Positions 1 through 63,690 are shown, counted from the whole stretch's first letter. The stretch: 63,690 nucleotides of DNA, filler included, from Craspedostauros australis (GCA_030167865.1; 24 parts of 24 records of this genome joined end to end with filler, not necessarily neighbours in it); one strand, 5' to 3'. A program made the numbers and translations. The notes: a model not told the origin generated them from the sequence alone.

Positions 1-509
1 TGCAACGGAAGCAGACACACGAACCAGGGGTGGTGCTTCACAACGACGATTCAAGCCAAGCACCAACATCTCTTGCTCCTCTCTCCTGTGTCGAATTCAG
101 ACGAAGAAGAACACCATCCAACCCTCCCGGAGGCGGCCCCTCGGCGGAGGACACCATCAACTGGGGCACCCCGGTCACCACAGAACCATGCTCTTCGGTT
201 TTCGCATCGCCATCATCGCACGGCCAACATCAATAAAAACCACGAACACAACGCGATGCTCTGTGTCCAACGATTCAAATGCAGAGGGGTGCGAATCGTT
301 CCATGCCAGTGGCTGCATCTACTGGTGCAAGCCAGCAACCATGGGCACAAGAAGGCAAATGAATCAGACAGCCCCATCATCGGACACAGATTCTCCCAAG
401 TCAGTTGGCCGATCCTTCATGATTTGGAGAGGCAGGGACAGCCATCACTTCAGCTCCAACTTCTTCCTTCGATCAAACACCCAACCAATGTTGAATGGCG
501 CCTACGACC

Positions 510-1191
510 TGTCAGGAATCGAGGGTACGACTCTGTCGAAAAGATACCCATGATTGCCGCAACTCCCAACATTATTTGTCACACCTTTGGATATTATTCG
601 TCACACCATTGAATATTGTCCATTCCACCCACGACACGAATCACNNNNNNNNNNNNNNNNNNNNNNNNNNNNNNNNNNNNNNNNNNNNNNNNNNNNNNNN
701 NNNNNNNNNNNNNNNNNNNNNNNNNNNNNNNNNNNNNNNNNNNNNNNTTGATGATCACCCCATCTGGAGATCATGGCACGTGTCAGCCACGGACTAGAAC
801 AACTCAGAAAGGGCATCAACCATGACATCAATCATGACACCAATCGTAAAGTTTGGTGTCAGGAGATCAAGAGAGAAGCGCAAGACTGTGGAATCGTACC
901 GCAGGGAATGTAGAATAAGGATATGCACGACGAGGTGCATGGAAAGAATGCCTACAGATATGCACGACGATATGCATGACAAAGGATGCCTGCGGATGTG
1001 ATCTCATGTATGCAAGCGATGATTCATGATGATGAGATGCATGAATGCAACAGTATAACACGATGCTGCTGCAGGAGATGCTATATGAGAAACGAAAGGC
1101 AAAGGAGCTGAAGAGAATGAGCTCACAGTTCTGAATAGTACGATCTAACAACCAATTAGTTCTCACTAACACTAACCCCGGATTTCCAACA
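510..1191 (+). mobile_element. Non-coding TGT...ACA module, arm A to arm B (LTR/MITE-like)
   Basis: Starts TGTCAGGAATCGAGGGTACGAC (same end at 9650 rc/15734; variants at 11552, 41681, 45675, 47153) and ends ACCCCGGATTTCCAACA (same end at 16512, 37989); internal N gap. Confidence 0.75.
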
Positions 1192-1696
1192 GACTCCTTG
1201 TTGTCTGCACGATGTTGCAATACTGTGTCATCATATGCCGTCATTTCTCTGAGTTGCTCAATGAGATACCTCTATCTCAGTATCAGACCTTTGTCCATTT
1301 TTACTTTCTGTTCGTGGTGATCATGTGGGTCGATGCGAGCCTCGGGCATAGACAACGGTGTAGCTTGTCATGGCTTACAAGTCATCATTTTTGGGAGTGC
1401 CCTGCTGCGCATCATGATCACAATTACAGCATTTTAATCTGCGCTGCATCAGAATGCACGAATACCTACTGCCACTATCAAGGTGCTCTCAATCTTACAG
1501 GGTGTGCCACATTCTGGTTGCGTTCACCCAACACCCTTGTATGCATTAATTAGTGAAGGCTGTGCGTTGCGCGCTGGAATTTGCTCGTTTTGTTTTGACA
1601 TGTTGTTGTTAACGTCTCTGTGATGCACCTTGCCAATTCCTCAGTGTGTAGCTTTGAATGAGAGTCCTCCATGTATGTGTTGTCACAATCTAGACA

Positions 1697-2340
1697 ATGG
1701 AATCAACGGAACGCAAAAAGAAGAAACACTTATCTACAGACCAACAGATTCAGATCTTGGTGACACTCTTGCTATTGCAAGTTGACAGCTGTGGCAAGGG
1801 CGGGGTGCTCGATCATCTGGCAGCACGCTACAACGTTCATCGCACCACGGTCCAGAGAATCATGATCAATGTGAGAAAGGCTGTGGCCAGCAACTTCCAA
1901 TCATCTTGGAGCTTGCTGCCACAGTATCATGCATGTCATGGTGTGCGCAAATGGGACAGAGAGGACCTGAAAGAACGTCTATGACATCTTAACCGCAATG
2001 ACGCTGCAACCCTTTGTACAGCTGCTGCTGCCCTTGGCGTGCTGCCAACTATGCTACACGAAATGCGAATCGCAACAAAGCACTGCATCAAAAACATATT
2101 CGGACTCTTGGAGAAGCACAAGGCCGATAGCCTTCGCTTCTGTATCAATCACATGGCTGATGATGGGTTGCTCCAGAGCTTGGATGATATTGTCTACTTG
2201 AATGAGAAGTGGTTCTTTGTTCACTTAACCTCATGTGAGCGATGGTGCGTTGTGGGTGAAGACCCTCCGGCCCGATACGGAAACACAGCAACGACTACAA
2301 TCCAAGAGATGGTCTTTCTTGCACCGGTGCTGAAGTTGCA
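1697..2340 (+). pseudogene. Tc1/mariner (DD39D plant/oomycete-type) transposase, N-terminal half, disrupted
   Basis: HTH-like 'LAARYNVHRTTVQRI', then 'DIVYLNEKWFF...GEDPP...MVFLAPV', resembling the mariner 'VHIDEKWFY...VMFLAAV' block; in-frame stop at 1982-1984. Confidence 0.75.
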
Positions 2341-5114
2341 GCATACAAGGACAAAGAAAATGATATCGCAATCCACAAGTGGCATGCAGGACCATGATAG
2401 GTACAGTAGACAGCAGCACAACAATGTTAGTGGAACATCTGCTTCACATGTGGCTTACTGATGAATTGGATGGAGGAAAATGAAGTGTGATGAATTGCAA
2501 GAGTATGCGGACAAGTACTGGACCACAGACACGGGCATTGGCGCAACCGCGAGTACGAATGTGTGGAGGAGCAGAGGGGAGAGCAAGGGAGCAACAACTA
2601 GCAGGCTCTGCATGACGAAGCATGAGGAGACAACGAGGATGGCACGAGCAGGAAGCAGATGCCAACATGGATACCATCAACAATTATAGTATGGTGCAGA
2701 GTGATGCATTGTCTTTCAGTTGAGTCTGTCAAAGGTAGGAGTGCACGATGAGCAGCACGCTGTGTGTATTGACACGTCTATGTATTGTAGTCTACTTCGT
2801 CATATGAACACGCATAGGAGAATAGTGGAGAACCCGATTCACTATTGAAGATAGACTGACTGTGTGGGATGAGTTGGATGCTCTATATGAATGATATCAC
2901 ATCGAATCTGCAGTATCATACCAATGTACTCAGTATATGGCATGCACATCAGAGCTCGAAGAGAGTTCAGAGCTCGCGCACGTGTCACCCTACGTCATCA
3001 TGTCCAAGAACGTGACAACCTATCAGGCTTGTTGGGAACGTCATTCCGAGGGGCTCTTTCTAAAATTGCCGCGGCTCCCACGACACTGAACAGCAGGCAA
3101 ACGAACTGCGAGGTGGGCAAGGTGCAACAAGCTCGTGCGAACGGAGGACTTGAGCGCAGTCCGAGCCACCACACTCGGCTGCTCTGCTATGATTCCATTG
3201 CATCCACGACCAACTGGGAGGGCCGCAAGATCCGCATCATTCATGTTCCCAATTACCAACTCATACTTGCATTCGCAGACATAAAAGGCTCGCGCAGTTG
3301 CAGCTGCTCCAGATCCTCCATCTGTCGGGGCTGGGCGAAAGGAGGTTCGTGTGAGTGGGTGTGCGCGCCAACGGCAATGACGTCTCTCTCGCAGGGGTAT
3401 AATAGCTCGCCAGAGATCTCGTGTGGCGAAGCTCCTGCCGTCCGAGCGGTTCCACAGGATAACACCTTGCAATGCCCAACCAAGAACCAATGCAGGAGCT
3501 TGCAGATCATGGGAAAGTTTGTACGTACGTACGCGTACGAGTAGAGCATGACGCAGCCAGGGCGAAGTGCGTCCGACTGCATAGAGCATACGACTAGTAT
3601 AGTAGATCGCGGTACTGCGAGTATTCGCAAGACTCTTTGTCACTCGGTCATCTTTATCATCGCGAAAAGTAGTTCGCCATTGCTGCCATCGTCATCGGTG
3701 TTGTTTTGGTTGTTACTGTTGTTCGTGTCCGGGACGTTGCTGCATTGGATCACTTTACGGATAAAGTGCTCCACTTTACCGAGGAGAGGCAGAGAGAGCG
3801 GAAAGGATGTGACTCCGCGTGACGCACACCGCATCCATTGTTTGTGTCAATGGATGTAAATGGTTGGAAGGAACCAGCCTCTTTGGAACGATTGATCAGC
3901 CGAGGCGCCAGTCATTGTATCAATCAGTCAATGAAGGAATGGATCGGTCAGTCCAGTGTGTGGCAACCGTTCGCTTCGTTGCACGACGTCATCGCAGGTT
4001 TACTGTACCGGTGCGGCTATGTATGGCATTTATCATCTTTACTGTAGGTCGTATGGTACAAGGGTCATGTCTATGTCTCTCTCTCTCTCTTTCCAAGTGC
4101 CCCTGTCGTCGTGCTGTCGTTACTGCTATGAATGTGTAAGTGTGGCATGGCATGCTACGGTGTGCGCCGTTGCGGATTATCTCGGTACTCGCACCTGTGG
4201 TCCGCAACTGCTGCATCCGTGATGGCAAGTACGTGTTTGGGTATGATACAGTGGACGTTGGCAGGCATTGTGTCGCGCTGAGAGCCATGTCAGGGATAGC
4301 TCTGCTCTGCCTTGTCCGTGGTTGTCTCTCTCTCTCTCTCTCTCTTAGAAGAGGTCAAAGGTAGGTATGCTGTCGTACACCTGCTCTCTAGTGATGTCCA
4401 TGATAGAGATGGGAGAGACAGGGTCTTCCTTGAGGAATGGGAGCAGCAGCCCCAACCGACGCAGAGGAAGGACGGCGCCGCTGCGTCAGAACTTCGAAAG
4501 ACAGGCCGGCAGGTTGGTGTTGCTGCTGCCAGCTGGGGTGTCCGGGAGGTCTGGGATGACGAACTTGCTTGCGAGAGGGCGGACGATCACATTCTCCAAC
4601 TGCTGTCTCCACGAGGGGAAGCTGCTGATGCTCTGTTGGCTGCAGCTCACATCGTCAGCCCCAGTGTGGTGGACCTTGACTCTCTTCCAGCTCCTCTTGC
4701 GTGGTGGTGGTGGAGGCGAGAGCATGGAGCGCTTCGTTGTCATCTTGGTTGTGCTCTGGCTTTGCTCGTTGATGTGCGCATTTCTCTGTGTGTTTGTGCA
4801 TGTGTCGTGTGCTGGGAGGTTCATTTGTCTTGTGGACAGTGGCATCGTTGGTTCGCCGACTGTCGATGTGCTGGTGTTCGTTGACTCCTCTGTTCTTGTG
4901 AGTGCAGACAGGATTGCTGCTGTTGCTTTCTAGTTTGAGATCGCTCTGTCCTGCGGTTGATTTCTGATGTCCATGTCGCTCTTCTTTGGTTGGATTGCTT
5001 GGCTCATCATTGTCATTGTTGCGACGCTTGGTCTTGTTGATGTTGGTGTTGGTGTCATGATGATAACTTTNNNNNNNNNNNNNNNNNNNNNNNNNNNNNN
5101 NNNNNNNNNNNNNN

Positions 5115-5126
5115 TTAATTAATTAA
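5115..5126. other. Artificial contig-joining linker TTAATTAATTAA in N runs (first of 23; others start at 6488, 15594, 20630, 23631, 25040, 26292, 27862, 29289, 31099, 36175, 37648, 39432, 41394, 45388, 46866, 48877, 51048, 52563, 53912, 57213, 58791, 60839)
   Basis: Identical 12-mer with stops in all six frames, always embedded in N runs of similar length. Confidence 0.98.
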
Positions 5127-5170
5127 NNNNNNNNNNNNNNNNNNNNNNNNNNNNNNNNNNNNNNNNNNNN

Positions 5171-6443
5171 TTTTGGTGCAGCTTTTCACAAATACTTGGC
5201 GACAACAGTGCATCCTCTCTCCTCCTCCTCATGGCACATGAGTTCCTTGCAAATCTAATCTTATGACAGTTCCATTATTCCTGGATCCTTACATCAAGTT
5301 ATCATTTCTTGATCGCATTCGTTTCCTCGTACGCTGCCTGGCTGCCGCGAGTTCCCTCTTCATTGTGTGTGATAGTCTGTTCGGACTTCCATCTCTTGCA
5401 TTGGCACCTCTGCTTGGCTTTGGTGTCGAATTCTTGGCAGCAACATGGACGGAGGCAGAGGCTTCTCTTCTCGTATCCACCAAAATCACATCTTCGTCAC
5501 ATGGTCCATACTCGGTTCGTCTTCCTCCCGAAGTTCCTTTCGATGTGGCAGGATGGTTGTTGCCATTTCCAAAGTCACCATCGGTGCCAACAGACAATGT
5601 CGAAGAAGAGGCATCGCACGTCGTCTGACCCAAAGTTGCTGGGACACCCCTTCTTTCTCCTCTTCGTCTCTTCCGAAGTCTTGAACCAGATCGTTGCACC
5701 ACAGTTGCTCCAACATGTACATCTCTGGCTGCTGAATTGGTCGATACTGACTGGCAATCGAAGTCTCCTTCCAGTGTATTCCATTTGTTTCCATCTCTGA
5801 CCGACGCGTGTCGAAGCGATGTGTCTACCATTGATGGTGGCACATTGTTTGTTTGCTGTGCCATGGTTGTTTCGCTTCTGCGGAGGTCAGTGCCCAGTTC
5901 TTCCACAGCGTCCGCAGTGGCCACAAAGGGGCCCTCTCTCCTTGACCCTGCCTCGTAGACGTCCTGATCTCTCCTCCCCATGATCTGCATGGTTGCATCT
6001 GGCGCCATGACACCACTGCTTTCATCTGGTCCATCGGTAGAATCTGAGATGTTTGCACCAGTATTGTTCAGTCCATGGGCAGGAACAGCAGAGGCCTGGG
6101 CAAGCAATGCATCTTCGGCATCAGCTTCTGCAGTTGCAGCAATTGCCGTGGCAAGCCTTGCTCTTTCTTGGGCGATCCTTGCGGTAGCACGCTTTGCCCG
6201 GGCATCTGCCTTCTTCTGTTGGACCTCCTCATTTGTGCTGCGCTTGGTGTAGTCCAGGTTGGTTTCAGCACACCATAATGTTGGGTTGCGGTGGAGAAGA
6301 TGATGGCATGTGTTCTCGACCACCGCTGCCACATTCTTCACAGGGAAATTGCACAGTGCCAGGGTAGGTGGTATCCCTTGTGTCTCCATCCACGCCCTCT
6401 TTTCCTCATTTGACTGTGCACACACAAACATATGGCATCCCGC
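5171..6443 (-). mobile_element. Repeated Cys-rich/low-complexity ORF, 3' part (probable TE gene; paralog of 27918-29244 and 29345-31053)
   Basis: ORF 5289-6431 is highly similar to ORFs 28074 and 29501. Confidence 0.55.
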
Positions 6444-6543
6444 NNNNNNNNNNNNNNNNNNNNNNNNNNNNNNNNNNNNNNNNNNNNTTAATTAATTAAN
6501 NNNNNNNNNNNNNNNNNNNNNNNNNNNNNNNNNNNNNNNNNNN

Positions 6544-9500
6544 AGAAATATCGTCCGTCCATCCATCAATGGAGACGTATGGTACCAAGCGAATCTTGAG
6601 GTACCTCCCAACTAAACCTCAGATGACGATGTCATCTGACAGACCACTGCATCACCAATGGAACGTGACATCTGGAGAGCAGAAGGATGCCTACTGACGT
6701 TGACAGGATGTCAACATGTCACCACGTCGACATCTGTCTCCAGGTCAGAGCAGGAGGCAAAGATCCAATGACCGAAGGGCATCAAGATCATGGATACAGG
6801 AGGTGAACTTCAAATGGTAAGTACTCATGGAGTAAGAACCAGTAGTGAACGAACAGAGTGTCGAATGCGGAGTACGCATTGAACGTGAAGTATCGTGTAG
6901 CACGAGTACACGATATTGAGAGAGAGAGAGAGAATACGAAGAGTAGCGAGAGAACATCTCGCACACCGACTCAAAGTCGGAGACTGAACCTACAAGACAG
7001 GACAAACGTGCCGAGAGTATCGGGCAAGAGAACAGGCGTACACCGAGAGGATCGGAGTAGCCAAGTAATGAAAAAGCAAACGAACGACTATCAACCAACA
7101 CCATCTTCCACGATCGTAGGCTTCCAATCACGGAACTTGCCAACAGAGGTGACTTGCTCATCGTCTCCACCTGCAACCCGTCCTCTTGGAATGACATGTG
7201 CCTGCCGTTTCCGCTCTGCCCTTTCTCTGGCAGCCTGCTTTTGCAGTGCCACCCTCAGCTCTAGTTCGGCCACCCTCCCAACCTGGCATTCCAATTGTGC
7301 CTCCAACACCTCGGTCACCTGCGTTGTCACCGATTGATCATCTACAGACACCATTCCCAGTGCCTGGACGGTGTGGAGACTCTGCATTGTTGTTGGCGAT
7401 TGCAAGGGTCGTTGGATGCGGCTGGCCATTGGGGTCACGGGTTGGATCGTCTGTGGCCATAACGATGCCTTGCGGATGTTGCTGGTAGATGGTGAGTTGG
7501 TGGAATTGTTGTTGTTGTTGTTGTCATTGTGGAAGGGGATTGTGTGTGCCTGTGATGAAACCATGTGAGACTTGGCTCCCTTTGCGATGTCATTGCTTTG
7601 GCCTGAGCTGAAACCAAGTGAATGCATTTTTGAAAATCTGCATGTCATGCCCACAGTGGTTGTCTTCTCCTTCAGCCTTGTTGACAAAATGAGCACTTTG
7701 CATGGTGCCCCAGTGTTGTCTGACATCACATGATTGAGCCAGACAACGCCCCCAAGTGTGCCGCAAGCGGATGGGCAGAACATGGTGTCAATTGCAAAGG
7801 GCATTGGCACGAGCATTTCGCACTCGTGCCCATTCAAACAACTGGCCTTCTGCATTTGTCGGTCATGTGCTTGCGCCTTCTGTGTTGCATCCACCAACTC
7901 CCTTGCCTGCAGCTTGCATATCACCTTTGTGACACCCCCTTCTGCTCCAATTACCACTGGAGGCTGATACTTCAGTACCACAAATGAACGAGGCACGCTG
8001 TCCACATCACAATATTGAATCGTGAGCTGGGTGTCTTCTTGTATGGTCCCTGCTAGCATGTAGAAGTTGATGCTGATCATCCTGAATGCCTCTCCCTTCG
8101 GTCTCCACATTTGCGTTGTGTAGAAGACGTCCACATGTTTTGCAAGGGAACAGAAGTTGGAGACGCGAGCGTTTTCGGACATTCCAAAGAAATGCCCATA
8201 CCTTGCTGTGAGTGGATCATACAGTGGTGGGCATGACATGCCCACAACTGCAATGTCATCATCGAAATCCATGTCCGCACCAACCACTGACGAAATCTCT
8301 GCTCCAAAGTCACTGATGACCCAATCATTGTTGAGGCAGGTGTCATTTTGTGTGGACGTGTCAGCTTCGGATGCCATTTTGGAGGTTTGGCTGGGATCTG
8401 ACTCCCCATGGTGGCTGTTGTCTGTGTTGGTTGCAATGTTGCATGGTAATTCAGGCATTGTGGAAGCTTTGGTTGTTGCTGTGTTGGCCTTGGCAGGAGG
8501 GGACTTCGAAGGCTTGGTGTTGTCAAAGCCATCAGGCTCATCAATTGGGCGAAGGTGCATGCCCAGATTGCCGGACGCGTCCGGATTGAAGCCACCATTT
8601 GCTGGCACACTCAGAAACAAAAGCACAAAAACAATGAAGAGATGGAGTTCCTGGTGAGTGTTGATGTCATGGCAAGTAGTGCATGAACACAAGCTGCAGA
8701 ATGACAATTGCAACAAGGTTATCACCAGCATCCCAAACGAAGCTGCCCATCCAGTGGAATGATTCACTCTTTTGTTGCATTGGCAACGACTTACCAAAGA
8801 AGATCTTGTTCTTGACCAGCGTTTTCTTGAGTGTCACGTACCCTTTGACGAAGTTCTTTTCTGGGTACTTGTGTTGGAAATCCGGGGTATAGATACTGTA
8901 GTTTAACCTTTATACACCTTCATTTCTCAATTCCTCAAGTCGTTTGCCCATGATGATGCTGGTTGCGCCCTGAAGTTGCTCCTGCAATCATCATAGCACA
9001 CCCTCTCCATCATTCACATCTCATTGCTCATGAAAGGTTCATTTCATCATGTTCAATCATAGAGGTTTCCTCCTACACTCCTGCAGTGCATGCATGCCGA
9101 TGCTGAGTTTCACTCTCTTCCGATCAGGCATCCATCACTCATCCAGTGCACTCTTTCATGTTGTTCACTCACTCTTCTCACATGTTCACTGTTGGTCACA
9201 TTTGGTTCAGAACATAGAGTTCTGGCACGATCAGTCCAGTCCTTCGATACTGTTCCAGTCCGCGCTTTGTTCTCCTTCGGCGGTTCTCTGTTAGTCACGT
9301 AATCATGGTCTGAGTTTTGATTGATACAACAGTGATGGCATTTTCGCATGATGGCATTTTCGCATAGGTGTTTCGGTTCGACTGGTCAACCCTCGTGATT
9401 GGAACACTTCGGTGTTCCAGTCTCCCTTTCGCATCCACTGTTCGCCATGTTAGTTTGCCAATCATCTCAAAACATGTCACATCATTAGTCTGTCCTTTGT

Positions 9501-9713
9501 CCGTCATACTCTTGACACACAGAGGGCGAAGGTCCACAATCGACTTGGGAGTGTGTCCGACTTTGGTAGATCGGTCAGTCTATTTTTGGTATTATGGGAG
9601 GTGTGGCAATCTAGGATAACACGACATTGTCGTACCCTCGATTCCTGACAAGCAACAGTGGGCAGCAACAGTGGGCAGCAACAGTGGGCAGCAACAGTGG
9701 GCAGCAACAGTGG
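6544..9713 (-). repeat. Apparently exact reverse-complement duplicate of 15671-18840
   Basis: Identical mirrored ORF sets (7091..8797- equals 16587..18293+); mirrored coordinates sum to 25384. Confidence 0.95.
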
Positions 9714-9956
9714 GCAGCAACAGTGGGCAGCAACNNNNNNNNNNNNNNNNNNNNAGCAACAGTGGGCAGCAACAGTGGGCAGCAACAGTGGGCAGCAACA
9801 GTGGGCAGCAACAGTGGGCAGCAACAGTGGGCAGCAACAGTGGGCAGCAACAGTGGGCAGCAACAGTGGGCAGCAACAGTGGGCAGCAACAGTGGGCAGC
9901 AACAGTGGGCAGCAACAGTGGGCAGCAACAGTGGGCAGCAACAGTGGGCAGCAACA
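9651..9956 (+). repeat. 13-bp minisatellite (AGCAACAGTGGGC)n
   Basis: About 20 perfect units with an internal N gap; the reverse complement occurs at 15650-15733. Confidence 0.97.
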
Positions 9957-10188
9957 CAGTAGGAGCATGAGCAGCAGAAGATGCAGTGGTGGATGCAGCA
10001 ACAGCACCACAACCCAGCCGCAGTAACACCAGCGGCAGACAGCAACACCAGATGTGGTGGCAATGCAACAAACAATGATGCCAGCAGCGCCGCAGCCAAG
10101 CTGAAGCAGCAACTAGAGCACCATACCACAGCAAATACAGAAATATAGACATTGGATACTCTTTATTGAATTCAGTCCTCTCAGATCT

Positions 10189-11551
10189 CTAGTTCAGTTT
10201 TGTATGGTAGGCCTGCACTGTCTGCGAGGATGTCTTTGATGTTCGTTTTCGTTTCTTGGGTTGTCCTTGTTCTGGTTGTGGTACGATCGATGCAGTTTCC
10301 TTTTCTTCTCGAGTTCGACTGCAAGTGCGAACAGTTGATTTGGACTTTGGTGGTAACGGTTTTCTCTTTGTGGTTGGTTTGGTTGGTGGCGATGATGGTG
10401 GTGGTTTCAGTGCACTTGTTAGCCGGAGTTTCACCGTTGATTTTCGCGGCGGTGTCGCGTTGGCCGTTGGTATGGTTGTTGATGTGAGTGCTGGTGGGGG
10501 TTTGAATCCGGCGGTTGTCGCCATTTTCTCCCTTGGTCTTGTTCTGTTGAAATTGGCCTGCAGCCACTCATCTGTTGTCTGAAAGCGAAGCAATCAATCA
10601 TGCTCGACCAATTCTTGCACCACTGTTTCCTGTCCCTCAGCCCCTGTGGCCTGCTTACGAGTGGATGGGTCATTCAGCTTGTAGCAGTCATCAAGCAATG
10701 CTTTCACACCCAACACCAGACCTGCTTTCCTTGTGGATTTGGTGACTGCCCATCCAGCGCACATCTTTGGTGGCGTCGAGGCTGTTCTGGTAGCATTTCC
10801 TGGGCGTGTCCACAATACATGACTCTCCGCACCGCTCATGTTGACAGCTGCACAGAACACATTTGGGTTGTTGTGCATCTCTCCATCTGATTGCTCCTTG
10901 GCAACATTAGCCAGGCTCTTTGCCTTGCGCCGCTGTGTTAGTGACTTGGTTGTGAGAGCAGGCCCATCCGACTCCTCACCAACCTTGCAGTTGACCATCA
11001 GTTCTTGCCCAACAAATCGAACCAAATAGTCCCAGCTGATGATCTCAGGGTCAGTAAGATTCGAAGATGAATACACCTCCACACGACCATCGAACCATTT
11101 GAAGTGATGGGTGGCTCTGACTCCGACCTTCTGTGTCCTGAACTTGATGTCATTGATGCCGTTGGATACAATCAACCCTTTCAATTCCGATGCATCCACA
11201 AACACAGCCGTGGTTCCTGCAATCTCCGCAAAGTTCATTGCCTCGAAGATGCCCAATTCTGTGGTGATCTGGTTCCCTTCCTTGATGTATGCATTCAGCA
11301 CATGGGCGATGAAGCTGAAGTGAGTGTCCAGCCGACTCTACCCTATCTGTGCTTCGGTGTACACCCATTCCCTGATCTTGGGAAGATTCTTATTGTCTGC
11401 ATGGGCATTCCAGCCAAAGATGAATGTGATCAATTGCTGGCTTGCGAAGCAACTAGCATTGTCACTTTGCACCATGATATCCTTCACATTAGGGTATTGT
11501 GCAACATTAGGGTATTGGGCATGAATCTGCTCCATCAGGAACGACAAGACA
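10189..11551 (-). pseudogene. Sola3-like DDD transposase, C-terminal part, 5'-truncated at a module end
   Basis: 'QSDNASCFASQQ...WVYTEAQIG' and C-terminal 'GWAVTKSTRK...'; stops; homologous to 12176-14607. Confidence 0.65.
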
Positions 11552-12175
11552 TGTCAGGAATCGAGCGTGTGACTATGTTGCGATACTCGTAGATTGCCGC
11601 ACCACCCAATACTATCATGAGGCCGAATATAATCAACTCATGGTGATCACACTTGGACAACCTTGTCCCTGTCATGAAGCCTGTCCCTATCATGAAGCCT
11701 GTCGCTACCAGCTTTTCCATTCTGTTCAGCTCTTGCTTCTCTCTGTCTGTGAAGAACAGTGTGACTGGGACACCCTTGAAAGAGTGTCTCAATCGCTTGC
11801 GATCTATTGGCACGATCGATTTGTTCCTTTTTGTGATGTTCCAATCCATACTTCGTCCTCCTTCATTATCCATTCACATACAGCCTCATGTTCTGGGTTG
11901 TGAAGGATAAAACAGGAATGGCGCATGTGCATACATGTTGGCACACCAGTCAACAGCCATGCTCAGAACACTTCATCATTCCAGTCTTTCTTCATTGCTC
12001 ATAGTTCACCATGTCTGTGTCTCATCCATCCGCCTTGTGAAATGCAGGGAGGACAGGCTGCAAGAGAATCAGAAGTGTGTCCGTCTTTGATGGATGGACT
12101 GGTTCAATATTGCTAGTATGGGAGGTGCGGCAATCACAGGGTAAGTCAACTAAATCGTACCCTCGATTGACGACA
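11552..12175. mobile_element. 624-bp module with about 65-bp imperfect terminal inverted repeats (arm A / arm A')
   Basis: Left TGTCAGGAATCGAGCGTGTGAC...GATTGCCGCACCACCCAATACTA; right (rc) TGTCGTCAATCGAGGGTACGAT...GATTGCCGCACCTCCCATACTA. Confidence 0.8.
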
Positions 12176-14607
12176 CATACTGCCATAGACAATGAATCTG
12201 TTGATACCATCATCGAGGAGGATGCTGTGGTGTATGATGCTGCGATGTATGATGATGACAGTGCAGAGCTCCTCAACAATGAGATGGCAAGTGATGACAG
12301 CCAGGAGGATGGCAGAGATCTTGAGTATGATGAAATGGAACATATGTGGACAACATGGGATGGCAATACAAAGTCTTGGGAGAAACTGTCCTCCATCATC
12401 AGCATGGCCCAACACAACATGCATGGTTTGAGAGACTTCTGCAAACAAGGATACAGCACGATTCCTGGCAAACATGAGACACAGAAGTGGTCAATGATCA
12501 ACAGAGCATGGGAGCGGTTGATCACGATCTCATCGCACATCATCTTTCCCAACAGACCATGTCTGCGCCAATTTGCCAATGTGATGAGATTTGTCAGAGA
12601 TGACAAACGCCTGCCTTAACTCGCCTTGGAAGAAACTGTCTGCCTGATGCTCTTCTTTGGCAATAGAGAGGTGTCCAAAAATGGCAGGTGCAATCCTCGC
12701 GTCAACTTCAACCTGCAAAGACTGTGCTGCCATCCTCACGCACCACTACAAGTGCCTCTCTCCAGAAGATCAGGCAAAGGTCATCTCCATGCGGACTAAA
12801 ATGCACAGCTCCAAGCACAAACGGCTGATCCGTGCCACCAGAACAATTCTCAGGAGCGGACCAATTCCTGTTGGGAAGGCGAGAAGCCGCCTTGGTCGTG
12901 AGAAACTGCAGGAGGTAACTTCCTTCCTCGCCTCTGTCACAAATTTCAAGCCAGGCAGATCGTGCAAGGTGAAGCTCCATGGCGTGGTGTACGATGGTTT
13001 GCCTATCTTCCTCCGCGGCAACCAGACTGTCAGACAGCTATTTCGCCAATACAAGCAGACAGCAACAAAACTGGTGGGATTCAACACGTTCCACAAGGTC
13101 TTGCCCTCCTCACCAAACATGGCAACTGCAAAACAGGTCTTTCATCCTACTATGTGGATATTTTGGAAATGTCCATCAAGTTTACCGATATGCTCATGCG
13201 AATCATCGAAATGCTGGGCACAGATGATGCCACCAAGGATCTGCGCAAAGAGGCACTCGAAATTGGCGAAGAGTGGAACGAAGTCTTCACCTTGTCAAAT
13301 GGGAGTACACACCTTCTCATGTGCACATCCAACGTGAGGACGACCACCTCCACTCAGCACAATTTGCTCTCACCACCGGCGAATGTGACGCCCAACAGGA
13401 AGGCTGTGCACGTTGTGCGCATGCAATGATGTTCTTCTCCTTCCGTGTCACGGACTACCTTGAACGCACCAAGGCTCACATCCACAACCAACAGGACCAA
13501 GCAGAGTTCAACACCATGTTTGGGGCTGTGTCTCTGTGTGATAAGCAGCTTGGTGTGTACATGTCACACAAGGTGAGGGCAATGGTGCAATTCGAGCAAA
13601 TCCGAAAGGAGAAGGAATCACTTATCAATGAAGAAGACAAAATGATCATTGTGCTTGATCACAAGCAGAAGATATTGCCCATCTGCAGCAAAGAATGTCA
13701 ATCAGCATATTTTGCCAAAAAGGGAATGTCACTTCTGGGTGTGATGACCATTACTTATGAAGGAGGTGAGTACCACTATCGCTTTGTGGACATGCTGATA
13801 AAAAACTACCATGCACAAGATCAAGTGCAGGTTGCAGGACTTCTCAAGCTACTTATGGCAGACATCTTTCCTGTCATGCATCCGGACAAGAAAAAACGTC
13901 ATCCAGAGTGACAACGCAAGCTGCTTTGACAGCCCATCATTGATGCACTACATTTATGGGCTGAACCGAGGAGAACATGATGTGAAATTCAACCCCGAAG
14001 GCACCGCGGAAGAAAAGGCCCAATCATACACCGATGCAAAAATGGAGATCAACAACATCACCACCCATCCTGATGCCTCCTGCAGGACAAGGCAATGAAT
14101 AAGCCACCCAACCACCCAATCCACGCCCAAGATTGCCAAGTGCATCTACACTGAAGCACAGACTGGAAAGGGGCTCCTTGATGCACATTTCAGCTACACC
14201 AATGGCAGGCTCATATGGTACATTGATGGGGCCAAAATGGTAAGGAACAAACAGAAGAGGATGTTTTCCATGTGCTTGTGGAAGGGGAAAACTTATTGGC
14301 ACCGCTCTTGTTTCCAGTCAACGAGAAGCGAAAATCGACCTTCTCCACCACGATTAAGCTCCGGACAAGAGCAACCCACCAGGTGGACATCCTTGACAAT
14401 TGTGTACATGTCACAGCATCATCCGGAGTGTCCAAACCAGAAGTTGTTGCACACACACAGCTTGATCTGTACTACATGCAGGACCTTGACATCTGCTTGT
14501 TGGAAGGGGAAGTGAAACCAGTCACTGCGGCGTTCACATCCAAACCACAACCAAAGCAAACCGCTCAAGCAACGGCGAACGCGAAAAAAGAAACGCGAGC
14601 AAACTGA
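12176..14607 (+). pseudogene. Sola3-like DDD transposase pseudogene (frameshifted)
   Basis: Catalytic blocks 'VLDHKQKILP..KECQSAYFAKKGMSLLG', 'QSDNASCF' and 'YTEAQTGKGLLDAHF' spread across shifted frames; family assignment from recalled motifs, not from a search. Confidence 0.7.
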
Positions 14608-15131
14608 TGTCAACTGGTGTCACACTGGGAGGCACGATGTGGTATGTACTGCACGAATGTAGATAGAAAACACTGTGGATATGTATGATAAGGTACAGCA
14701 GTGAAGCAAAATGAGACACCTGGAGTGTATGAGACAAAACAAAAAGAAGTAGGGGAAAGAAATCATGTACACAAGGAGGAACATTGGGTGGTACTGTGGA
14801 TTATACTTGCTATCTAAATTGGAATTGAAGGAGATGAAGAGAGTGATCTCAGAGTTCTAAAAACGGTACAATCAAATGACAGTTAGATCTACGTTGACTA
14901 CATCCCGGATTTTCCATATGTATGGATTGCGCCCGTGTCCCGCTGGTGAAGGCCTCACAAGTAGGATGAAGCAGGATGGCATCCATTTCGTATGTTGCTT
15001 GCATCCAGAAGGGAGGCAACCGAAGATCGCACGGGAAAGTCGCACATATTTTGAAACGCCTCTTGTTCCGTTGTTGCCTTGTGACCCGACCTGACCCGAC
15101 CCGACCTGACCGCCTTGCGTAGTTACCAACA
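14605..15131. mobile_element. Non-coding module containing a degenerate arm B (CCCGGATTTTCCATA at 14918) and ending TTACCAACA
   Basis: 14790-14918 resembles 37850-37989 and 1100-1191; the right end CCAACA abuts a truncated transposase; left boundary approximate. Confidence 0.5.
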
Positions 15132-15549
15132 TACAAAGTGGAAATGTGTATTGATTGGGCACTTGCCAGTTTGAGCTTCAGTATTCACCCATTGCATGAT
15201 TTTTGGTAGATTCGCCATTGCCTCTTGGTTCTGCATGTGGTAGATGAATGGGACAAGTTGTTGACTTGCAAAGCAGCTCGCATTGTCACTCTTGATGACA
15301 AGGGTTTTGGCGCCCGGATGCATCTCCTGTACAAGCCCTGGCAAAATGGTCAACACCGCCGCCACCATCCTGTGGTCTTGAGCTTTGTGACCTTTGACCA
15401 GGAGGTCAATGAAACGATGGTGACAGTCACCTTCTTTGGAAACTGTGGTCATGACACCAAGCAGCGACATGCCATTCTTCCCGAAGAAATCCTGTTGTGA
15501 CTCCAATCGCTCTGAAGGTAAGATCTTCTGTTTGAAGTCAACGATGCAA
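15132..15549 (-). pseudogene. Sola3-like transposase catalytic fragment
   Basis: 'ESQQDFFGKNGMSLLGVMT...KSDNASCFASQQ...NTEAQTGK'. Confidence 0.7.
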
Positions 15550-15733
15550 NNNNNNNNNNNNNNNNNNNNNNNNNNNNNNNNNNNNNNNNNNNNTTAATTA
15601 ATTAANNNNNNNNNNNNNNNNNNNNNNNNNNNNNNNNNNNNNNNNNNNNGTTGCTGCCCACTGTTGCTGCCCACTGTTGCTGCCCACTGTTGCTGCCCAC
15701 TGTTGCTGCCCACTGTTGCTGCCCACTGTTGCT

Positions 15734-16512
15734 TGTCAGGAATCGAGGGTACGACAATGTCGTGTTATCCTAGATTGCCACACCTCCCATAATACCAAAA
15801 ATAGACTGACCGATCTACCAAAGTCGGACACACTCCCAAGTCGATTGTGGACCTTCGCCCTCTGTGTGTCAAGAGTATGACGGACAAAGGACAGACTAAT
15901 GATGTGACATGTTTTGAGATGATTGGCAAACTAACATGGCGAACAGTGGATGCGAAAGGGAGACTGGAACACCGAAGTGTTCCAATCACGAGGGTTGACC
16001 AGTCGAACCGAAACACCTATGCGAAAATGCCATCATGCGAAAATGCCATCACTGTTGTATCAATCAAAACTCAGACCATGATTACGTGACTAACAGAGAA
16101 CCGCCGAAGGAGAACAAAGCGCGGACTGGAACAGTATCGAAGGACTGGACTGATCGTGCCAGAACTCTATGTTCTGAACCAAATGTGACCAACAGTGAAC
16201 ATGTGAGAAGAGTGAGTGAACAACATGAAAGAGTGCACTGGATGAGTGATGGATGCCTGATCGGAAGAGAGTGAAACTCAGCATCGGCATGCATGCACTG
16301 CAGGAGTGTAGGAGGAAACCTCTATGATTGAACATGATGAAATGAACCTTTCATGAGCAATGAGATGTGAATGATGGAGAGGGTGTGCTATGATGATTGC
16401 AGGAGCAACTTCAGGGCGCAACCAGCATCATCATGGGCAAACGACTTGAGGAATTGAGAAATGAAGGTGTATAAAGGTTAAACTACAGTATCTATACCCC
16501 GGATTTCCAACA
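15734..16512 (+). mobile_element. 779-bp TGT...ACA module, arm A to arm B (mirror at 8872-9650)
   Basis: TGTCAGGAATCGAGGGTACGAC ... ACCCCGGATTTCCAACA. Confidence 0.8.
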
Positions 16513-18238
16513 CAAGTACCCAGAAAAGAACTTCGTCAAAGGGTACGTGACACTCAAGAAAACGCTGGTCAAGAACAAGATCTTCTTTGGTAAGTCGTTG
16601 CCAATGCAACAAAAGAGTGAATCATTCCACTGGATGGGCAGCTTCGTTTGGGATGCTGGTGATAACCTTGTTGCAATTGTCATTCTGCAGCTTGTGTTCA
16701 TGCACTACTTGCCATGACATCAACACTCACCAGGAACTCCATCTCTTCATTGTTTTTGTGCTTTTGTTTCTGAGTGTGCCAGCAAATGGTGGCTTCAATC
16801 CGGACGCGTCCGGCAATCTGGGCATGCACCTTCGCCCAATTGATGAGCCTGATGGCTTTGACAACACCAAGCCTTCGAAGTCCCCTCCTGCCAAGGCCAA
16901 CACAGCAACAACCAAAGCTTCCACAATGCCTGAATTACCATGCAACATTGCAACCAACACAGACAACAGCCACCATGGGGAGTCAGATCCCAGCCAAACC
17001 TCCAAAATGGCATCCGAAGCTGACACGTCCACACAAAATGACACCTGCCTCAACAATGATTGGGTCATCAGTGACTTTGGAGCAGAGATTTCGTCAGTGG
17101 TTGGTGCGGACATGGATTTCGATGATGACATTGCAGTTGTGGGCATGTCATGCCCACCACTGTATGATCCACTCACAGCAAGGTATGGGCATTTCTTTGG
17201 AATGTCCGAAAACGCTCGCGTCTCCAACTTCTGTTCCCTTGCAAAACATGTGGACGTCTTCTACACAACGCAAATGTGGAGACCGAAGGGAGAGGCATTC
17301 AGGATGATCAGCATCAACTTCTACATGCTAGCAGGGACCATACAAGAAGACACCCAGCTCACGATTCAATATTGTGATGTGGACAGCGTGCCTCGTTCAT
17401 TTGTGGTACTGAAGTATCAGCCTCCAGTGGTAATTGGAGCAGAAGGGGGTGTCACAAAGGTGATATGCAAGCTGCAGGCAAGGGAGTTGGTGGATGCAAC
17501 ACAGAAGGCGCAAGCACATGACCGACAAATGCAGAAGGCCAGTTGTTTGAATGGGCACGAGTGCGAAATGCTCGTGCCAATGCCCTTTGCAATTGACACC
17601 ATGTTCTGCCCATCCGCTTGCGGCACACTTGGGGGCGTTGTCTGGCTCAATCATGTGATGTCAGACAACACTGGGGCACCATGCAAAGTGCTCATTTTGT
17701 CAACAAGGCTGAAGGAGAAGACAACCACTGTGGGCATGACATGCAGATTTTCAAAAATGCATTCACTTGGTTTCAGCTCAGGCCAAAGCAATGACATCGC
17801 AAAGGGAGCCAAGTCTCACATGGTTTCATCACAGGCACACACAATCCCCTTCCACAATGACAACAACAACAACAACAATTCCACCAACTCACCATCTACC
17901 AGCAACATCCGCAAGGCATCGTTATGGCCACAGACGATCCAACCCGTGACCCCAATGGCCAGCCGCATCCAACGACCCTTGCAATCGCCAACAACAATGC
18001 AGAGTCTCCACACCGTCCAGGCACTGGGAATGGTGTCTGTAGATGATCAATCGGTGACAACGCAGGTGACCGAGGTGTTGGAGGCACAATTGGAATGCCA
18101 GGTTGGGAGGGTGGCCGAACTAGAGCTGAGGGTGGCACTGCAAAAGCAGGCTGCCAGAGAAAGGGCAGAGCGGAAACGGCAGGCACATGTCATTCCAAGA
18201 GGACGGGTTGCAGGTGGAGACGATGAGCAAGTCACCTC
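16513..18238 (+). pseudogene. Spliced gene fragment of unknown function, truncated at both ends (predicted intron 16590-16782)
   Basis: Open exon KYPEKNFVKGYVTLKKTLVKNKIFF, GTAAGT donor at 16590, pyrimidine tract and CAG at 16782; the splice rejoins the frame of the 568-aa ORF, which runs on into the next module. Confidence 0.55.
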
Positions 18239-19047
18239 TGTTGGCAAGTTCCGTGATTGGAAGCCTACGATCGTGGAAGATGGTGTTGGTTGATAGTCGT
18301 TCGTTTGCTTTTTCATTACTTGGCTACTCCGATCCTCTCGGTGTACGCCTGTTCTCTTGCCCGATACTCTCGGCACGTTTGTCCTGTCTTGTAGGTTCAG
18401 TCTCCGACTTTGAGTCGGTGTGCGAGATGTTCTCTCGCTACTCTTCGTATTCTCTCTCTCTCTCTCAATATCGTGTACTCGTGCTACACGATACTTCACG
18501 TTCAATGCGTACTCCGCATTCGACACTCTGTTCGTTCACTACTGGTTCTTACTCCATGAGTACTTACCATTTGAAGTTCACCTCCTGTATCCATGATCTT
18601 GATGCCCTTCGGTCATTGGATCTTTGCCTCCTGCTCTGACCTGGAGACAGATGTCGACGTGGTGACATGTTGACATCCTGTCAACGTCAGTAGGCATCCT
18701 TCTGCTCTCCAGATGTCACGTTCCATTGGTGATGCAGTGGTCTGTCAGATGACATCGTCATCTGAGGTTTAGTTGGGAGGTACCTCAAGATTCGCTTGGT
18801 ACCATACGTCTCCATTGATGGATGGACGGACGATATTTCTAATTCTCTCAGAAATCGTCGATTGCAAATTTCCTCCAGAAATTCTGCTCATTTTCGTGTG
18901 TTCCATTTCCACTGTAATTCTGACGAATCACAGCATACTATCGACACGAATGTAGTTGTACCGTCCAAGTACGTATGAGAGAATAACGGGTGAACGATGC
19001 ACATATACACGTACATCTCGACATATACTCACATGTACATCTCGACA
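18239..19047 (+). mobile_element. 809-bp TGT...ACA module, arm C to arm D
   Basis: Starts TGTTGGCAAGTTCCG (also at 38142) and ends CATGTACATCTCGACA (also at 31236, 60976). Confidence 0.8.
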
Positions 19048-20585
19048 GGCAGGTGCTGTTGTGGTGGTGGTGCTGAGTGTAGATTTATCCTGTCGTATTT
19101 TTGAATTGCGGCGAAGCGCGAAATGAGCGCAGTGCATGGGGTCTTCTTCGCACTTGATCTGCATGTGCGAATCAGTATACTCCCACTTGAGGAATGTGAT
19201 CATTAGGTCCAGATCGCGCACCAATGTCTCACAGGTTTGAATATACTCCACAGTTAAGTCGTCGTGCCCGTCATCACTGTTGAATGAATCCTCGAGTAGG
19301 GTATTCAAGCGCACGAGCATCTCCTTCAGCGTCTTTGTTGCCATCCAGAAGTAGTTTTCAAAAGAGGAGAGACCAGTAACCACTTTGCCTCTGCGCGTGA
19401 GCATTCCTGTCATTGATCGGAATGCTTGCTCCCCAACTGGGTTGTTCGTCGTAGTTTTGTACATTGGAACAGTTCGCCCACGCTCGTTCCGCCACGTTCG
19501 GATACTGGCACGTTTTCAAATATCACCCCTCCCCATTTGATATTGTGACAAAGGCCTGCCTTGTATGTGGTAGTGTTGCTGATGAAGGACACCACGCCAG
19601 CCAAGCTGTAAGCGCTGACACGATAGTTGTAGACAGCAGCACCAGCCACGTTGCCCTCGCGCAACAGCTCATAGTAGTTGCGCAGAGTGAAGAGCTGGCC
19701 CCGTGTGACAGTGTATTGCTGTGGCAAGAGGCTGAGACGCTGAACGTCGGGAAGTTCGCCCTTGGATTGGGTGAGGAGGTTTGTGCACTGGCGTGGCAAG
19801 GCAGACATGGCAAGAATGCACCTTGCTGTTCGTGCAATGTTCTTCTCGCCGACGAGGCAAATCGTGTATAGATTGGGAGCCAGCTTGACTGGCGGCAAGT
19901 CCACTCCTGCGCACATGAACGCAACCACTTGTTCCATCTGTGGAACTGGCAAGGTCATGGCTGGGATCAGTGCTTACCACAGCGCATTGGAGGCCACCAC
20001 AAAGATCTTCTTTGCTTTGCTTCACACTTGCTTGTCAGAATTGCGCCCCAACACAAGCCTGTAACGCGGCAAGTCGGCCAGCACAGTCGCAAGGTTCTTC
20101 ACTCCAAGCTCTTGCAAAACCTCGTGGATGGTTTCAAACGCATCTCTCTTGTTCGTGTTGTGCTTGTTTTGGAATCTTCCCGCGTTTGATTTCCTGCTCT
20201 TGATTTTGTTGCGTCCCTTGGGGCGGAAGGCTTCGTCGTCACCAGCCTTGCGGCATTGGATGCGTTTGCCTTTCTTTGCTGGTTGGATAGTCGGTGCGGG
20301 AAGGGGTGCGGGGAAAGCTGGAGGAGTCGGGACGCAGACTTTTACATGCACTTTTGTCCCAGCATTGCAGCCCTGTCCAAAGGCCTGCACTGTGACCTTA
20401 GAGGTGTCAAGAATCATGCCATTGTTGGTGGTGATGTGCACATGGACAAAGAGCTTCTCGTTGGTTGCATTGAGTGTGCGATTTTGCTCGTGGTTGCCTA
20501 AGATCTCAACGTCACACTCGTTGTCGAAGGTCGCGCCTTCGAGCACAGAAGGGAGGAGCTTGTCTGTTGCAGAAGCCCGATTGTG
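19048..20585 (-). pseudogene. Sola3-like transposase gene, N-terminal part, 3'-truncated at arm D
   Basis: 'TGLSSFENY...FLKWEYTDSHMQIKCEEDPMHCAHFAL' is homologous to 'TGLSSYYV...VKWEYTPSHVHIQREDDHLHSAQFAL' in 12962-13911. Confidence 0.65.
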
Positions 20586-20685
20586 NNNNNNNNNNNNNNN
20601 NNNNNNNNNNNNNNNNNNNNNNNNNNNNNTTAATTAATTAANNNNNNNNNNNNNNNNNNNNNNNNNNNNNNNNNNNNNNNNNNNN

Positions 20686-22677
20686 AAGGAACTCGAATGT
20701 CTCAGGCATCGCCTCGGGAAGGCCTTGATGGAGCTTACATCACACCCCATTCTGGGAGAGAGCTGGATGGTGTTCGTTGCTGCGGACCAATTCGAATCGA
20801 TGCCGGTGATGTTGCCTCCAGTTGAAGTCGTTTCGCCGCTCGATTTGGTCCACCTCAACCTCACAGCGGGTCAGATGGCAGTCTCAGTCTCTGCCTTTGT
20901 GCACGCATCGAAGTATCTCAACCGAGCCTTACAGATGATCGAAACCATGGTCCATGATGCGTGGGAAACGCAACATGATCTGTGCCTTGAGGTGTACAAG
21001 ACCTTGGCAAAGGTCGAGCTGAGCCTTGGCTACCATGACCGTGGATCGGCGTTGTGCAAAACTGTTCTGAGCAAGAGCACGAGTGCTGCTGATGTCATCT
21101 CAACCAAGATTGCTCTCGCATACTCTCTCAATCGAATCAGCCGATACAACGAGGCCTTGGTCTTTCTGTTTGAGTCGATCCGCACGATGTACAAGTTCCC
21201 TCGGAGGAACCACCTTGCACTTGCGTTCTGGGATATTCGATACATCCGGAAACACCTCGACAAGCACACGGATGATGAAATCCTATCAAAGTCGACCATG
21301 ACAGATGAAAAATTGAAGTTTGTAATGGCGCTGATTCTGCTATCGATCGAATGTTCATATCAAGCCCAACAGCATGGAACTACAATCCTCCTGATTACAC
21401 GTCTGGTGCGACTCACTTTCAAGCACGGCCTTATTGCTCATGGTGCCCACGGATGTCTGGCGCTGGGATCGTTCTCGATGAATAATTTGGGAGACCCGGA
21501 GCGAGGAAAACGGCTCTCGATCATCGGTCAGAAGATGATGAAAGCAACGCCATCAAAAGACCTTGTCGCAGCCTTCAACGTGGTCCTCACCATCTTCGTC
21601 ACTGTATGGTGGGAACCGCTGCATGTTGCCCTGCTGACCCTGAAGGACGGTCAGAGAGCTGGTATGGAAACCGGCATGCTGGACTCCGCGTACAAAAACT
21701 GGGGGAGCACGATCGTGCTGAGGTTCCTGTATGGATTGCCATTGGGTCCGATCCAGAACACCAGCTGGAAGTACGTACAGCAGCTACGGCACTACAACCT
21801 CACGGCAATCGCATCTGCCCATGACCATATCCACTACACCATCGAATATTTGTTGCGTGACTACGACGATAGTCACCCTTGGATCACGGTGGTGGTGCCA
21901 CCTTTGGACCAAATCGATGGCTCGGAATACTTCACGTGGATGTACTTCTACTGGAGTCGCATTCAGCTCGCAACATACTTCGGCCAGCTGGAGCAAGGCA
22001 AAACTTACATCAAGCCACTCTACGCTGTAACCAAGCTGGAGGTCACGTACATGATGGAATCTACGAAGATCTACCATTCCGGACTCATCTGCTCCAGGTT
22101 GGCTCGGCAGTACAGGCAACAAAATCAGCAACGGCGGCATCGGAAGTACCTCCGACGAGCAAGGCAATTTCTCGCCCAAATGAAATACTGCATCGAAGCA
22201 AAGGGCGGTAACAACCTGCATCGCTTTCTGCTGATGGAGGCAGATATCGAAGCGGCATCGTCATCCCGATCCATCGATATCGCGAAGGCGGCATACAACA
22301 AGGCGATATCGTGCTCGGCCCGGTCTGGTCACATCCACGATACGGCCTTGGCGTACGAGTTGGCTGGTGAATACTTCATGTCCGCACCCACCGTGGTCAA
22401 CCCCCGCTCACCTGGCGCAAGTCACGAGGATGCCACTGACAACGCATTCTGGTCACGGCAGTATCTGTCGAATGCACTATCGTTGTATGATGAATGGGGC
22501 GCAACGGCAAAGGTGCAGCAGATGAGGGCGACGTACCCGCAGGATCAATTCATCGTTACATCCGAAGGAACCAACGGAGGGCGACAGTCAGGCCAAGCCC
22601 GGCACACTACCGATGCCCGCATGTGCATCGAGACTGCCCACAAGATGTTCGCTGAAATTAATTTAGATGTTCTGTAA
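20686..22677 (+). CDS. C-terminal helical/TPR-like region of an AAA-ATPase-linked sensor kinase/cyclase-type protein (5'-partial)
   Basis: Uninterrupted 650-aa ORF with 'LNLTAGQMA...SAF..AS.YL', 'AYNKAISCSARSGHIHDTALAYELAGEYF' and 'LYDEWGATAKV', typical of this family. Confidence 0.8.
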   Translation, partial: KELECLRHRLGKALMELTSHPILGESWMVFVAADQFESMPVMLPPVEVVSPLDLVHLNLTAGQMAVSVSAFVHASKYLNRALQMIETMVHDAWETQHDLCLEVYKTLAKVELSLGYHDRGSALCKTVLSKSTSAADVISTKIALAYSLNRISRYNEALVFLFESIRTMYKFPRRNHLALAFWDIRYIRKHLDKHTDDEILSKSTMTDEKLKFVMALILLSIECSYQAQQHGTTILLITRLVRLTFKHGLIAHGAHGCLALGSFSMNNLGDPERGKRLSIIGQKMMKATPSKDLVAAFNVVLTIFVTVWWEPLHVALLTLKDGQRAGMETGMLDSAYKNWGSTIVLRFLYGLPLGPIQNTSWKYVQQLRHYNLTAIASAHDHIHYTIEYLLRDYDDSHPWITVVVPPLDQIDGSEYFTWMYFYWSRIQLATYFGQLEQGKTYIKPLYAVTKLEVTYMMESTKIYHSGLICSRLARQYRQQNQQRRHRKYLRRARQFLAQMKYCIEAKGGNNLHRFLLMEADIEAASSSRSIDIAKAAYNKAISCSARSGHIHDTALAYELAGEYFMSAPTVVNPRSPGASHEDATDNAFWSRQYLSNALSLYDEWGATAKVQQMRATYPQDQFIVTSEGTNGGRQSGQARHTTDARMCIETAHKMFAEINLDVL

Positions 22678-23686
22678 GCATGTACATAATTGAGTTCGCG
22701 AGATATTTGGGCCGTGGGTTCCTCTAATCTTCGACAGTCCATTTCGCACCATAGCCCGTAAGACACTTGGACGACATCTACCCATAGCTAGAGGTCTTGG
22801 GAACTTGGCACAAGGTGTAGCCACACTCAAATGCTCGCGGAGACTCCGATAGGGTCACTTGGGACATGGTGCATCATTGTCGCAGACCCAGATGAGACGA
22901 GTGTGTTGCCTCTCATCTTTCCTCATGTCAATTTGTGGTGCATGGGTCTGACCTATGTTCGTCTGTACCAGTGGTACCGAAAACCACGATTGAATTCATT
23001 GCGGAGACCTCGTGAATCCGGCCTGGCCAAACAGACTCCTTTCAGCAACGATTGTTGCCGACTTCAATGAAGGTACTAACACCATAGTCGTTGGATTTTC
23101 GTGTGCTGTTGTGACACGATCCGGAAGGGAAGGCTTTGCTGACTGCCAGTTCAAAGGAAGTTGTTGATGCAGTTAGCGAGGAATGACCATCTGGGAAGTA
23201 GTAGTGTTGACAATGAGTAGATAAGTGATGTTTGCACTGATCTTGAGTTGTGCTATTTGGTATTCGATAGTTCTGCATTGTGAGTTGATCAGATGATGAA
23301 GGTAGGATGAAGAAACGATGTTCACATGACTGGTGCGGCTCTGCACTCATCCTCAGAGGTTCAGAGTTGAGAACGGACAGGGCTCCTTGCTCTCTGTTAC
23401 CTTTACTGTCTGCAGTAGTCTTTCTACATTCAAGTACAAGAACTTGACATCTTGTTTGGAGTTGTAGGTGGAGATACAGCAGACAGGTGATGGGAGTTAC
23501 AGTTGGATTCCTGGCTTGTGTTGGAGCAGGTTGGATCTCCTTGTTGTTATCAAGTAGAGGAAGCAGGTGTCATAGCTGACAAGGGANNNNNNNNNNNNNN
23601 NNNNNNNNNNNNNNNNNNNNNNNNNNNNNNTTAATTAATTAANNNNNNNNNNNNNNNNNNNNNNNNNNNNNNNNNNNNNNNNNNNN

Positions 23687-24995
23687 CCAAACCACCGAGG
23701 TCCTCAGCATCGCCATAGCCGATGGTCAGTGCTTCTACCCCGCTCAGGACGGCGCATGGGGCGAACCACCTGACGAATACCGCGCAACCATGTGGAAGCC
23801 ATCCATATGCCACTTCTTCAAGGTGAGGAAGAACCGGATCCCAATCATCCTCGCACGCGCAAGGAAGGCACGAATGGTCCGGAAACAAAGCGACACCCTC
23901 GCCNNCAACCTCGCACGAGAGAAGNAAGCACTCGCGAACGAGCCTTTTCCCCCTACCGATGAGGATGACATGGTCGACGGAATACCATCCCTCGAAGACA
24001 CCCGTCCCAGTCTCGAAGAGGGAGAAACGCCAGAAGGAAGGTTCCTGGACGAGATCCCTGACGGATACTTCGACGAAAAGATGACTGCAGAAGAAGCCAG
24101 CCATCTGGAATCTGAATCAGAGGTGTGCCGCGATGGAGACCAAGAATCACAGGACCCAGGAAGTGTGATCGACGTGGAAGCAGAGATCGCAAGTGGAGCG
24201 GTGATCAGCCACCCCAGACCTCCCGTCAGGCGATCCTCACGACCATCACCGGCGTCCAAAATCTTGACAGCCACGCGAGATGGACAAGGGTACACCGACA
24301 AGGTACGCCCAAAGCCCATGATCCCAGCCGACCATTCCGTGGACAGCGCATCCGTCCCAGAGCCCGGCGACAGCGACGATTCTGGGTCCATCTACCGACC
24401 AGAAGGCAAGTCGACCAAACGAAGCCAAGCGTCGCGACGACCCAGCTCTGGAGCCAGCAGCAAGCAAAACAACCGTCCCAAAAGAGAGGGGCTTTTCGAC
24501 GAATCCGAGGACTCCACCATTTCCTCGGGAACGTCGGGAATCAAGATGATCAAGCAGGTCAGGTCCGCCAAGAAATCCACAAGTGGGACCATCAACACGG
24601 AAAGGGCCCCCACCACGACCATGGAAGAACCTACCGAGACGGCAGAACCAGTGCCTCCCACAACCCAGGATGAGCAACCAGAGGTCCCTACACCACGGGA
24701 GGAACCAACCGATGATGACGTGCCGGTAGCAACCGCGTACCCGGCACCCGTGAATTACAATGAGTATGCGAACGCCAATACCCGCCAACTCCGTGCCTCG
24801 AAGCACCCCCTACCATCGACCCCCGACACTCCGGAGATCAGCAATGCCAACAAGAGAGCCCGAACGGAGGTCCGACCAGCGATAGCATACCCGTCACCCC
24901 GACGCCTTCGATCCGGATACATCATGTCCAGCAACCATGGACCAGCGATGATGCAACCATCCATCTTCCAGATGCCTCCCGACCCCACAGCTCAG
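23687..24995 (+). CDS. Partial low-complexity (S/E/P/T-rich) ORF of unknown function
   Basis: About 400-codon frame open to the contig end; no recognisable domain. Confidence 0.4.
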
Positions 24996-25095
24996 NNNNN
25001 NNNNNNNNNNNNNNNNNNNNNNNNNNNNNNNNNNNNNNNTTAATTAATTAANNNNNNNNNNNNNNNNNNNNNNNNNNNNNNNNNNNNNNNNNNNN

Positions 25096-26247
25096 AGAAG
25101 AGGATAGGCTGAACCAGGGGCCAGAACATGGCCCAAGGTAGGAACTTGGTGAGCACATCTGCCACATTCTGAGTTCCTTTGATCTTGATGAAGAAGAGGA
25201 CTCCTGATGCCACAGCCGAACGCACGCGATGGTATGCGAGGGCATTGTGACGCTTGGATAGCATGCTCATCGGGATTGTGGACGATGTGATGACCGATTG
25301 ATTGTCACCAAACATCCAGCTTGGACCGTCGAGAGGGATGCCCATCTCTCGAAGTGCAAGACGAAGGGAGATGATCTGCTCGGTGGCTTGACGAGCCGCC
25401 ACGAACTCTGATCCGTAGGTGGCTGTCTCAACGGTTGCTTGCCTCTTGCTGAACCATTCAATGGGTGTCTGGTTCATCAGATGCAGCACTCCAGTGGCGG
25501 ATCTGCCAGTCACTTTGCAGTGGAGCAAGTTGGCGTCGACGAAGGACGTCATTCGCACAGGCTTGCCCTTGGGCGACGGAACCTCATGGGGAAGCTCCTC
25601 TGCTGTGTTACCATACACAGAGTAGAGCCAGTCATGCTTGGGGACTTCGAAGTGGTCTTCATGCTGTGGGATTCCGGTACGGAAGCGGATGGAGCCGTCT
25701 GGATGCTTCCGAAGGTAGCCGTAGATACGCTTGGCCCGTTCGAGGTGGCCTTGACGAGGAGATGCTCTGAATCGAGCCAGGGTCATCACAGCGACGGAGA
25801 TATCGAATCTTCCAAGCGAGATGCACCACTGAAGGGCACCGATCAAGGACATGAACTTCCTCTTGTCCAATTCGGAGAGCTCTGGTGAAGTATCCAACTC
25901 TGGACTGTCGGATTTGTCCAGAGGACAGCTTGCCTTCTTTGGGAGTGCTCCAAACATGCGTTCGAAGTTCATCAACATCCTTTTGATGTAGGAATGTGGA
26001 CTCATCTTCAGAGTGCCATCTGGATCTCGACCAAAGTCAGCTCCCAGATGATATTCGATGGGACCGACGCCTTTCAGCTTGTAGCCGTACTTGGATGTCA
26101 ATGCGTCAAAGAAGGAATGGGGATCCTTCATGACTGCCATCAAGTCGTCCACATAGACGCAGATGTACTCCCAGTGGGAGCCAGCATCATGCATCCAGAC
26201 GTCAGGGTCAGAACGACATTGGGTGAAACCCATGTCTCTGAGAGTGT
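25096..26247 (-). mobile_element. pol: Ty1/copia reverse transcriptase to RNase H (partial)
   Basis: 'YICVYVDDLM', 'FVDAN...TGRSATG', 'ETATYGSEFVAAR', 'FGDNQSV', 'NVADVLTK'. Confidence 0.95.
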
Positions 26248-26521
26248 NNNNNNNNNNNNNNNNNNNNNNNNNNNNNNNNNNNNNNNNNNNNTTAATTAAT
26301 TAANNNNNNNNNNNNNNNNNNNNNNNNNNNNNNNNNNNNNNNNNNNNGAAAGAGCAAGAGCAAATCCCGCGCAACAACGCGACGACAGAGGATTATCAAA
26401 GTCATGTCACGCCAAGATGACGATAAGTATTAGTGTTCTGATTCGTCATTCGGTGACGTCCACATCGTTCCCCGTTGATGGTTTTGTGGAATGTGCCCAT
26501 CGTGGCTGGGCTGTTGTGAAA

Positions 26522-26696
26522 CAAAACGTGCCCTATTTAGGGCATCTTTTCAAAACGTGCCCTATTTAGGGCATCTTTTCAAAACGTGCCTTATATAGGG
26601 CATCTTTTCAAAACGTGCCTTAAATAGGGCATCTTTTCAAAACGTGCCCTAAATAGGGCATCTTTTCAAAACGTGCCCTATTTTAGGGCATCTTTT
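26522..26696. repeat. Six tandem ~29-bp units, each with a palindromic core TGCCCTA-TT-TAGGGCA
   Basis: CAAAACGTGCCCTATTTAGGGCATCTTTT and variants, directly visible. Confidence 0.95.
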
Positions 26697-27082
26697 TTTC
26701 ACTGCAGGCTAGAGACAATTCAATCACGGATTGATATAACCAAAAATGCCAAGTACGACATTCCAACCAGGACTAAGAATTTCGCATTCACGACTAATAT
26801 GGTCCGTTAACCAAATCATGATGCTGTTCGTTAGTCCGATAGTCCGTTTTACCGGAAGCCCCAGACAAACATATGTGTTGCGCTTTTGACTACTGTCGGT
26901 GCGGAAGAGTCGTTTTGCTTCGGTGATTTTTTCAGTCTGTTCAGGTGATCGTCGTGTTCGACATCACAGCNCTGTTGTGTCACAGAATGCGATTACTGGC
27001 GACTCGACTTGCACTCTCGACAGGAACGGAACAGGAACAACAAAATTCCGTCTGCTTTGTCTGGTCAACCAGGGCCACAGGT

Positions 27083-27183
27083 GATCACCATCATCATCAT
27101 CATCATCATCACCATCATCATCACCATCATCACCATCATCAATCATAATAATAATAATACTAAACATGATAATAATAATAATA
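27083..27183 (+). repeat. (CAT/CAC)n followed by (AAT)n microsatellite
   Basis: Directly visible. Confidence 0.9.
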
Positions 27184-27917
27184 GCAACAGCAATGTGGCC
27201 TCCACTGGCCATGTCAATTGTGAGGATGAATGTGGCTTAGAGATCTGCTGTCACTGAGGATTTGCATGTGTCTCTGGTTTCTCTACTCTGCACCACATCC
27301 GAGGCGCAGCGGATGAATTGGCTCATGAACAAAGCGAGAGATTTTTCTCCTCGAGCGCTTGTGTTCTGAAATGGCGCGAAGTGCGATGGCTATTGCGCAG
27401 TCGTTTTGTGTTGCTCACTGCTGCAACATGATCGTTTCTTTTTCGACCGCGTCACTCTACTACTGGCTGTCAGATGCATACGAACACTTTTGTATTCGTC
27501 AATCCGTGTTTTGATGGTTTGGGACCCCGTAGGATCCCTGCGGACGTGTCTGTGGAGGTGGTGCTTCACGTCGTTGTTGTGGTGGTGGTTCCGAACTCTT
27601 GTGTCCAGCAACCAGCACTTCATGCATCACTGTTCCCATACGCACCAATGCGATACCCCTTGCAATTCTGTTGCGCAACTGCTGGTTCTCAATGACTGTT
27701 TCCCCGAAACCATGGGGCTTCGCTTTGCTTCATGCGCAACACCAGGGGCATCCGTTCACCTCCGACCTGCCTTGATTTTGCCCCTCCTGTTGCCACAGTG
27801 ACACCCACCTCCTCCATNNNNNNNNNNNNNNNNNNNNNNNNNNNNNNNNNNNNNNNNNNNNTTAATTAATTAANNNNNNNNNNNNNNNNNNNNNNNNNNN
27901 NNNNNNNNNNNNNNNNN

Positions 27918-29244
27918 GACGAGGTCCAACAGGCTGAGGCTGATGGCAACTATTCTGGCACTATATCAATCCATTGCAAAAGGATCCCACACGGTATACC
28001 AAGGCTCTTCGAAGGCAATCCTCCAACAAATTCGAGTCCGGTACAACCAGCGGAGCTACGAGGTATCCTTTGCATGAAGGCCACCGCAGATACCCCAAGG
28101 CAACACTTGATACGCACCAACATGAAGCAAAGAGAGCACATCCCCAGGAAGTGCGTCGCCAAACGAGGAACCTGCGTCGTTTGTGCGAATGTGACTACCT
28201 GGGTGTGCGCTGGATGCCACATGTTCGTGTGCGCACAGTCGAATGAGGAAAAGAGGGCATGGATGGAGACACAGGGGGTATCACCTACCCTGGCACTTTG
28301 CAATTTCCCTGTGAAGAGTGTGGCAGCAGTGGTCGAGAACACATGTCATCATCTTCTCCACAGCAACCCAACATTATGGTGTTCTGAAACCAACCTGAAC
28401 TACACGCAGCGCAATACCAACGAGGAGGTCCGGCAGAAGAAGGCAGATGCCCGGGCAAAGCGCGCTACCGCAAGGATCGCCCAACAAGCAGCAAGGCTTG
28501 CTACGGAAATGGCTGCAACCGCAGAAGCTGATGCCGAAGATGCATTGCTTGCCCAGGCCTCTGCTGTTCCTGCATATGGATTGAACACGACTGGTGCAAA
28601 CATGTCAGATTCTACCGATGGACCAGATGGAGGCAGGGGTGCCATGGCGCCAGATGCAACCATGCAGATCATGGGGAGGGGAGATCAGGACGTCAACAAG
28701 GCAGGGGCAAGGAGAGAGCCCCCCTCTGCGGCCTCCACGCAGAATGCGCATGCGCTGGGCAGTGACTGCCGCAGAAGTGCAACAACCATGGCACAGCAAA
28801 CGGACAATGAGATACCACCATCAATGACAAACATGTTGGTGCAACATACATCGGTCAGAGATAGAAACAGACGGAATGTACTGGAAGGAGACACCGATTG
28901 CCAGTCAGTATCGACCAATTCAGCAGCCGGAGATGTACATGTTGGAGCAACTGTGGTGCAACGATCTGGTTCAAGAATTCGGAAGAGACGAAGAGGAGAA
29001 CGAAGGATCATCCCAGCAACTCTGGGTCAGACAACATGCAATGCCTCTTCTTCGCCATTGTCTGTTAGCATCGATCCTCGCTTTGGAAACGGCAACGGCC
29101 ATCCTGCCACAGCGGAAGGAACTTCAGGAGGAGGACGAACCGAGTATGGAGCATGTGACGAAGATGTGATTTTCGTGGATATGAGAAGGGAAGCCCCTGC
29201 CTCCATCCATGTTGCTGCCAAGAATTCGACACCAAGTCCAAGCA
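27918..29244 (+). mobile_element. Repeated Cys-rich ORF (CxxC...W-x-CxxCH...C), 5'-partial; probable TE gene
   Basis: Frame open from the contig start; 'CVVCANVTTWVCAGCHMFVC' resembles piggyBac-type C-terminal Cys-rich domains. Confidence 0.5.
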
Positions 29245-29344
29245 NNNNNNNNNNNNNNNNNNNNNNNNNNNNNNNNNNNNNNNNNNNNTTAATTAATTAA
29301 NNNNNNNNNNNNNNNNNNNNNNNNNNNNNNNNNNNNNNNNNNNN

Positions 29345-31053
29345 GACGAGGTCCAACAGGCTGAGGCTGATGGCAACTATTCTGGCACTATATCAATCCA
29401 TTGCAAAAGGATCCCACACGGTATACCAAGGCTCTTCGAAGGCAATCCTCCAACAAATTCGAGTCCGGTACAACCAGCGGAGCTACGAGGTATCCTTTGC
29501 ATGAAGGCCACCGCAGATACCCCAAGGCAACACTTGATACGCACCAACATGAAGCAAAGAGAGCACATCCCCAGGAAGTGCGTCGCCAAACGAGGAACCT
29601 GCGTCGTTTGTGCGAATGTGACTACCTGGGTGTGCGCTGGATGCCACATGTTCGTGTGCGCACAGTCGAATGAGGAAAAGAGGGCATGGATGGAGACACA
29701 GGGGGTATCACCTACCCTGGCACTTTGCAATTTCCCTGTGAAGAGTGTGGCAGCAGTGGTCGAGAACACATGTCATCATCTTCTCCACAGCAACCCAACA
29801 TTATGGTGTTCTGAAACCAACCTGAACTACACGCAGCGCAATACCAACGAGGAGGTCCGGCAGAAGAAGGCAGATGCCCGGGCAAAGCGCGCTACCGCAA
29901 GGATCGCCCAACAAGCAGCAAGGCTTGCTACGGAAATGGCTGCAACCGCAGAAGCTGATGCCGAAGATGCATTGCTTGCCCAGGCCTCTGCTGTTCCTGC
30001 ATATAGATTGAACACGACTGGTGCAAACATGTCAGATTCTATCGATGGACCAGAGGGAGGCAGGGGTGCCATGGCGCCAGATGCAACCATTCGGATCATG
30101 GAGAGGGGAGATCCGGACGTCAACAAGGCAGGGGCAAGGAGAGAGCCCCCCTCTGCGGCCTCCACGCAGAATGCGCATGCGCTGGGCAGTGACTGCCGCA
30201 GAAGTGCAACAACCATGGCACAGCAAACGGACAATGAGATACCACCATCAATGACAAACATGTTGGTGCAACATACGTCGGTCAGAGATAGAAACAGACG
30301 GAATGTACTGGAAGGAGACACCGATTGCCAGTCAGTATCGACCAATTCAGCAAGTGGAGATGTACATATTGGAGCAACTGTGGTGCAACGATCTGGTTCA
30401 AGAATTCGGAAGAGACGAAGAGGAGAACGAAGGATCATCCCAGCAACTCTGGGTCAGACAACATGCAATGCGTCTTCTTCGCCATTGTCTGTTAGCATCG
30501 ATCCTCGCTTTGGAAACGGCAACGGTCATCCTGCCACAGCGGAAGGAACTTCAGGAGGAGGACGAACCGAGTATGAAGCATGTGACGAAGATGTGATTTT
30601 CGCGGATACGAGAAGGGGAGCCCCTGCGTCCATCCATGTGGCTGCTGAGAATTCGACACCAAGTCCAAGCAGAGGTGCCAATGCAAGAGATGGAAGTCCG
30701 AACAGACTATCACACACAATGAAGAGGGAACTCGCGGCAGCCAGGCAGCGTACGAGGAAACGNNNNNNNNNNNNNNNNNNNNNNNNNNNNNNNNNNNNNN
30801 NNNNNNNNNNNNNNNNNNNNNNNNNNNNNNNNNNNNNNNNNNNNNNNNNNNNNNNNNNNNNNNNNNNNNNNNNNNNNNNNNNNNNNNNNNNNNNNNNNNN
30901 NNNNNNNNNNNNCACCAGAATCCGGTGCCGGGATTGTGAAGGAGACAGTGCCGAAAAACTGATGCATGATGAGAAGCACGACAAGCATGTTGGTGGACGC
31001 AGGTACCAGACATCGAAATAGCAAGGTAGAATATGATTACCCCAGATCCCATG
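29345..31053 (+). mobile_element. Near-identical second copy or allele of 27918-29244
   Basis: Starts at the same base as the previous contig; few substitutions. Confidence 0.6.
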
Positions 31054-31154
31054 ANNNNNNNNNNNNNNNNNNNNNNNNNNNNNNNNNNNNNNNNNNNNTT
31101 AATTAATTAANNNNNNNNNNNNNNNNNNNNNNNNNNNNNNNNNNNNNNNNNNNN

Positions 31155-31236
31155 CAAGTGCGTATGAGAGAATAGCGGGTGAACGATGCACATATACACG
31201 TACATCTTGATATATACTCACATGTACATCTCGACA
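31155..31236 (+). mobile_element. Arm D terminus (contig starts inside the module)
   Basis: Matches 18966-19047; ends TCTCGACA. Confidence 0.85.
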
Positions 31237-32780
31237 TGTGTGAACGTTGTGAGATGTGCGATTATTGAAGTTGGAGGTGTTGAGAGAGAAGCCGGAAATG
31301 ACTGCAAGTGTGAAATGCTAGGGTGTTAGGGTTTTGTGATCCACCTTGCTCAATCTAATCTTTGAGTGTGAAGGTAACAATGACCATCATGGAGTTGCTG
31401 GCTGCATGTGATGTGGATGTGGTGTGTCATGCGTGCCATGGGGCATGTGTGAATGTTGTGAGATGTGCGAGTATTGCAGTTGGTGTTGTTGTGAGTTGGG
31501 CCGGAAGCATCTGCAAAATTTGAGATTGTGTGATCCATCATGGTCCATCTTTCGAGTGCGAAACTGAACATTGTGGAGTTGCCGGCCACATGTGATACGG
31601 ATGTGGTGTATTGTACATTGTATGTTGTATGTGCTATAGCTATGGAGCGTGTGCATACAATAGACAATGTTGAATGTGTGATACATTGCATGAGATGGTG
31701 TTTGCAGAGAGACCGTAAATGACAGCATGTGTGAGAAATTGTGCTCCACCATGATCTGCCTTTGAGTGTGAAGGTAACAACGAGTATCATGGAGTTGCCA
31801 ACCGCATGTGATACGGATGTGGTGTATTGTGCGTGCCATGGGGCGTGTGTGAGCAATGTTGCATGTGCGATTATTGCAGTTGATTGTGTTGTGAGAGTGG
31901 CTGGAAGCATTGTATCTGCAAGCATGTGATTTTGTGAGCCATCTTGGTTCATCTTTGAGTGTTACTGTTACAGTGACAACGAGCATCATGTCGTTGCCAA
32001 CTGCATGTGATATGGATGTGGTGTATTGTGTATTGTGTATTGTACGTGTCATGGGGCGTGTGTGAGCGTTGTGGGATGTGCGAGTATCGCAGCTGATGGT
32101 GTTGTGAGAGGGACCGGAAGTATCAGCAAAGTTTGAGAATTCATGCTCCACCATGATCCACATTTGAGCATGTCAACGAGCATCAAGGCGTTGCCAGCCA
32201 TAAGTGATACGGATGTGACGTATTGTGCTTGCTATGTAACATGTGTGGGCGTTGTGAGATGTGCGGGTATCGTTGTTGATGGTGTTGTGAGGGGGGACCG
32301 GAAGTATCAGCAAAGTTTGAGATTTTGTGATCCATCATGGTCCATCTTTGAGTCTTACAATGAGCATCTTGTAGTTGCCGACCGCATGTGATATGGATGT
32401 GGCATGTCATGCGTTCCATGTGACGTGTGCGAACGTTGTGGGATGTGTGAAATATTGTAGTTGATCATCTTGTGAGAGTGGCCGGAAGTATCAGCAAGTT
32501 TGAGGTTTTGCGATCCATCATGGTCCATCATGATCCATCGTTGAATGTGACAATGGGCATCATGTCGTTGCTGGCCAGATGTGATACAGATGTGGTGTAT
32601 TGTGCGTGCCATTGGGGCATGTGCGAGTGATGTTGGATGCGCAATTATTGCAGTTGATCGTCTTGTGAGAGTGGCTGGAAGTATCTGCAAGCATGTGATT
32701 TTGTGATCCATCATGGTCCATCATGATCCATCTTTGAGTGTGACAGTAACAATGAGCATCATGGAGTTGCTGACCACATG
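31237..32780. repeat. Degenerate ~190-bp satellite (about 8 units; resumes at about 35020-35820)
   Basis: Anchor GATCCATCATGGTCCATC and variants recur at about 183-212 bp spacing. Confidence 0.85.
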
Positions 32781-33054
32781 TGCCACGCTTCTGCCATGTC
32801 ATATGTGGTGTGGGACGCCTCCTGGCGTCGCTGGATGTGTGACTACTGCAATCAGAGGTGTTGAGAGAGAGAGAGAAGCTGGAAGTGACTGCAAGTGACT
32901 GCAAGTGGATGCTGTGTGGTGAGTGATGGCAGTTGCTGTGCATTCCATTTTGGGTGTGTGAGTTGTGTATGGCTAATGGAATTGTATTGATAGGGTGTCA
33001 GCCATTCCACAGTGTGTTCCAACTGTGTGTGGAGAGTGCGATAGGTGCCTCGAA

Positions 33055-33427
33055 TGTGTGTGTGTGTGTGAGTGTTAGTGTGAGTGTTAGTGTTAGTGTG
33101 AGTGTGAGTGTGAGTGTGAGTGTGAGTGTGAGTGTGAGTGTTAGTGTGAGTGTGAGTGTGAGTGTTAGTGTTAGTGTGAGTGTTAGTGTGAGTGTTAGTG
33201 TGAGTGTTAGTGTGAGTGTTAGTGTGAGTGTGTAGTGTGTAGTGTGTAGTGTGAGTGTGAGTGTTAGTGTGAGTGTGAGTGTGAGTGTGAGTATTAGTGT
33301 GAGTGTAAGTGTGAGTGTGAGTGTGAGTGTGAGTGTGAGTGTGAGTGTGAGTGTGAGTGTGAGTGTGAGTGTTAGTGTAAGTGTGAGTGTGAGTGTGAGT
33401 GTTAGTGTGAGTGTTAGTGTTAGTGTG
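33055..33427 (+). repeat. (GTGAGT/GTTAGT)n hexamer microsatellite
   Basis: Directly visible; produces spurious poly-SV and poly-TH ORFs. Confidence 0.97.
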
Positions 33428-33932
33428 ATGAATTTGTATCAAGGGTTAGGTTGGGCGATACTTTTAGGAGTTAGTTGCGCGGTTGGGGGTGGGGTTTAGG
33501 AATAGATATCTGCTAATTTTGGTTGTGCTGTGAGTGATGGTAAGGGTCAGGGTGTTATGAATTTGTATCAAGGGTTGCTGTGACGAATTTGTATCAAGGG
33601 TTAGGTTGGGCGATACTTTCAGGAGTTAGTTGCATGGTTGGGGGTGGGGCATAGGAATATATTTTGGCCTATATGTGTGGTATGGTGAGTGATGGTAAGG
33701 GTTAGGGTGTTAGGGTGTTCTGAATTTGTATCGTTAGGGTTAGTATGTGATGAATATGTATCAAGGGCTAGGGTTTTAATGGGTGATGAATCTGTAGCAA
33801 GGGTTAATGGGTGATGAATTTGTATCAAGGGTTGGGTGAGCAATACTTGCAGCAGTTAGTTGGGTGGTTGGGGGTGGGGTATAGGAATAGATATTGGCCA
33901 ACGTGCGTTGTGCCTGTTAGGGTTAGGGTTTA
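33428..33932 (+). repeat. Complex repeat with telomere-like TTAGGG motifs
   Basis: Recurrent GAATTTGTATCAAGGGTT(AGG) units; TTAGGGTTAGGGTT near 33917. Confidence 0.75.
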
Positions 33933-34292
33933 TAAAAGCCGGAACCTGTGAAAGTCAAGGTTGATATTTTTGGCTTTTTGGTTGTTGGTGGTTTGGAGCG
34001 GGCTCTTGGGCATGTTTATTGACGCTCGCTTTTGTCAACGGGTGGATATTGAGCGAGCTGTGTGGTGTTGAAGTTTGTCATTATTTTGGGTTGATTAGGG
34101 GTATTTTGGGAGGTGTGGGACATGGACATTGGGTGGTACATTTGGGAGTTGCGGTAAATGGACATTAGGTGTACATTAACGTCCGTACGTCGTCCGTAGT
34201 GTATTGGAGTGTGGTTAATCGGTCTGCCCTTCGTCCGTTTGGGTGTGTGTGTGTGTGTGTGTACAGTGATTGGTCTCTCCATCGTTCGTTGT

Positions 34293-34359
34293 GTGTAGTG
34301 TGTAGTGTGTAGTGTGTAGTGTGTAGTGTGTAGTGTGTAGTGTGTAGTGTGTAGTGTGT
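34293..34359 (+). repeat. (GTGTAGT)n 7-bp microsatellite
   Basis: Directly visible. Confidence 0.9.
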
Positions 34360-37300
34360 ACCATTGCTGCTCATGTGTGTCTTGGGTGTGGTAACGTCCT
34401 TGTATTGTGGGTTATGGTGCATTGGCATGTTGTGTGATCGAGTTTTGGCTTTGTGGGCATTGTTCGGGCGCTTGTGTGTGCGTGTTTTTGCTGCCAGTGT
34501 GTTGGGGGCTATTAGCAACATTCTTTCTGGGGTTGTTGTGCATTGGGGTGTAGTGAGCTGTGTCTTGATGTATGATTGGTGCTGTCAAGTGTTAGGGTGA
34601 TGCTTTTGTGTCCTGGATTATTGTGCTTTGGCCTGCAGTGAGCAGTGATTTAGTGTATGATGGGTCCTGGAAATTGCTTTGGTTTTGTGCATTTTGTTAT
34701 CGTGCATGGGCATGTAGTGAGCAGTTGGTGACATGTTGTGCCATGGCCTTGTCTCTGTGCATGCCTTGTGTGTCCTGTGTGCCTTTGCTACTCGTGTATT
34801 GAGGGTTAGGGGTTATTAGTGATGCTGTATCTTGGGTTTTCGTGCATTTCCTCGTTGTGAGCAGTGTGTGAGCAGTATGTGAGCACTGTATGGGCAGTTT
34901 ATGGGCAGTGTATGGGCACTGTATTGTGATTTGGCCATTCAAGTTTGTAGGGAACCATGTGATCAGTGTTTGTGTACTGTGTGCACTGTCTGTGTGTGCG
35001 TGTTGGCCAGTGAGTGAGGGGCTGGAAGTGACTGCAAGTGACTGCAAGTGTGAAATATTGTGATCCAACATGGTCCATCTTTGAGCCTGATAATGAACAT
35101 CATGAAGTTGCCAGCTGCATGTGATATGGTTGCAGAGTATCGCGCATGCCATGGGTCATGTGTAAACGTTGTGAGATGTATGATTATTGAAGTTGGAGGT
35201 GTTGAGAGAGAAGCTGCAAATGGGTGCAAGTGTGAAATGCTAGGGTGTTAGGGTGTTAGGGTGTTAGGGTGTTAGGTTTTTGTGATCCACCTTGCTCAAT
35301 CTAATCTTTTGAGTGTGAAGGTAACAACAATGACCATCATGGAGTTGCTGGCTGCATGTGATGTGGATGCGGCGTGTCATGCATGCCATGGGGCATGTGT
35401 GAATGTTGTGAGATGTGCGAGTATTGCAGCTGGTGTTGTTGTGAGTTGGGCTGGAAGTGGCTGCATGTGTGAGATATTGTGATCCATCATCCATCATGAT
35501 CCATCATGATCCATCATGATCCACATTTGAGTGTAACAATGAACACCATGGGCTTGTTGGCCACATGTGATATGGATGTGGCATGTCATGTGTGCCATTG
35601 GGTGTGTGTATGCGATGTTGAAAGTGCGAGCATCACAGTTGGTGGTGTGGTGAGAGTGGCCGGAAGTATCAGCAAGCATGTGAGTTGTGATCCATCATGG
35701 TCCATCATGATCCATCATGGTCCATCTTTTGAGTATGAAACTGAACATTGTGGAGTTGCTGGCCAGATGTGGTATGCATGTGGTATATTGTGCGTGCCAT
35801 GGGGCGTGTGTATGTGACGTCGGGTTAGGGTTTAACAAAACTGGAAGTAGCCCCCTATAGTGGTATATCTAGATTCCATCACTGTAGACTGATCTGTGTG
35901 GAAACCGTGTTGAAGCATGATTATTGCACTCCTGTGCAACTCGTTTGGTGGTAGGTACACTGTTTCGGGTGATATCGTTGGTTCATTGTGTGTTGACTGT
36001 TGCATCGTGGTTTCACATGTTGTTGTGTGTTGTGGCTGGTTGTACTGTGTGGCAGTGTGTGTGTGTGTGTGAGCATGTGGATGTGTGAGTATCACAGTTG
36101 ATGGTGTTGACTTCCCCCTCCTCCCCCACANNNNNNNNNNNNNNNNNNNNNNNNNNNNNNNNNNNNNNNNNNNNTTAATTAATTAANNNNNNNNNNNNNN
36201 NNNNNNNNNNNNNNNNNNNNNNNNNNNNNNGCAACCTGCATCTCTCCCCTTGCTGAGCTGATGGCACGACGCGGAAAGATACTGGTGGCGGCAGTGTTGT
36301 TTCCTTTGTTGTGTGTCAGTGGTTGTCGGTTGATTTTGACCTTTCCTGTTGTGGCAGCCATCATTGTGCAAATGGCAACACGATTTGGGCTGGAAGAAGG
36401 TACCAAATGACCACATTTTTTCCAATTCCATGGTTCCGTTTGCATGATCTGGCGTCAGAGCACGTTTTGGTNCTTCTGATCCTGGTGGTGGGACAGACGT
36501 TGAATTNGTCATTTTGAGGGATCGAGCAGANACAAACNACACGAGAATGGGCTCTACTGTCAAACCATTCTGCTGAGAATCGGACAACCAGTGTTGGTGC
36601 AGATCAGCCAAAGAGTGTTTCGTATCTGGTTTTGCAGGAGAAGCAAAGTCAAGGGCGGACTGCTACTTGCCGTGACAGCTTTTTTGGCTGCTGCGGTCAC
36701 ATCGGATGATCCGTTCAACATTTTGCATCTGGTGATCTGTGGGAGGGTGCGTTGAGTGTGACAGTTTTTCTCGACTGTTGCCATCCTTGCCTTCGACATG
36801 GAATACAGTCTATTCCAGCATTATCACATGGGCTGGNCCATCCATCCACCAACTTTTCCATGCACCCNTGGAAGTANTCAACNTGGCATGCNCTGCCAAC
36901 GTATTGCAATGTTGGTGCTGAGCNTGGTATACTCTGGGAAAAGATCCGTCCACAGACACACCTCACATCAATTCTGCTCTCCCATACATGTACAGACCCA
37001 TCATACTTCTACCAGGCTGGGTCCATGCTTTTCACAGCATCCCATGTGAGCTTGCACGATACACGAATAGATGGCATTGTCCACCCCTCCCTCCATCCAA
37101 CCATCCAACCATCAGCAGGCAAGCAGGTGGCCACAAGAGACAACATGACCATCATGACAACTGCATCCAAAACCTCCAGCCACCAACATCCTTGGAGCAT
37201 GCACAGACATCAGAACAGTGGAGGTTGCTGGAGAAGAACCAATAGGATTGAGTAGCAGCAGTAGCAGCATCATCTCATCTACTCCTGTTGTGAAGAGCAC

Positions 37301-37703
37301 GCCAAGACATCAACCATGCACCCTTTTGTGCAGTCTGTACAAAACTGGAGAGAGTTGCTGGCTATTGTGNNATTGGTGTCAACAGAAGACAGGTTCCAGC
37401 AAGAACTGTGTGCCTTTGTTGGTACAAATCCTGATATCTTTGGCTGCACCAGGATCCTTAATTACATCAGGATCAGCAGTACCAATTCGATCCGCAACAG
37501 AGGGCGTGCCAACTCCAGCAGCAGCGGAACGGGAACAAGAAGAGGAGGCAGGAGGCATTGTGCAAGGTTCCTTGCAGCCACACCTCCTCATCCTGCCACC
37601 ATTNNNNNNNNNNNNNNNNNNNNNNNNNNNNNNNNNNNNNNNNNNNNTTAATTAATTAANNNNNNNNNNNNNNNNNNNNNNNNNNNNNNNNNNNNNNNNN
37701 NNN

Positions 37704-37989
37704 AGATTTCGCGCCAAAACAGGAATTTCTCCCATCGGGTTGATACCGTGTTCGGTACTAGTCTGTCCCTCATTGAATCTCAACTAGGTGCATGATGCAT
37801 GACATGATGAAGCAGGAGACAGCACTACATGAGCAAGGACAAGACTGTGTGCTACTGTGGATTATGTATGCTATGGCAAATGGAATTGAAAGAGATGGAG
37901 ATGTTGTACTCACAGTTCCAACAATGCAACAACAGGAATAGGTAATCAGATACTACTACTAGAGACTGGGTTACCCCGGATTTCCAACA
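37704..37989 (+). mobile_element. Module with an inverted arm E piece joined to arm B
   Basis: 37704-37785 is the near-perfect reverse complement of 38719-38800; ends ACCCCGGATTTCCAACA. Confidence 0.75.
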
Positions 37990-38141
37990 TGCTTCAAGCA
38001 AGGACACATCTACTCTTACTGTGTCGATTGCCCAGCCCAGCCACTCCTCATCGATCTACCAGATGGTGTGGACGTGGCAAAGCCGACGACTCACGAAGAG
38101 CGAGATCGCCGCCGCGCGATGCTTGCCAAGGAGGAGTCACT

Positions 38142-38938
38142 TGTTGGCAAGTTCCGCTCACAGTAACCTACGATCGTGGAAGATGGTGTTGGTTGATAGT
38201 CGTTCATTTGCTATTTCATTACTTGGCTACTCCGATCCTCTCGGTGTACGCCGTTCTCTTGCCCGATGCTCTCGGCGCTTCAATCTGTTTCGTAGATTCG
38301 GTCTCCGACTATGAGTCGGTACGCGAGATGCTCTCTCGCTCCTCTCTTTATTCTCTCTCTCTCTCAACATCGTGTGTTCGTGCTACACGATACTCCGTGT
38401 TCGATGCGTACTCCGCATTCGACACTCCGTTCGTTCAGTACTGGCTCCTACTCCATGAGTACTTACCATTTGAAGTTCATCTTCAGTATCCATGATGCTG
38501 ATCGTCTTTGGTCATCAGATCTTCGCCTCCTGCTCTGACTTGGAGACAGATGTCGACGTGGTGACATGATGACATCCTGTCGACGTCAGTAGGCGTCCTT
38601 CTGCTCTCCAGATGTCANNNNNNATTGGTGATGCAGCAGCCTGTCAGATGATATCGTCATCTGAGGTTTAGTTGGGAAGTACCTCGAGATTCTCTTGGTA
38701 CCATTGATGGATGGACGGAGTTGAGATTCAATGAGGGACAGACTATTACCGAACACGGTATCAACCCGATGGGAGAAATTCTTGTTTTGGCGTGAAATCT
38801 TCCGACTTGATTGACCACCAAATCTTTTCTCCTCCTTTCTCTCCTCCATTCACGAATCCGTCATGACTCAAACCTGACCGACCTGACTCACACCCCACCT
38901 GGGAACTATATGCTCTTCAGATCCTCCTTACTACAACA
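38142..38938 (+). mobile_element. Module arm C to arm E (right end CTACAACA tentative)
   Basis: 38142-38719 aligns with 18239-18830, then diverges after GATGGACGGA. Confidence 0.7.
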
Positions 38939-39539
38939 CACCTCAATTCCTTCATACTGATGACCACCACACTACCACCGTGGTCTCAACATGCGTATCC
39001 AACTTGCTTCAACTCAAGCAATGGAATCCGAGTGTCAGCTTCAGCCACAGCCACTGCTTCATGACCGTCACCACTGATTGTCATGACCTACACTGCAGTG
39101 TAACTACATGTGCGGAGAGCAANNNNNNNNNNNNNNNNNNNNNNNNNNNTGCACTGAATCAAGTGCATCAGTGCAGGGTCTCGCCAAGTTGTGTGGCATC
39201 GTTTCTTCACCCTACTAACACCAATAAGCTAACTCATAAAAACAGACAAGGATTAGCTACAAAGCACTCTACTTCTCATCGTTATACGTTATAACTATTC
39301 AAACAGTACACCTCTCTTGAACTGCATCACACGGCTATCCCGAAGCCGGCAGATTCACGAGGCATTCTCCACCGATTCGCGACGCCTNNNNNNNNNNNNN
39401 NNNNNNNNNNNNNNNNNNNNNNNNNNNNNNNTTAATTAATTAANNNNNNNNNNNNNNNNNNNNNNNNNNNNNNNNNNNNNNNNNNNNCAAACCTTCATTG
39501 GAAAGGATAAACATACTACATTATAACAAGATCAGCGCA

Positions 39540-40435
39540 TCGAGGGCATTCCAATGGGTATAATACCAGCTTGAAAACATCTAGATCCGTCTGGAAGAGA
39601 CACTGGTATCCAAATCTGTGAATCGTGTGATACTGCACGGCATGCAACACAATGTACATTCTTCTTCATATCTATGCATTCCACAGACCGTTTGGAGCAA
39701 TCCAACCAGCCATATCACTCCAATCACACTCCAAAGAGTACATACATAGAGTGTGGAGTCCTAGATCCGTCAAGGAGGGATCCAATTCTATGGATGCTAA
39801 TATCACCCAATACTGCACAATACGCATCATGGTAGACAACGTTCTAAGCATATGCAAACATACATTGTCGGTATTATTGCATTCGAAGAAGCGTTTCGCT
39901 TCGGATATACTCAAATGAGTGTGGTCGTGAAGTTTGAAGTCTTAGATCTGCCATGAAGGGATTGCTGTCTACGGATGCCGGTATGTCACAATGCTGAACG
40001 GTGATCATCGTGTTGTGCAGCGTTCTGAGAATATGTGCCAATGGCATGTCGACCATATTCCAATCCAAGGCTTCGATGACTCTGAACACACTCCATAGAG
40101 TATGGATATGCAGCTTGATGCTGTGAATGCATCAGGAAGGCGTATCGAGATGCGCTCAGGTGATCCACGCGTCATGACACCGCTCAGTGCCACCTGACAT
40201 CACTATCCGTAGAATTGGATCACTTCCAAATGAATACACTATTTCAAACTTCATGGCTGTAGCTTTTGCAATCTACTTGGAGTGGTGCGGTTGATAGCAT
40301 CTCTCAAGAAGGCCGGCCAAATCCATAGATAGGCAGAAGACTGTACAGTGCCATGCCCACCGCACAGGCCCGTCCCACGCAGAAATCCATGATATCAGCA
40401 TTCATAGAATTGGATCCCTCCTTGACAGATCTAGG
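39540..40435. repeat. Degenerate ~180-bp repeats with an inverted copy
   Basis: CTAGATCCGTC-like anchors near 39580, 39761 and 39941; 40391-40433 is an inverted match to 39761-39805. Confidence 0.6.
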
Positions 40436-40439
40436 GCGG

Positions 40440-41349
40440 AAGCTCTATGCAACGGCTGACAGAACAGTTGGACCGGGTCAGGAAGTGGTCAATGGGTATG
40501 AATACAGAGGGCGTATCATCGTCCCGAGCTTGGGACCGGGACAGGCACAATCTGAGGTGCCAAGCTTGGCGTTTCCCGATCTGATCGGCCAGGTGTCGCA
40601 GACCAAATCTTGGGCGATCCAGGTTCATGATATCATGGGAGACGTACTCACATTCACAGAAGCAATGCGAGCTGGATTGCTCATGGAGTGCAGTGGCGGA
40701 TCGGTCACAACCTGTAGAGGCGCAGCTGGCGCGGGCATACACGCCAAGCATGGTGACGAAGCAGCCAGGCTGTGGATAACCCACTGCACACCGGCCACCA
40801 ACAAAGTCATGCAATTGCACCAAGTGGAGCTGGCAAGCATTTACGGGTCCTTGTCATGCTAGAGGTGATATGCAAGGCATGCCAAGTCACCCAAGGCAAA
40901 GCTGTGCCAGAGTGCGATGCCGTGGGTGCTCTCAAGGATCTCGGCCGAGATTAGCATTTATCCCCAGGGTCCGCAGATGCAGACCTGCAGAGAGCAGTCC
41001 ATAATCAAAGTCATGAGCTCCCGATCGAGGTGCAAGGGCGGCACATATAAGGGCACCAAGACAGCGGCAGGGCGTGGGCAGAGCTAGACGACTGGGCCCA
41101 CCTCAACGTGGAAGCAGATCGACTCGCAGGGGCGGTGCGCGCTTCCCTGTCAGAGGAGTGCATTTACAGCTGCCATATCTGAGGGGAGCGAGCGTCATTC
41201 CACCGCCAATCCAAGCTGACGTCCATAGGATAGGACAACGTATCGGGGAGCAAGCCACTCGATAGGCGATTGGTATTCTTCAGGCGCGAAAGGTGTTCAG
41301 CAGCAGCGACCAGATACAGTGGGAAGCCATTGCAGGGGAGTTACAAGGC
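40440..41349 (+). pseudogene. Non-LTR retrotransposon (LINE, Ambal-like) RNase H region, decayed
   Basis: 'CSGGS' (for SDGS), 'ELASIYG', 'CDAVGAL', 'HIKGHQD...LNVEADRLA'; stops and frameshift. Confidence 0.75.
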
Positions 41350-41449
41350 NNNNNNNNNNNNNNNNNNNNNNNNNNNNNNNNNNNNNNNNNNNNTTAATTA
41401 ATTAANNNNNNNNNNNNNNNNNNNNNNNNNNNNNNNNNNNNNNNNNNNN

Positions 41450-41681
41450 AGTAGGCCACTGGATGAGGGTGCTTGGATGTCGCATAAGACAGGTAAGGCC
41501 ATTGGGCTGTCCGAGTGCAACTGGTCGATTGCTGGGTTGCGGTTTGTCTGGGAGATGCTATTGGGGGTTGCGGCAATCATGGGTATCTTTGCACTTAATA
41601 CCATTCCTGTTCCAGTCAGTCCTCATGGGAGCTGCGGTAGAATAGGGTATCTTTGCAAAGTCGTACCCCCGATTCCTGACA
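41450..41681 (-). mobile_element. Arm A terminus (variant with duplicated subterminal motif)
   Basis: Near-identical 232 bp opens three contigs (41450, 45444, 46922), each with a different flank. Confidence 0.9.
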
Positions 41682-42228
41682 GCTGGGCTGGATCCCAATA
41701 CTGATCGGATGTCATGTAGACGTGTACGCGATCATGGTCGGATCTGATCTCGTCCTTTGTAGGTTTGCGTATATGAAAGTATGAAACTGTACCATGTAGC
41801 TGAAGAGGAATATGCAGATCGTAATGTGAATGAAGAATAGAATGTGAGTGTGCATGGCGCTCATCCTCCGGTAACATCGTGAGAGGTGTTTCATTGATTG
41901 TAATGCCAGCCATGCGCATTTGATGTGGACACAACAGCGGATGTTGTAAATTGTCGAAGTATAACGATTGAGGAAAGAAGAGAATGTAAGTCGTGTACGA
42001 GATCGGATCATCATATGCAATTGCCGCTGTTACAATGGGCACGTTCTCAACGTCTCCCAATGTGTCCAAAAATGGTGATGTTGTGACAGTTTGTGAGGTA
42101 CGATGCACAATGTAAGCAGATGGTCCGAAAGCGCAAGTTTCAGCGTGTGAGTCCAGCTCAGCCCTGGATGTGTCTGGTGGGAGGGATTGGCTCGTCGCAG
42201 CTGTCTGGCGGCGCCCTCCCGCCTCATG
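41682..42228 (-). mobile_element. pol: Copia protease region, truncated by arm A
   Basis: 'AELDSHAETCAFG...AAIAYDDP...LLCPHQMR', in frame with the upstream gag. Confidence 0.85.
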
Positions 42229-43722
42229 TCAGGACTGGCCTTGTTGGTTTCGGTGCGTCACGAAAGCACCGATGCCGCTCCTTTGCTGCTGGTTGGTGGA
42301 GGCACCTCCCGAGGCAGCAGAAGTCAATTGTGATACCTCCTCGTTTCGCTGATTTGTGCTTTGACCCTGCGTGCTGACCACTGCGACTCCACGTCTCGCG
42401 TCACGTTCCTGTCTTAATGCAATAGCACGAGCCCTTTGCGATGCTGACATTGCCGCCCACTCATCTCGATCGTAATATCTGTCTGTGACTTTCATATTTG
42501 CATCATACTGTGGCTTGTTCTTGTCACCACCTCTTCCTCGACCACCTCTACCACCCCGGCCTCTACCTCCACCTGAGCGACGCCGGTACTTTGGATTATT
42601 GCCTTGTAGTCCTGCGATACGTCTGTTGACTGCAGTATCAGTGTGTTGGTCCAAGGATTCCGACAAATAGTTGACTGTATTGTGGAAGCTGGATCTGATT
42701 GATGGTGTTGCACGTACGACTTCGCATGCTGCTTTGAGTCGGCCGTCTTTGATACCACGTGTGAGACGTCGCACTTTTGCTTCTTCGACTTGTGGTTCAC
42801 CACCTTGTGCGAGGTCCTCAAAAGCTGCGTTTAGTCGTTGCGCGTAAGTCTCGAATGTGAAGTTTTGTGCTTTTCCATCAAAGTAAGACTCTGCGATAAT
42901 CTTGTTGGCTGACGCTTTCGTTCGTGCCCGAAAAGAGTTTCCACGATAGTGCTGTTCCAACGCCTGATGTGCTGCGCGTCCATTTTTGGATCGTTCAAAT
43001 CCTTGCACCCAATTCCACGCTGGACCTCCATGTGTCACAGCTCGGATCACTTGCAAAACTGTCGCATTGTCTGTTCTGTAGGTCAACTCCACGTGTGGTG
43101 CTCTATCGATGAGTTTGTCCAATATTGTCGGCTCTCCGAATCCTTTCATTTCAGGAGGAGATCTGTCTTCTGGTTCTGCTGAGTCTGGACGAACGACGTA
43201 CGCCAAAGGCACATCCTTGCTTCCAAGCATGTTCTCCAAGTGACTCCAAATATCCTCCAATGTTTCCCTTGCGTTCTCAATCTTGGTAAGCAATTCTGGT
43301 ACTGGCAAAGGGTCTGCTTTCTTGATGCGTTCTTCCTCCTTGAACAAGCTCCACACGCTTCTCAATCTTGATAGTGTGGCGTTCGAAGATGTGAAAGTCC
43401 TTTGAATGCGGCTGTAGTGAAATCGTAAATATCGAAGTTGTCGCAATCGCTGTTCGTAGACCCATCCAAAAGGCACTCCTGGATTCTTAACCATCGTCGG
43501 TATTCCAGTATCTGGCTTTGAGGGTACAAATGACGGGTTCTGAATGTAGCCACTGCCTTGCCGAATCGTCTTGCACAAGCCTTGGATCTCTTCATCATCA
43601 AAGGCGAGCAGGTCGTTGAATGACGCAATCCCTTGCTCCTTCAACGCTTGACCCATTGCATCTTCTGGAAACAGTAGCACATTTCGAAGGTAGTTCTGTA
43701 TTTCAGCTGCTGCTCCTGCCAT
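42229..43722 (-). CDS. gag: Ty1/copia (CoDi-like) Gag
   Basis: Intact 497-aa ORF with 'VPLAYVVR', 'FDGKAQNFTFETY', an RGG tract and 'TDRYYDRDEWAAMS'; followed by protease. Confidence 0.9.
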   Translation of the reverse strand: MAGAAAEIQNYLRNVLLFPEDAMGQALKEQGIASFNDLLAFDDEEIQGLCKTIRQGSGYIQNPSFVPSKPDTGIPTMVKNPGVPFGWVYEQRLRQLRYLRFHYSRIQRTFTSSNATLSRLRSVWSLFKEEERIKKADPLPVPELLTKIENARETLEDIWSHLENMLGSKDVPLAYVVRPDSAEPEDRSPPEMKGFGEPTILDKLIDRAPHVELTYRTDNATVLQVIRAVTHGGPAWNWVQGFERSKNGRAAHQALEQHYRGNSFRARTKASANKIIAESYFDGKAQNFTFETYAQRLNAAFEDLAQGGEPQVEEAKVRRLTRGIKDGRLKAACEVVRATPSIRSSFHNTVNYLSESLDQHTDTAVNRRIAGLQGNNPKYRRRSGGGRGRGGRGGRGRGGDKNKPQYDANMKVTDRYYDRDEWAAMSASQRARAIALRQERDARRGVAVVSTQGQSTNQRNEEVSQLTSAASGGASTNQQQRSGIGAFVTHRNQQGQS

Positions 43723-44564
43723 GGTGGTTGTCTTTCATGCGTTGGAATCTCGTCTTAGTTGCTGTTGTTGTCTGTGTTGTAATCGTGTGTTAATCGTGCG
43801 AATTGTGGTTTTTGTGAGAAAAAGCGAATGCGTTCCGTGACGCTCAAAACAACAGATCAACAAACAAAGCGAAGGCAGATTCACCCGCTGGAACACGGCG
43901 TGTCTGCAGTTAGTCTTGTTACATCATGTCCATTTCCCCCAGCAGTTGTGCTACTGCGTGCCTGTTCCGTATATCGTGAAGTCGCGAAGCAGGAATTTTC
44001 ACCCAGGATCTGTACTACCACCATGGAAGTTCAGCTGTGGAATGGTTCTCTGGTTGCTGTCATCACCAGTGAAGAATGCACAACCATGGCAACTACCTTG
44101 TGTGGTGGTGGTGTCCCTGGAGAACTCTTGTGTGCTGCTGCTGTCAGTGTAGGATTTGCATGTTGGTGAAGGGATGGGGCCAACAGTGCTGCCATTTGTG
44201 GCATTCTCCTGACCGGACTGATGATTTTGTGTCATTGTCCAATGAGGAGGCAGTGGTACCTGATGCAGACAGATTCGAATTGCCCCAAACATTGCTGCTG
44301 TTGCAGGATTTGTCGTTTCCAAGGAAGTCTCTGTAGGTTGGACTTTGCTCAGAATTGGATGTTTTGTTGTTATCTGCAAAGAAGATGGCGGAGGAAGGCA
44401 TTCCATTGAGGAATATGATGTGTGGCCATGAGCTGCTGTAGGGTGATCCGTCGTATGCATGGTGCATGTGTGAGGGTGAGGTGGGCAATGGGCCTGTGGG
44501 CGGGGTGCAGGCTTTCATGAAGGCTTCTTTTTGGGATCAACCATGATGCAGCTTTTGAATTGGG

Positions 44565-44835
44565 TGATGCTGTGATGCTGTGATGTTGCGATGATGTGAT
44601 GCTGCGATGCTGTGATGCTGTGATGCTGCGATGCTGTGATGCTGCGATGTTGCAATGATGTGGTGCTGCGATGTTGGGATGCTGCGATGTTGTGATGCTG
44701 CAATGCCACGATGTTGTGAACCTGCGATGCTACAATATTGTGATGTTATGATGTTGCAATGTTGTGATGCAGCCATCCTGTGATGTTGTGATGCTGTGGT
44801 GCTCACATGATGCGATGCTCACATGCTGTGATGCT
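44565..44835 (+). repeat. Degenerate 8-bp tandem repeat (GATGYTGY)n
   Basis: Directly visible. Confidence 0.9.
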
Positions 44836-45108
44836 CGTTGCACGGTAAGAGAAGCAGGAACCACAACCCGCAAGCAGCACATTGGTATCATGAGACATGC
44901 TGATACGTAACATCAAAGGCATGACGTGTGGGTGTTGGCAAGGAAGCGAATTCGAAAAACGAAAATGCGACCTCGCCAATTTGGCGATTCGCGTCTCGCC
45001 AATGGAATGAGCGACAGTCCCGCAGCTCAAAATCGATTCACGAGTGCTTTAGGCGACTATATCAACCTAAAGACAGTAACAGACATGTAAATGTGATAGC
45101 ATGGTTGG

Positions 45109-45343
45109 TGTTAGAACGAAATCGTAGATGGGTTTGAAGATACCGCACCGAGAACGTAGAGTGATCAAGTCGTTGTTGTTGGTGAGGAGAGTGTTGGTTT
45201 ACTGTGTTATTCGTATGGTAGTTGGAATGCTGTCGAGCTCACAAGATTGTCTTCTTGAAAACTGTGAGCATGAGAGAGACATGACAGGTCTCATGCAAAT
45301 TGCAAGTGAAATTAACACGGAGACAACACGGCAAATGTGCGTG
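45109..45343 (+). mobile_element. LTR-like repeat starting TGTTAGAACGAAATC (paralog 46556-46821)
   Basis: About 230 bp of similarity starting at TGT in both copies, with unrelated left flanks. Confidence 0.75.
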
Positions 45344-45443
45344 NNNNNNNNNNNNNNNNNNNNNNNNNNNNNNNNNNNNNNNNNNNNTTAATTAATTAAN
45401 NNNNNNNNNNNNNNNNNNNNNNNNNNNNNNNNNNNNNNNNNNN

Positions 45444-45675
45444 AGTAGGCCACTGGATGAGGGTGCTTGGATGTCGCATAAGACAGGTAAGGCCATTGGG
45501 CTGTCCGAGTGCAACTGGTCGATTGCTGGGTTGCGGTTTGTCTGGGAGATGCTATTGGGGGTTGCGGCAATCATGGGTATCTTTGCACTTAATACCATTC
45601 CTGTTCCAGTCAGTCCTCATGGGAGCTGCGGTAGAATAGGGTATCTTTGCAAAGTCGTACCCCCGATTCCTGACA
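45444..45675 (-). mobile_element. Arm A terminus
   Basis: Same as 41450-41681. Confidence 0.9.
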
Positions 45676-46555
45676 CATATGCACCGCACCTCGCCACTGC
45701 AGGGGATCGATTGGTCACATGCTTGGGGGCTGACACTGATGCTGAGCGCTATTGCGTGCTTGGTGGCAGCTAACGCAGGTATAGTATAATACGTATCGCT
45801 TGGTAACATACGTCCTGCACATCGCAGAAAATGCCTAACGGTAACAATAGTTGTGTCTTCTCCCCAACGAGCAACAGTTCGTATTCGTATCTCTTGGCTC
45901 GATCACTGCGACCACGCTGTGCGAATGCTATGGAAGAACGAACACCCCTCCATGGGCGCATGGCGCAACGCCTCCTCAAAGAGGAGGCGTACTGTCATTC
46001 ATGCGAACAGCAGCACTGCTCTTGCTCGCGCCATTCATGCCATACCTACCCACGTCCACACCAATCCCCATACTCTCTGCGTTCATCTCTGCCATACTCA
46101 ACTGATGCTCCACTGGAGTATGTACAGAACGTGCCAACCATCACTCACAAGCGACGTTCAAAGCCATCACTCAAAGATCATTCGCTGTCTTTCGCGCCCA
46201 CCACTCCAAAGAACACCGCCAGCACCATGGCATTGTCGCAACCATCGTCCCTGGTAACGCCATCCTTGCCATCACTGCCGTCGCAACCATCATGATCATT
46301 GCCACAAGCATCATCACTTGCAGGAACCAACACCGTGACGACGAGGGGCAAGGCCAGCGACAAGAACAGTGGAACAAGCAGTGGCAACAACCGGAACCGC
46401 ATACTGATGAAGAAGTTGACGATGGCAATGCGGAGATTTGCCTGTACAATCGCCATGGTTGTGGTGATGTTGCTCACGGATGAGAAGCCACGTGCTCTGC
46501 ATCGATACGGTTCGTGGCCATTTGCGCAAGCACTGGACATTGAGGCATCCACCAC

Positions 46556-46821
46556 TGTGAGAACGAAATCAGGGATGGGATTCCGCACCGAAACGTAGAG
46601 TGATCAGATCGTTGTTGGGGTGAGGATGAGTGTTGTTATTGAGTATTATTCGTATGAGTAGTAGAATGCAGGCGAGCTCACAAGATGGTTTCTTGAGAAC
46701 TGTGAGCATGAGAGAGGCATGACATGATCTCATGCAAATGCAAGTAAAATTAACACGGAGACAACACGACAAATGTGCGTGTTACTGCGTGAAGAAGATT
46801 TGCAAAAGTCAATGAACAAAA
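46556..46821 (+). mobile_element. LTR-like repeat starting TGTGAGAACGAAATC
   Basis: Paralog of 45109-45343. Confidence 0.75.
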
Positions 46822-46921
46822 NNNNNNNNNNNNNNNNNNNNNNNNNNNNNNNNNNNNNNNNNNNNTTAATTAATTAANNNNNNNNNNNNNNNNNNNNNNN
46901 NNNNNNNNNNNNNNNNNNNNN

Positions 46922-47153
46922 AGTAGGCCACTGGATGAGGGTGCTTGGATGTCGCATAAGACAGGTAAGGCCATTGGGCTGTCCGAGTGCAACTGGTCGA
47001 TTGCTGGGTTGCGGTTTGTCTGGGAGATGCTATTGGGGGTTGCGGCAATCATGGGTATCTTTGCACTTAATACCATTCCGGTTCCAGTCAGTCCTCATGG
47101 GAGCTGCGGTAGAATAGGGTATCTTTGCAAAGTCGTACCCCCGATTCCTGACA
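46922..47153 (-). mobile_element. Arm A terminus
   Basis: Same as 41450-41681 with one substitution. Confidence 0.9.
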
Positions 47154-47854
47154 TGACATCACAGGAATACCACCGCAATACCACGAGGATACCGCGATAC
47201 TACGACAGCAGGATACCGCGATACCAGCGGATACCACAGTATCCATCACACGTGACGTCACATNGAGACCTTAACTACCAGGTCTACAGGAATGAAATAT
47301 GTTGTGAATATTCCATCAGATTCGATCAATCATCAGATTCAACAAAACCTGAGAACGGAACAACGACGAGACAACGAGAGAGAAACGACAACGTTGACAA
47401 TGAAGTCAACATCAACGAGCAACATGAGAGCAATGTGCATGAAGGTGCAAGAGGATTGCACCAAGCAATGAGAGCAGGGAAGAGATGGATCAAGAGAGCA
47501 TCTTGATCATCTCATTTCCCCACGCTCGCTCACCAACAATCAATAGCAACAACAGTAACAGTAACAGAAACACTTTCGACAAAGAGTGTTGACTACTACC
47601 GATTCTCCGTGCGCGGAGCCTTCCAACACGTTTATAAACGTTAGCACCAGGGAAGCCCTGTGCAAGGAGAGATCGAAGAGCAAGAGACGCTGCATGAGTG
47701 ACGAGCGAGAGACGAGCTAGCATACCCTCTCACACCGGTGATCGAGGACGAAACGAAGAGCGCAAGGCGCTGAATGAGCAGAAGAGACTGAAGTGGCAGA
47801 ATACCCTCTCACGCGCGTGATCGAGGACGAGACGAGAAGCGAGACGAGCGCTGA

Positions 47855-48832
47855 ATGAGCGAAGAAACAGAAGAGACTGTATTCCCTCTCACACCAGTGA
47901 TCGAGGACGAGACCGAGGGAGACGAGGAAGAGACTCCGAACCTCACGCGAGAAGGAGCGGGTGCGCCCATCCAACAACCAAGCGCTCAGCAAGGAGCCAT
48001 CATCGAAACGGAAGCAGAGCAAGCTGCACGAAGAGCCGGCGGAGAGACGCGGCAGAGAGACCAGCCGAGACCGACATCGGCATCAACAGAGCCACCCATA
48101 TCGACTCCATCACAGCGAGTGTTCAAAGTGGAAGCGTACGAGACAGAAGTACAGCAGACGGAAACAGAAGGCAGGGGTAGCGCGTCAGAGAGAGACAGTG
48201 GCATCGATCCCCTCGTATCCAACGACAACGAAGAAGAAGAGAGAGAAGAGAGCCAATCGACAGGCGGCACACAAGACACGAGCAAGCAGACAACAACGAG
48301 AAAGAAGATGACGAAGGACACGTACAAGAGGCGCAAGGCCCCACTCTTCAGCGGGAAGAAGGAAGACTACAACGCGTGGGAATCGCAGGCAAAGGCTTAC
48401 GCGCGTACGCAGCGATTCAAGGCCATCATGATGGGAGAGAAGCCCATCCCAACGAAAGAAGACATCGAGAAAGAGAGTGATGAAGAGAAGAGGGAGGCCC
48501 TCGAAGAGACGCGCGAACTGGCGCTGGACTGCTTCAGNGATCTGATCCTGATGATGGATGCAGAGCAAGGCACTGGAAAGCAGGCGATCCAGCTGATCAA
48601 TCAATGCTGCGACGAGCAGAACCCCGAGGGGAACCCAGCTGCAGCATGGAAGATGCTGAAGGAGAAGTACCAGCCGACCGACGCATCCACGGTGCTGCGA
48701 CTGAAGCGCCAATTCAACACCGAGCGCATGGTGAGGGATACGGATCCTGACATCTACGTCACACGGCTTGAGCTGCTCCGCACTCGCCTCCAAGATGTGA
48801 AATACGAGATCAGCGAGAGAGAGCTGATCATG
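47855..48832 (+). mobile_element. gag: Copia Gag (UBN2-type), 3'-partial
   Basis: 'PLFSGKKEDYNAWESQAKAYA...GNPAAAWKMLKEKY...DPDIYVTRLE'. Confidence 0.85.
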
Positions 48833-49101
48833 NNNNNNNNNNNNNNNNNNNNNNNNNNNNNNNNNNNNNNNNNNNNTTAATTAATTAANNNNNNNNNNNN
48901 NNNNNNNNNNNNNNNNNNNNNNNNNNNNNNNNCACTGCTGGGAAACAACACGCTTCCTCTGCGCAACATGGCGCAGGAGCTCGACAAACCAAACGAGCAC
49001 CCCACACATCAGAAAAACACAATCAACACAAGACAATCGACAACCCAACGAACAACAACAGCAACAGTGTGACAAACCATCACACCAAACCAACCATCAA
49101 C

Positions 49102-50685
49102 ATGTCCACCCAAGTCCGACGCACCGGAGGCCGCACCACGGCTGAAGCCCGAAACGCTGCAAGCGTGGCACTCGCTCGGAAGGCAGACCGCAACAAACGC
49201 AACAAGGAGAACGACGATGATGACCAAGACCCCACCGAAGAGGACCTCGGCAACAACGAGGGAACCCCCGATGGAACCAATGGAGAAATCATCATCCCAC
49301 CTGGCAACAATCCACCTTCACCAGCAGATCCAGCAAACAACCCTGCAGGCAATGGAGGAGACGGAGGTGGAGGAGACGACGACGACGACGACGGCGATGA
49401 TGAGGATGACGACGACAACGACGATGACGACGACGATGAAGAAGAAGAAAACATCGAACCAGCCATCCGCAGACGCCGCACGAACACATTCGCACTCACC
49501 CCAGCGAGGCTGCACAACAGGCCGCTCAACTGGGAACGCAAGCGAGACGTGAGCATTTACAACAAGGCGATCGAACCGCTCCAGCACGAGTTCGGAGTGG
49601 AGTCACAATCCATCAATGTGTTCCTCAACGACTTGCGCAACCGAGCAACTCTGTCCAACTGGTGGCCAACACTCACATTCCACGTCCAAGGAACATCATA
49701 CAACCTCATCGATGAACATGGAATGATCCCCTACGAGTCACTCAGAGCACATTGCCAAGTGATGATCAAGTCCCCAACCAGAGACGCGCAGAACTCACAA
49801 ATGATCTTTGCATGCCTCTCCAACTCACTCACGGAGAGCGGCAAATCACGAATGGGACTGGAGGTGAAGAAGTACACAGTCCGCAAGGAACAGTGTGGAC
49901 TTCTCTACTTCAAGGTGCTCATGATGCTATCTCAAGTCGACACCAATGCCACCGTGTCCGTCATTCGAACCAGACTCGCATCCCTGGACGACAAGATCAT
50001 CGAGCTCGAAGGAAATGTCACAGAGTTCAACGAGTACGTCAAGCAGCAACGCAATGACCTCGCATCACGTGGAGCCAAGACGCTCGACCTCCTGGTCAAC
50101 CTCTTCAAGGCATACCGCACTGTGGAGGATCCAAGGTTCGTGTCATACATCAGCACGAAGGAGGACTTGCACAATGAAGGCGGAGATCTCTCAGCGGATC
50201 AGCTCATGTCACTCGCAGACACCAAGTACAAGACCATGGTCGAGAACGGAACGTGGAAGGAACCCACAGAGGCCGATCGAAAGATCGTGGCGCTCACCGC
50301 ACAGATCGATCAACTCAAGAAGAAGGCGAAGGACAACAACAAGAAGGGAAAAGACAAGAAAGGCAGCAACAACAACAAGGACAAGGGCAAAGAGAAGAAG
50401 AACGGCAAGAAGGAGAAGGGAAAGGGCGATACTCCCTGGTACCTGACTCCTCCCAACGCCGGGGAACCGCACAAGAAGTCCGACAAGAATGGCAAGGACA
50501 TCTGGTGGTGCCCGAACCACGGCGACAAGGGCAAGTGGGTCCGTCACGATCCCAAGGAATGCCGCATGTCGAAGGACAAGAAGAAAGAGAAGGAAGCCGA
50601 CAAGCCACTCAGCAAGGCAAAGGCGGACAAGCTCAGAGTCGCCATGTATCAAATCATGGAAGACTCGGACGAGGAAGAGTACTGA
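49102..50685 (+). CDS. gag: Ty1/copia (CoDi-like) Gag with CHHC-type motif
   Basis: 'FALTPA', 'FLNDLRNRA', 'DLLVNLFKAY', 'WWCPNH...WVRHDPKEC'; ATG at 49102. Confidence 0.85.
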   Translation: MSTQVRRTGGRTTAEARNAASVALARKADRNKRNKENDDDDQDPTEEDLGNNEGTPDGTNGEIIIPPGNNPPSPADPANNPAGNGGDGGGGDDDDDDGDDEDDDDNDDDDDDEEEENIEPAIRRRRTNTFALTPARLHNRPLNWERKRDVSIYNKAIEPLQHEFGVESQSINVFLNDLRNRATLSNWWPTLTFHVQGTSYNLIDEHGMIPYESLRAHCQVMIKSPTRDAQNSQMIFACLSNSLTESGKSRMGLEVKKYTVRKEQCGLLYFKVLMMLSQVDTNATVSVIRTRLASLDDKIIELEGNVTEFNEYVKQQRNDLASRGAKTLDLLVNLFKAYRTVEDPRFVSYISTKEDLHNEGGDLSADQLMSLADTKYKTMVENGTWKEPTEADRKIVALTAQIDQLKKKAKDNNKKGKDKKGSNNNKDKGKEKKNGKKEKGKGDTPWYLTPPNAGEPHKKSDKNGKDIWWCPNHGDKGKWVRHDPKECRMSKDKKKEKEADKPLSKAKADKLRVAMYQIMEDSDEEEY

Positions 50686-53053
50686 AACTCAGGTCGGATC
50701 GCAAGAATGGCTCTTGCTATCTGCAGACCACTCCTCAACTCAATCCAACACATCATCACATGGCTCCTGCTCATCACCGCAGAGCTTGTGATGCATGTCA
50801 CAGGAAAGATTGTGTGGGCGGTTGGAGCAGCAATGACGACAGCAACCGGTAAGGTTATCCGTCGCCAATGCTTCAAGCGCCGCAGGCTCAAGCCAAGCCG
50901 CAACAGGTGCCGACGCATCTACGCTTACAGCACCAAACATCGCAGAGCCAAGATAGTGACAAAGAGACCGACGGGTCCCCTCACTCAGCTCTGGGCGATG
51001 GCANNNNNNNNNNNNNNNNNNNNNNNNNNNNNNNNNNNNNNNNNNNNTTAATTAATTAANNNNNNNNNNNNNNNNNNNNNNNNNNNNNNNNNNNNNNNNN
51101 NNNTTGAGAATCTCCGGGTGACTTGCGTCAGGATGCAAAAAATGGGCGTTTTTGCACCCTGACGCAAAAAAATTTCTCCATGGATATCCATGGAGAAACA
51201 GGACACTCTTGAGTACCACTTGGACATGAGGAAGAATAATAATTGCCGATATTTCCATTCCGTTGTTCGCTTGACGTATGCATGTGCGCTCCGCTGCGCG
51301 ACGAAAAGGCACGGATCAGGTAGATCTTGACCATGTACACACAATGCACCATGCGATCATCCAGTTGAGAATCCTCGTAGATCGTATTGAACTCAACACA
51401 TTCTTCTCCCCGGATGGATCCAAATCTTTTCGCGAACAGAGAAGACGGCCAAAAGGAAGATAAGCGCATCCAACAACGTCGCACACAATGTTCGATCATT
51501 GCGCCCACAAGAGCCAGGGGCATAGGTACTTCCCCCTGTCTTGTTAAGAGATGTCTGGGATCGCAGTAACCGGTGGTTTATTGTCACCCATGCTTAGAGT
51601 AGGTACGAACATGCCTCGAGTACTCGCGCGTGTGTCCGAGTATGTGGCGACGGTGATTGGCTGTGCTTCTTCTTCGTCATTCGTGAAGTGAGCACGATGA
51701 AGGATCACCCCAATCGAAGAAAGAACAATAAGCAGTCTCAGAGTGTCTATTACACAAGTACGGCTACGAGACAAGGATCCTGCGTTGGTGGAACAGTCGT
51801 ACTCCTTTTTACGAGGAAACACCTGGCACCACCTTCCACTCTTTGCCACTCGTATCGTTCTTGCTCTTGCTCTTGCTCTTGAGATACAAACAAAGACATT
51901 GCGGAAGAGAGTGAGTGGTGTGGTTCACCATGCATGGTTGTATACCTTGACTACGAGTATGAGCATGATAAACGACGATTTGCAGACGTGTTTCATGGGA
52001 GAGATCCTTTTCGCTCTGCTTCAGACTCCGTGATGGTATCGAGCTGCGTCGTGAGCCTCCTCTTCTCCTTTCATGTTATGTACAGTATCGGTGCCCGAAC
52101 TGTGTATGGAGTGGAACACCAAGAACGTGTTCTGTTGGGTGACCCTTGGGAAGCGCGGTAAAGACACCACATGTGTCGATTTGTACTTTATTCACGCTTG
52201 AAGCGTGTTGTGCCGTGCTTTGTTCGTTCGGATCATCGACTCATGCGACTACTAGAGCACGCCTTTCCCGTGTCGGCGTGATGTTGCGCTTATTGATGTG
52301 CGTGCCCTGGGCGATGTCCAACACTGTGTGAACGTGCCAATGACGTCCGCTTTGCTCTCCTTCCATCCCCTCGTGTCTGCTCCAAGACATCCCCATTCCC
52401 ATACACGCGACGTCACATTGCCTCCTTTCCGCCATGACAGCCCTTCGGCTCAATCGCCCCTTGCTTTTCAAGAGGGTCCTTGCTTCGCATTCGTTGTTCG
52501 TGCTGGTGCGTGTCTTCGNNNNNNNNNNNNNNNNNNNNNNNNNNNNNNNNNNNNNNNNNNNNTTAATTAATTAANNNNNNNNNNNNNNNNNNNNNNNNNN
52601 NNNNNNNNNNNNNNNNNNACAGAATTCGTGGAATTGGGAACATCTCTGCACGCGCAAAAGTGGTGAAGCGAGAATCGACGATTCCCATTTGTGGTGTTCT
52701 CGTGTTCGCAACAGCGATCTTGTGGGGTGTGTGGTGTTCTGTTCCTTCTTCTCGTTGTTGTGTGCGCCAGTTCGCAGTCAGCAAAAGGAAGGATCCGCAC
52801 TCTCCGGACAGCGCTGGTTCCCTCTCCCAAACCAGGGTGCGATCAAGAAGTGGACAAACAGAGAAACGAGGAGAGAAACGGGAGAACATTGAAACGAGGC
52901 AACCGCACACACTGCTCAACCCCACAATCGAGCACATCAACAACAGACATGTCATGGGTAGCTCGAACAGAACACTTCCTCAACAGTCAATCCAACGCCA
53001 ATCGTTCAACGTCCAACGTCAATCGTCCAGCAACCATCGACCATCCTCCCAAA

Positions 53054-53809
53054 ATGCCGAATGTTACGAACAGACAACTCATGATTGCTGCCAGGACAGG
53101 TGACTTGTCGGTGTTGAAGAAATGGAAGAAGCAGAACAAGACGCAGAATGAAGGAGTTGATGTCAACAAGGTTACAGACAGCCGTGGTTGGACTCCCCTT
53201 CATTGGGCATGCTACAACGGCCAGCTGGAGTGTGTGGAGTACCTCGTTGCATCATGGGGGGCGAACATCAACTGCAAAAACATGTTTGGTTGGACTCCCC
53301 TTCATTTGGCATGCATCAAAGGTCACCTGGAGTGCAGGAAGTACCTCATCGAATCATGTGGGGCAAACATCAATTGCAAAGATGACGATGGTTACACTCC
53401 CCTTCATCACGCATGCATCAAAGGTCACCTGGAGTGTGTGAAGTACCTCATCGAATCATGCAGGGCCGACGTCAACTGCGAAGACAACGATGGTGACACT
53501 CCCCTTCGTTGGGCATGCCGCAAGGGCCAACTGGAGTGTATCGAGTCCCTCATCAGAGGACTTTCGCCTTCAGCTCACCCACAACTGCAACAACTGCAGC
53601 AACGCTTACAACAAAACGAACAAGCAAATGAACAACCACAAGAACAGTTGGGACAGCAGTTGAAGCGCAAGAGGCAAGAGAATGAACACAAACACAGCAG
53701 CAACAAGAGGACCAACATCAACATTGGAGAAGATCGGCCATATCCTTCCAAACTGGGAACAGGACAGACACCATCTTCTTGTGTGGACAGGGCGACCAAC
53801 AGCAACTAA
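53054..53809 (+). CDS. Ankyrin repeat protein
   Basis: Four GxTPL(H/R)xACxxGxLECxxxL repeats; ATG at 53054 in AAAATG context. Confidence 0.9.
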   Translation: MPNVTNRQLMIAARTGDLSVLKKWKKQNKTQNEGVDVNKVTDSRGWTPLHWACYNGQLECVEYLVASWGANINCKNMFGWTPLHLACIKGHLECRKYLIESCGANINCKDDDGYTPLHHACIKGHLECVKYLIESCRADVNCEDNDGDTPLRWACRKGQLECIESLIRGLSPSAHPQLQQLQQRLQQNEQANEQPQEQLGQQLKRKRQENEHKHSSNKRTNINIGEDRPYPSKLGTGQTPSSCVDRATNSN

Positions 53810-53967
53810 CCAAGGCAAACGCCCAAGCCCTCATCATCACACTCCCATCCATTGAGACACTGATCGANNNNNNNNNNNNNNNNNNNNNNNNNNNNNNNNN
53901 NNNNNNNNNNNTTAATTAATTAANNNNNNNNNNNNNNNNNNNNNNNNNNNNNNNNNNNNNNNNNNNN

Positions 53968-55140
53968 GCACATGTTACTACTTTGTATGGTTGGCCCTGC
54001 GCGCCATGACTCCATACCCGGTTTGTTGCAACCGTACTAAATACAACATGAGGAACAAATCATCCCGCGTACAACATCACTCGCGCACCATCCGACACGG
54101 TCCTCCTGCTCTTCGTCTGTTTCTGTGTGTGCTGTTCTTTTTCGTTCGTTTCGATTTAGCCCGTNTGTTCTTACTGACGTTGCACATGTTACTACTTTGT
54201 ATGGTTGGCCCTGCGCGCCATGACTCCATACCCGGTTTGTTGCAACCGTACTAAATACAACATGAAGAACAAATCATCCCGCGTACAACATCACTCGCGC
54301 ACCATCCGACACGGTCCTCCTGCTCTTCGTCTGTTTCTGTGTGTGCTGTTCTTTTTCGTTCGTTTCGATTTAGCCCGTCTGTTCTTACTGACGTTGCACA
54401 TGTTACTACTTTGTATGGTTGGCCCTGTGTGTCATGACTCCATACCCGCTTTGTTGCAACCGTACCAGACACGACATGAAGAACAAATCATCCCGCGTAC
54501 AACATCACTCGCGCACCACCCGACACGGTCCTCCTGCTCTTCGTCTGTTTCTGTGTGTGCCGGTCGTTTTCGGTCGTTTCGTTTTAGCCCGTCTGTTCTT
54601 ACTGACATTGCACATGTGACAAGTTCGCACGATCGACCCTGTGTGTCATGACGCCATACCTGGTTTGTTTCAGCAACACTGCACAGAGAGACATGCCAGA
54701 AACGACGTGCGGAACAACAAATCATCCCACGTACAACATCACTCGCGCACCATCCGACATGGTCCTCCTGCTCTTGGTCTGTTTCTGTGTGTGCTGGTAG
54801 TTTTTGTTCGTTTCGTTGTAGCCCGTCTGTTCTTACTGACATTGCACATGTGACAAGTTTGTACGATCAACCCTGCGCGCCATGACCCCATGCCCGGTTT
54901 GTTTCAGCAATATTGCACAGACACATGTCAGAAAAGACATGAAGAACAAATCATCGCGCATACAACGTCGCTCGCGCATCGTCCGACACGTCCCTCTTTC
55001 TCTTTGTCTGTTTCTGTGTGTGCTGGCCTTTTTTGTTTGTTGCGATTTAGCCTATCTGTCTGTACTTGTTGATGTTGCACATGTTAATACTTTGTATGGT
55101 TGGCCCTGTGCGCCATGACTCCATACCCGGTTTATTGGGA
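53968..55140. repeat. ~214-bp tandem repeat, 5-6 units, degenerating rightwards
   Basis: Units start at about 53968, 54182, 54396, 54610, 54843 and 55077. Confidence 0.93.
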
Positions 55141-55445
55141 CAATACTGCACAGACATGAGGCCCACGTACAGAATTGCGCGGGCAGAATCAAACACAGCA
55201 CATCCAACCCTCCTCTGTGTTCGTGAATGTATTTTGTTTTTTGCCAGTCCAAACCAACACAGATGGCGAATGCCAACAAGCTGAACAACATGCTAATTTT
55301 TGCATGTTCTTGTGTGTTCAGAACAAATCAACAATAGCAGCACTTGCCGTGTATGTTTTCGTCTCTCTGTTGCTGAATTTCATAGTTCACTGCTTGATGT
55401 CACAATTTTGTCCTCCATCCTGTTGGTACATCAAGGCACATCAGA

Positions 55446-56491
55446 ATGGCATCAGAGACAACAGAGACAGCCATTGCATGCAAGGGCATGGAGCTTCTGG
55501 GACAAGAATTTGAGCCTAGACTCCAGACTCCACCATCGTATGGCGTGCAAACATGTTTCCGAAGCAACTTTGGAACCCACACCAAAGTGGCAGCCATGGC
55601 GTGGGACGGACTGAATGAGGAGGACTTACTGCCGTTGAATGCAACAATGGAGCACCTGCTGTGCGCTCTCATGTTTCTCAAACAATATCCGACATGGGGT
55701 GTGCTGGCAGGACGAATGGGAAAGGATGTGAAAACTGTACAGAAGTGGACCTGGATTATTCTTCGTGCGTTGGGTCTCCTCAGCCGTGAACTTGTAAGTA
55801 GCACAACTTTGGAACATCAACATCCAGACTGCAACATAGACAATGCAATTGATGAGCAGCATGACTTACCTCTCTCATTCTCTTTCTCTTCCAATGTTCA
55901 CATGTGTTCATCCTATCCCAGATATGTTTTGAAGATCGGAAAATGGGATGTGCGCCAGGAACTACAACAATGGCATCTGTAGATGGCACTGACTTCCCCA
56001 TCATGGAGCCTGTTTTGTATGATCCAGGCTGGTATTCCCACAAATTTCAAGCTGCAGGGCTCCGATACGAAACTTGCGTTTCCATTGTAAAAGGGCACCT
56101 TGTGTGGGTGGACGGACCGTATCCTTGTGGGGAGTGGCCGGACATCAAAATTTATCGAGAGAAGCTCTTACATGCGTTGGATCCTTTCGAACAGGTCATT
56201 GCCGACCGTGGGTACAGAGGTGAGCGAAGCTGCTGCTTGGATCGCACTCGATGCAATGGCGTGATTCGTGCACGCCATGAAACCGTACACAAAAGGTTCA
56301 AGAACTGGAAGTGCCTGAAGCAAAAATGGCGGCACTTACTGGAGAAGCACCAGTATGCAATGTACTCGGTTGCCGCAATCACGCAGTTGGAACTGAAACA
56401 TACAAATCCATTGTTTAACCTCACCGAAACAATGGGAGTGATCAGAGAGATGGATGATTGGTTGGATTCCCTGGTGGAACCGGAAGAATAA
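55446..56491 (+). CDS. PIF/Harbinger-type DDE (DDE_Tnp_4) nuclease/transposase; join(55446..55793,55922..56491)
   Basis: 'SVDGTDF', 'WYSHKF...GLRYE', 'ADRGYRG', 'RARHETV..RFKNW'; a GTAAGT...CAG 128-nt intron joins the two ORFs in frame. Confidence 0.88.
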
Positions 56492-57268
56492 GCAACACTC
56501 ACATGCAACAAAACAACAAACTTTAAATAGCAACAACAACAACCACTTTTCAATCTATTCGTCGCCACAACTGCTGGAAAGTTGATGCAGTTGGCTGGAC
56601 CAACAGACAAAGTATCCCAGGCCAAACCAAGGTGGACTGAAGGAGTGATCCTTGTCTGCAAAGGTAAGAATAAGGACAAGGACAAGGAAGAAGAGAAGAA
56701 ACAGAGGCACGAAGCAGTTTGTNTGCAATCATGATTGTGTTGTTGACAAACACATGGGGGGAACAAGAAGAAGCTGCTTGTACAACATAAGAACAACAAC
56801 TATGCAAATAGCCTGGTAGTTTTGGACTCCTGCATCCAACAAATCCGGCACATCATGCAACCATCAAGGTCCACGGAGATGGGGGCAGAGGCCGTTGTTA
56901 CAGCTCTCAGCATCCTGAAGTAAGGCAGCACTCCATCAGAAGGAAGCAACTACATGTCAATCAACATCATCAAGGAAGCTCGGCAAGGAGCAGGCTGAGA
57001 CGGCCTGATATGGACTGCACAGTTCGACCGTGGAGAAAGCACGGTCGAAACCCTGCCAGGTCATCAGAGCGCCGCAAACCCTTCCACTGGCAAACCAAAG
57101 TGACTCACGAGCTGTGACACGTGACATTACAACAATGGTCAGGCCTAAATCACCTCCTCCTTGAAGAANNNNNNNNNNNNNNNNNNNNNNNNNNNNNNNN
57201 NNNNNNNNNNNNTTAATTAATTAANNNNNNNNNNNNNNNNNNNNNNNNNNNNNNNNNNNNNNNNNNNN

Positions 57269-58746
57269 ATCGACGAGTGCGCAGTCCATCTTCTTGATTA
57301 GCATGATCACCATCATGACCCGATAGGTCACATCATGGATGACGGGTGAGTAGTGTTCTTGGAAGTCTACTCCTGCGACTTGTGAATAGCCACATGCAAC
57401 GAGCCGCGCTCGATGTGTGCCGTCACGCTTCAGCTTGAAGACCCANNNNNNNNNNNNNNNNNNNNNNNNNNNNNNNNNNNNNNNNNNNNNNNNNNNNNNN
57501 NNNNNNNNNNNNNNNNNNNNNNNNNNNNNNNNNNNNNNNNNNNNNNNNNNNNNNNNNNNNNNNNNNNNNNNNNNNNNNNNNNNNNNNNNNNNNNNNNNNN
57601 NNNNNNNNNNNNNNNNNNNNNNNNNNNNNNNNNNNNNNNNNNNNNNNNNNNNNNNNNNNNNNNNNNNNNNNNNNNNNNNNNNNNNNNNNNNNNNNNNNNN
57701 NAGTCCTGTTGTGCTATGATGAGTGATCTCGATCTCTTCATCTTCGTCTTCGATTTCTTCATCATCTGTAGTCTCATTGTTGGAGTCGTCGATCATCTCG
57801 TCGCTGAGTTCGTCACTCGCCTCGTTGGATGATGGATCGCTCTCATAACCTTCTTCCTTTCGACCTCGTTCGTTGAAGTCTGCGAGCTCGCGCAGAGCTC
57901 TGGGAATACTCTTCCCTGCAGTTGACTTGGGATTAGCTTCTCCCTTCCTGCCTCGTGCTTCGTGACGTCGGATCCTCTCCTTTCTAGCCATGTCACGCTT
58001 GCTTGGTTTGCTCGGTGGAGGTCTGGATGGTACGTCATGTGTAGACCTCGCTGGTGTGTTCGGAGGAGTGATACCTGTGTCATCGTCGGCTTCGTCGCCG
58101 GATGGTAGGATCTCATCATCCTCGTGATTGGATTCGCTCCGATCTTCCTCGTTATTTCGGATTACTTGAGTCACTACTCCGTCGTCCTCATTATCCTCAT
58201 CATCGCTGTCTGATAGGATGTAGTATCTGTTGCTGTTAGCGAAAGATACTCTCTTCGCTTCCGATGTTTGACGCGTTGCCGTCCTTGGCGTTGCTCCCTT
58301 CCGTCCGATGGTTGTGAAGCCGTCTGCGTCCGTTGTTGCTGTTTCGTTGGATATGTTCGGTACTGGTGCCCAGCCACGGAACTGTCCGTATGATTGGTTG
58401 AGCCACTTGATGTCCCGTGAACAGATGAGTGACTTGGTCGATGGTCTNNNNNNNNNNNNNNNNNNNNNNNNNNNNNNNNNNNNNNNNNNNNNNNNNACCA
58501 TCTCTTCTCCTCTGTTCTTGAGTTTGGCGGTGATCCCGCCGTAGGTGGTCTTCACAACACCTACCTCTCCAAACGTGCGGAGTGCATCCGCATATGGTGG
58601 ATCATTGCCGAAGAATTGTCGATGTGGTGACTCCTTCTGGTTTTTCGCTACGGTGATGTTGACGATGGCGGTGGCAGTGCTAGCAGCTGCTGCCCACAGG
58701 CCATGTCTATATTCTTCGTCGAGCTGTGCTCCGTTGAGCATGGAGC
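57269..58746 (-). mobile_element. pol: Copia integrase C-terminus, linker and RT start (gapped)
   Basis: 'LWAAAASTA...LRTFGEVG' and 'WVFKLKRDGTHRARLVACGYSQVAGVDF'. Confidence 0.92.
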
Positions 58747-58846
58747 NNNNNNNNNNNNNNNNNNNNNNNNNNNNNNNNNNNNNNNNNNNNTTAATTAATT
58801 AANNNNNNNNNNNNNNNNNNNNNNNNNNNNNNNNNNNNNNNNNNNN

Positions 58847-60794
58847 GGTGGCGGCCGTCGTGAGGAGCGCAAGAAGTCGGCTTTCTACCAGCCAGACAAG
58901 GACGCGTTCTGCGAGGCCTGCCGCCGGCCAGGGCACCGTTCTGGGACATGCTTGCCATGGGCGCGCGACCTCGCGTTCGCTGAGCTTCGCGAGGAGAAGC
59001 CTGACCTGGCCAAGAAGGTCCTGGCGGCGTACAAGGAGGCCTACTCCCGTGACCGTTCGCGCACGGTTGCACGGGCCGTCAAGATGGTGCGTGAGGAATA
59101 CGGCTCTGACGGCACCAGCGACGGTGATGGCGAGGCTTTCGACCGCACGGCCCAAATTCTCTTCCAGGATTTTGTGCTTGCCGGCCAGGAGTAGACCAAC
59201 TCCCTGGTGAGCGGTACAAGACCCCAGGTCATGATCGCGGGATGCATACAGGCACGCCTCTTGGCGATGCATCTCCGCTCGACGCTGCCTGTGGACGCAA
59301 TCGTCCAACCGAGCTGAGACCGTTCGTTATGTCCACGACAGTCCTGCTCCGCGCACACGCGCTCGCGGGTTGCGCTAGTTCCGATTGGCGAGATCGCGTC
59401 AAGGGACAGTGCGACTTGGGAGCCAACGTGTGTGCCACGCCGCATGCTGCGCTGCTGAAGCGGTACGTGCCTTTTGGTACACCGTCGATGCTAGCAGCTG
59501 CGGACTCTTCGTCGCCAGCCATGCCATGCCCTGGTGCGGGATACGCATGCATCCAATGCGGCGACGGTGAAGACCTCAGTGTTCGCATGCTCCTATGCCC
59601 TCTGCTCGCTGACACTCTTGTGTCGCCGCAGGCCATCATCCGACAGACCGACAACAGCTTCGACGGATTTGGCATCGAGTCTACGTCTCGTGACGCTTTC
59701 ATCGTGTTCCGTTCGCCCCAGCGAGACCTACGCATTCCACTGCTCATTCGCAACGGCCTCTACTTCTTTGGCGGACCATCACCCCGCGCCATGGCCGCAC
59801 GAGTCGCATCCAAGGCGCTGGTGACGGAGCTGTGGCATATGCGGCTGGGTCATGTGGGCGTCGGACAACTGCAGAAGCTGGTCAAATGCTCCAGCGGCAT
59901 TCCACCTGATGTCACAAGACACTTGCATCCGCTGCGTCATTGCGATGTGTGCAGTCAAGCTGGCTATCAACATGCCAATCGTGGGCCAGCTGACGTCGCC
60001 ACCGCGAATGTTGCTGGCGCACGGTTCCACATCGACTTCGGCTTTATGCGGGCCTCTGACAGTTCCTACGGTCAACAGCGTCGCACCAAGGACACTCAAC
60101 GAGTGGTGCGATCAGTCGACGGCTTCTGCGCGTATCTCCTTGTCGTGGACGCATGGACCTGCTACGTTTGGGTTTTTCCAACCAAGGACAAGTCGCCGCC
60201 ACTCATGGCTGTACGCCAAGTGCTTACCTCTTTTGGACGCCAACATGGCTACCGCGCTGTGCGTGTGGACTTGGGTGGAGAGCTTGCGCGGTCCGGGCAG
60301 TTCAGCACCATGGTNNNNNNNNNNNNNNNNNNNNNNNAACCTACGGGTGCGGACTGTGCCTGGATGAATGGCAAAGTCGAACGCCTGAATCGCACGTTTG
60401 GCACCATGGTGCGTGCTCTCCTCTACTCGTCCGGCCTGTCGCCCGACTTCTGGTCCAAGGCTCTGACACACGCGGTATATCTGAAGAACCGCATGTATCA
60501 CTCCACCATTGGGAAGACGCCGTATGAGATGCAGCATGGAACTCCGCCTGATCTCGGCCACATCCGGGTTTTTGGTGCCCGCGTCACCGTCAAGAAGCCA
60601 GGGAAACCGGCTGCCAAGCTTGATCGGCACACATACAGCGGCATCTTTGTGGGCCACACTGCGACACCAACTCTGCACGAGTACTACGACTTGACTACGG
60701 GAAGGTTCAAGCGCGCTGGCAACATCGTCTTCGACGAAGCCCATTTTGCTTCCAGCACGCGCCCACCCGGGCCTCAGCTTCTCTACGATTTGGG
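58847..60794 (+). mobile_element. pol: Copia gag 3' end plus pol (protease-like, HHCC, rve integrase)
   Basis: 'ELWHMRLGH...CDVC', 'FHIDFGFMRAS', 'VRVDLGGEL', 'NGKVERLN'. Confidence 0.92.
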
Positions 60795-60894
60795 NNNNNN
60801 NNNNNNNNNNNNNNNNNNNNNNNNNNNNNNNNNNNNNNTTAATTAATTAANNNNNNNNNNNNNNNNNNNNNNNNNNNNNNNNNNNNNNNNNNNN

Positions 60895-60976
60895 CAAGTG
60901 CGTATGAGAGAATAACGGGTGAACGATGCACATATACACGTACATCTTGACATATACTCACATGTACATCTCGACA
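60895..60976 (+). mobile_element. Arm D terminus
   Basis: Matches 18966-19047. Confidence 0.85.
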
Positions 60977-63371
60977 GAGTAAGTCAGGTGCTCTGGCCTG
61001 CACAATGAAATTGGTGAGCGCCTCTGGCGCCATCGCCTCTCTGCTGAGCGGCTTGGCCCAGATGAATTTGGACTCGCTGTGTGCAAAGAGCTGGAAGCAC
61101 TTGTAGTGTCAAATGGATGGGACCGTGGAGAAGAATGGATCGGTTTCCACTCTTCCCTTGATTCGGTGTGACCGTAGCGCGCCCGCTCGCTGCGCACGGT
61201 ACTGCCTTGGGATGAGTCTTGACTCCGTGTCGATGGGAGTATCGGCCAGCTGCGTCGATGCTGCTTTCGTTTTCTCGACCACCTGTTGTGGGAGATGCCA
61301 AAAGACCTTGTTGAAGTCAACACTGGTGTGGGATCGCCAAATGCGTCTGTGTCTGTCGCATATAGTAATATGCTTAGTTTGAGTTTGCTCGCGAGCTGTC
61401 GGTTTACGAATTGGGATGCGCAGGATATTGCCGTCGTGATTGGCCAGCGGGATGCTGATGTCGCCAGACGATATCTGTTGCTGCCTGTTGTATTGTCGAA
61501 GCCGATCGTAGATGCTGATGTCGGACGTGCGCATGTGGTGTGTATTGAACAGTGACTGCATCTGCTGTGGATGCTTGTCAAGAGACATGTAATATGCCTT
61601 GATGAGGATCATTCCGCCTTCTGGCGGCTCGTACGCTGCCACTGTGTCAACCATTGGAAACGTCTCGATTTGCGAGTCCACTGTCGCCACTTGGGGTGGA
61701 ACTGCTGCTGGTGATTTTGGGCTACCACCCATCCAGACTTATGAACAATGTCACCGTCCGCGCCTGAGTCTAGAATGATATAGCTGTTGCTACTATTCGT
61801 TACTCTTGACCGTCGAATTGTGTGCTCTGTATGTGGGTCGGCGCTTCTTGGACGCGAATCTCGTAGCATATCTGGGGTCATATGCCCTGGCCCGCTCTCC
61901 GCGGCCTTTTGCGTCAAGTCCACACTGTCTTGGTCCTTGATGTATATGGCGACCCCCGACTGCCGGCACAAAGCGCCCATCATTGGTTGTCAGGAGCCAT
62001 TGTCACATGGTCCATACTTCTTGGTTCGATTGGTCTTGTTGCCGAATCTGGTGCGCTTGTTGGGTTTGCGCTGAGTGTGATGCTCCTGGGTCTTCGCGCA
62101 CTCAGCGGGTTTGTTGCACTTGAACGTCTCCTTGCTGATGAGTTCTCCTGTCTCGCGCAAGTGACGCGAGGATTCCACCACAATCATTTGTGCAGGGGCG
62201 GGAAGGCTACAGAATATAATGTCTGGTAGTTGGTACATCGGTGGTTTCTTGTGATCCCCGGATGTAGATTCAAATGGTCGCTTGCGGTCCGTTCGCCTGT
62301 CCTTCTGGTGTGCGCGTCGATTGCGCCATGGAGATCTGTCGATCTCCGCGTTGGAGAGGACCTTGTTGTGCTTCATGAGAGTCTCGCGGACCCAATTGAA
62401 GGACTCGTCTGTCTCTTGGAGGCGAGAGACCATACTGGTGAATCGCTCATCGCGAATGTTGCGGAAGAATCTTGCAGCCTTCTGCTTGTCGCTCATTGCC
62501 GTTCCGTTGTCTTCTATTGCCTGAACAGACATGGAGAAGTCATTGACGAACGCGCTGAACGGTCCAGATCCGTCGTAGACGAGTTTGGACAGTTTGTCTT
62601 CCTCTGTTGCCACATTGTCAGCCCTGTTCTCAGTGGATTCGTATGTGCAGATAAGGGCCTGGAAGGCTGCATGACCACTGTCTCTTTCTGCGAGGATCAT
62701 GTAGTTAGCGTGTCCTTTGCACGTTTTCGAGTTGAGCACTGTGTAGAACTGGGTGTCGACATCCTTGTGGTAGTGGGCCTGGCGTGTCTCTTGCATGTAG
62801 TCTGCGTATCTGGTCGTGACCAGCTGGCGGATGAAGTCGATCTTCCACTGGTACCATTCGATGTTGAGTCCGCTGAATGGCTCCACCTCTAGCAGGGTGA
62901 CTTGTCATACTTCCATCCAGTTGACGTTGATGGCGATTGGCATACTTCCAGTGGGTGTCTTGGTGAGTGTACCACAACCTTGCAGCTCATTGCCTCAGCG
63001 AGTCCACGATTGGCAGCTTCCTTCATCGCGAGTTTCAATCGCATTTGGGTTGCCTTGCTGGTGACAGGAGTCTCGATGGTTGGTACCTCATACCCGGTCG
63101 TTGTAGTGAACTCGTTGATGGCTGCCCAATCGGTTGCTTGGTTGATTTGCCATTCTTTTGCGAAAGCGAAGATGCGAAGGATGTTCTCAATGTTGATCGA
63201 GGTGAGTGTTGGTGAGAGAGCCAGTGCTTGGATGATGTTTTTTTCTGGACTCTTGATGGCACGTTCGATCCTTCCAAGTTGATTGTTGATGAACTCCATT
63301 TCTTTGTCATCGAGGTCAGCAAGTTCCTTGGTTATGGCTGTCAAAGCTCGGTTGTTGATCAGTCTCGCCAT
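60977..63371 (-). pseudogene. Decayed copia gag-protease-integrase start, truncated by arm D
   Basis: Gag 'PFSGLNIEWYQWK', protease 'ILDSGAD', 'VETDPFFS'; frameshifts. Confidence 0.85.
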
Positions 63372-63415
63372 GGTGGCTGATGTTGAAAAGGTGATAAGCT
63401 TGTTGGTAAACCACA

Positions 63416-63425
63416 ACTCTTAATC
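63416..63425 (-). promoter_or_regulatory. Putative primer-binding site GATTAAGAGT directly after an LTR-like TGACA end (63426)
   Basis: Complementary to ACUCUUAAUC of the tRNA-Lys(CUU) anticodon arm; about 45 nt upstream of the gag ATG. Confidence 0.5.
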
Positions 63426-63690
63426 TGTCAAAGTGCACAAGTAACTACTGGAGACATATTGGCCCGTTGTTGCGTGCCCTGGTCAGAGCTCTTGTTCTTT
63501 TATTGTGAGTTTTCCGAGGACAATTTCCAACCAGTACTTTGACTCATATGATTAGAAAAGAGGTAAAAAGTATGGAGAAAGCTGTCACCTGCCATCGTCA
63601 CCATCGTTTCTCTTACCAACACCACCTTCATTGCCATCACCATTACCTTCCGTGATGGGATCATTCAGGTTGCTTTCCCCATCACCATCT

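Follow-up and report, generated by a model that had tools for sequence, protein, structure and literature searches.

The region at positions 6544-20585 was found to be a patchwork of transposable element (TE) pieces, which we read, with about even confidence, as a decayed TE nest on poorly assembled, unplaced contigs, with neighbouring insertions that would later have been reshaped by deletion or by recombination among the copies. Positions refer to the window, the whole 63.7-kb stretch of DNA that was analysed. Two kinds of element would make up the nest, namely at least four diverged, pseudogenised copies of a DNA transposon (B, C, D and E) and non-coding repeats of the T and M4 types.

T is a non-coding repeat family of 0.6-0.8 kb with conserved ends. 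Its 16-nt consensus TGTYRGRAATCSRGGG, common to the left and right ends, had 11 matches in the window (9 of them independent) against 0.01 expected, which confirmed the original prediction that the modules carry real conserved ends. The TGTYR form by which these had been described is uninformative alone: 469 TGTYR (about one every 130 bp) and 434 YRACA were counted in 61,012 bases, and 1064 pairs of the two lay 500-900 bp apart. When up to 3 mismatches were allowed, the left end TGTCAGGAATCGAGGGTACGAC was matched 7 times (6 independent loci) against 0.00 expected. The right end CCCCGGATTTCCAACA was matched 4 times (3 independent loci) against 0.57 expected, a number reached in none of 100 shuffles. 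Outward-facing ends of both types were present at 510-1191 and 15734-16512. The former (M5, + strand) is a complete unit with an N103 gap inside, beginning with TGTCAGGAATCGAGGG... and ending with ...CCCCGGATTTCCAACA.

The T ends follow the pattern TGTYRG...CYRACA and form an imperfect terminal inverted repeat of 16-19 bp, in which left and right ends agreed at only 13 of 19 positions. Ends of the type TGTCAGG.../...CCAACA were kept at 9 independent places, showing the TG...CA and short inverted repeat of LTRs, and TGTCA or TGTTG at both end types corresponds to a TGTNR terminus. Termini of 16-22 bp were perfectly preserved among units with non-aligning interiors, and about 60 bp at one end was better conserved than the remainder. 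The left end of a young subfamily (232 bp; 41450-41681, - strand, with copies of 99.6-100% identity at 45444-45675 and 46922-47153) opens contigs 15, 16 and 17 with a different flank each time. The sequence supports the view that the T ends are true termini of mobile elements, of the type TGTNR...CA.

As the original prediction had stated, the module flanks were unrelated: the outside sequence differed at all copies compared (7 left ends, 3 ...CATCTCGACA ends and 3 right ends). It had likewise reported no PBS, PPT or common internal sequence after the ends, and none was shared next to the 13 ends examined; nor did T occur in the 63.7-kb window as paired direct repeats around a PBS, gag-pol and PPT. 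Target site duplications (TSDs) between 3 and 10 bp long were sought, the boundaries being allowed to move by +/-4; there were none at 15734-16512 or 18239-19047 and only trivial ACA-type matches at 11552-12175. The best case remained the TSD-like flanks GACC / GACT of 510-1191 (3 of 4 bases), in agreement with the earlier remark that no clean TSD is present. The sole TSD-like match across modules, TGCT to the left of 15734 and to the right of 37989, was at chance level (expectation of about 0.2 over about 60 end pairs).

T may belong to either of two classes: its copies would be solo LTRs, or else non-autonomous elements partnering an enzyme of the integrase type. In our judgement, identical short termini with non-aligning interiors fit non-autonomous DNA transposons better, for which they are more typical. 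Ginger1 and Ginger2 are described as having TGTNR termini, TIRs of 40-270 bp and 4-bp TSDs at a CCGG/CCGT or RTATAY target (PMC2836005), and GingerRoot as having TIRs of 100-150 bp and 6-bp TSDs, often with gene fragments and with many unpaired TIRs (PMC6839031). As far as these descriptions go, T resembles them in its TGTNR...CA ends, its terminal inverted repeat, an integrase-related transposase and non-autonomous copies that share the ends alone. It differs in that its inverted repeat is an imperfect 16-19 bp rather than about 40-270 bp; the 135-bp 'arms' of 11552-12175 were not counted as a long TIR because they belong to two different copies. It differs also in lacking a 4-bp or 6-bp TSD with target preference, and CCGG, CCGT and RTATAY were absent from the T junctions. 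Pfam recognised no integrase of the Gypsy type, with its rve core and H2C2 zinc finger, and the local transposase was not linked to the T ends. Compared with Ty1/Copia solo LTRs, T is alike in its length of 0.6-0.8 kb, non-coding nature, TG...CA ends and better-conserved end of about 60 bp, but no paired copy, PBS, PPT, internal region or 4-6 bp TSD was observed at T. Copia-type fragments lie elsewhere in the window, at 25097-26245 (RVT_2, whose 26.0 bits fall short of the 31.6-bit cut-off) and 59128-60315 (gag_pre-integrs, above cut-off). As in a MITE or other non-autonomous TIR element, T is short and non-coding with inverted ends; the TSD and autonomous partner of such an element were not found, the latter after a search for an element sharing the T ends.

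The gene fragments beside the modules were confirmed to be broken copies of a DDE transposase. Fragment B (10606-11551, - strand) matches residues 659-950 of P0001 and contains an in-frame stop; its 5' truncation coincides with the T end at 11552, and the frame is open to this junction. Fragment C (12176-14604, + strand) has significant homology to P0001 residues 250-740 (reaching P0003 residue 279 at 14487) in at least four frames with a stop, and contains neither the Cys-rich N-terminus nor the conserved C-terminal domain. Fragment D (14982-15549, - strand; P0001 residues 581-768) contains a stop and runs off the contig. Fragment E (19048-20585, - strand) is frameshifted, with homology at 19114-19886 to P0001 residues 228-476, and its frame is open for 22 codons further, up to the module end at 19047. 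The fragments overlap in residue coverage but are only 28-51% identical to one another, and so represent four separate copies and not halves of one. Stops or frameshifts were found in all four, implying a locus old enough for DNA loss.

It is supported that B-E are decayed paralogs of a DDE transposase of about 1000 aa that adopts the RNase-H fold and has its catalytic residues in D-35-E spacing. The AF2 model of a relative, P0028, had a pLDDT of 94.3, and VIA-align matched it to Mos1 with a Z of 11.2 (rmsd 3.2, 165 aligned) and to the SIV, PFV and HIV integrases with Z of 10-10.9; the best Foldseek match reached only an E of 2.7e-3. Judged from this model, the transposase core is closest to the Mos1 transposase and retroviral integrases. 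Across 38 sequences, D583 was near-invariant and D671 and E707 were invariant, which together with the modelled fold gives the B-E family the RNase-H-like core and D, D, E residues of the DDE/retroviral integrase superfamily. Neither the fragments in the window nor P0001-P0003 gave a Pfam match that reached threshold, and rve was sub-threshold in 4 of the 38 members (best E 0.0043).

Two of the four modules between 6544 and 20585 turned out to be broken or fused. Module 11552-12175, proposed as one unit, consists of two T left ends placed head to head. Its left arm (11552-11686, + strand) is a piece of a T left end that most resembles the 510 copy (81% to 510-644, over the first 62 columns), and its right arm (11808-12175, - strand) is an inverted left-end fragment of the 15734 subfamily, covering T positions ~1-428 (78% and then 61% to 15734-15882). 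The arms were 68% identical to each other over columns 1-62 and 49% beyond. Each is thus closer to another subfamily than to its partner, which shows the module to be a composite of two different truncated T left ends; the presumed breakpoint was placed only to 11687-11807, the unassigned stretch between the arms. The flanks are two different transposase paralogs, as had been claimed, namely B (- strand, open to the junction) and C (+ strand).

The boundaries proposed for the module at ~14605-15131 were wrong. Its T-like portion is 14725-14918 alone (+ strand; 70% to 37788-37932, 75% to 1102-1185), a degenerate T right part that ends with ...TCCCGGATTTTCCATA and whose left terminus is missing. 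The proposed left 'end' near 14605 is merely the stop codon of C, and the right boundary at 15131 falls within the coding homology of D, which continues to 14982. The actual right junction is close to 14918, with homology to D starting again at 14982. By alignment, 14725-14918 is shown to be a truncated T right end.

Module 18239-19047 (M4), whose family we propose to be related to T, was borne out in its sharp left boundary and conserved right end (...CATCTCGACA), but not as a single unit, for no copy spans both ends. Three pieces were distinguished: 18230-18828, common to 38135-38710 (87%); 18829-18965, which is unique; and 18966-19047, common to the starts of contigs 11 and 24 (95-98%; 31155-31236 on the + strand and 60895-60976, respectively). 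Of M4, 38142-38710 thus contains only about 590 bp from the start, while just the last 82 bp occur in contigs 11 and 24. In contig 11 this right-end copy adjoins a tandem repeat of 184-193 bp. Contig 13 holds truncated and inverted pieces similar to those of the studied region, which argues for the nest. There, M6 (37704-37989, + strand), a T right part truncated where the contig begins, ends with ...CCCCGGATTTCCAACA, and the supposed module at 38142-~38938 is, from its sequence, a composite of several pieces rather than one module. Of these, 38142-38800 (M7) comprises an M4-like part (38142-38710) followed by 38711-38800, an inverted copy of 37704-37793 (93%, 90 bp); the sequence after it could be assigned to no known piece.

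Module 15734-16512 (M3, 779 bp, + strand) is the sole complete unit with unrelated flanks among the four modules. The flanks (TTGCT / CAAGT, without TSD) are satellite on the left and exon 1 of ORF A on the right. Orphan gene fragment A (16513-18293, + strand) has a putative exon at 16513-16589, a putative intron at 16590-16783 (GTAAGT...AG) whose removal restores the frame, and an ORF that ends with the stop codon 18291-18293. Exon 1 contains no ATG, and neither homologs nor a Pfam family were found. A complete unit of this kind could be generated by transposase-driven alternative transposition, in which the ends of two nearby copies are used together (reversed-ends or sister-chromatid type), with breakpoints exactly at the termini and the TSD split between copies. 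The inverted-repeat terminus of T makes cut-and-paste mobility plausible, and the locus also contains copies of a DDE transposase with the integrase/Mos1 fold. As established for maize Ac/Ds (PMC4270019, PMC3744419, PMC9910405), the mechanism also gives breakpoints exactly at transposon ends and copies with unrelated flanks; unlike there, no active transposase or split TSD is seen here, and the pattern is known from sequence alone. A link between the T ends and the B-E transposase was looked for and none was found: no transposase copy with natural ends was present in the window, and the T consensus occurred in 0 of 8 related loci, all short. Since, in addition, all four local copies are dead, no significant split TSD was found and the internal breakpoints in 11552-12175 and 14605-14918 are left unaccounted for, we regard alternative transposition as quite improbable. 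Deletion or unequal exchange between two direct copies gives the same complete product at 15734-16512.

Assembly misjoins were also considered, in which walks through collapsed repeats would have joined flanks from different genomic copies that were never adjacent. The window consists of 24 contigs of 1.2-9 kb, all small, unplaced and connected by artificial N44-TTAATTAATTAA-N44 linkers alone, and the studied region of two of them, contig 3 (6544-15549, interrupted by N20 at 9735-9754) and contig 4 (15650-20585). One locus was assembled twice: 6544-9734 is the reverse complement of 15650-18840, with 100% identity over 3191 bp. Module 15734-16512 is therefore the same DNA as 8872-9650, and module 18239-19047 the same DNA as part of 6544-7145. 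One of the two copies was scaffolded over the N20 gap, which interrupts a 13-bp satellite (9651-9956; unit AGCAACAGTGGGC, 23.5 copies) adjoining the T left end at 9650 and occurring again at 15650-15733. Moreover, 6 of the 24 contigs start inside a repeat at a fixed offset (15-17 at 232 bp, 11 and 24 at 82 bp, 13 within M6). Misjoins would yield unrelated flanks and no TSD at each module, as observed, and assembly error could mimic the whole pattern. However, the assembler breaks at near-identical repeats (contigs 11, 13, 15-17 and 24) and does not traverse them. The modules it did traverse are diverged from other window copies (<=87% for 18239-19047, 62-81% for T). Neither the head-to-head 11552-12175 nor the truncated 14725-14918 is expected from a collapsed-repeat walk. 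We consider misjoins unlikely.

The original prediction had instead invoked a dedicated non-autonomous system that integrates each TG...CA end independently and builds libraries of TE fragments. Genuine TG...CA termini, unrelated flanks, the lack of a TSD at 15734-16512 and possibly 18239-19047, and the presence of an integrase-fold enzyme family are consistent with it. Yet with one module fused, one truncated and one of unproven unity, unrelated flanks and missing TSDs are expected in three of the four without unusual integration. The 3/4 TSD-like match at 510-1191, the mixed orientations of the fragments, a locus not marked as a unit and the failure to find an independent copy of any junction type also argue against such a system, which we hold to be very improbable. 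Its minor alternative, serial adjacent deletion, comes close to the reading that we favour, except for the dedicated system. Simple nested insertion with collinear flanks and TSDs, already discounted there, indeed does not match the sequence.

In the decayed nest, T copies would first have inserted independently into transposon copies and other sequence, cutting the host exactly at TG/CA. The DNA between neighbouring T copies would then have been lost by deletion or unequal exchange, the breakpoints lying within these copies and the relative orientation of the two setting the product: an inverted pair may give a left-end/left-end fusion (11552-12175), T joined to non-T sequence a truncated T (14725-14918), and a direct pair a complete-looking chimeric unit, as which 15734-16512 may be read. 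Every product would have unrelated flanks and no TSD pair left. Against this nest stands the apparent completeness of 15734-16512, of which the window offered no second copy that would reveal chimerism; 18239-19047 would add a second complete module with unrelated flanks if it is one unit. Moreover, 3-4 rearranged modules in 11 kb are many if such events are rare. An empty site, a parental copy, a reciprocal product and the other half of a flank were all missing from the window.

A model of DNA loss by illegitimate recombination was reportedly put forward by Devos et al. 2002. In the diatom Phaeodactylum tricornutum, LTR elements without TSDs are described that are flanked by halves of another element, these halves being found today at different loci; this is ascribed there to recombination between family members (PMC2806351). 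Within the scope of that description, the nests are alike in missing TSDs, flanks from other elements, outer breakpoints exactly at termini and truncated copies; they are unlike in that the repeats here are short and non-coding, with no full-length parent in view, and that recombination here is deduced. Ordinary insertion followed by DNA loss would be a better account of the patchwork than a novel mechanism of DNA shuffling.

The 24 contigs of the window, which are 1.2–9 kb long and joined by linkers (N44-TTAATTAATTAA-N44), are not one chromosome stretch but a collection of eukaryotic pieces that are unplaced and rich in repeats. The region under study comprises contig 3 (6544–15549) and contig 4 (15650–20585). 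The sequence at 6544–9734 and the reverse complement of 15650–18840 were found to match at 100% identity along 3191 bp, and the two contigs were therefore regarded as one locus. The first half of the joined locus consists of transposase fragment E (+), the module at 18239–19047, orphan gene fragment A (–), the module at 15734–16512 and a 13-bp satellite. The second half consists of a 640-bp stretch, transposase fragment B (–), the module at 11552–12175, transposase fragment C (+), the zone at ∼14605–15131 and transposase fragment D (–). An N20 gap is located at 9735–9754 of contig 3, within the satellite, and the order of the two contigs across the satellite depends on a scaffold gap. The evidence for this locus comes from the window itself and from distant relatives.

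The original prediction described this locus as a patchwork of TGT...ACA modules with ends of the form TGTYR. Taken alone, this form was uninformative: TGTYR and YRACA occurred 469 and 434 times in 61 012 bases, i.e. one site per 130–140 bp, and 1064 pairs in the window were 500–900 bp apart. Conserved termini at copies with different flanks were nevertheless confirmed for T, a non-coding repeat family with TG...CA ends. Its left end TGTCAGGAATCGAGGGTACGAC gave seven matches in the window with up to three mismatches (0.00 expected), representing six independent loci because the matches at 9629 and 15734 belong to one and the same locus. The right end CCCCGGATTTCCAACA gave four matches at three independent loci (0.57 expected), and the consensus TGTYRGRAATCSRGGG gave 11, nine of them independent (0.01 expected), which faced outward every time. 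The left and right ends are imperfect inverted copies of one another, and complete units with one end of each type were found at 510–1191 and 15734–16512. Within the left end, a stretch of about 60 bp was 66–81% conserved among units whose interiors do not align. At the start of contigs 15, 16 and 17 stands one shared 232-bp stretch of T left end (41450–41681, 45444–45675 and 46922–47153; 99.6–100% identity), with a different flank after it in each. This identity indicated that at least one T subfamily is young; the assembler broke the three contigs at it. A second end type, ...CATCTCGACA, was observed at 19047 and at the starts of contigs 11 and 24, again with differing flanks. No sequence outside the ends was shared among the 13 aligned ends (seven left, three right and three of the second kind), and as predicted, no PBS, PPT or shared internal region was found beside them. 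Two TG...CA ends adjoin tandem repeats: the T left end at 15734/9650 adjoins the 13-bp satellite (9651–9956, 15650–15733), and the ...CATCTCGACA end at 31236 adjoins a 184–193-bp tandem repeat (31237–32782), after which comes (TGTGAG)n at 33055–33428, within a stretch of strong G skew.

Inspection of the individual modules gave one clean case of the predicted pattern. The module at 15734–16512 is a complete 779-bp T unit with the satellite at its left and exon 1 of A at its right, and no TSD was found at any shift tested. ORF A (16551–18293) is an orphan, for which there was no Pfam family and no homolog in a near-length search; the best Atlas lead, with a score of 0.78, was not usable. An upstream exon (16513–16589) is in frame with it via a putative GTAAGT...AG intron at 16590–16783. 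Because this exon lacks an ATG and begins at the T end, A looks 5′-truncated there. A natural stop of A inside 18239–19047, which would leave its frame uncut, was considered and rejected: the 18 stop-free codons were not significant and the contig 13 homology boundary was sharp. In the other complete unit, 510–1191, the flanks are GACC/GACT; frame continuity across it was uninformative, since two frames are open at the left.

For the module at 11552–12175, the TG/CA ends, the different flanks and the missing TSD were confirmed, but not its being a single unit. Both outer ends are left-type and mutually inverted, and the two arms resemble each other (68% across the first 62 columns, then 49%) less than they resemble other subfamilies. 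The left arm was 81% identical to the copy at 510, and the right arm 78% and then 61% identical to the copy at 15734, with homology to T position ∼428. The module is best read, from these alignments, as two different T copies, internally truncated and fused head to head, with a breakpoint within 11687–11807. On this reading B and C are the original flanks, one from each copy, and both the unrelatedness of the flanks and the missing TSD are to be expected.

The zone at ∼14605–15131 did not hold up as a module. Its right boundary is wrong because the homology of D (...LLDASN...) crosses 15131 and continues to 14982, and what was taken for its left end is C's stop codon. T-like sequence is confined to 14725–14918, which has a degenerate right terminus; it was 70% identical over 148 bp to the right part of 37704–37989 and 75% identical over 87 bp to that of 510–1191. 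No left T terminus was found in the zone. The T-like piece is a single T copy that has been truncated: it adjoins D at its right end, and its other side is an internal breakpoint against C. At the left boundary of the module at 18239–19047, homology with contig 13 breaks off sharply, and its right end is common to contigs 11 and 24. No copy in the window spans both parts, 18230–18828 being the sole part common to contig 13 and 18829–18965 being unique, and it may be one unit or a two-copy fusion like 11552–12175. The sequence at 38142–∼38938 is not one module but a composite of a piece like that at 18239–19047, an inverted 90-bp piece of 37704–37793 and further sequence.

At no module were two halves of one sequence found on both sides, which excluded simple nesting. 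Several other candidates were rejected. Decay of old TSDs did not fit flank matches of 0–1/5, which are at chance level and not partial. The TGCT left of the T unit at 15734 (15730–15733) recurs right of 37989 (37990–37993), but ∼0.2 such matches are expected by chance over ∼60 end pairs, and the match is not significant; beyond the terminal 16 bp the units at 15734 and 37989 cannot be aligned. The interval 11552–14918, taken as one transposase-bearing element with T ends, has no TSD, and its flanks B and D are not collinear because both cover residues 659–768 and are only 51% identical. Nor was a TSD found for 15734–19047 as a composite transposon between two left-type ends.

We put at about even the chance that the patchwork was made by T insertion and then by deletion or unequal exchange between neighbouring copies. 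T copies would insert independently, cutting the target exactly at TG/CA. Later deletion or unequal exchange, with breakpoints inside two neighbouring T copies, would remove the intervening DNA. Inverted neighbours would give a left/left fusion (11552–12175), the joining of a T copy to non-T sequence a truncated T (14725–14918), and direct neighbours a complete-looking unit that would be chimeric (15734–16512). The three kinds of module observed are covered by a single ordinary process, to which a side remark of the original prediction, on serial adjacent deletion, came close. In the diatom Phaeodactylum tricornutum, LTR elements without TSD, flanked by pieces of another element now located elsewhere, are described in PMC2806351, where recombination between family members is given as the cause. 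That assembly misjoins made the module junctions instead is rather unlikely. A bin of unplaced contigs is exactly their setting, one 3.2-kb stretch is present in two assembled versions, and six of the contigs begin inside repeats at fixed offsets; however, the assembler evidently stops at near-identical repeats instead of traversing them, the modules it did traverse are diverged from every other copy seen, and a head-to-head fusion is not what misjoins create.

The four transposase fragments are paralogs of ∼1000-aa public proteins (P0001, P0002). B (10606–11499, minus strand) corresponds to P0001 residues 659–950, C (12690–14487, plus strand) to residues 250–740 and further to residue 279 of protein P0003, D (14982–15545, minus strand) to residues 581–768, and E (19114–19886, minus strand) to residues 228–476. 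Their overlapping residue ranges and pairwise identities of only 28–51% indicated four separate copies, not halves of one, and stops or frameshifts were present in all four. A large number of clusters belong to the family, 2512 at E ≤ 0.001, falling to 1144 at ≤ 1e-10 and to 220 at ≤ 1e-30, and none of 10 clusters looked up had an informative name. No Pfam match at threshold was obtained for 14 window pieces, for P0001–P0003 or for 22 of 24 long relatives; rve came up below threshold in four of 38 relatives, at a best E of 0.0043. The AlphaFold core model of the related protein P0028 (66-sequence alignment; pLDDT 94.3, pTM 0.88) predicted the beta-beta-beta-alpha-beta-alpha-beta order of an RNase-H fold. 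Foldseek with this model gave weak matches only (best E 2.7e-3). VIA-align against 48,161 chains ranked Mos1 transposase first (Z 11.2, rmsd 3.2, 165 residues aligned), followed by SIV, foamy-virus and HIV integrases (Z 10–10.9), and the best 20 matches were all DDE transposases or integrases. Among 38 aligned members D671 and E707 were invariant and D583 nearly so, a D-35-E spacing which is that of retroviral integrases. The label of transposase was thereby upheld, and an enzyme of the integrase/mariner-like DDE kind is supported by the predicted fold and the aligned residues. Family members (P0001–P0153) carry an N-terminal Cys-rich motif, and most public members are on contigs of 3.3–4.7 kb, about transcript size.

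Relatives of the transposase were found at eight short loci in metagenome contigs and at none in the genome_contigs and viral_contigs collections. The T consensus was present in none of the eight, and the autonomous integrase-coding element with the same ends that had been sought was not found among them. The 22-nt T left end had no match in metagenome contigs, and T terminal sequences gave only chance primer matches in the literature. One metagenome locus, L005, codes for a relative at 25% identity and has inverted repeats (1–119 and 6197–6315, 98% complementary) of at least 119 bp that extend past both contig ends, consistent with a TIR DNA transposon whose true termini would lie beyond the contig.

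Alternative transposition, in which the ends of two different copies are used together, is described as established for Ac/Ds (PMC4270019, PMC3744419, PMC9910405). It would account for complete units with unrelated flanks, yet it leaves the internal breakpoints unexplained, no link was seen between T and the local transposase, and every local transposase copy is dead; we regard it as improbable here. We consider it very doubtful that the local DD35E family with its integrase fold acts on T units as non-autonomous substrates and often joins their two ends to different targets, which may proceed through Mu-like strand transfer, uncoupled or replicative, or through alternative transposition. If so, each event would rearrange the locus, leaving complete units such as 15734–16512 with unrelated flanks and no TSD, and a eukaryotic TG...CA element would be a rearrangement engine. 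The original prediction of a dedicated DNA-shuffling system, with each end integrated independently, is hardly credible: it has no evidence of its own after the composite modules are set aside, and ordinary loss suffices for modules that are composite or truncated.

As to the class of T, Rfam and tRNA scans of the window gave no matches, and a tRNA-derived SINE was thus ruled out by these tests. T resembles Ginger and GingerRoot, as these are described in PMC2836005 and PMC6839031, in its TGTNR...CA ends and inverted termini, in an integrase-related enzyme (for T, nearby) and in non-autonomous copies with the ends alone in common. It differs in lacking the TIR length and TSD that define them there, and the enzyme local to T misses Pfam rve. 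Its size, its TG...CA ends and the better conservation of one end are like those of a solo LTR, but the window yielded neither a paired copy nor a PBS, PPT or TSD for it. Copia-type fragments are present there. As a matter of judgement we lean slightly towards a non-autonomous DNA element, because 16–22 bp of each end are perfectly conserved among units with unalignable interiors. Pfam matches in the other large ORFs of the window were limited to a Copia-type RVT_2 match at 25097–26245 (26.0 bits, below the 31.6-bit cut-off) and, above cut-off, gag_pre-integrs at 59128–60315, Harbinger-type DDE_Tnp_4 at 55865–56488 and ankyrin repeats at 52667–53806. None of these four adjoins a T end. A repeated ORF family of 384–473 aa without Pfam match was observed on contigs 2, 9 and 10 (5320–6443, 27918–29244 and 29345–30762; 87–98% DNA identity).

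Overall, the predicted conserved ends and unrelated flanks and the clean case at 15734–16512 stand, but several module boundaries and units do not. What these unplaced contigs hold is an ordinary TE graveyard. Its odd junctions can be explained in ordinary ways, and it is therefore not to be taken as a new DNA-shuffling system. Two by-products of modest value are the T repeat family with its sharply conserved TGTYRGRAATCSRGGG ends, and a large, uncharacterised family of ∼1000-aa DD35E transposases without a Pfam model at threshold. If this family were the autonomous partner of TG...CA elements, the Ginger-like set of integrase-derived DNA transposons known from protists would become wider.
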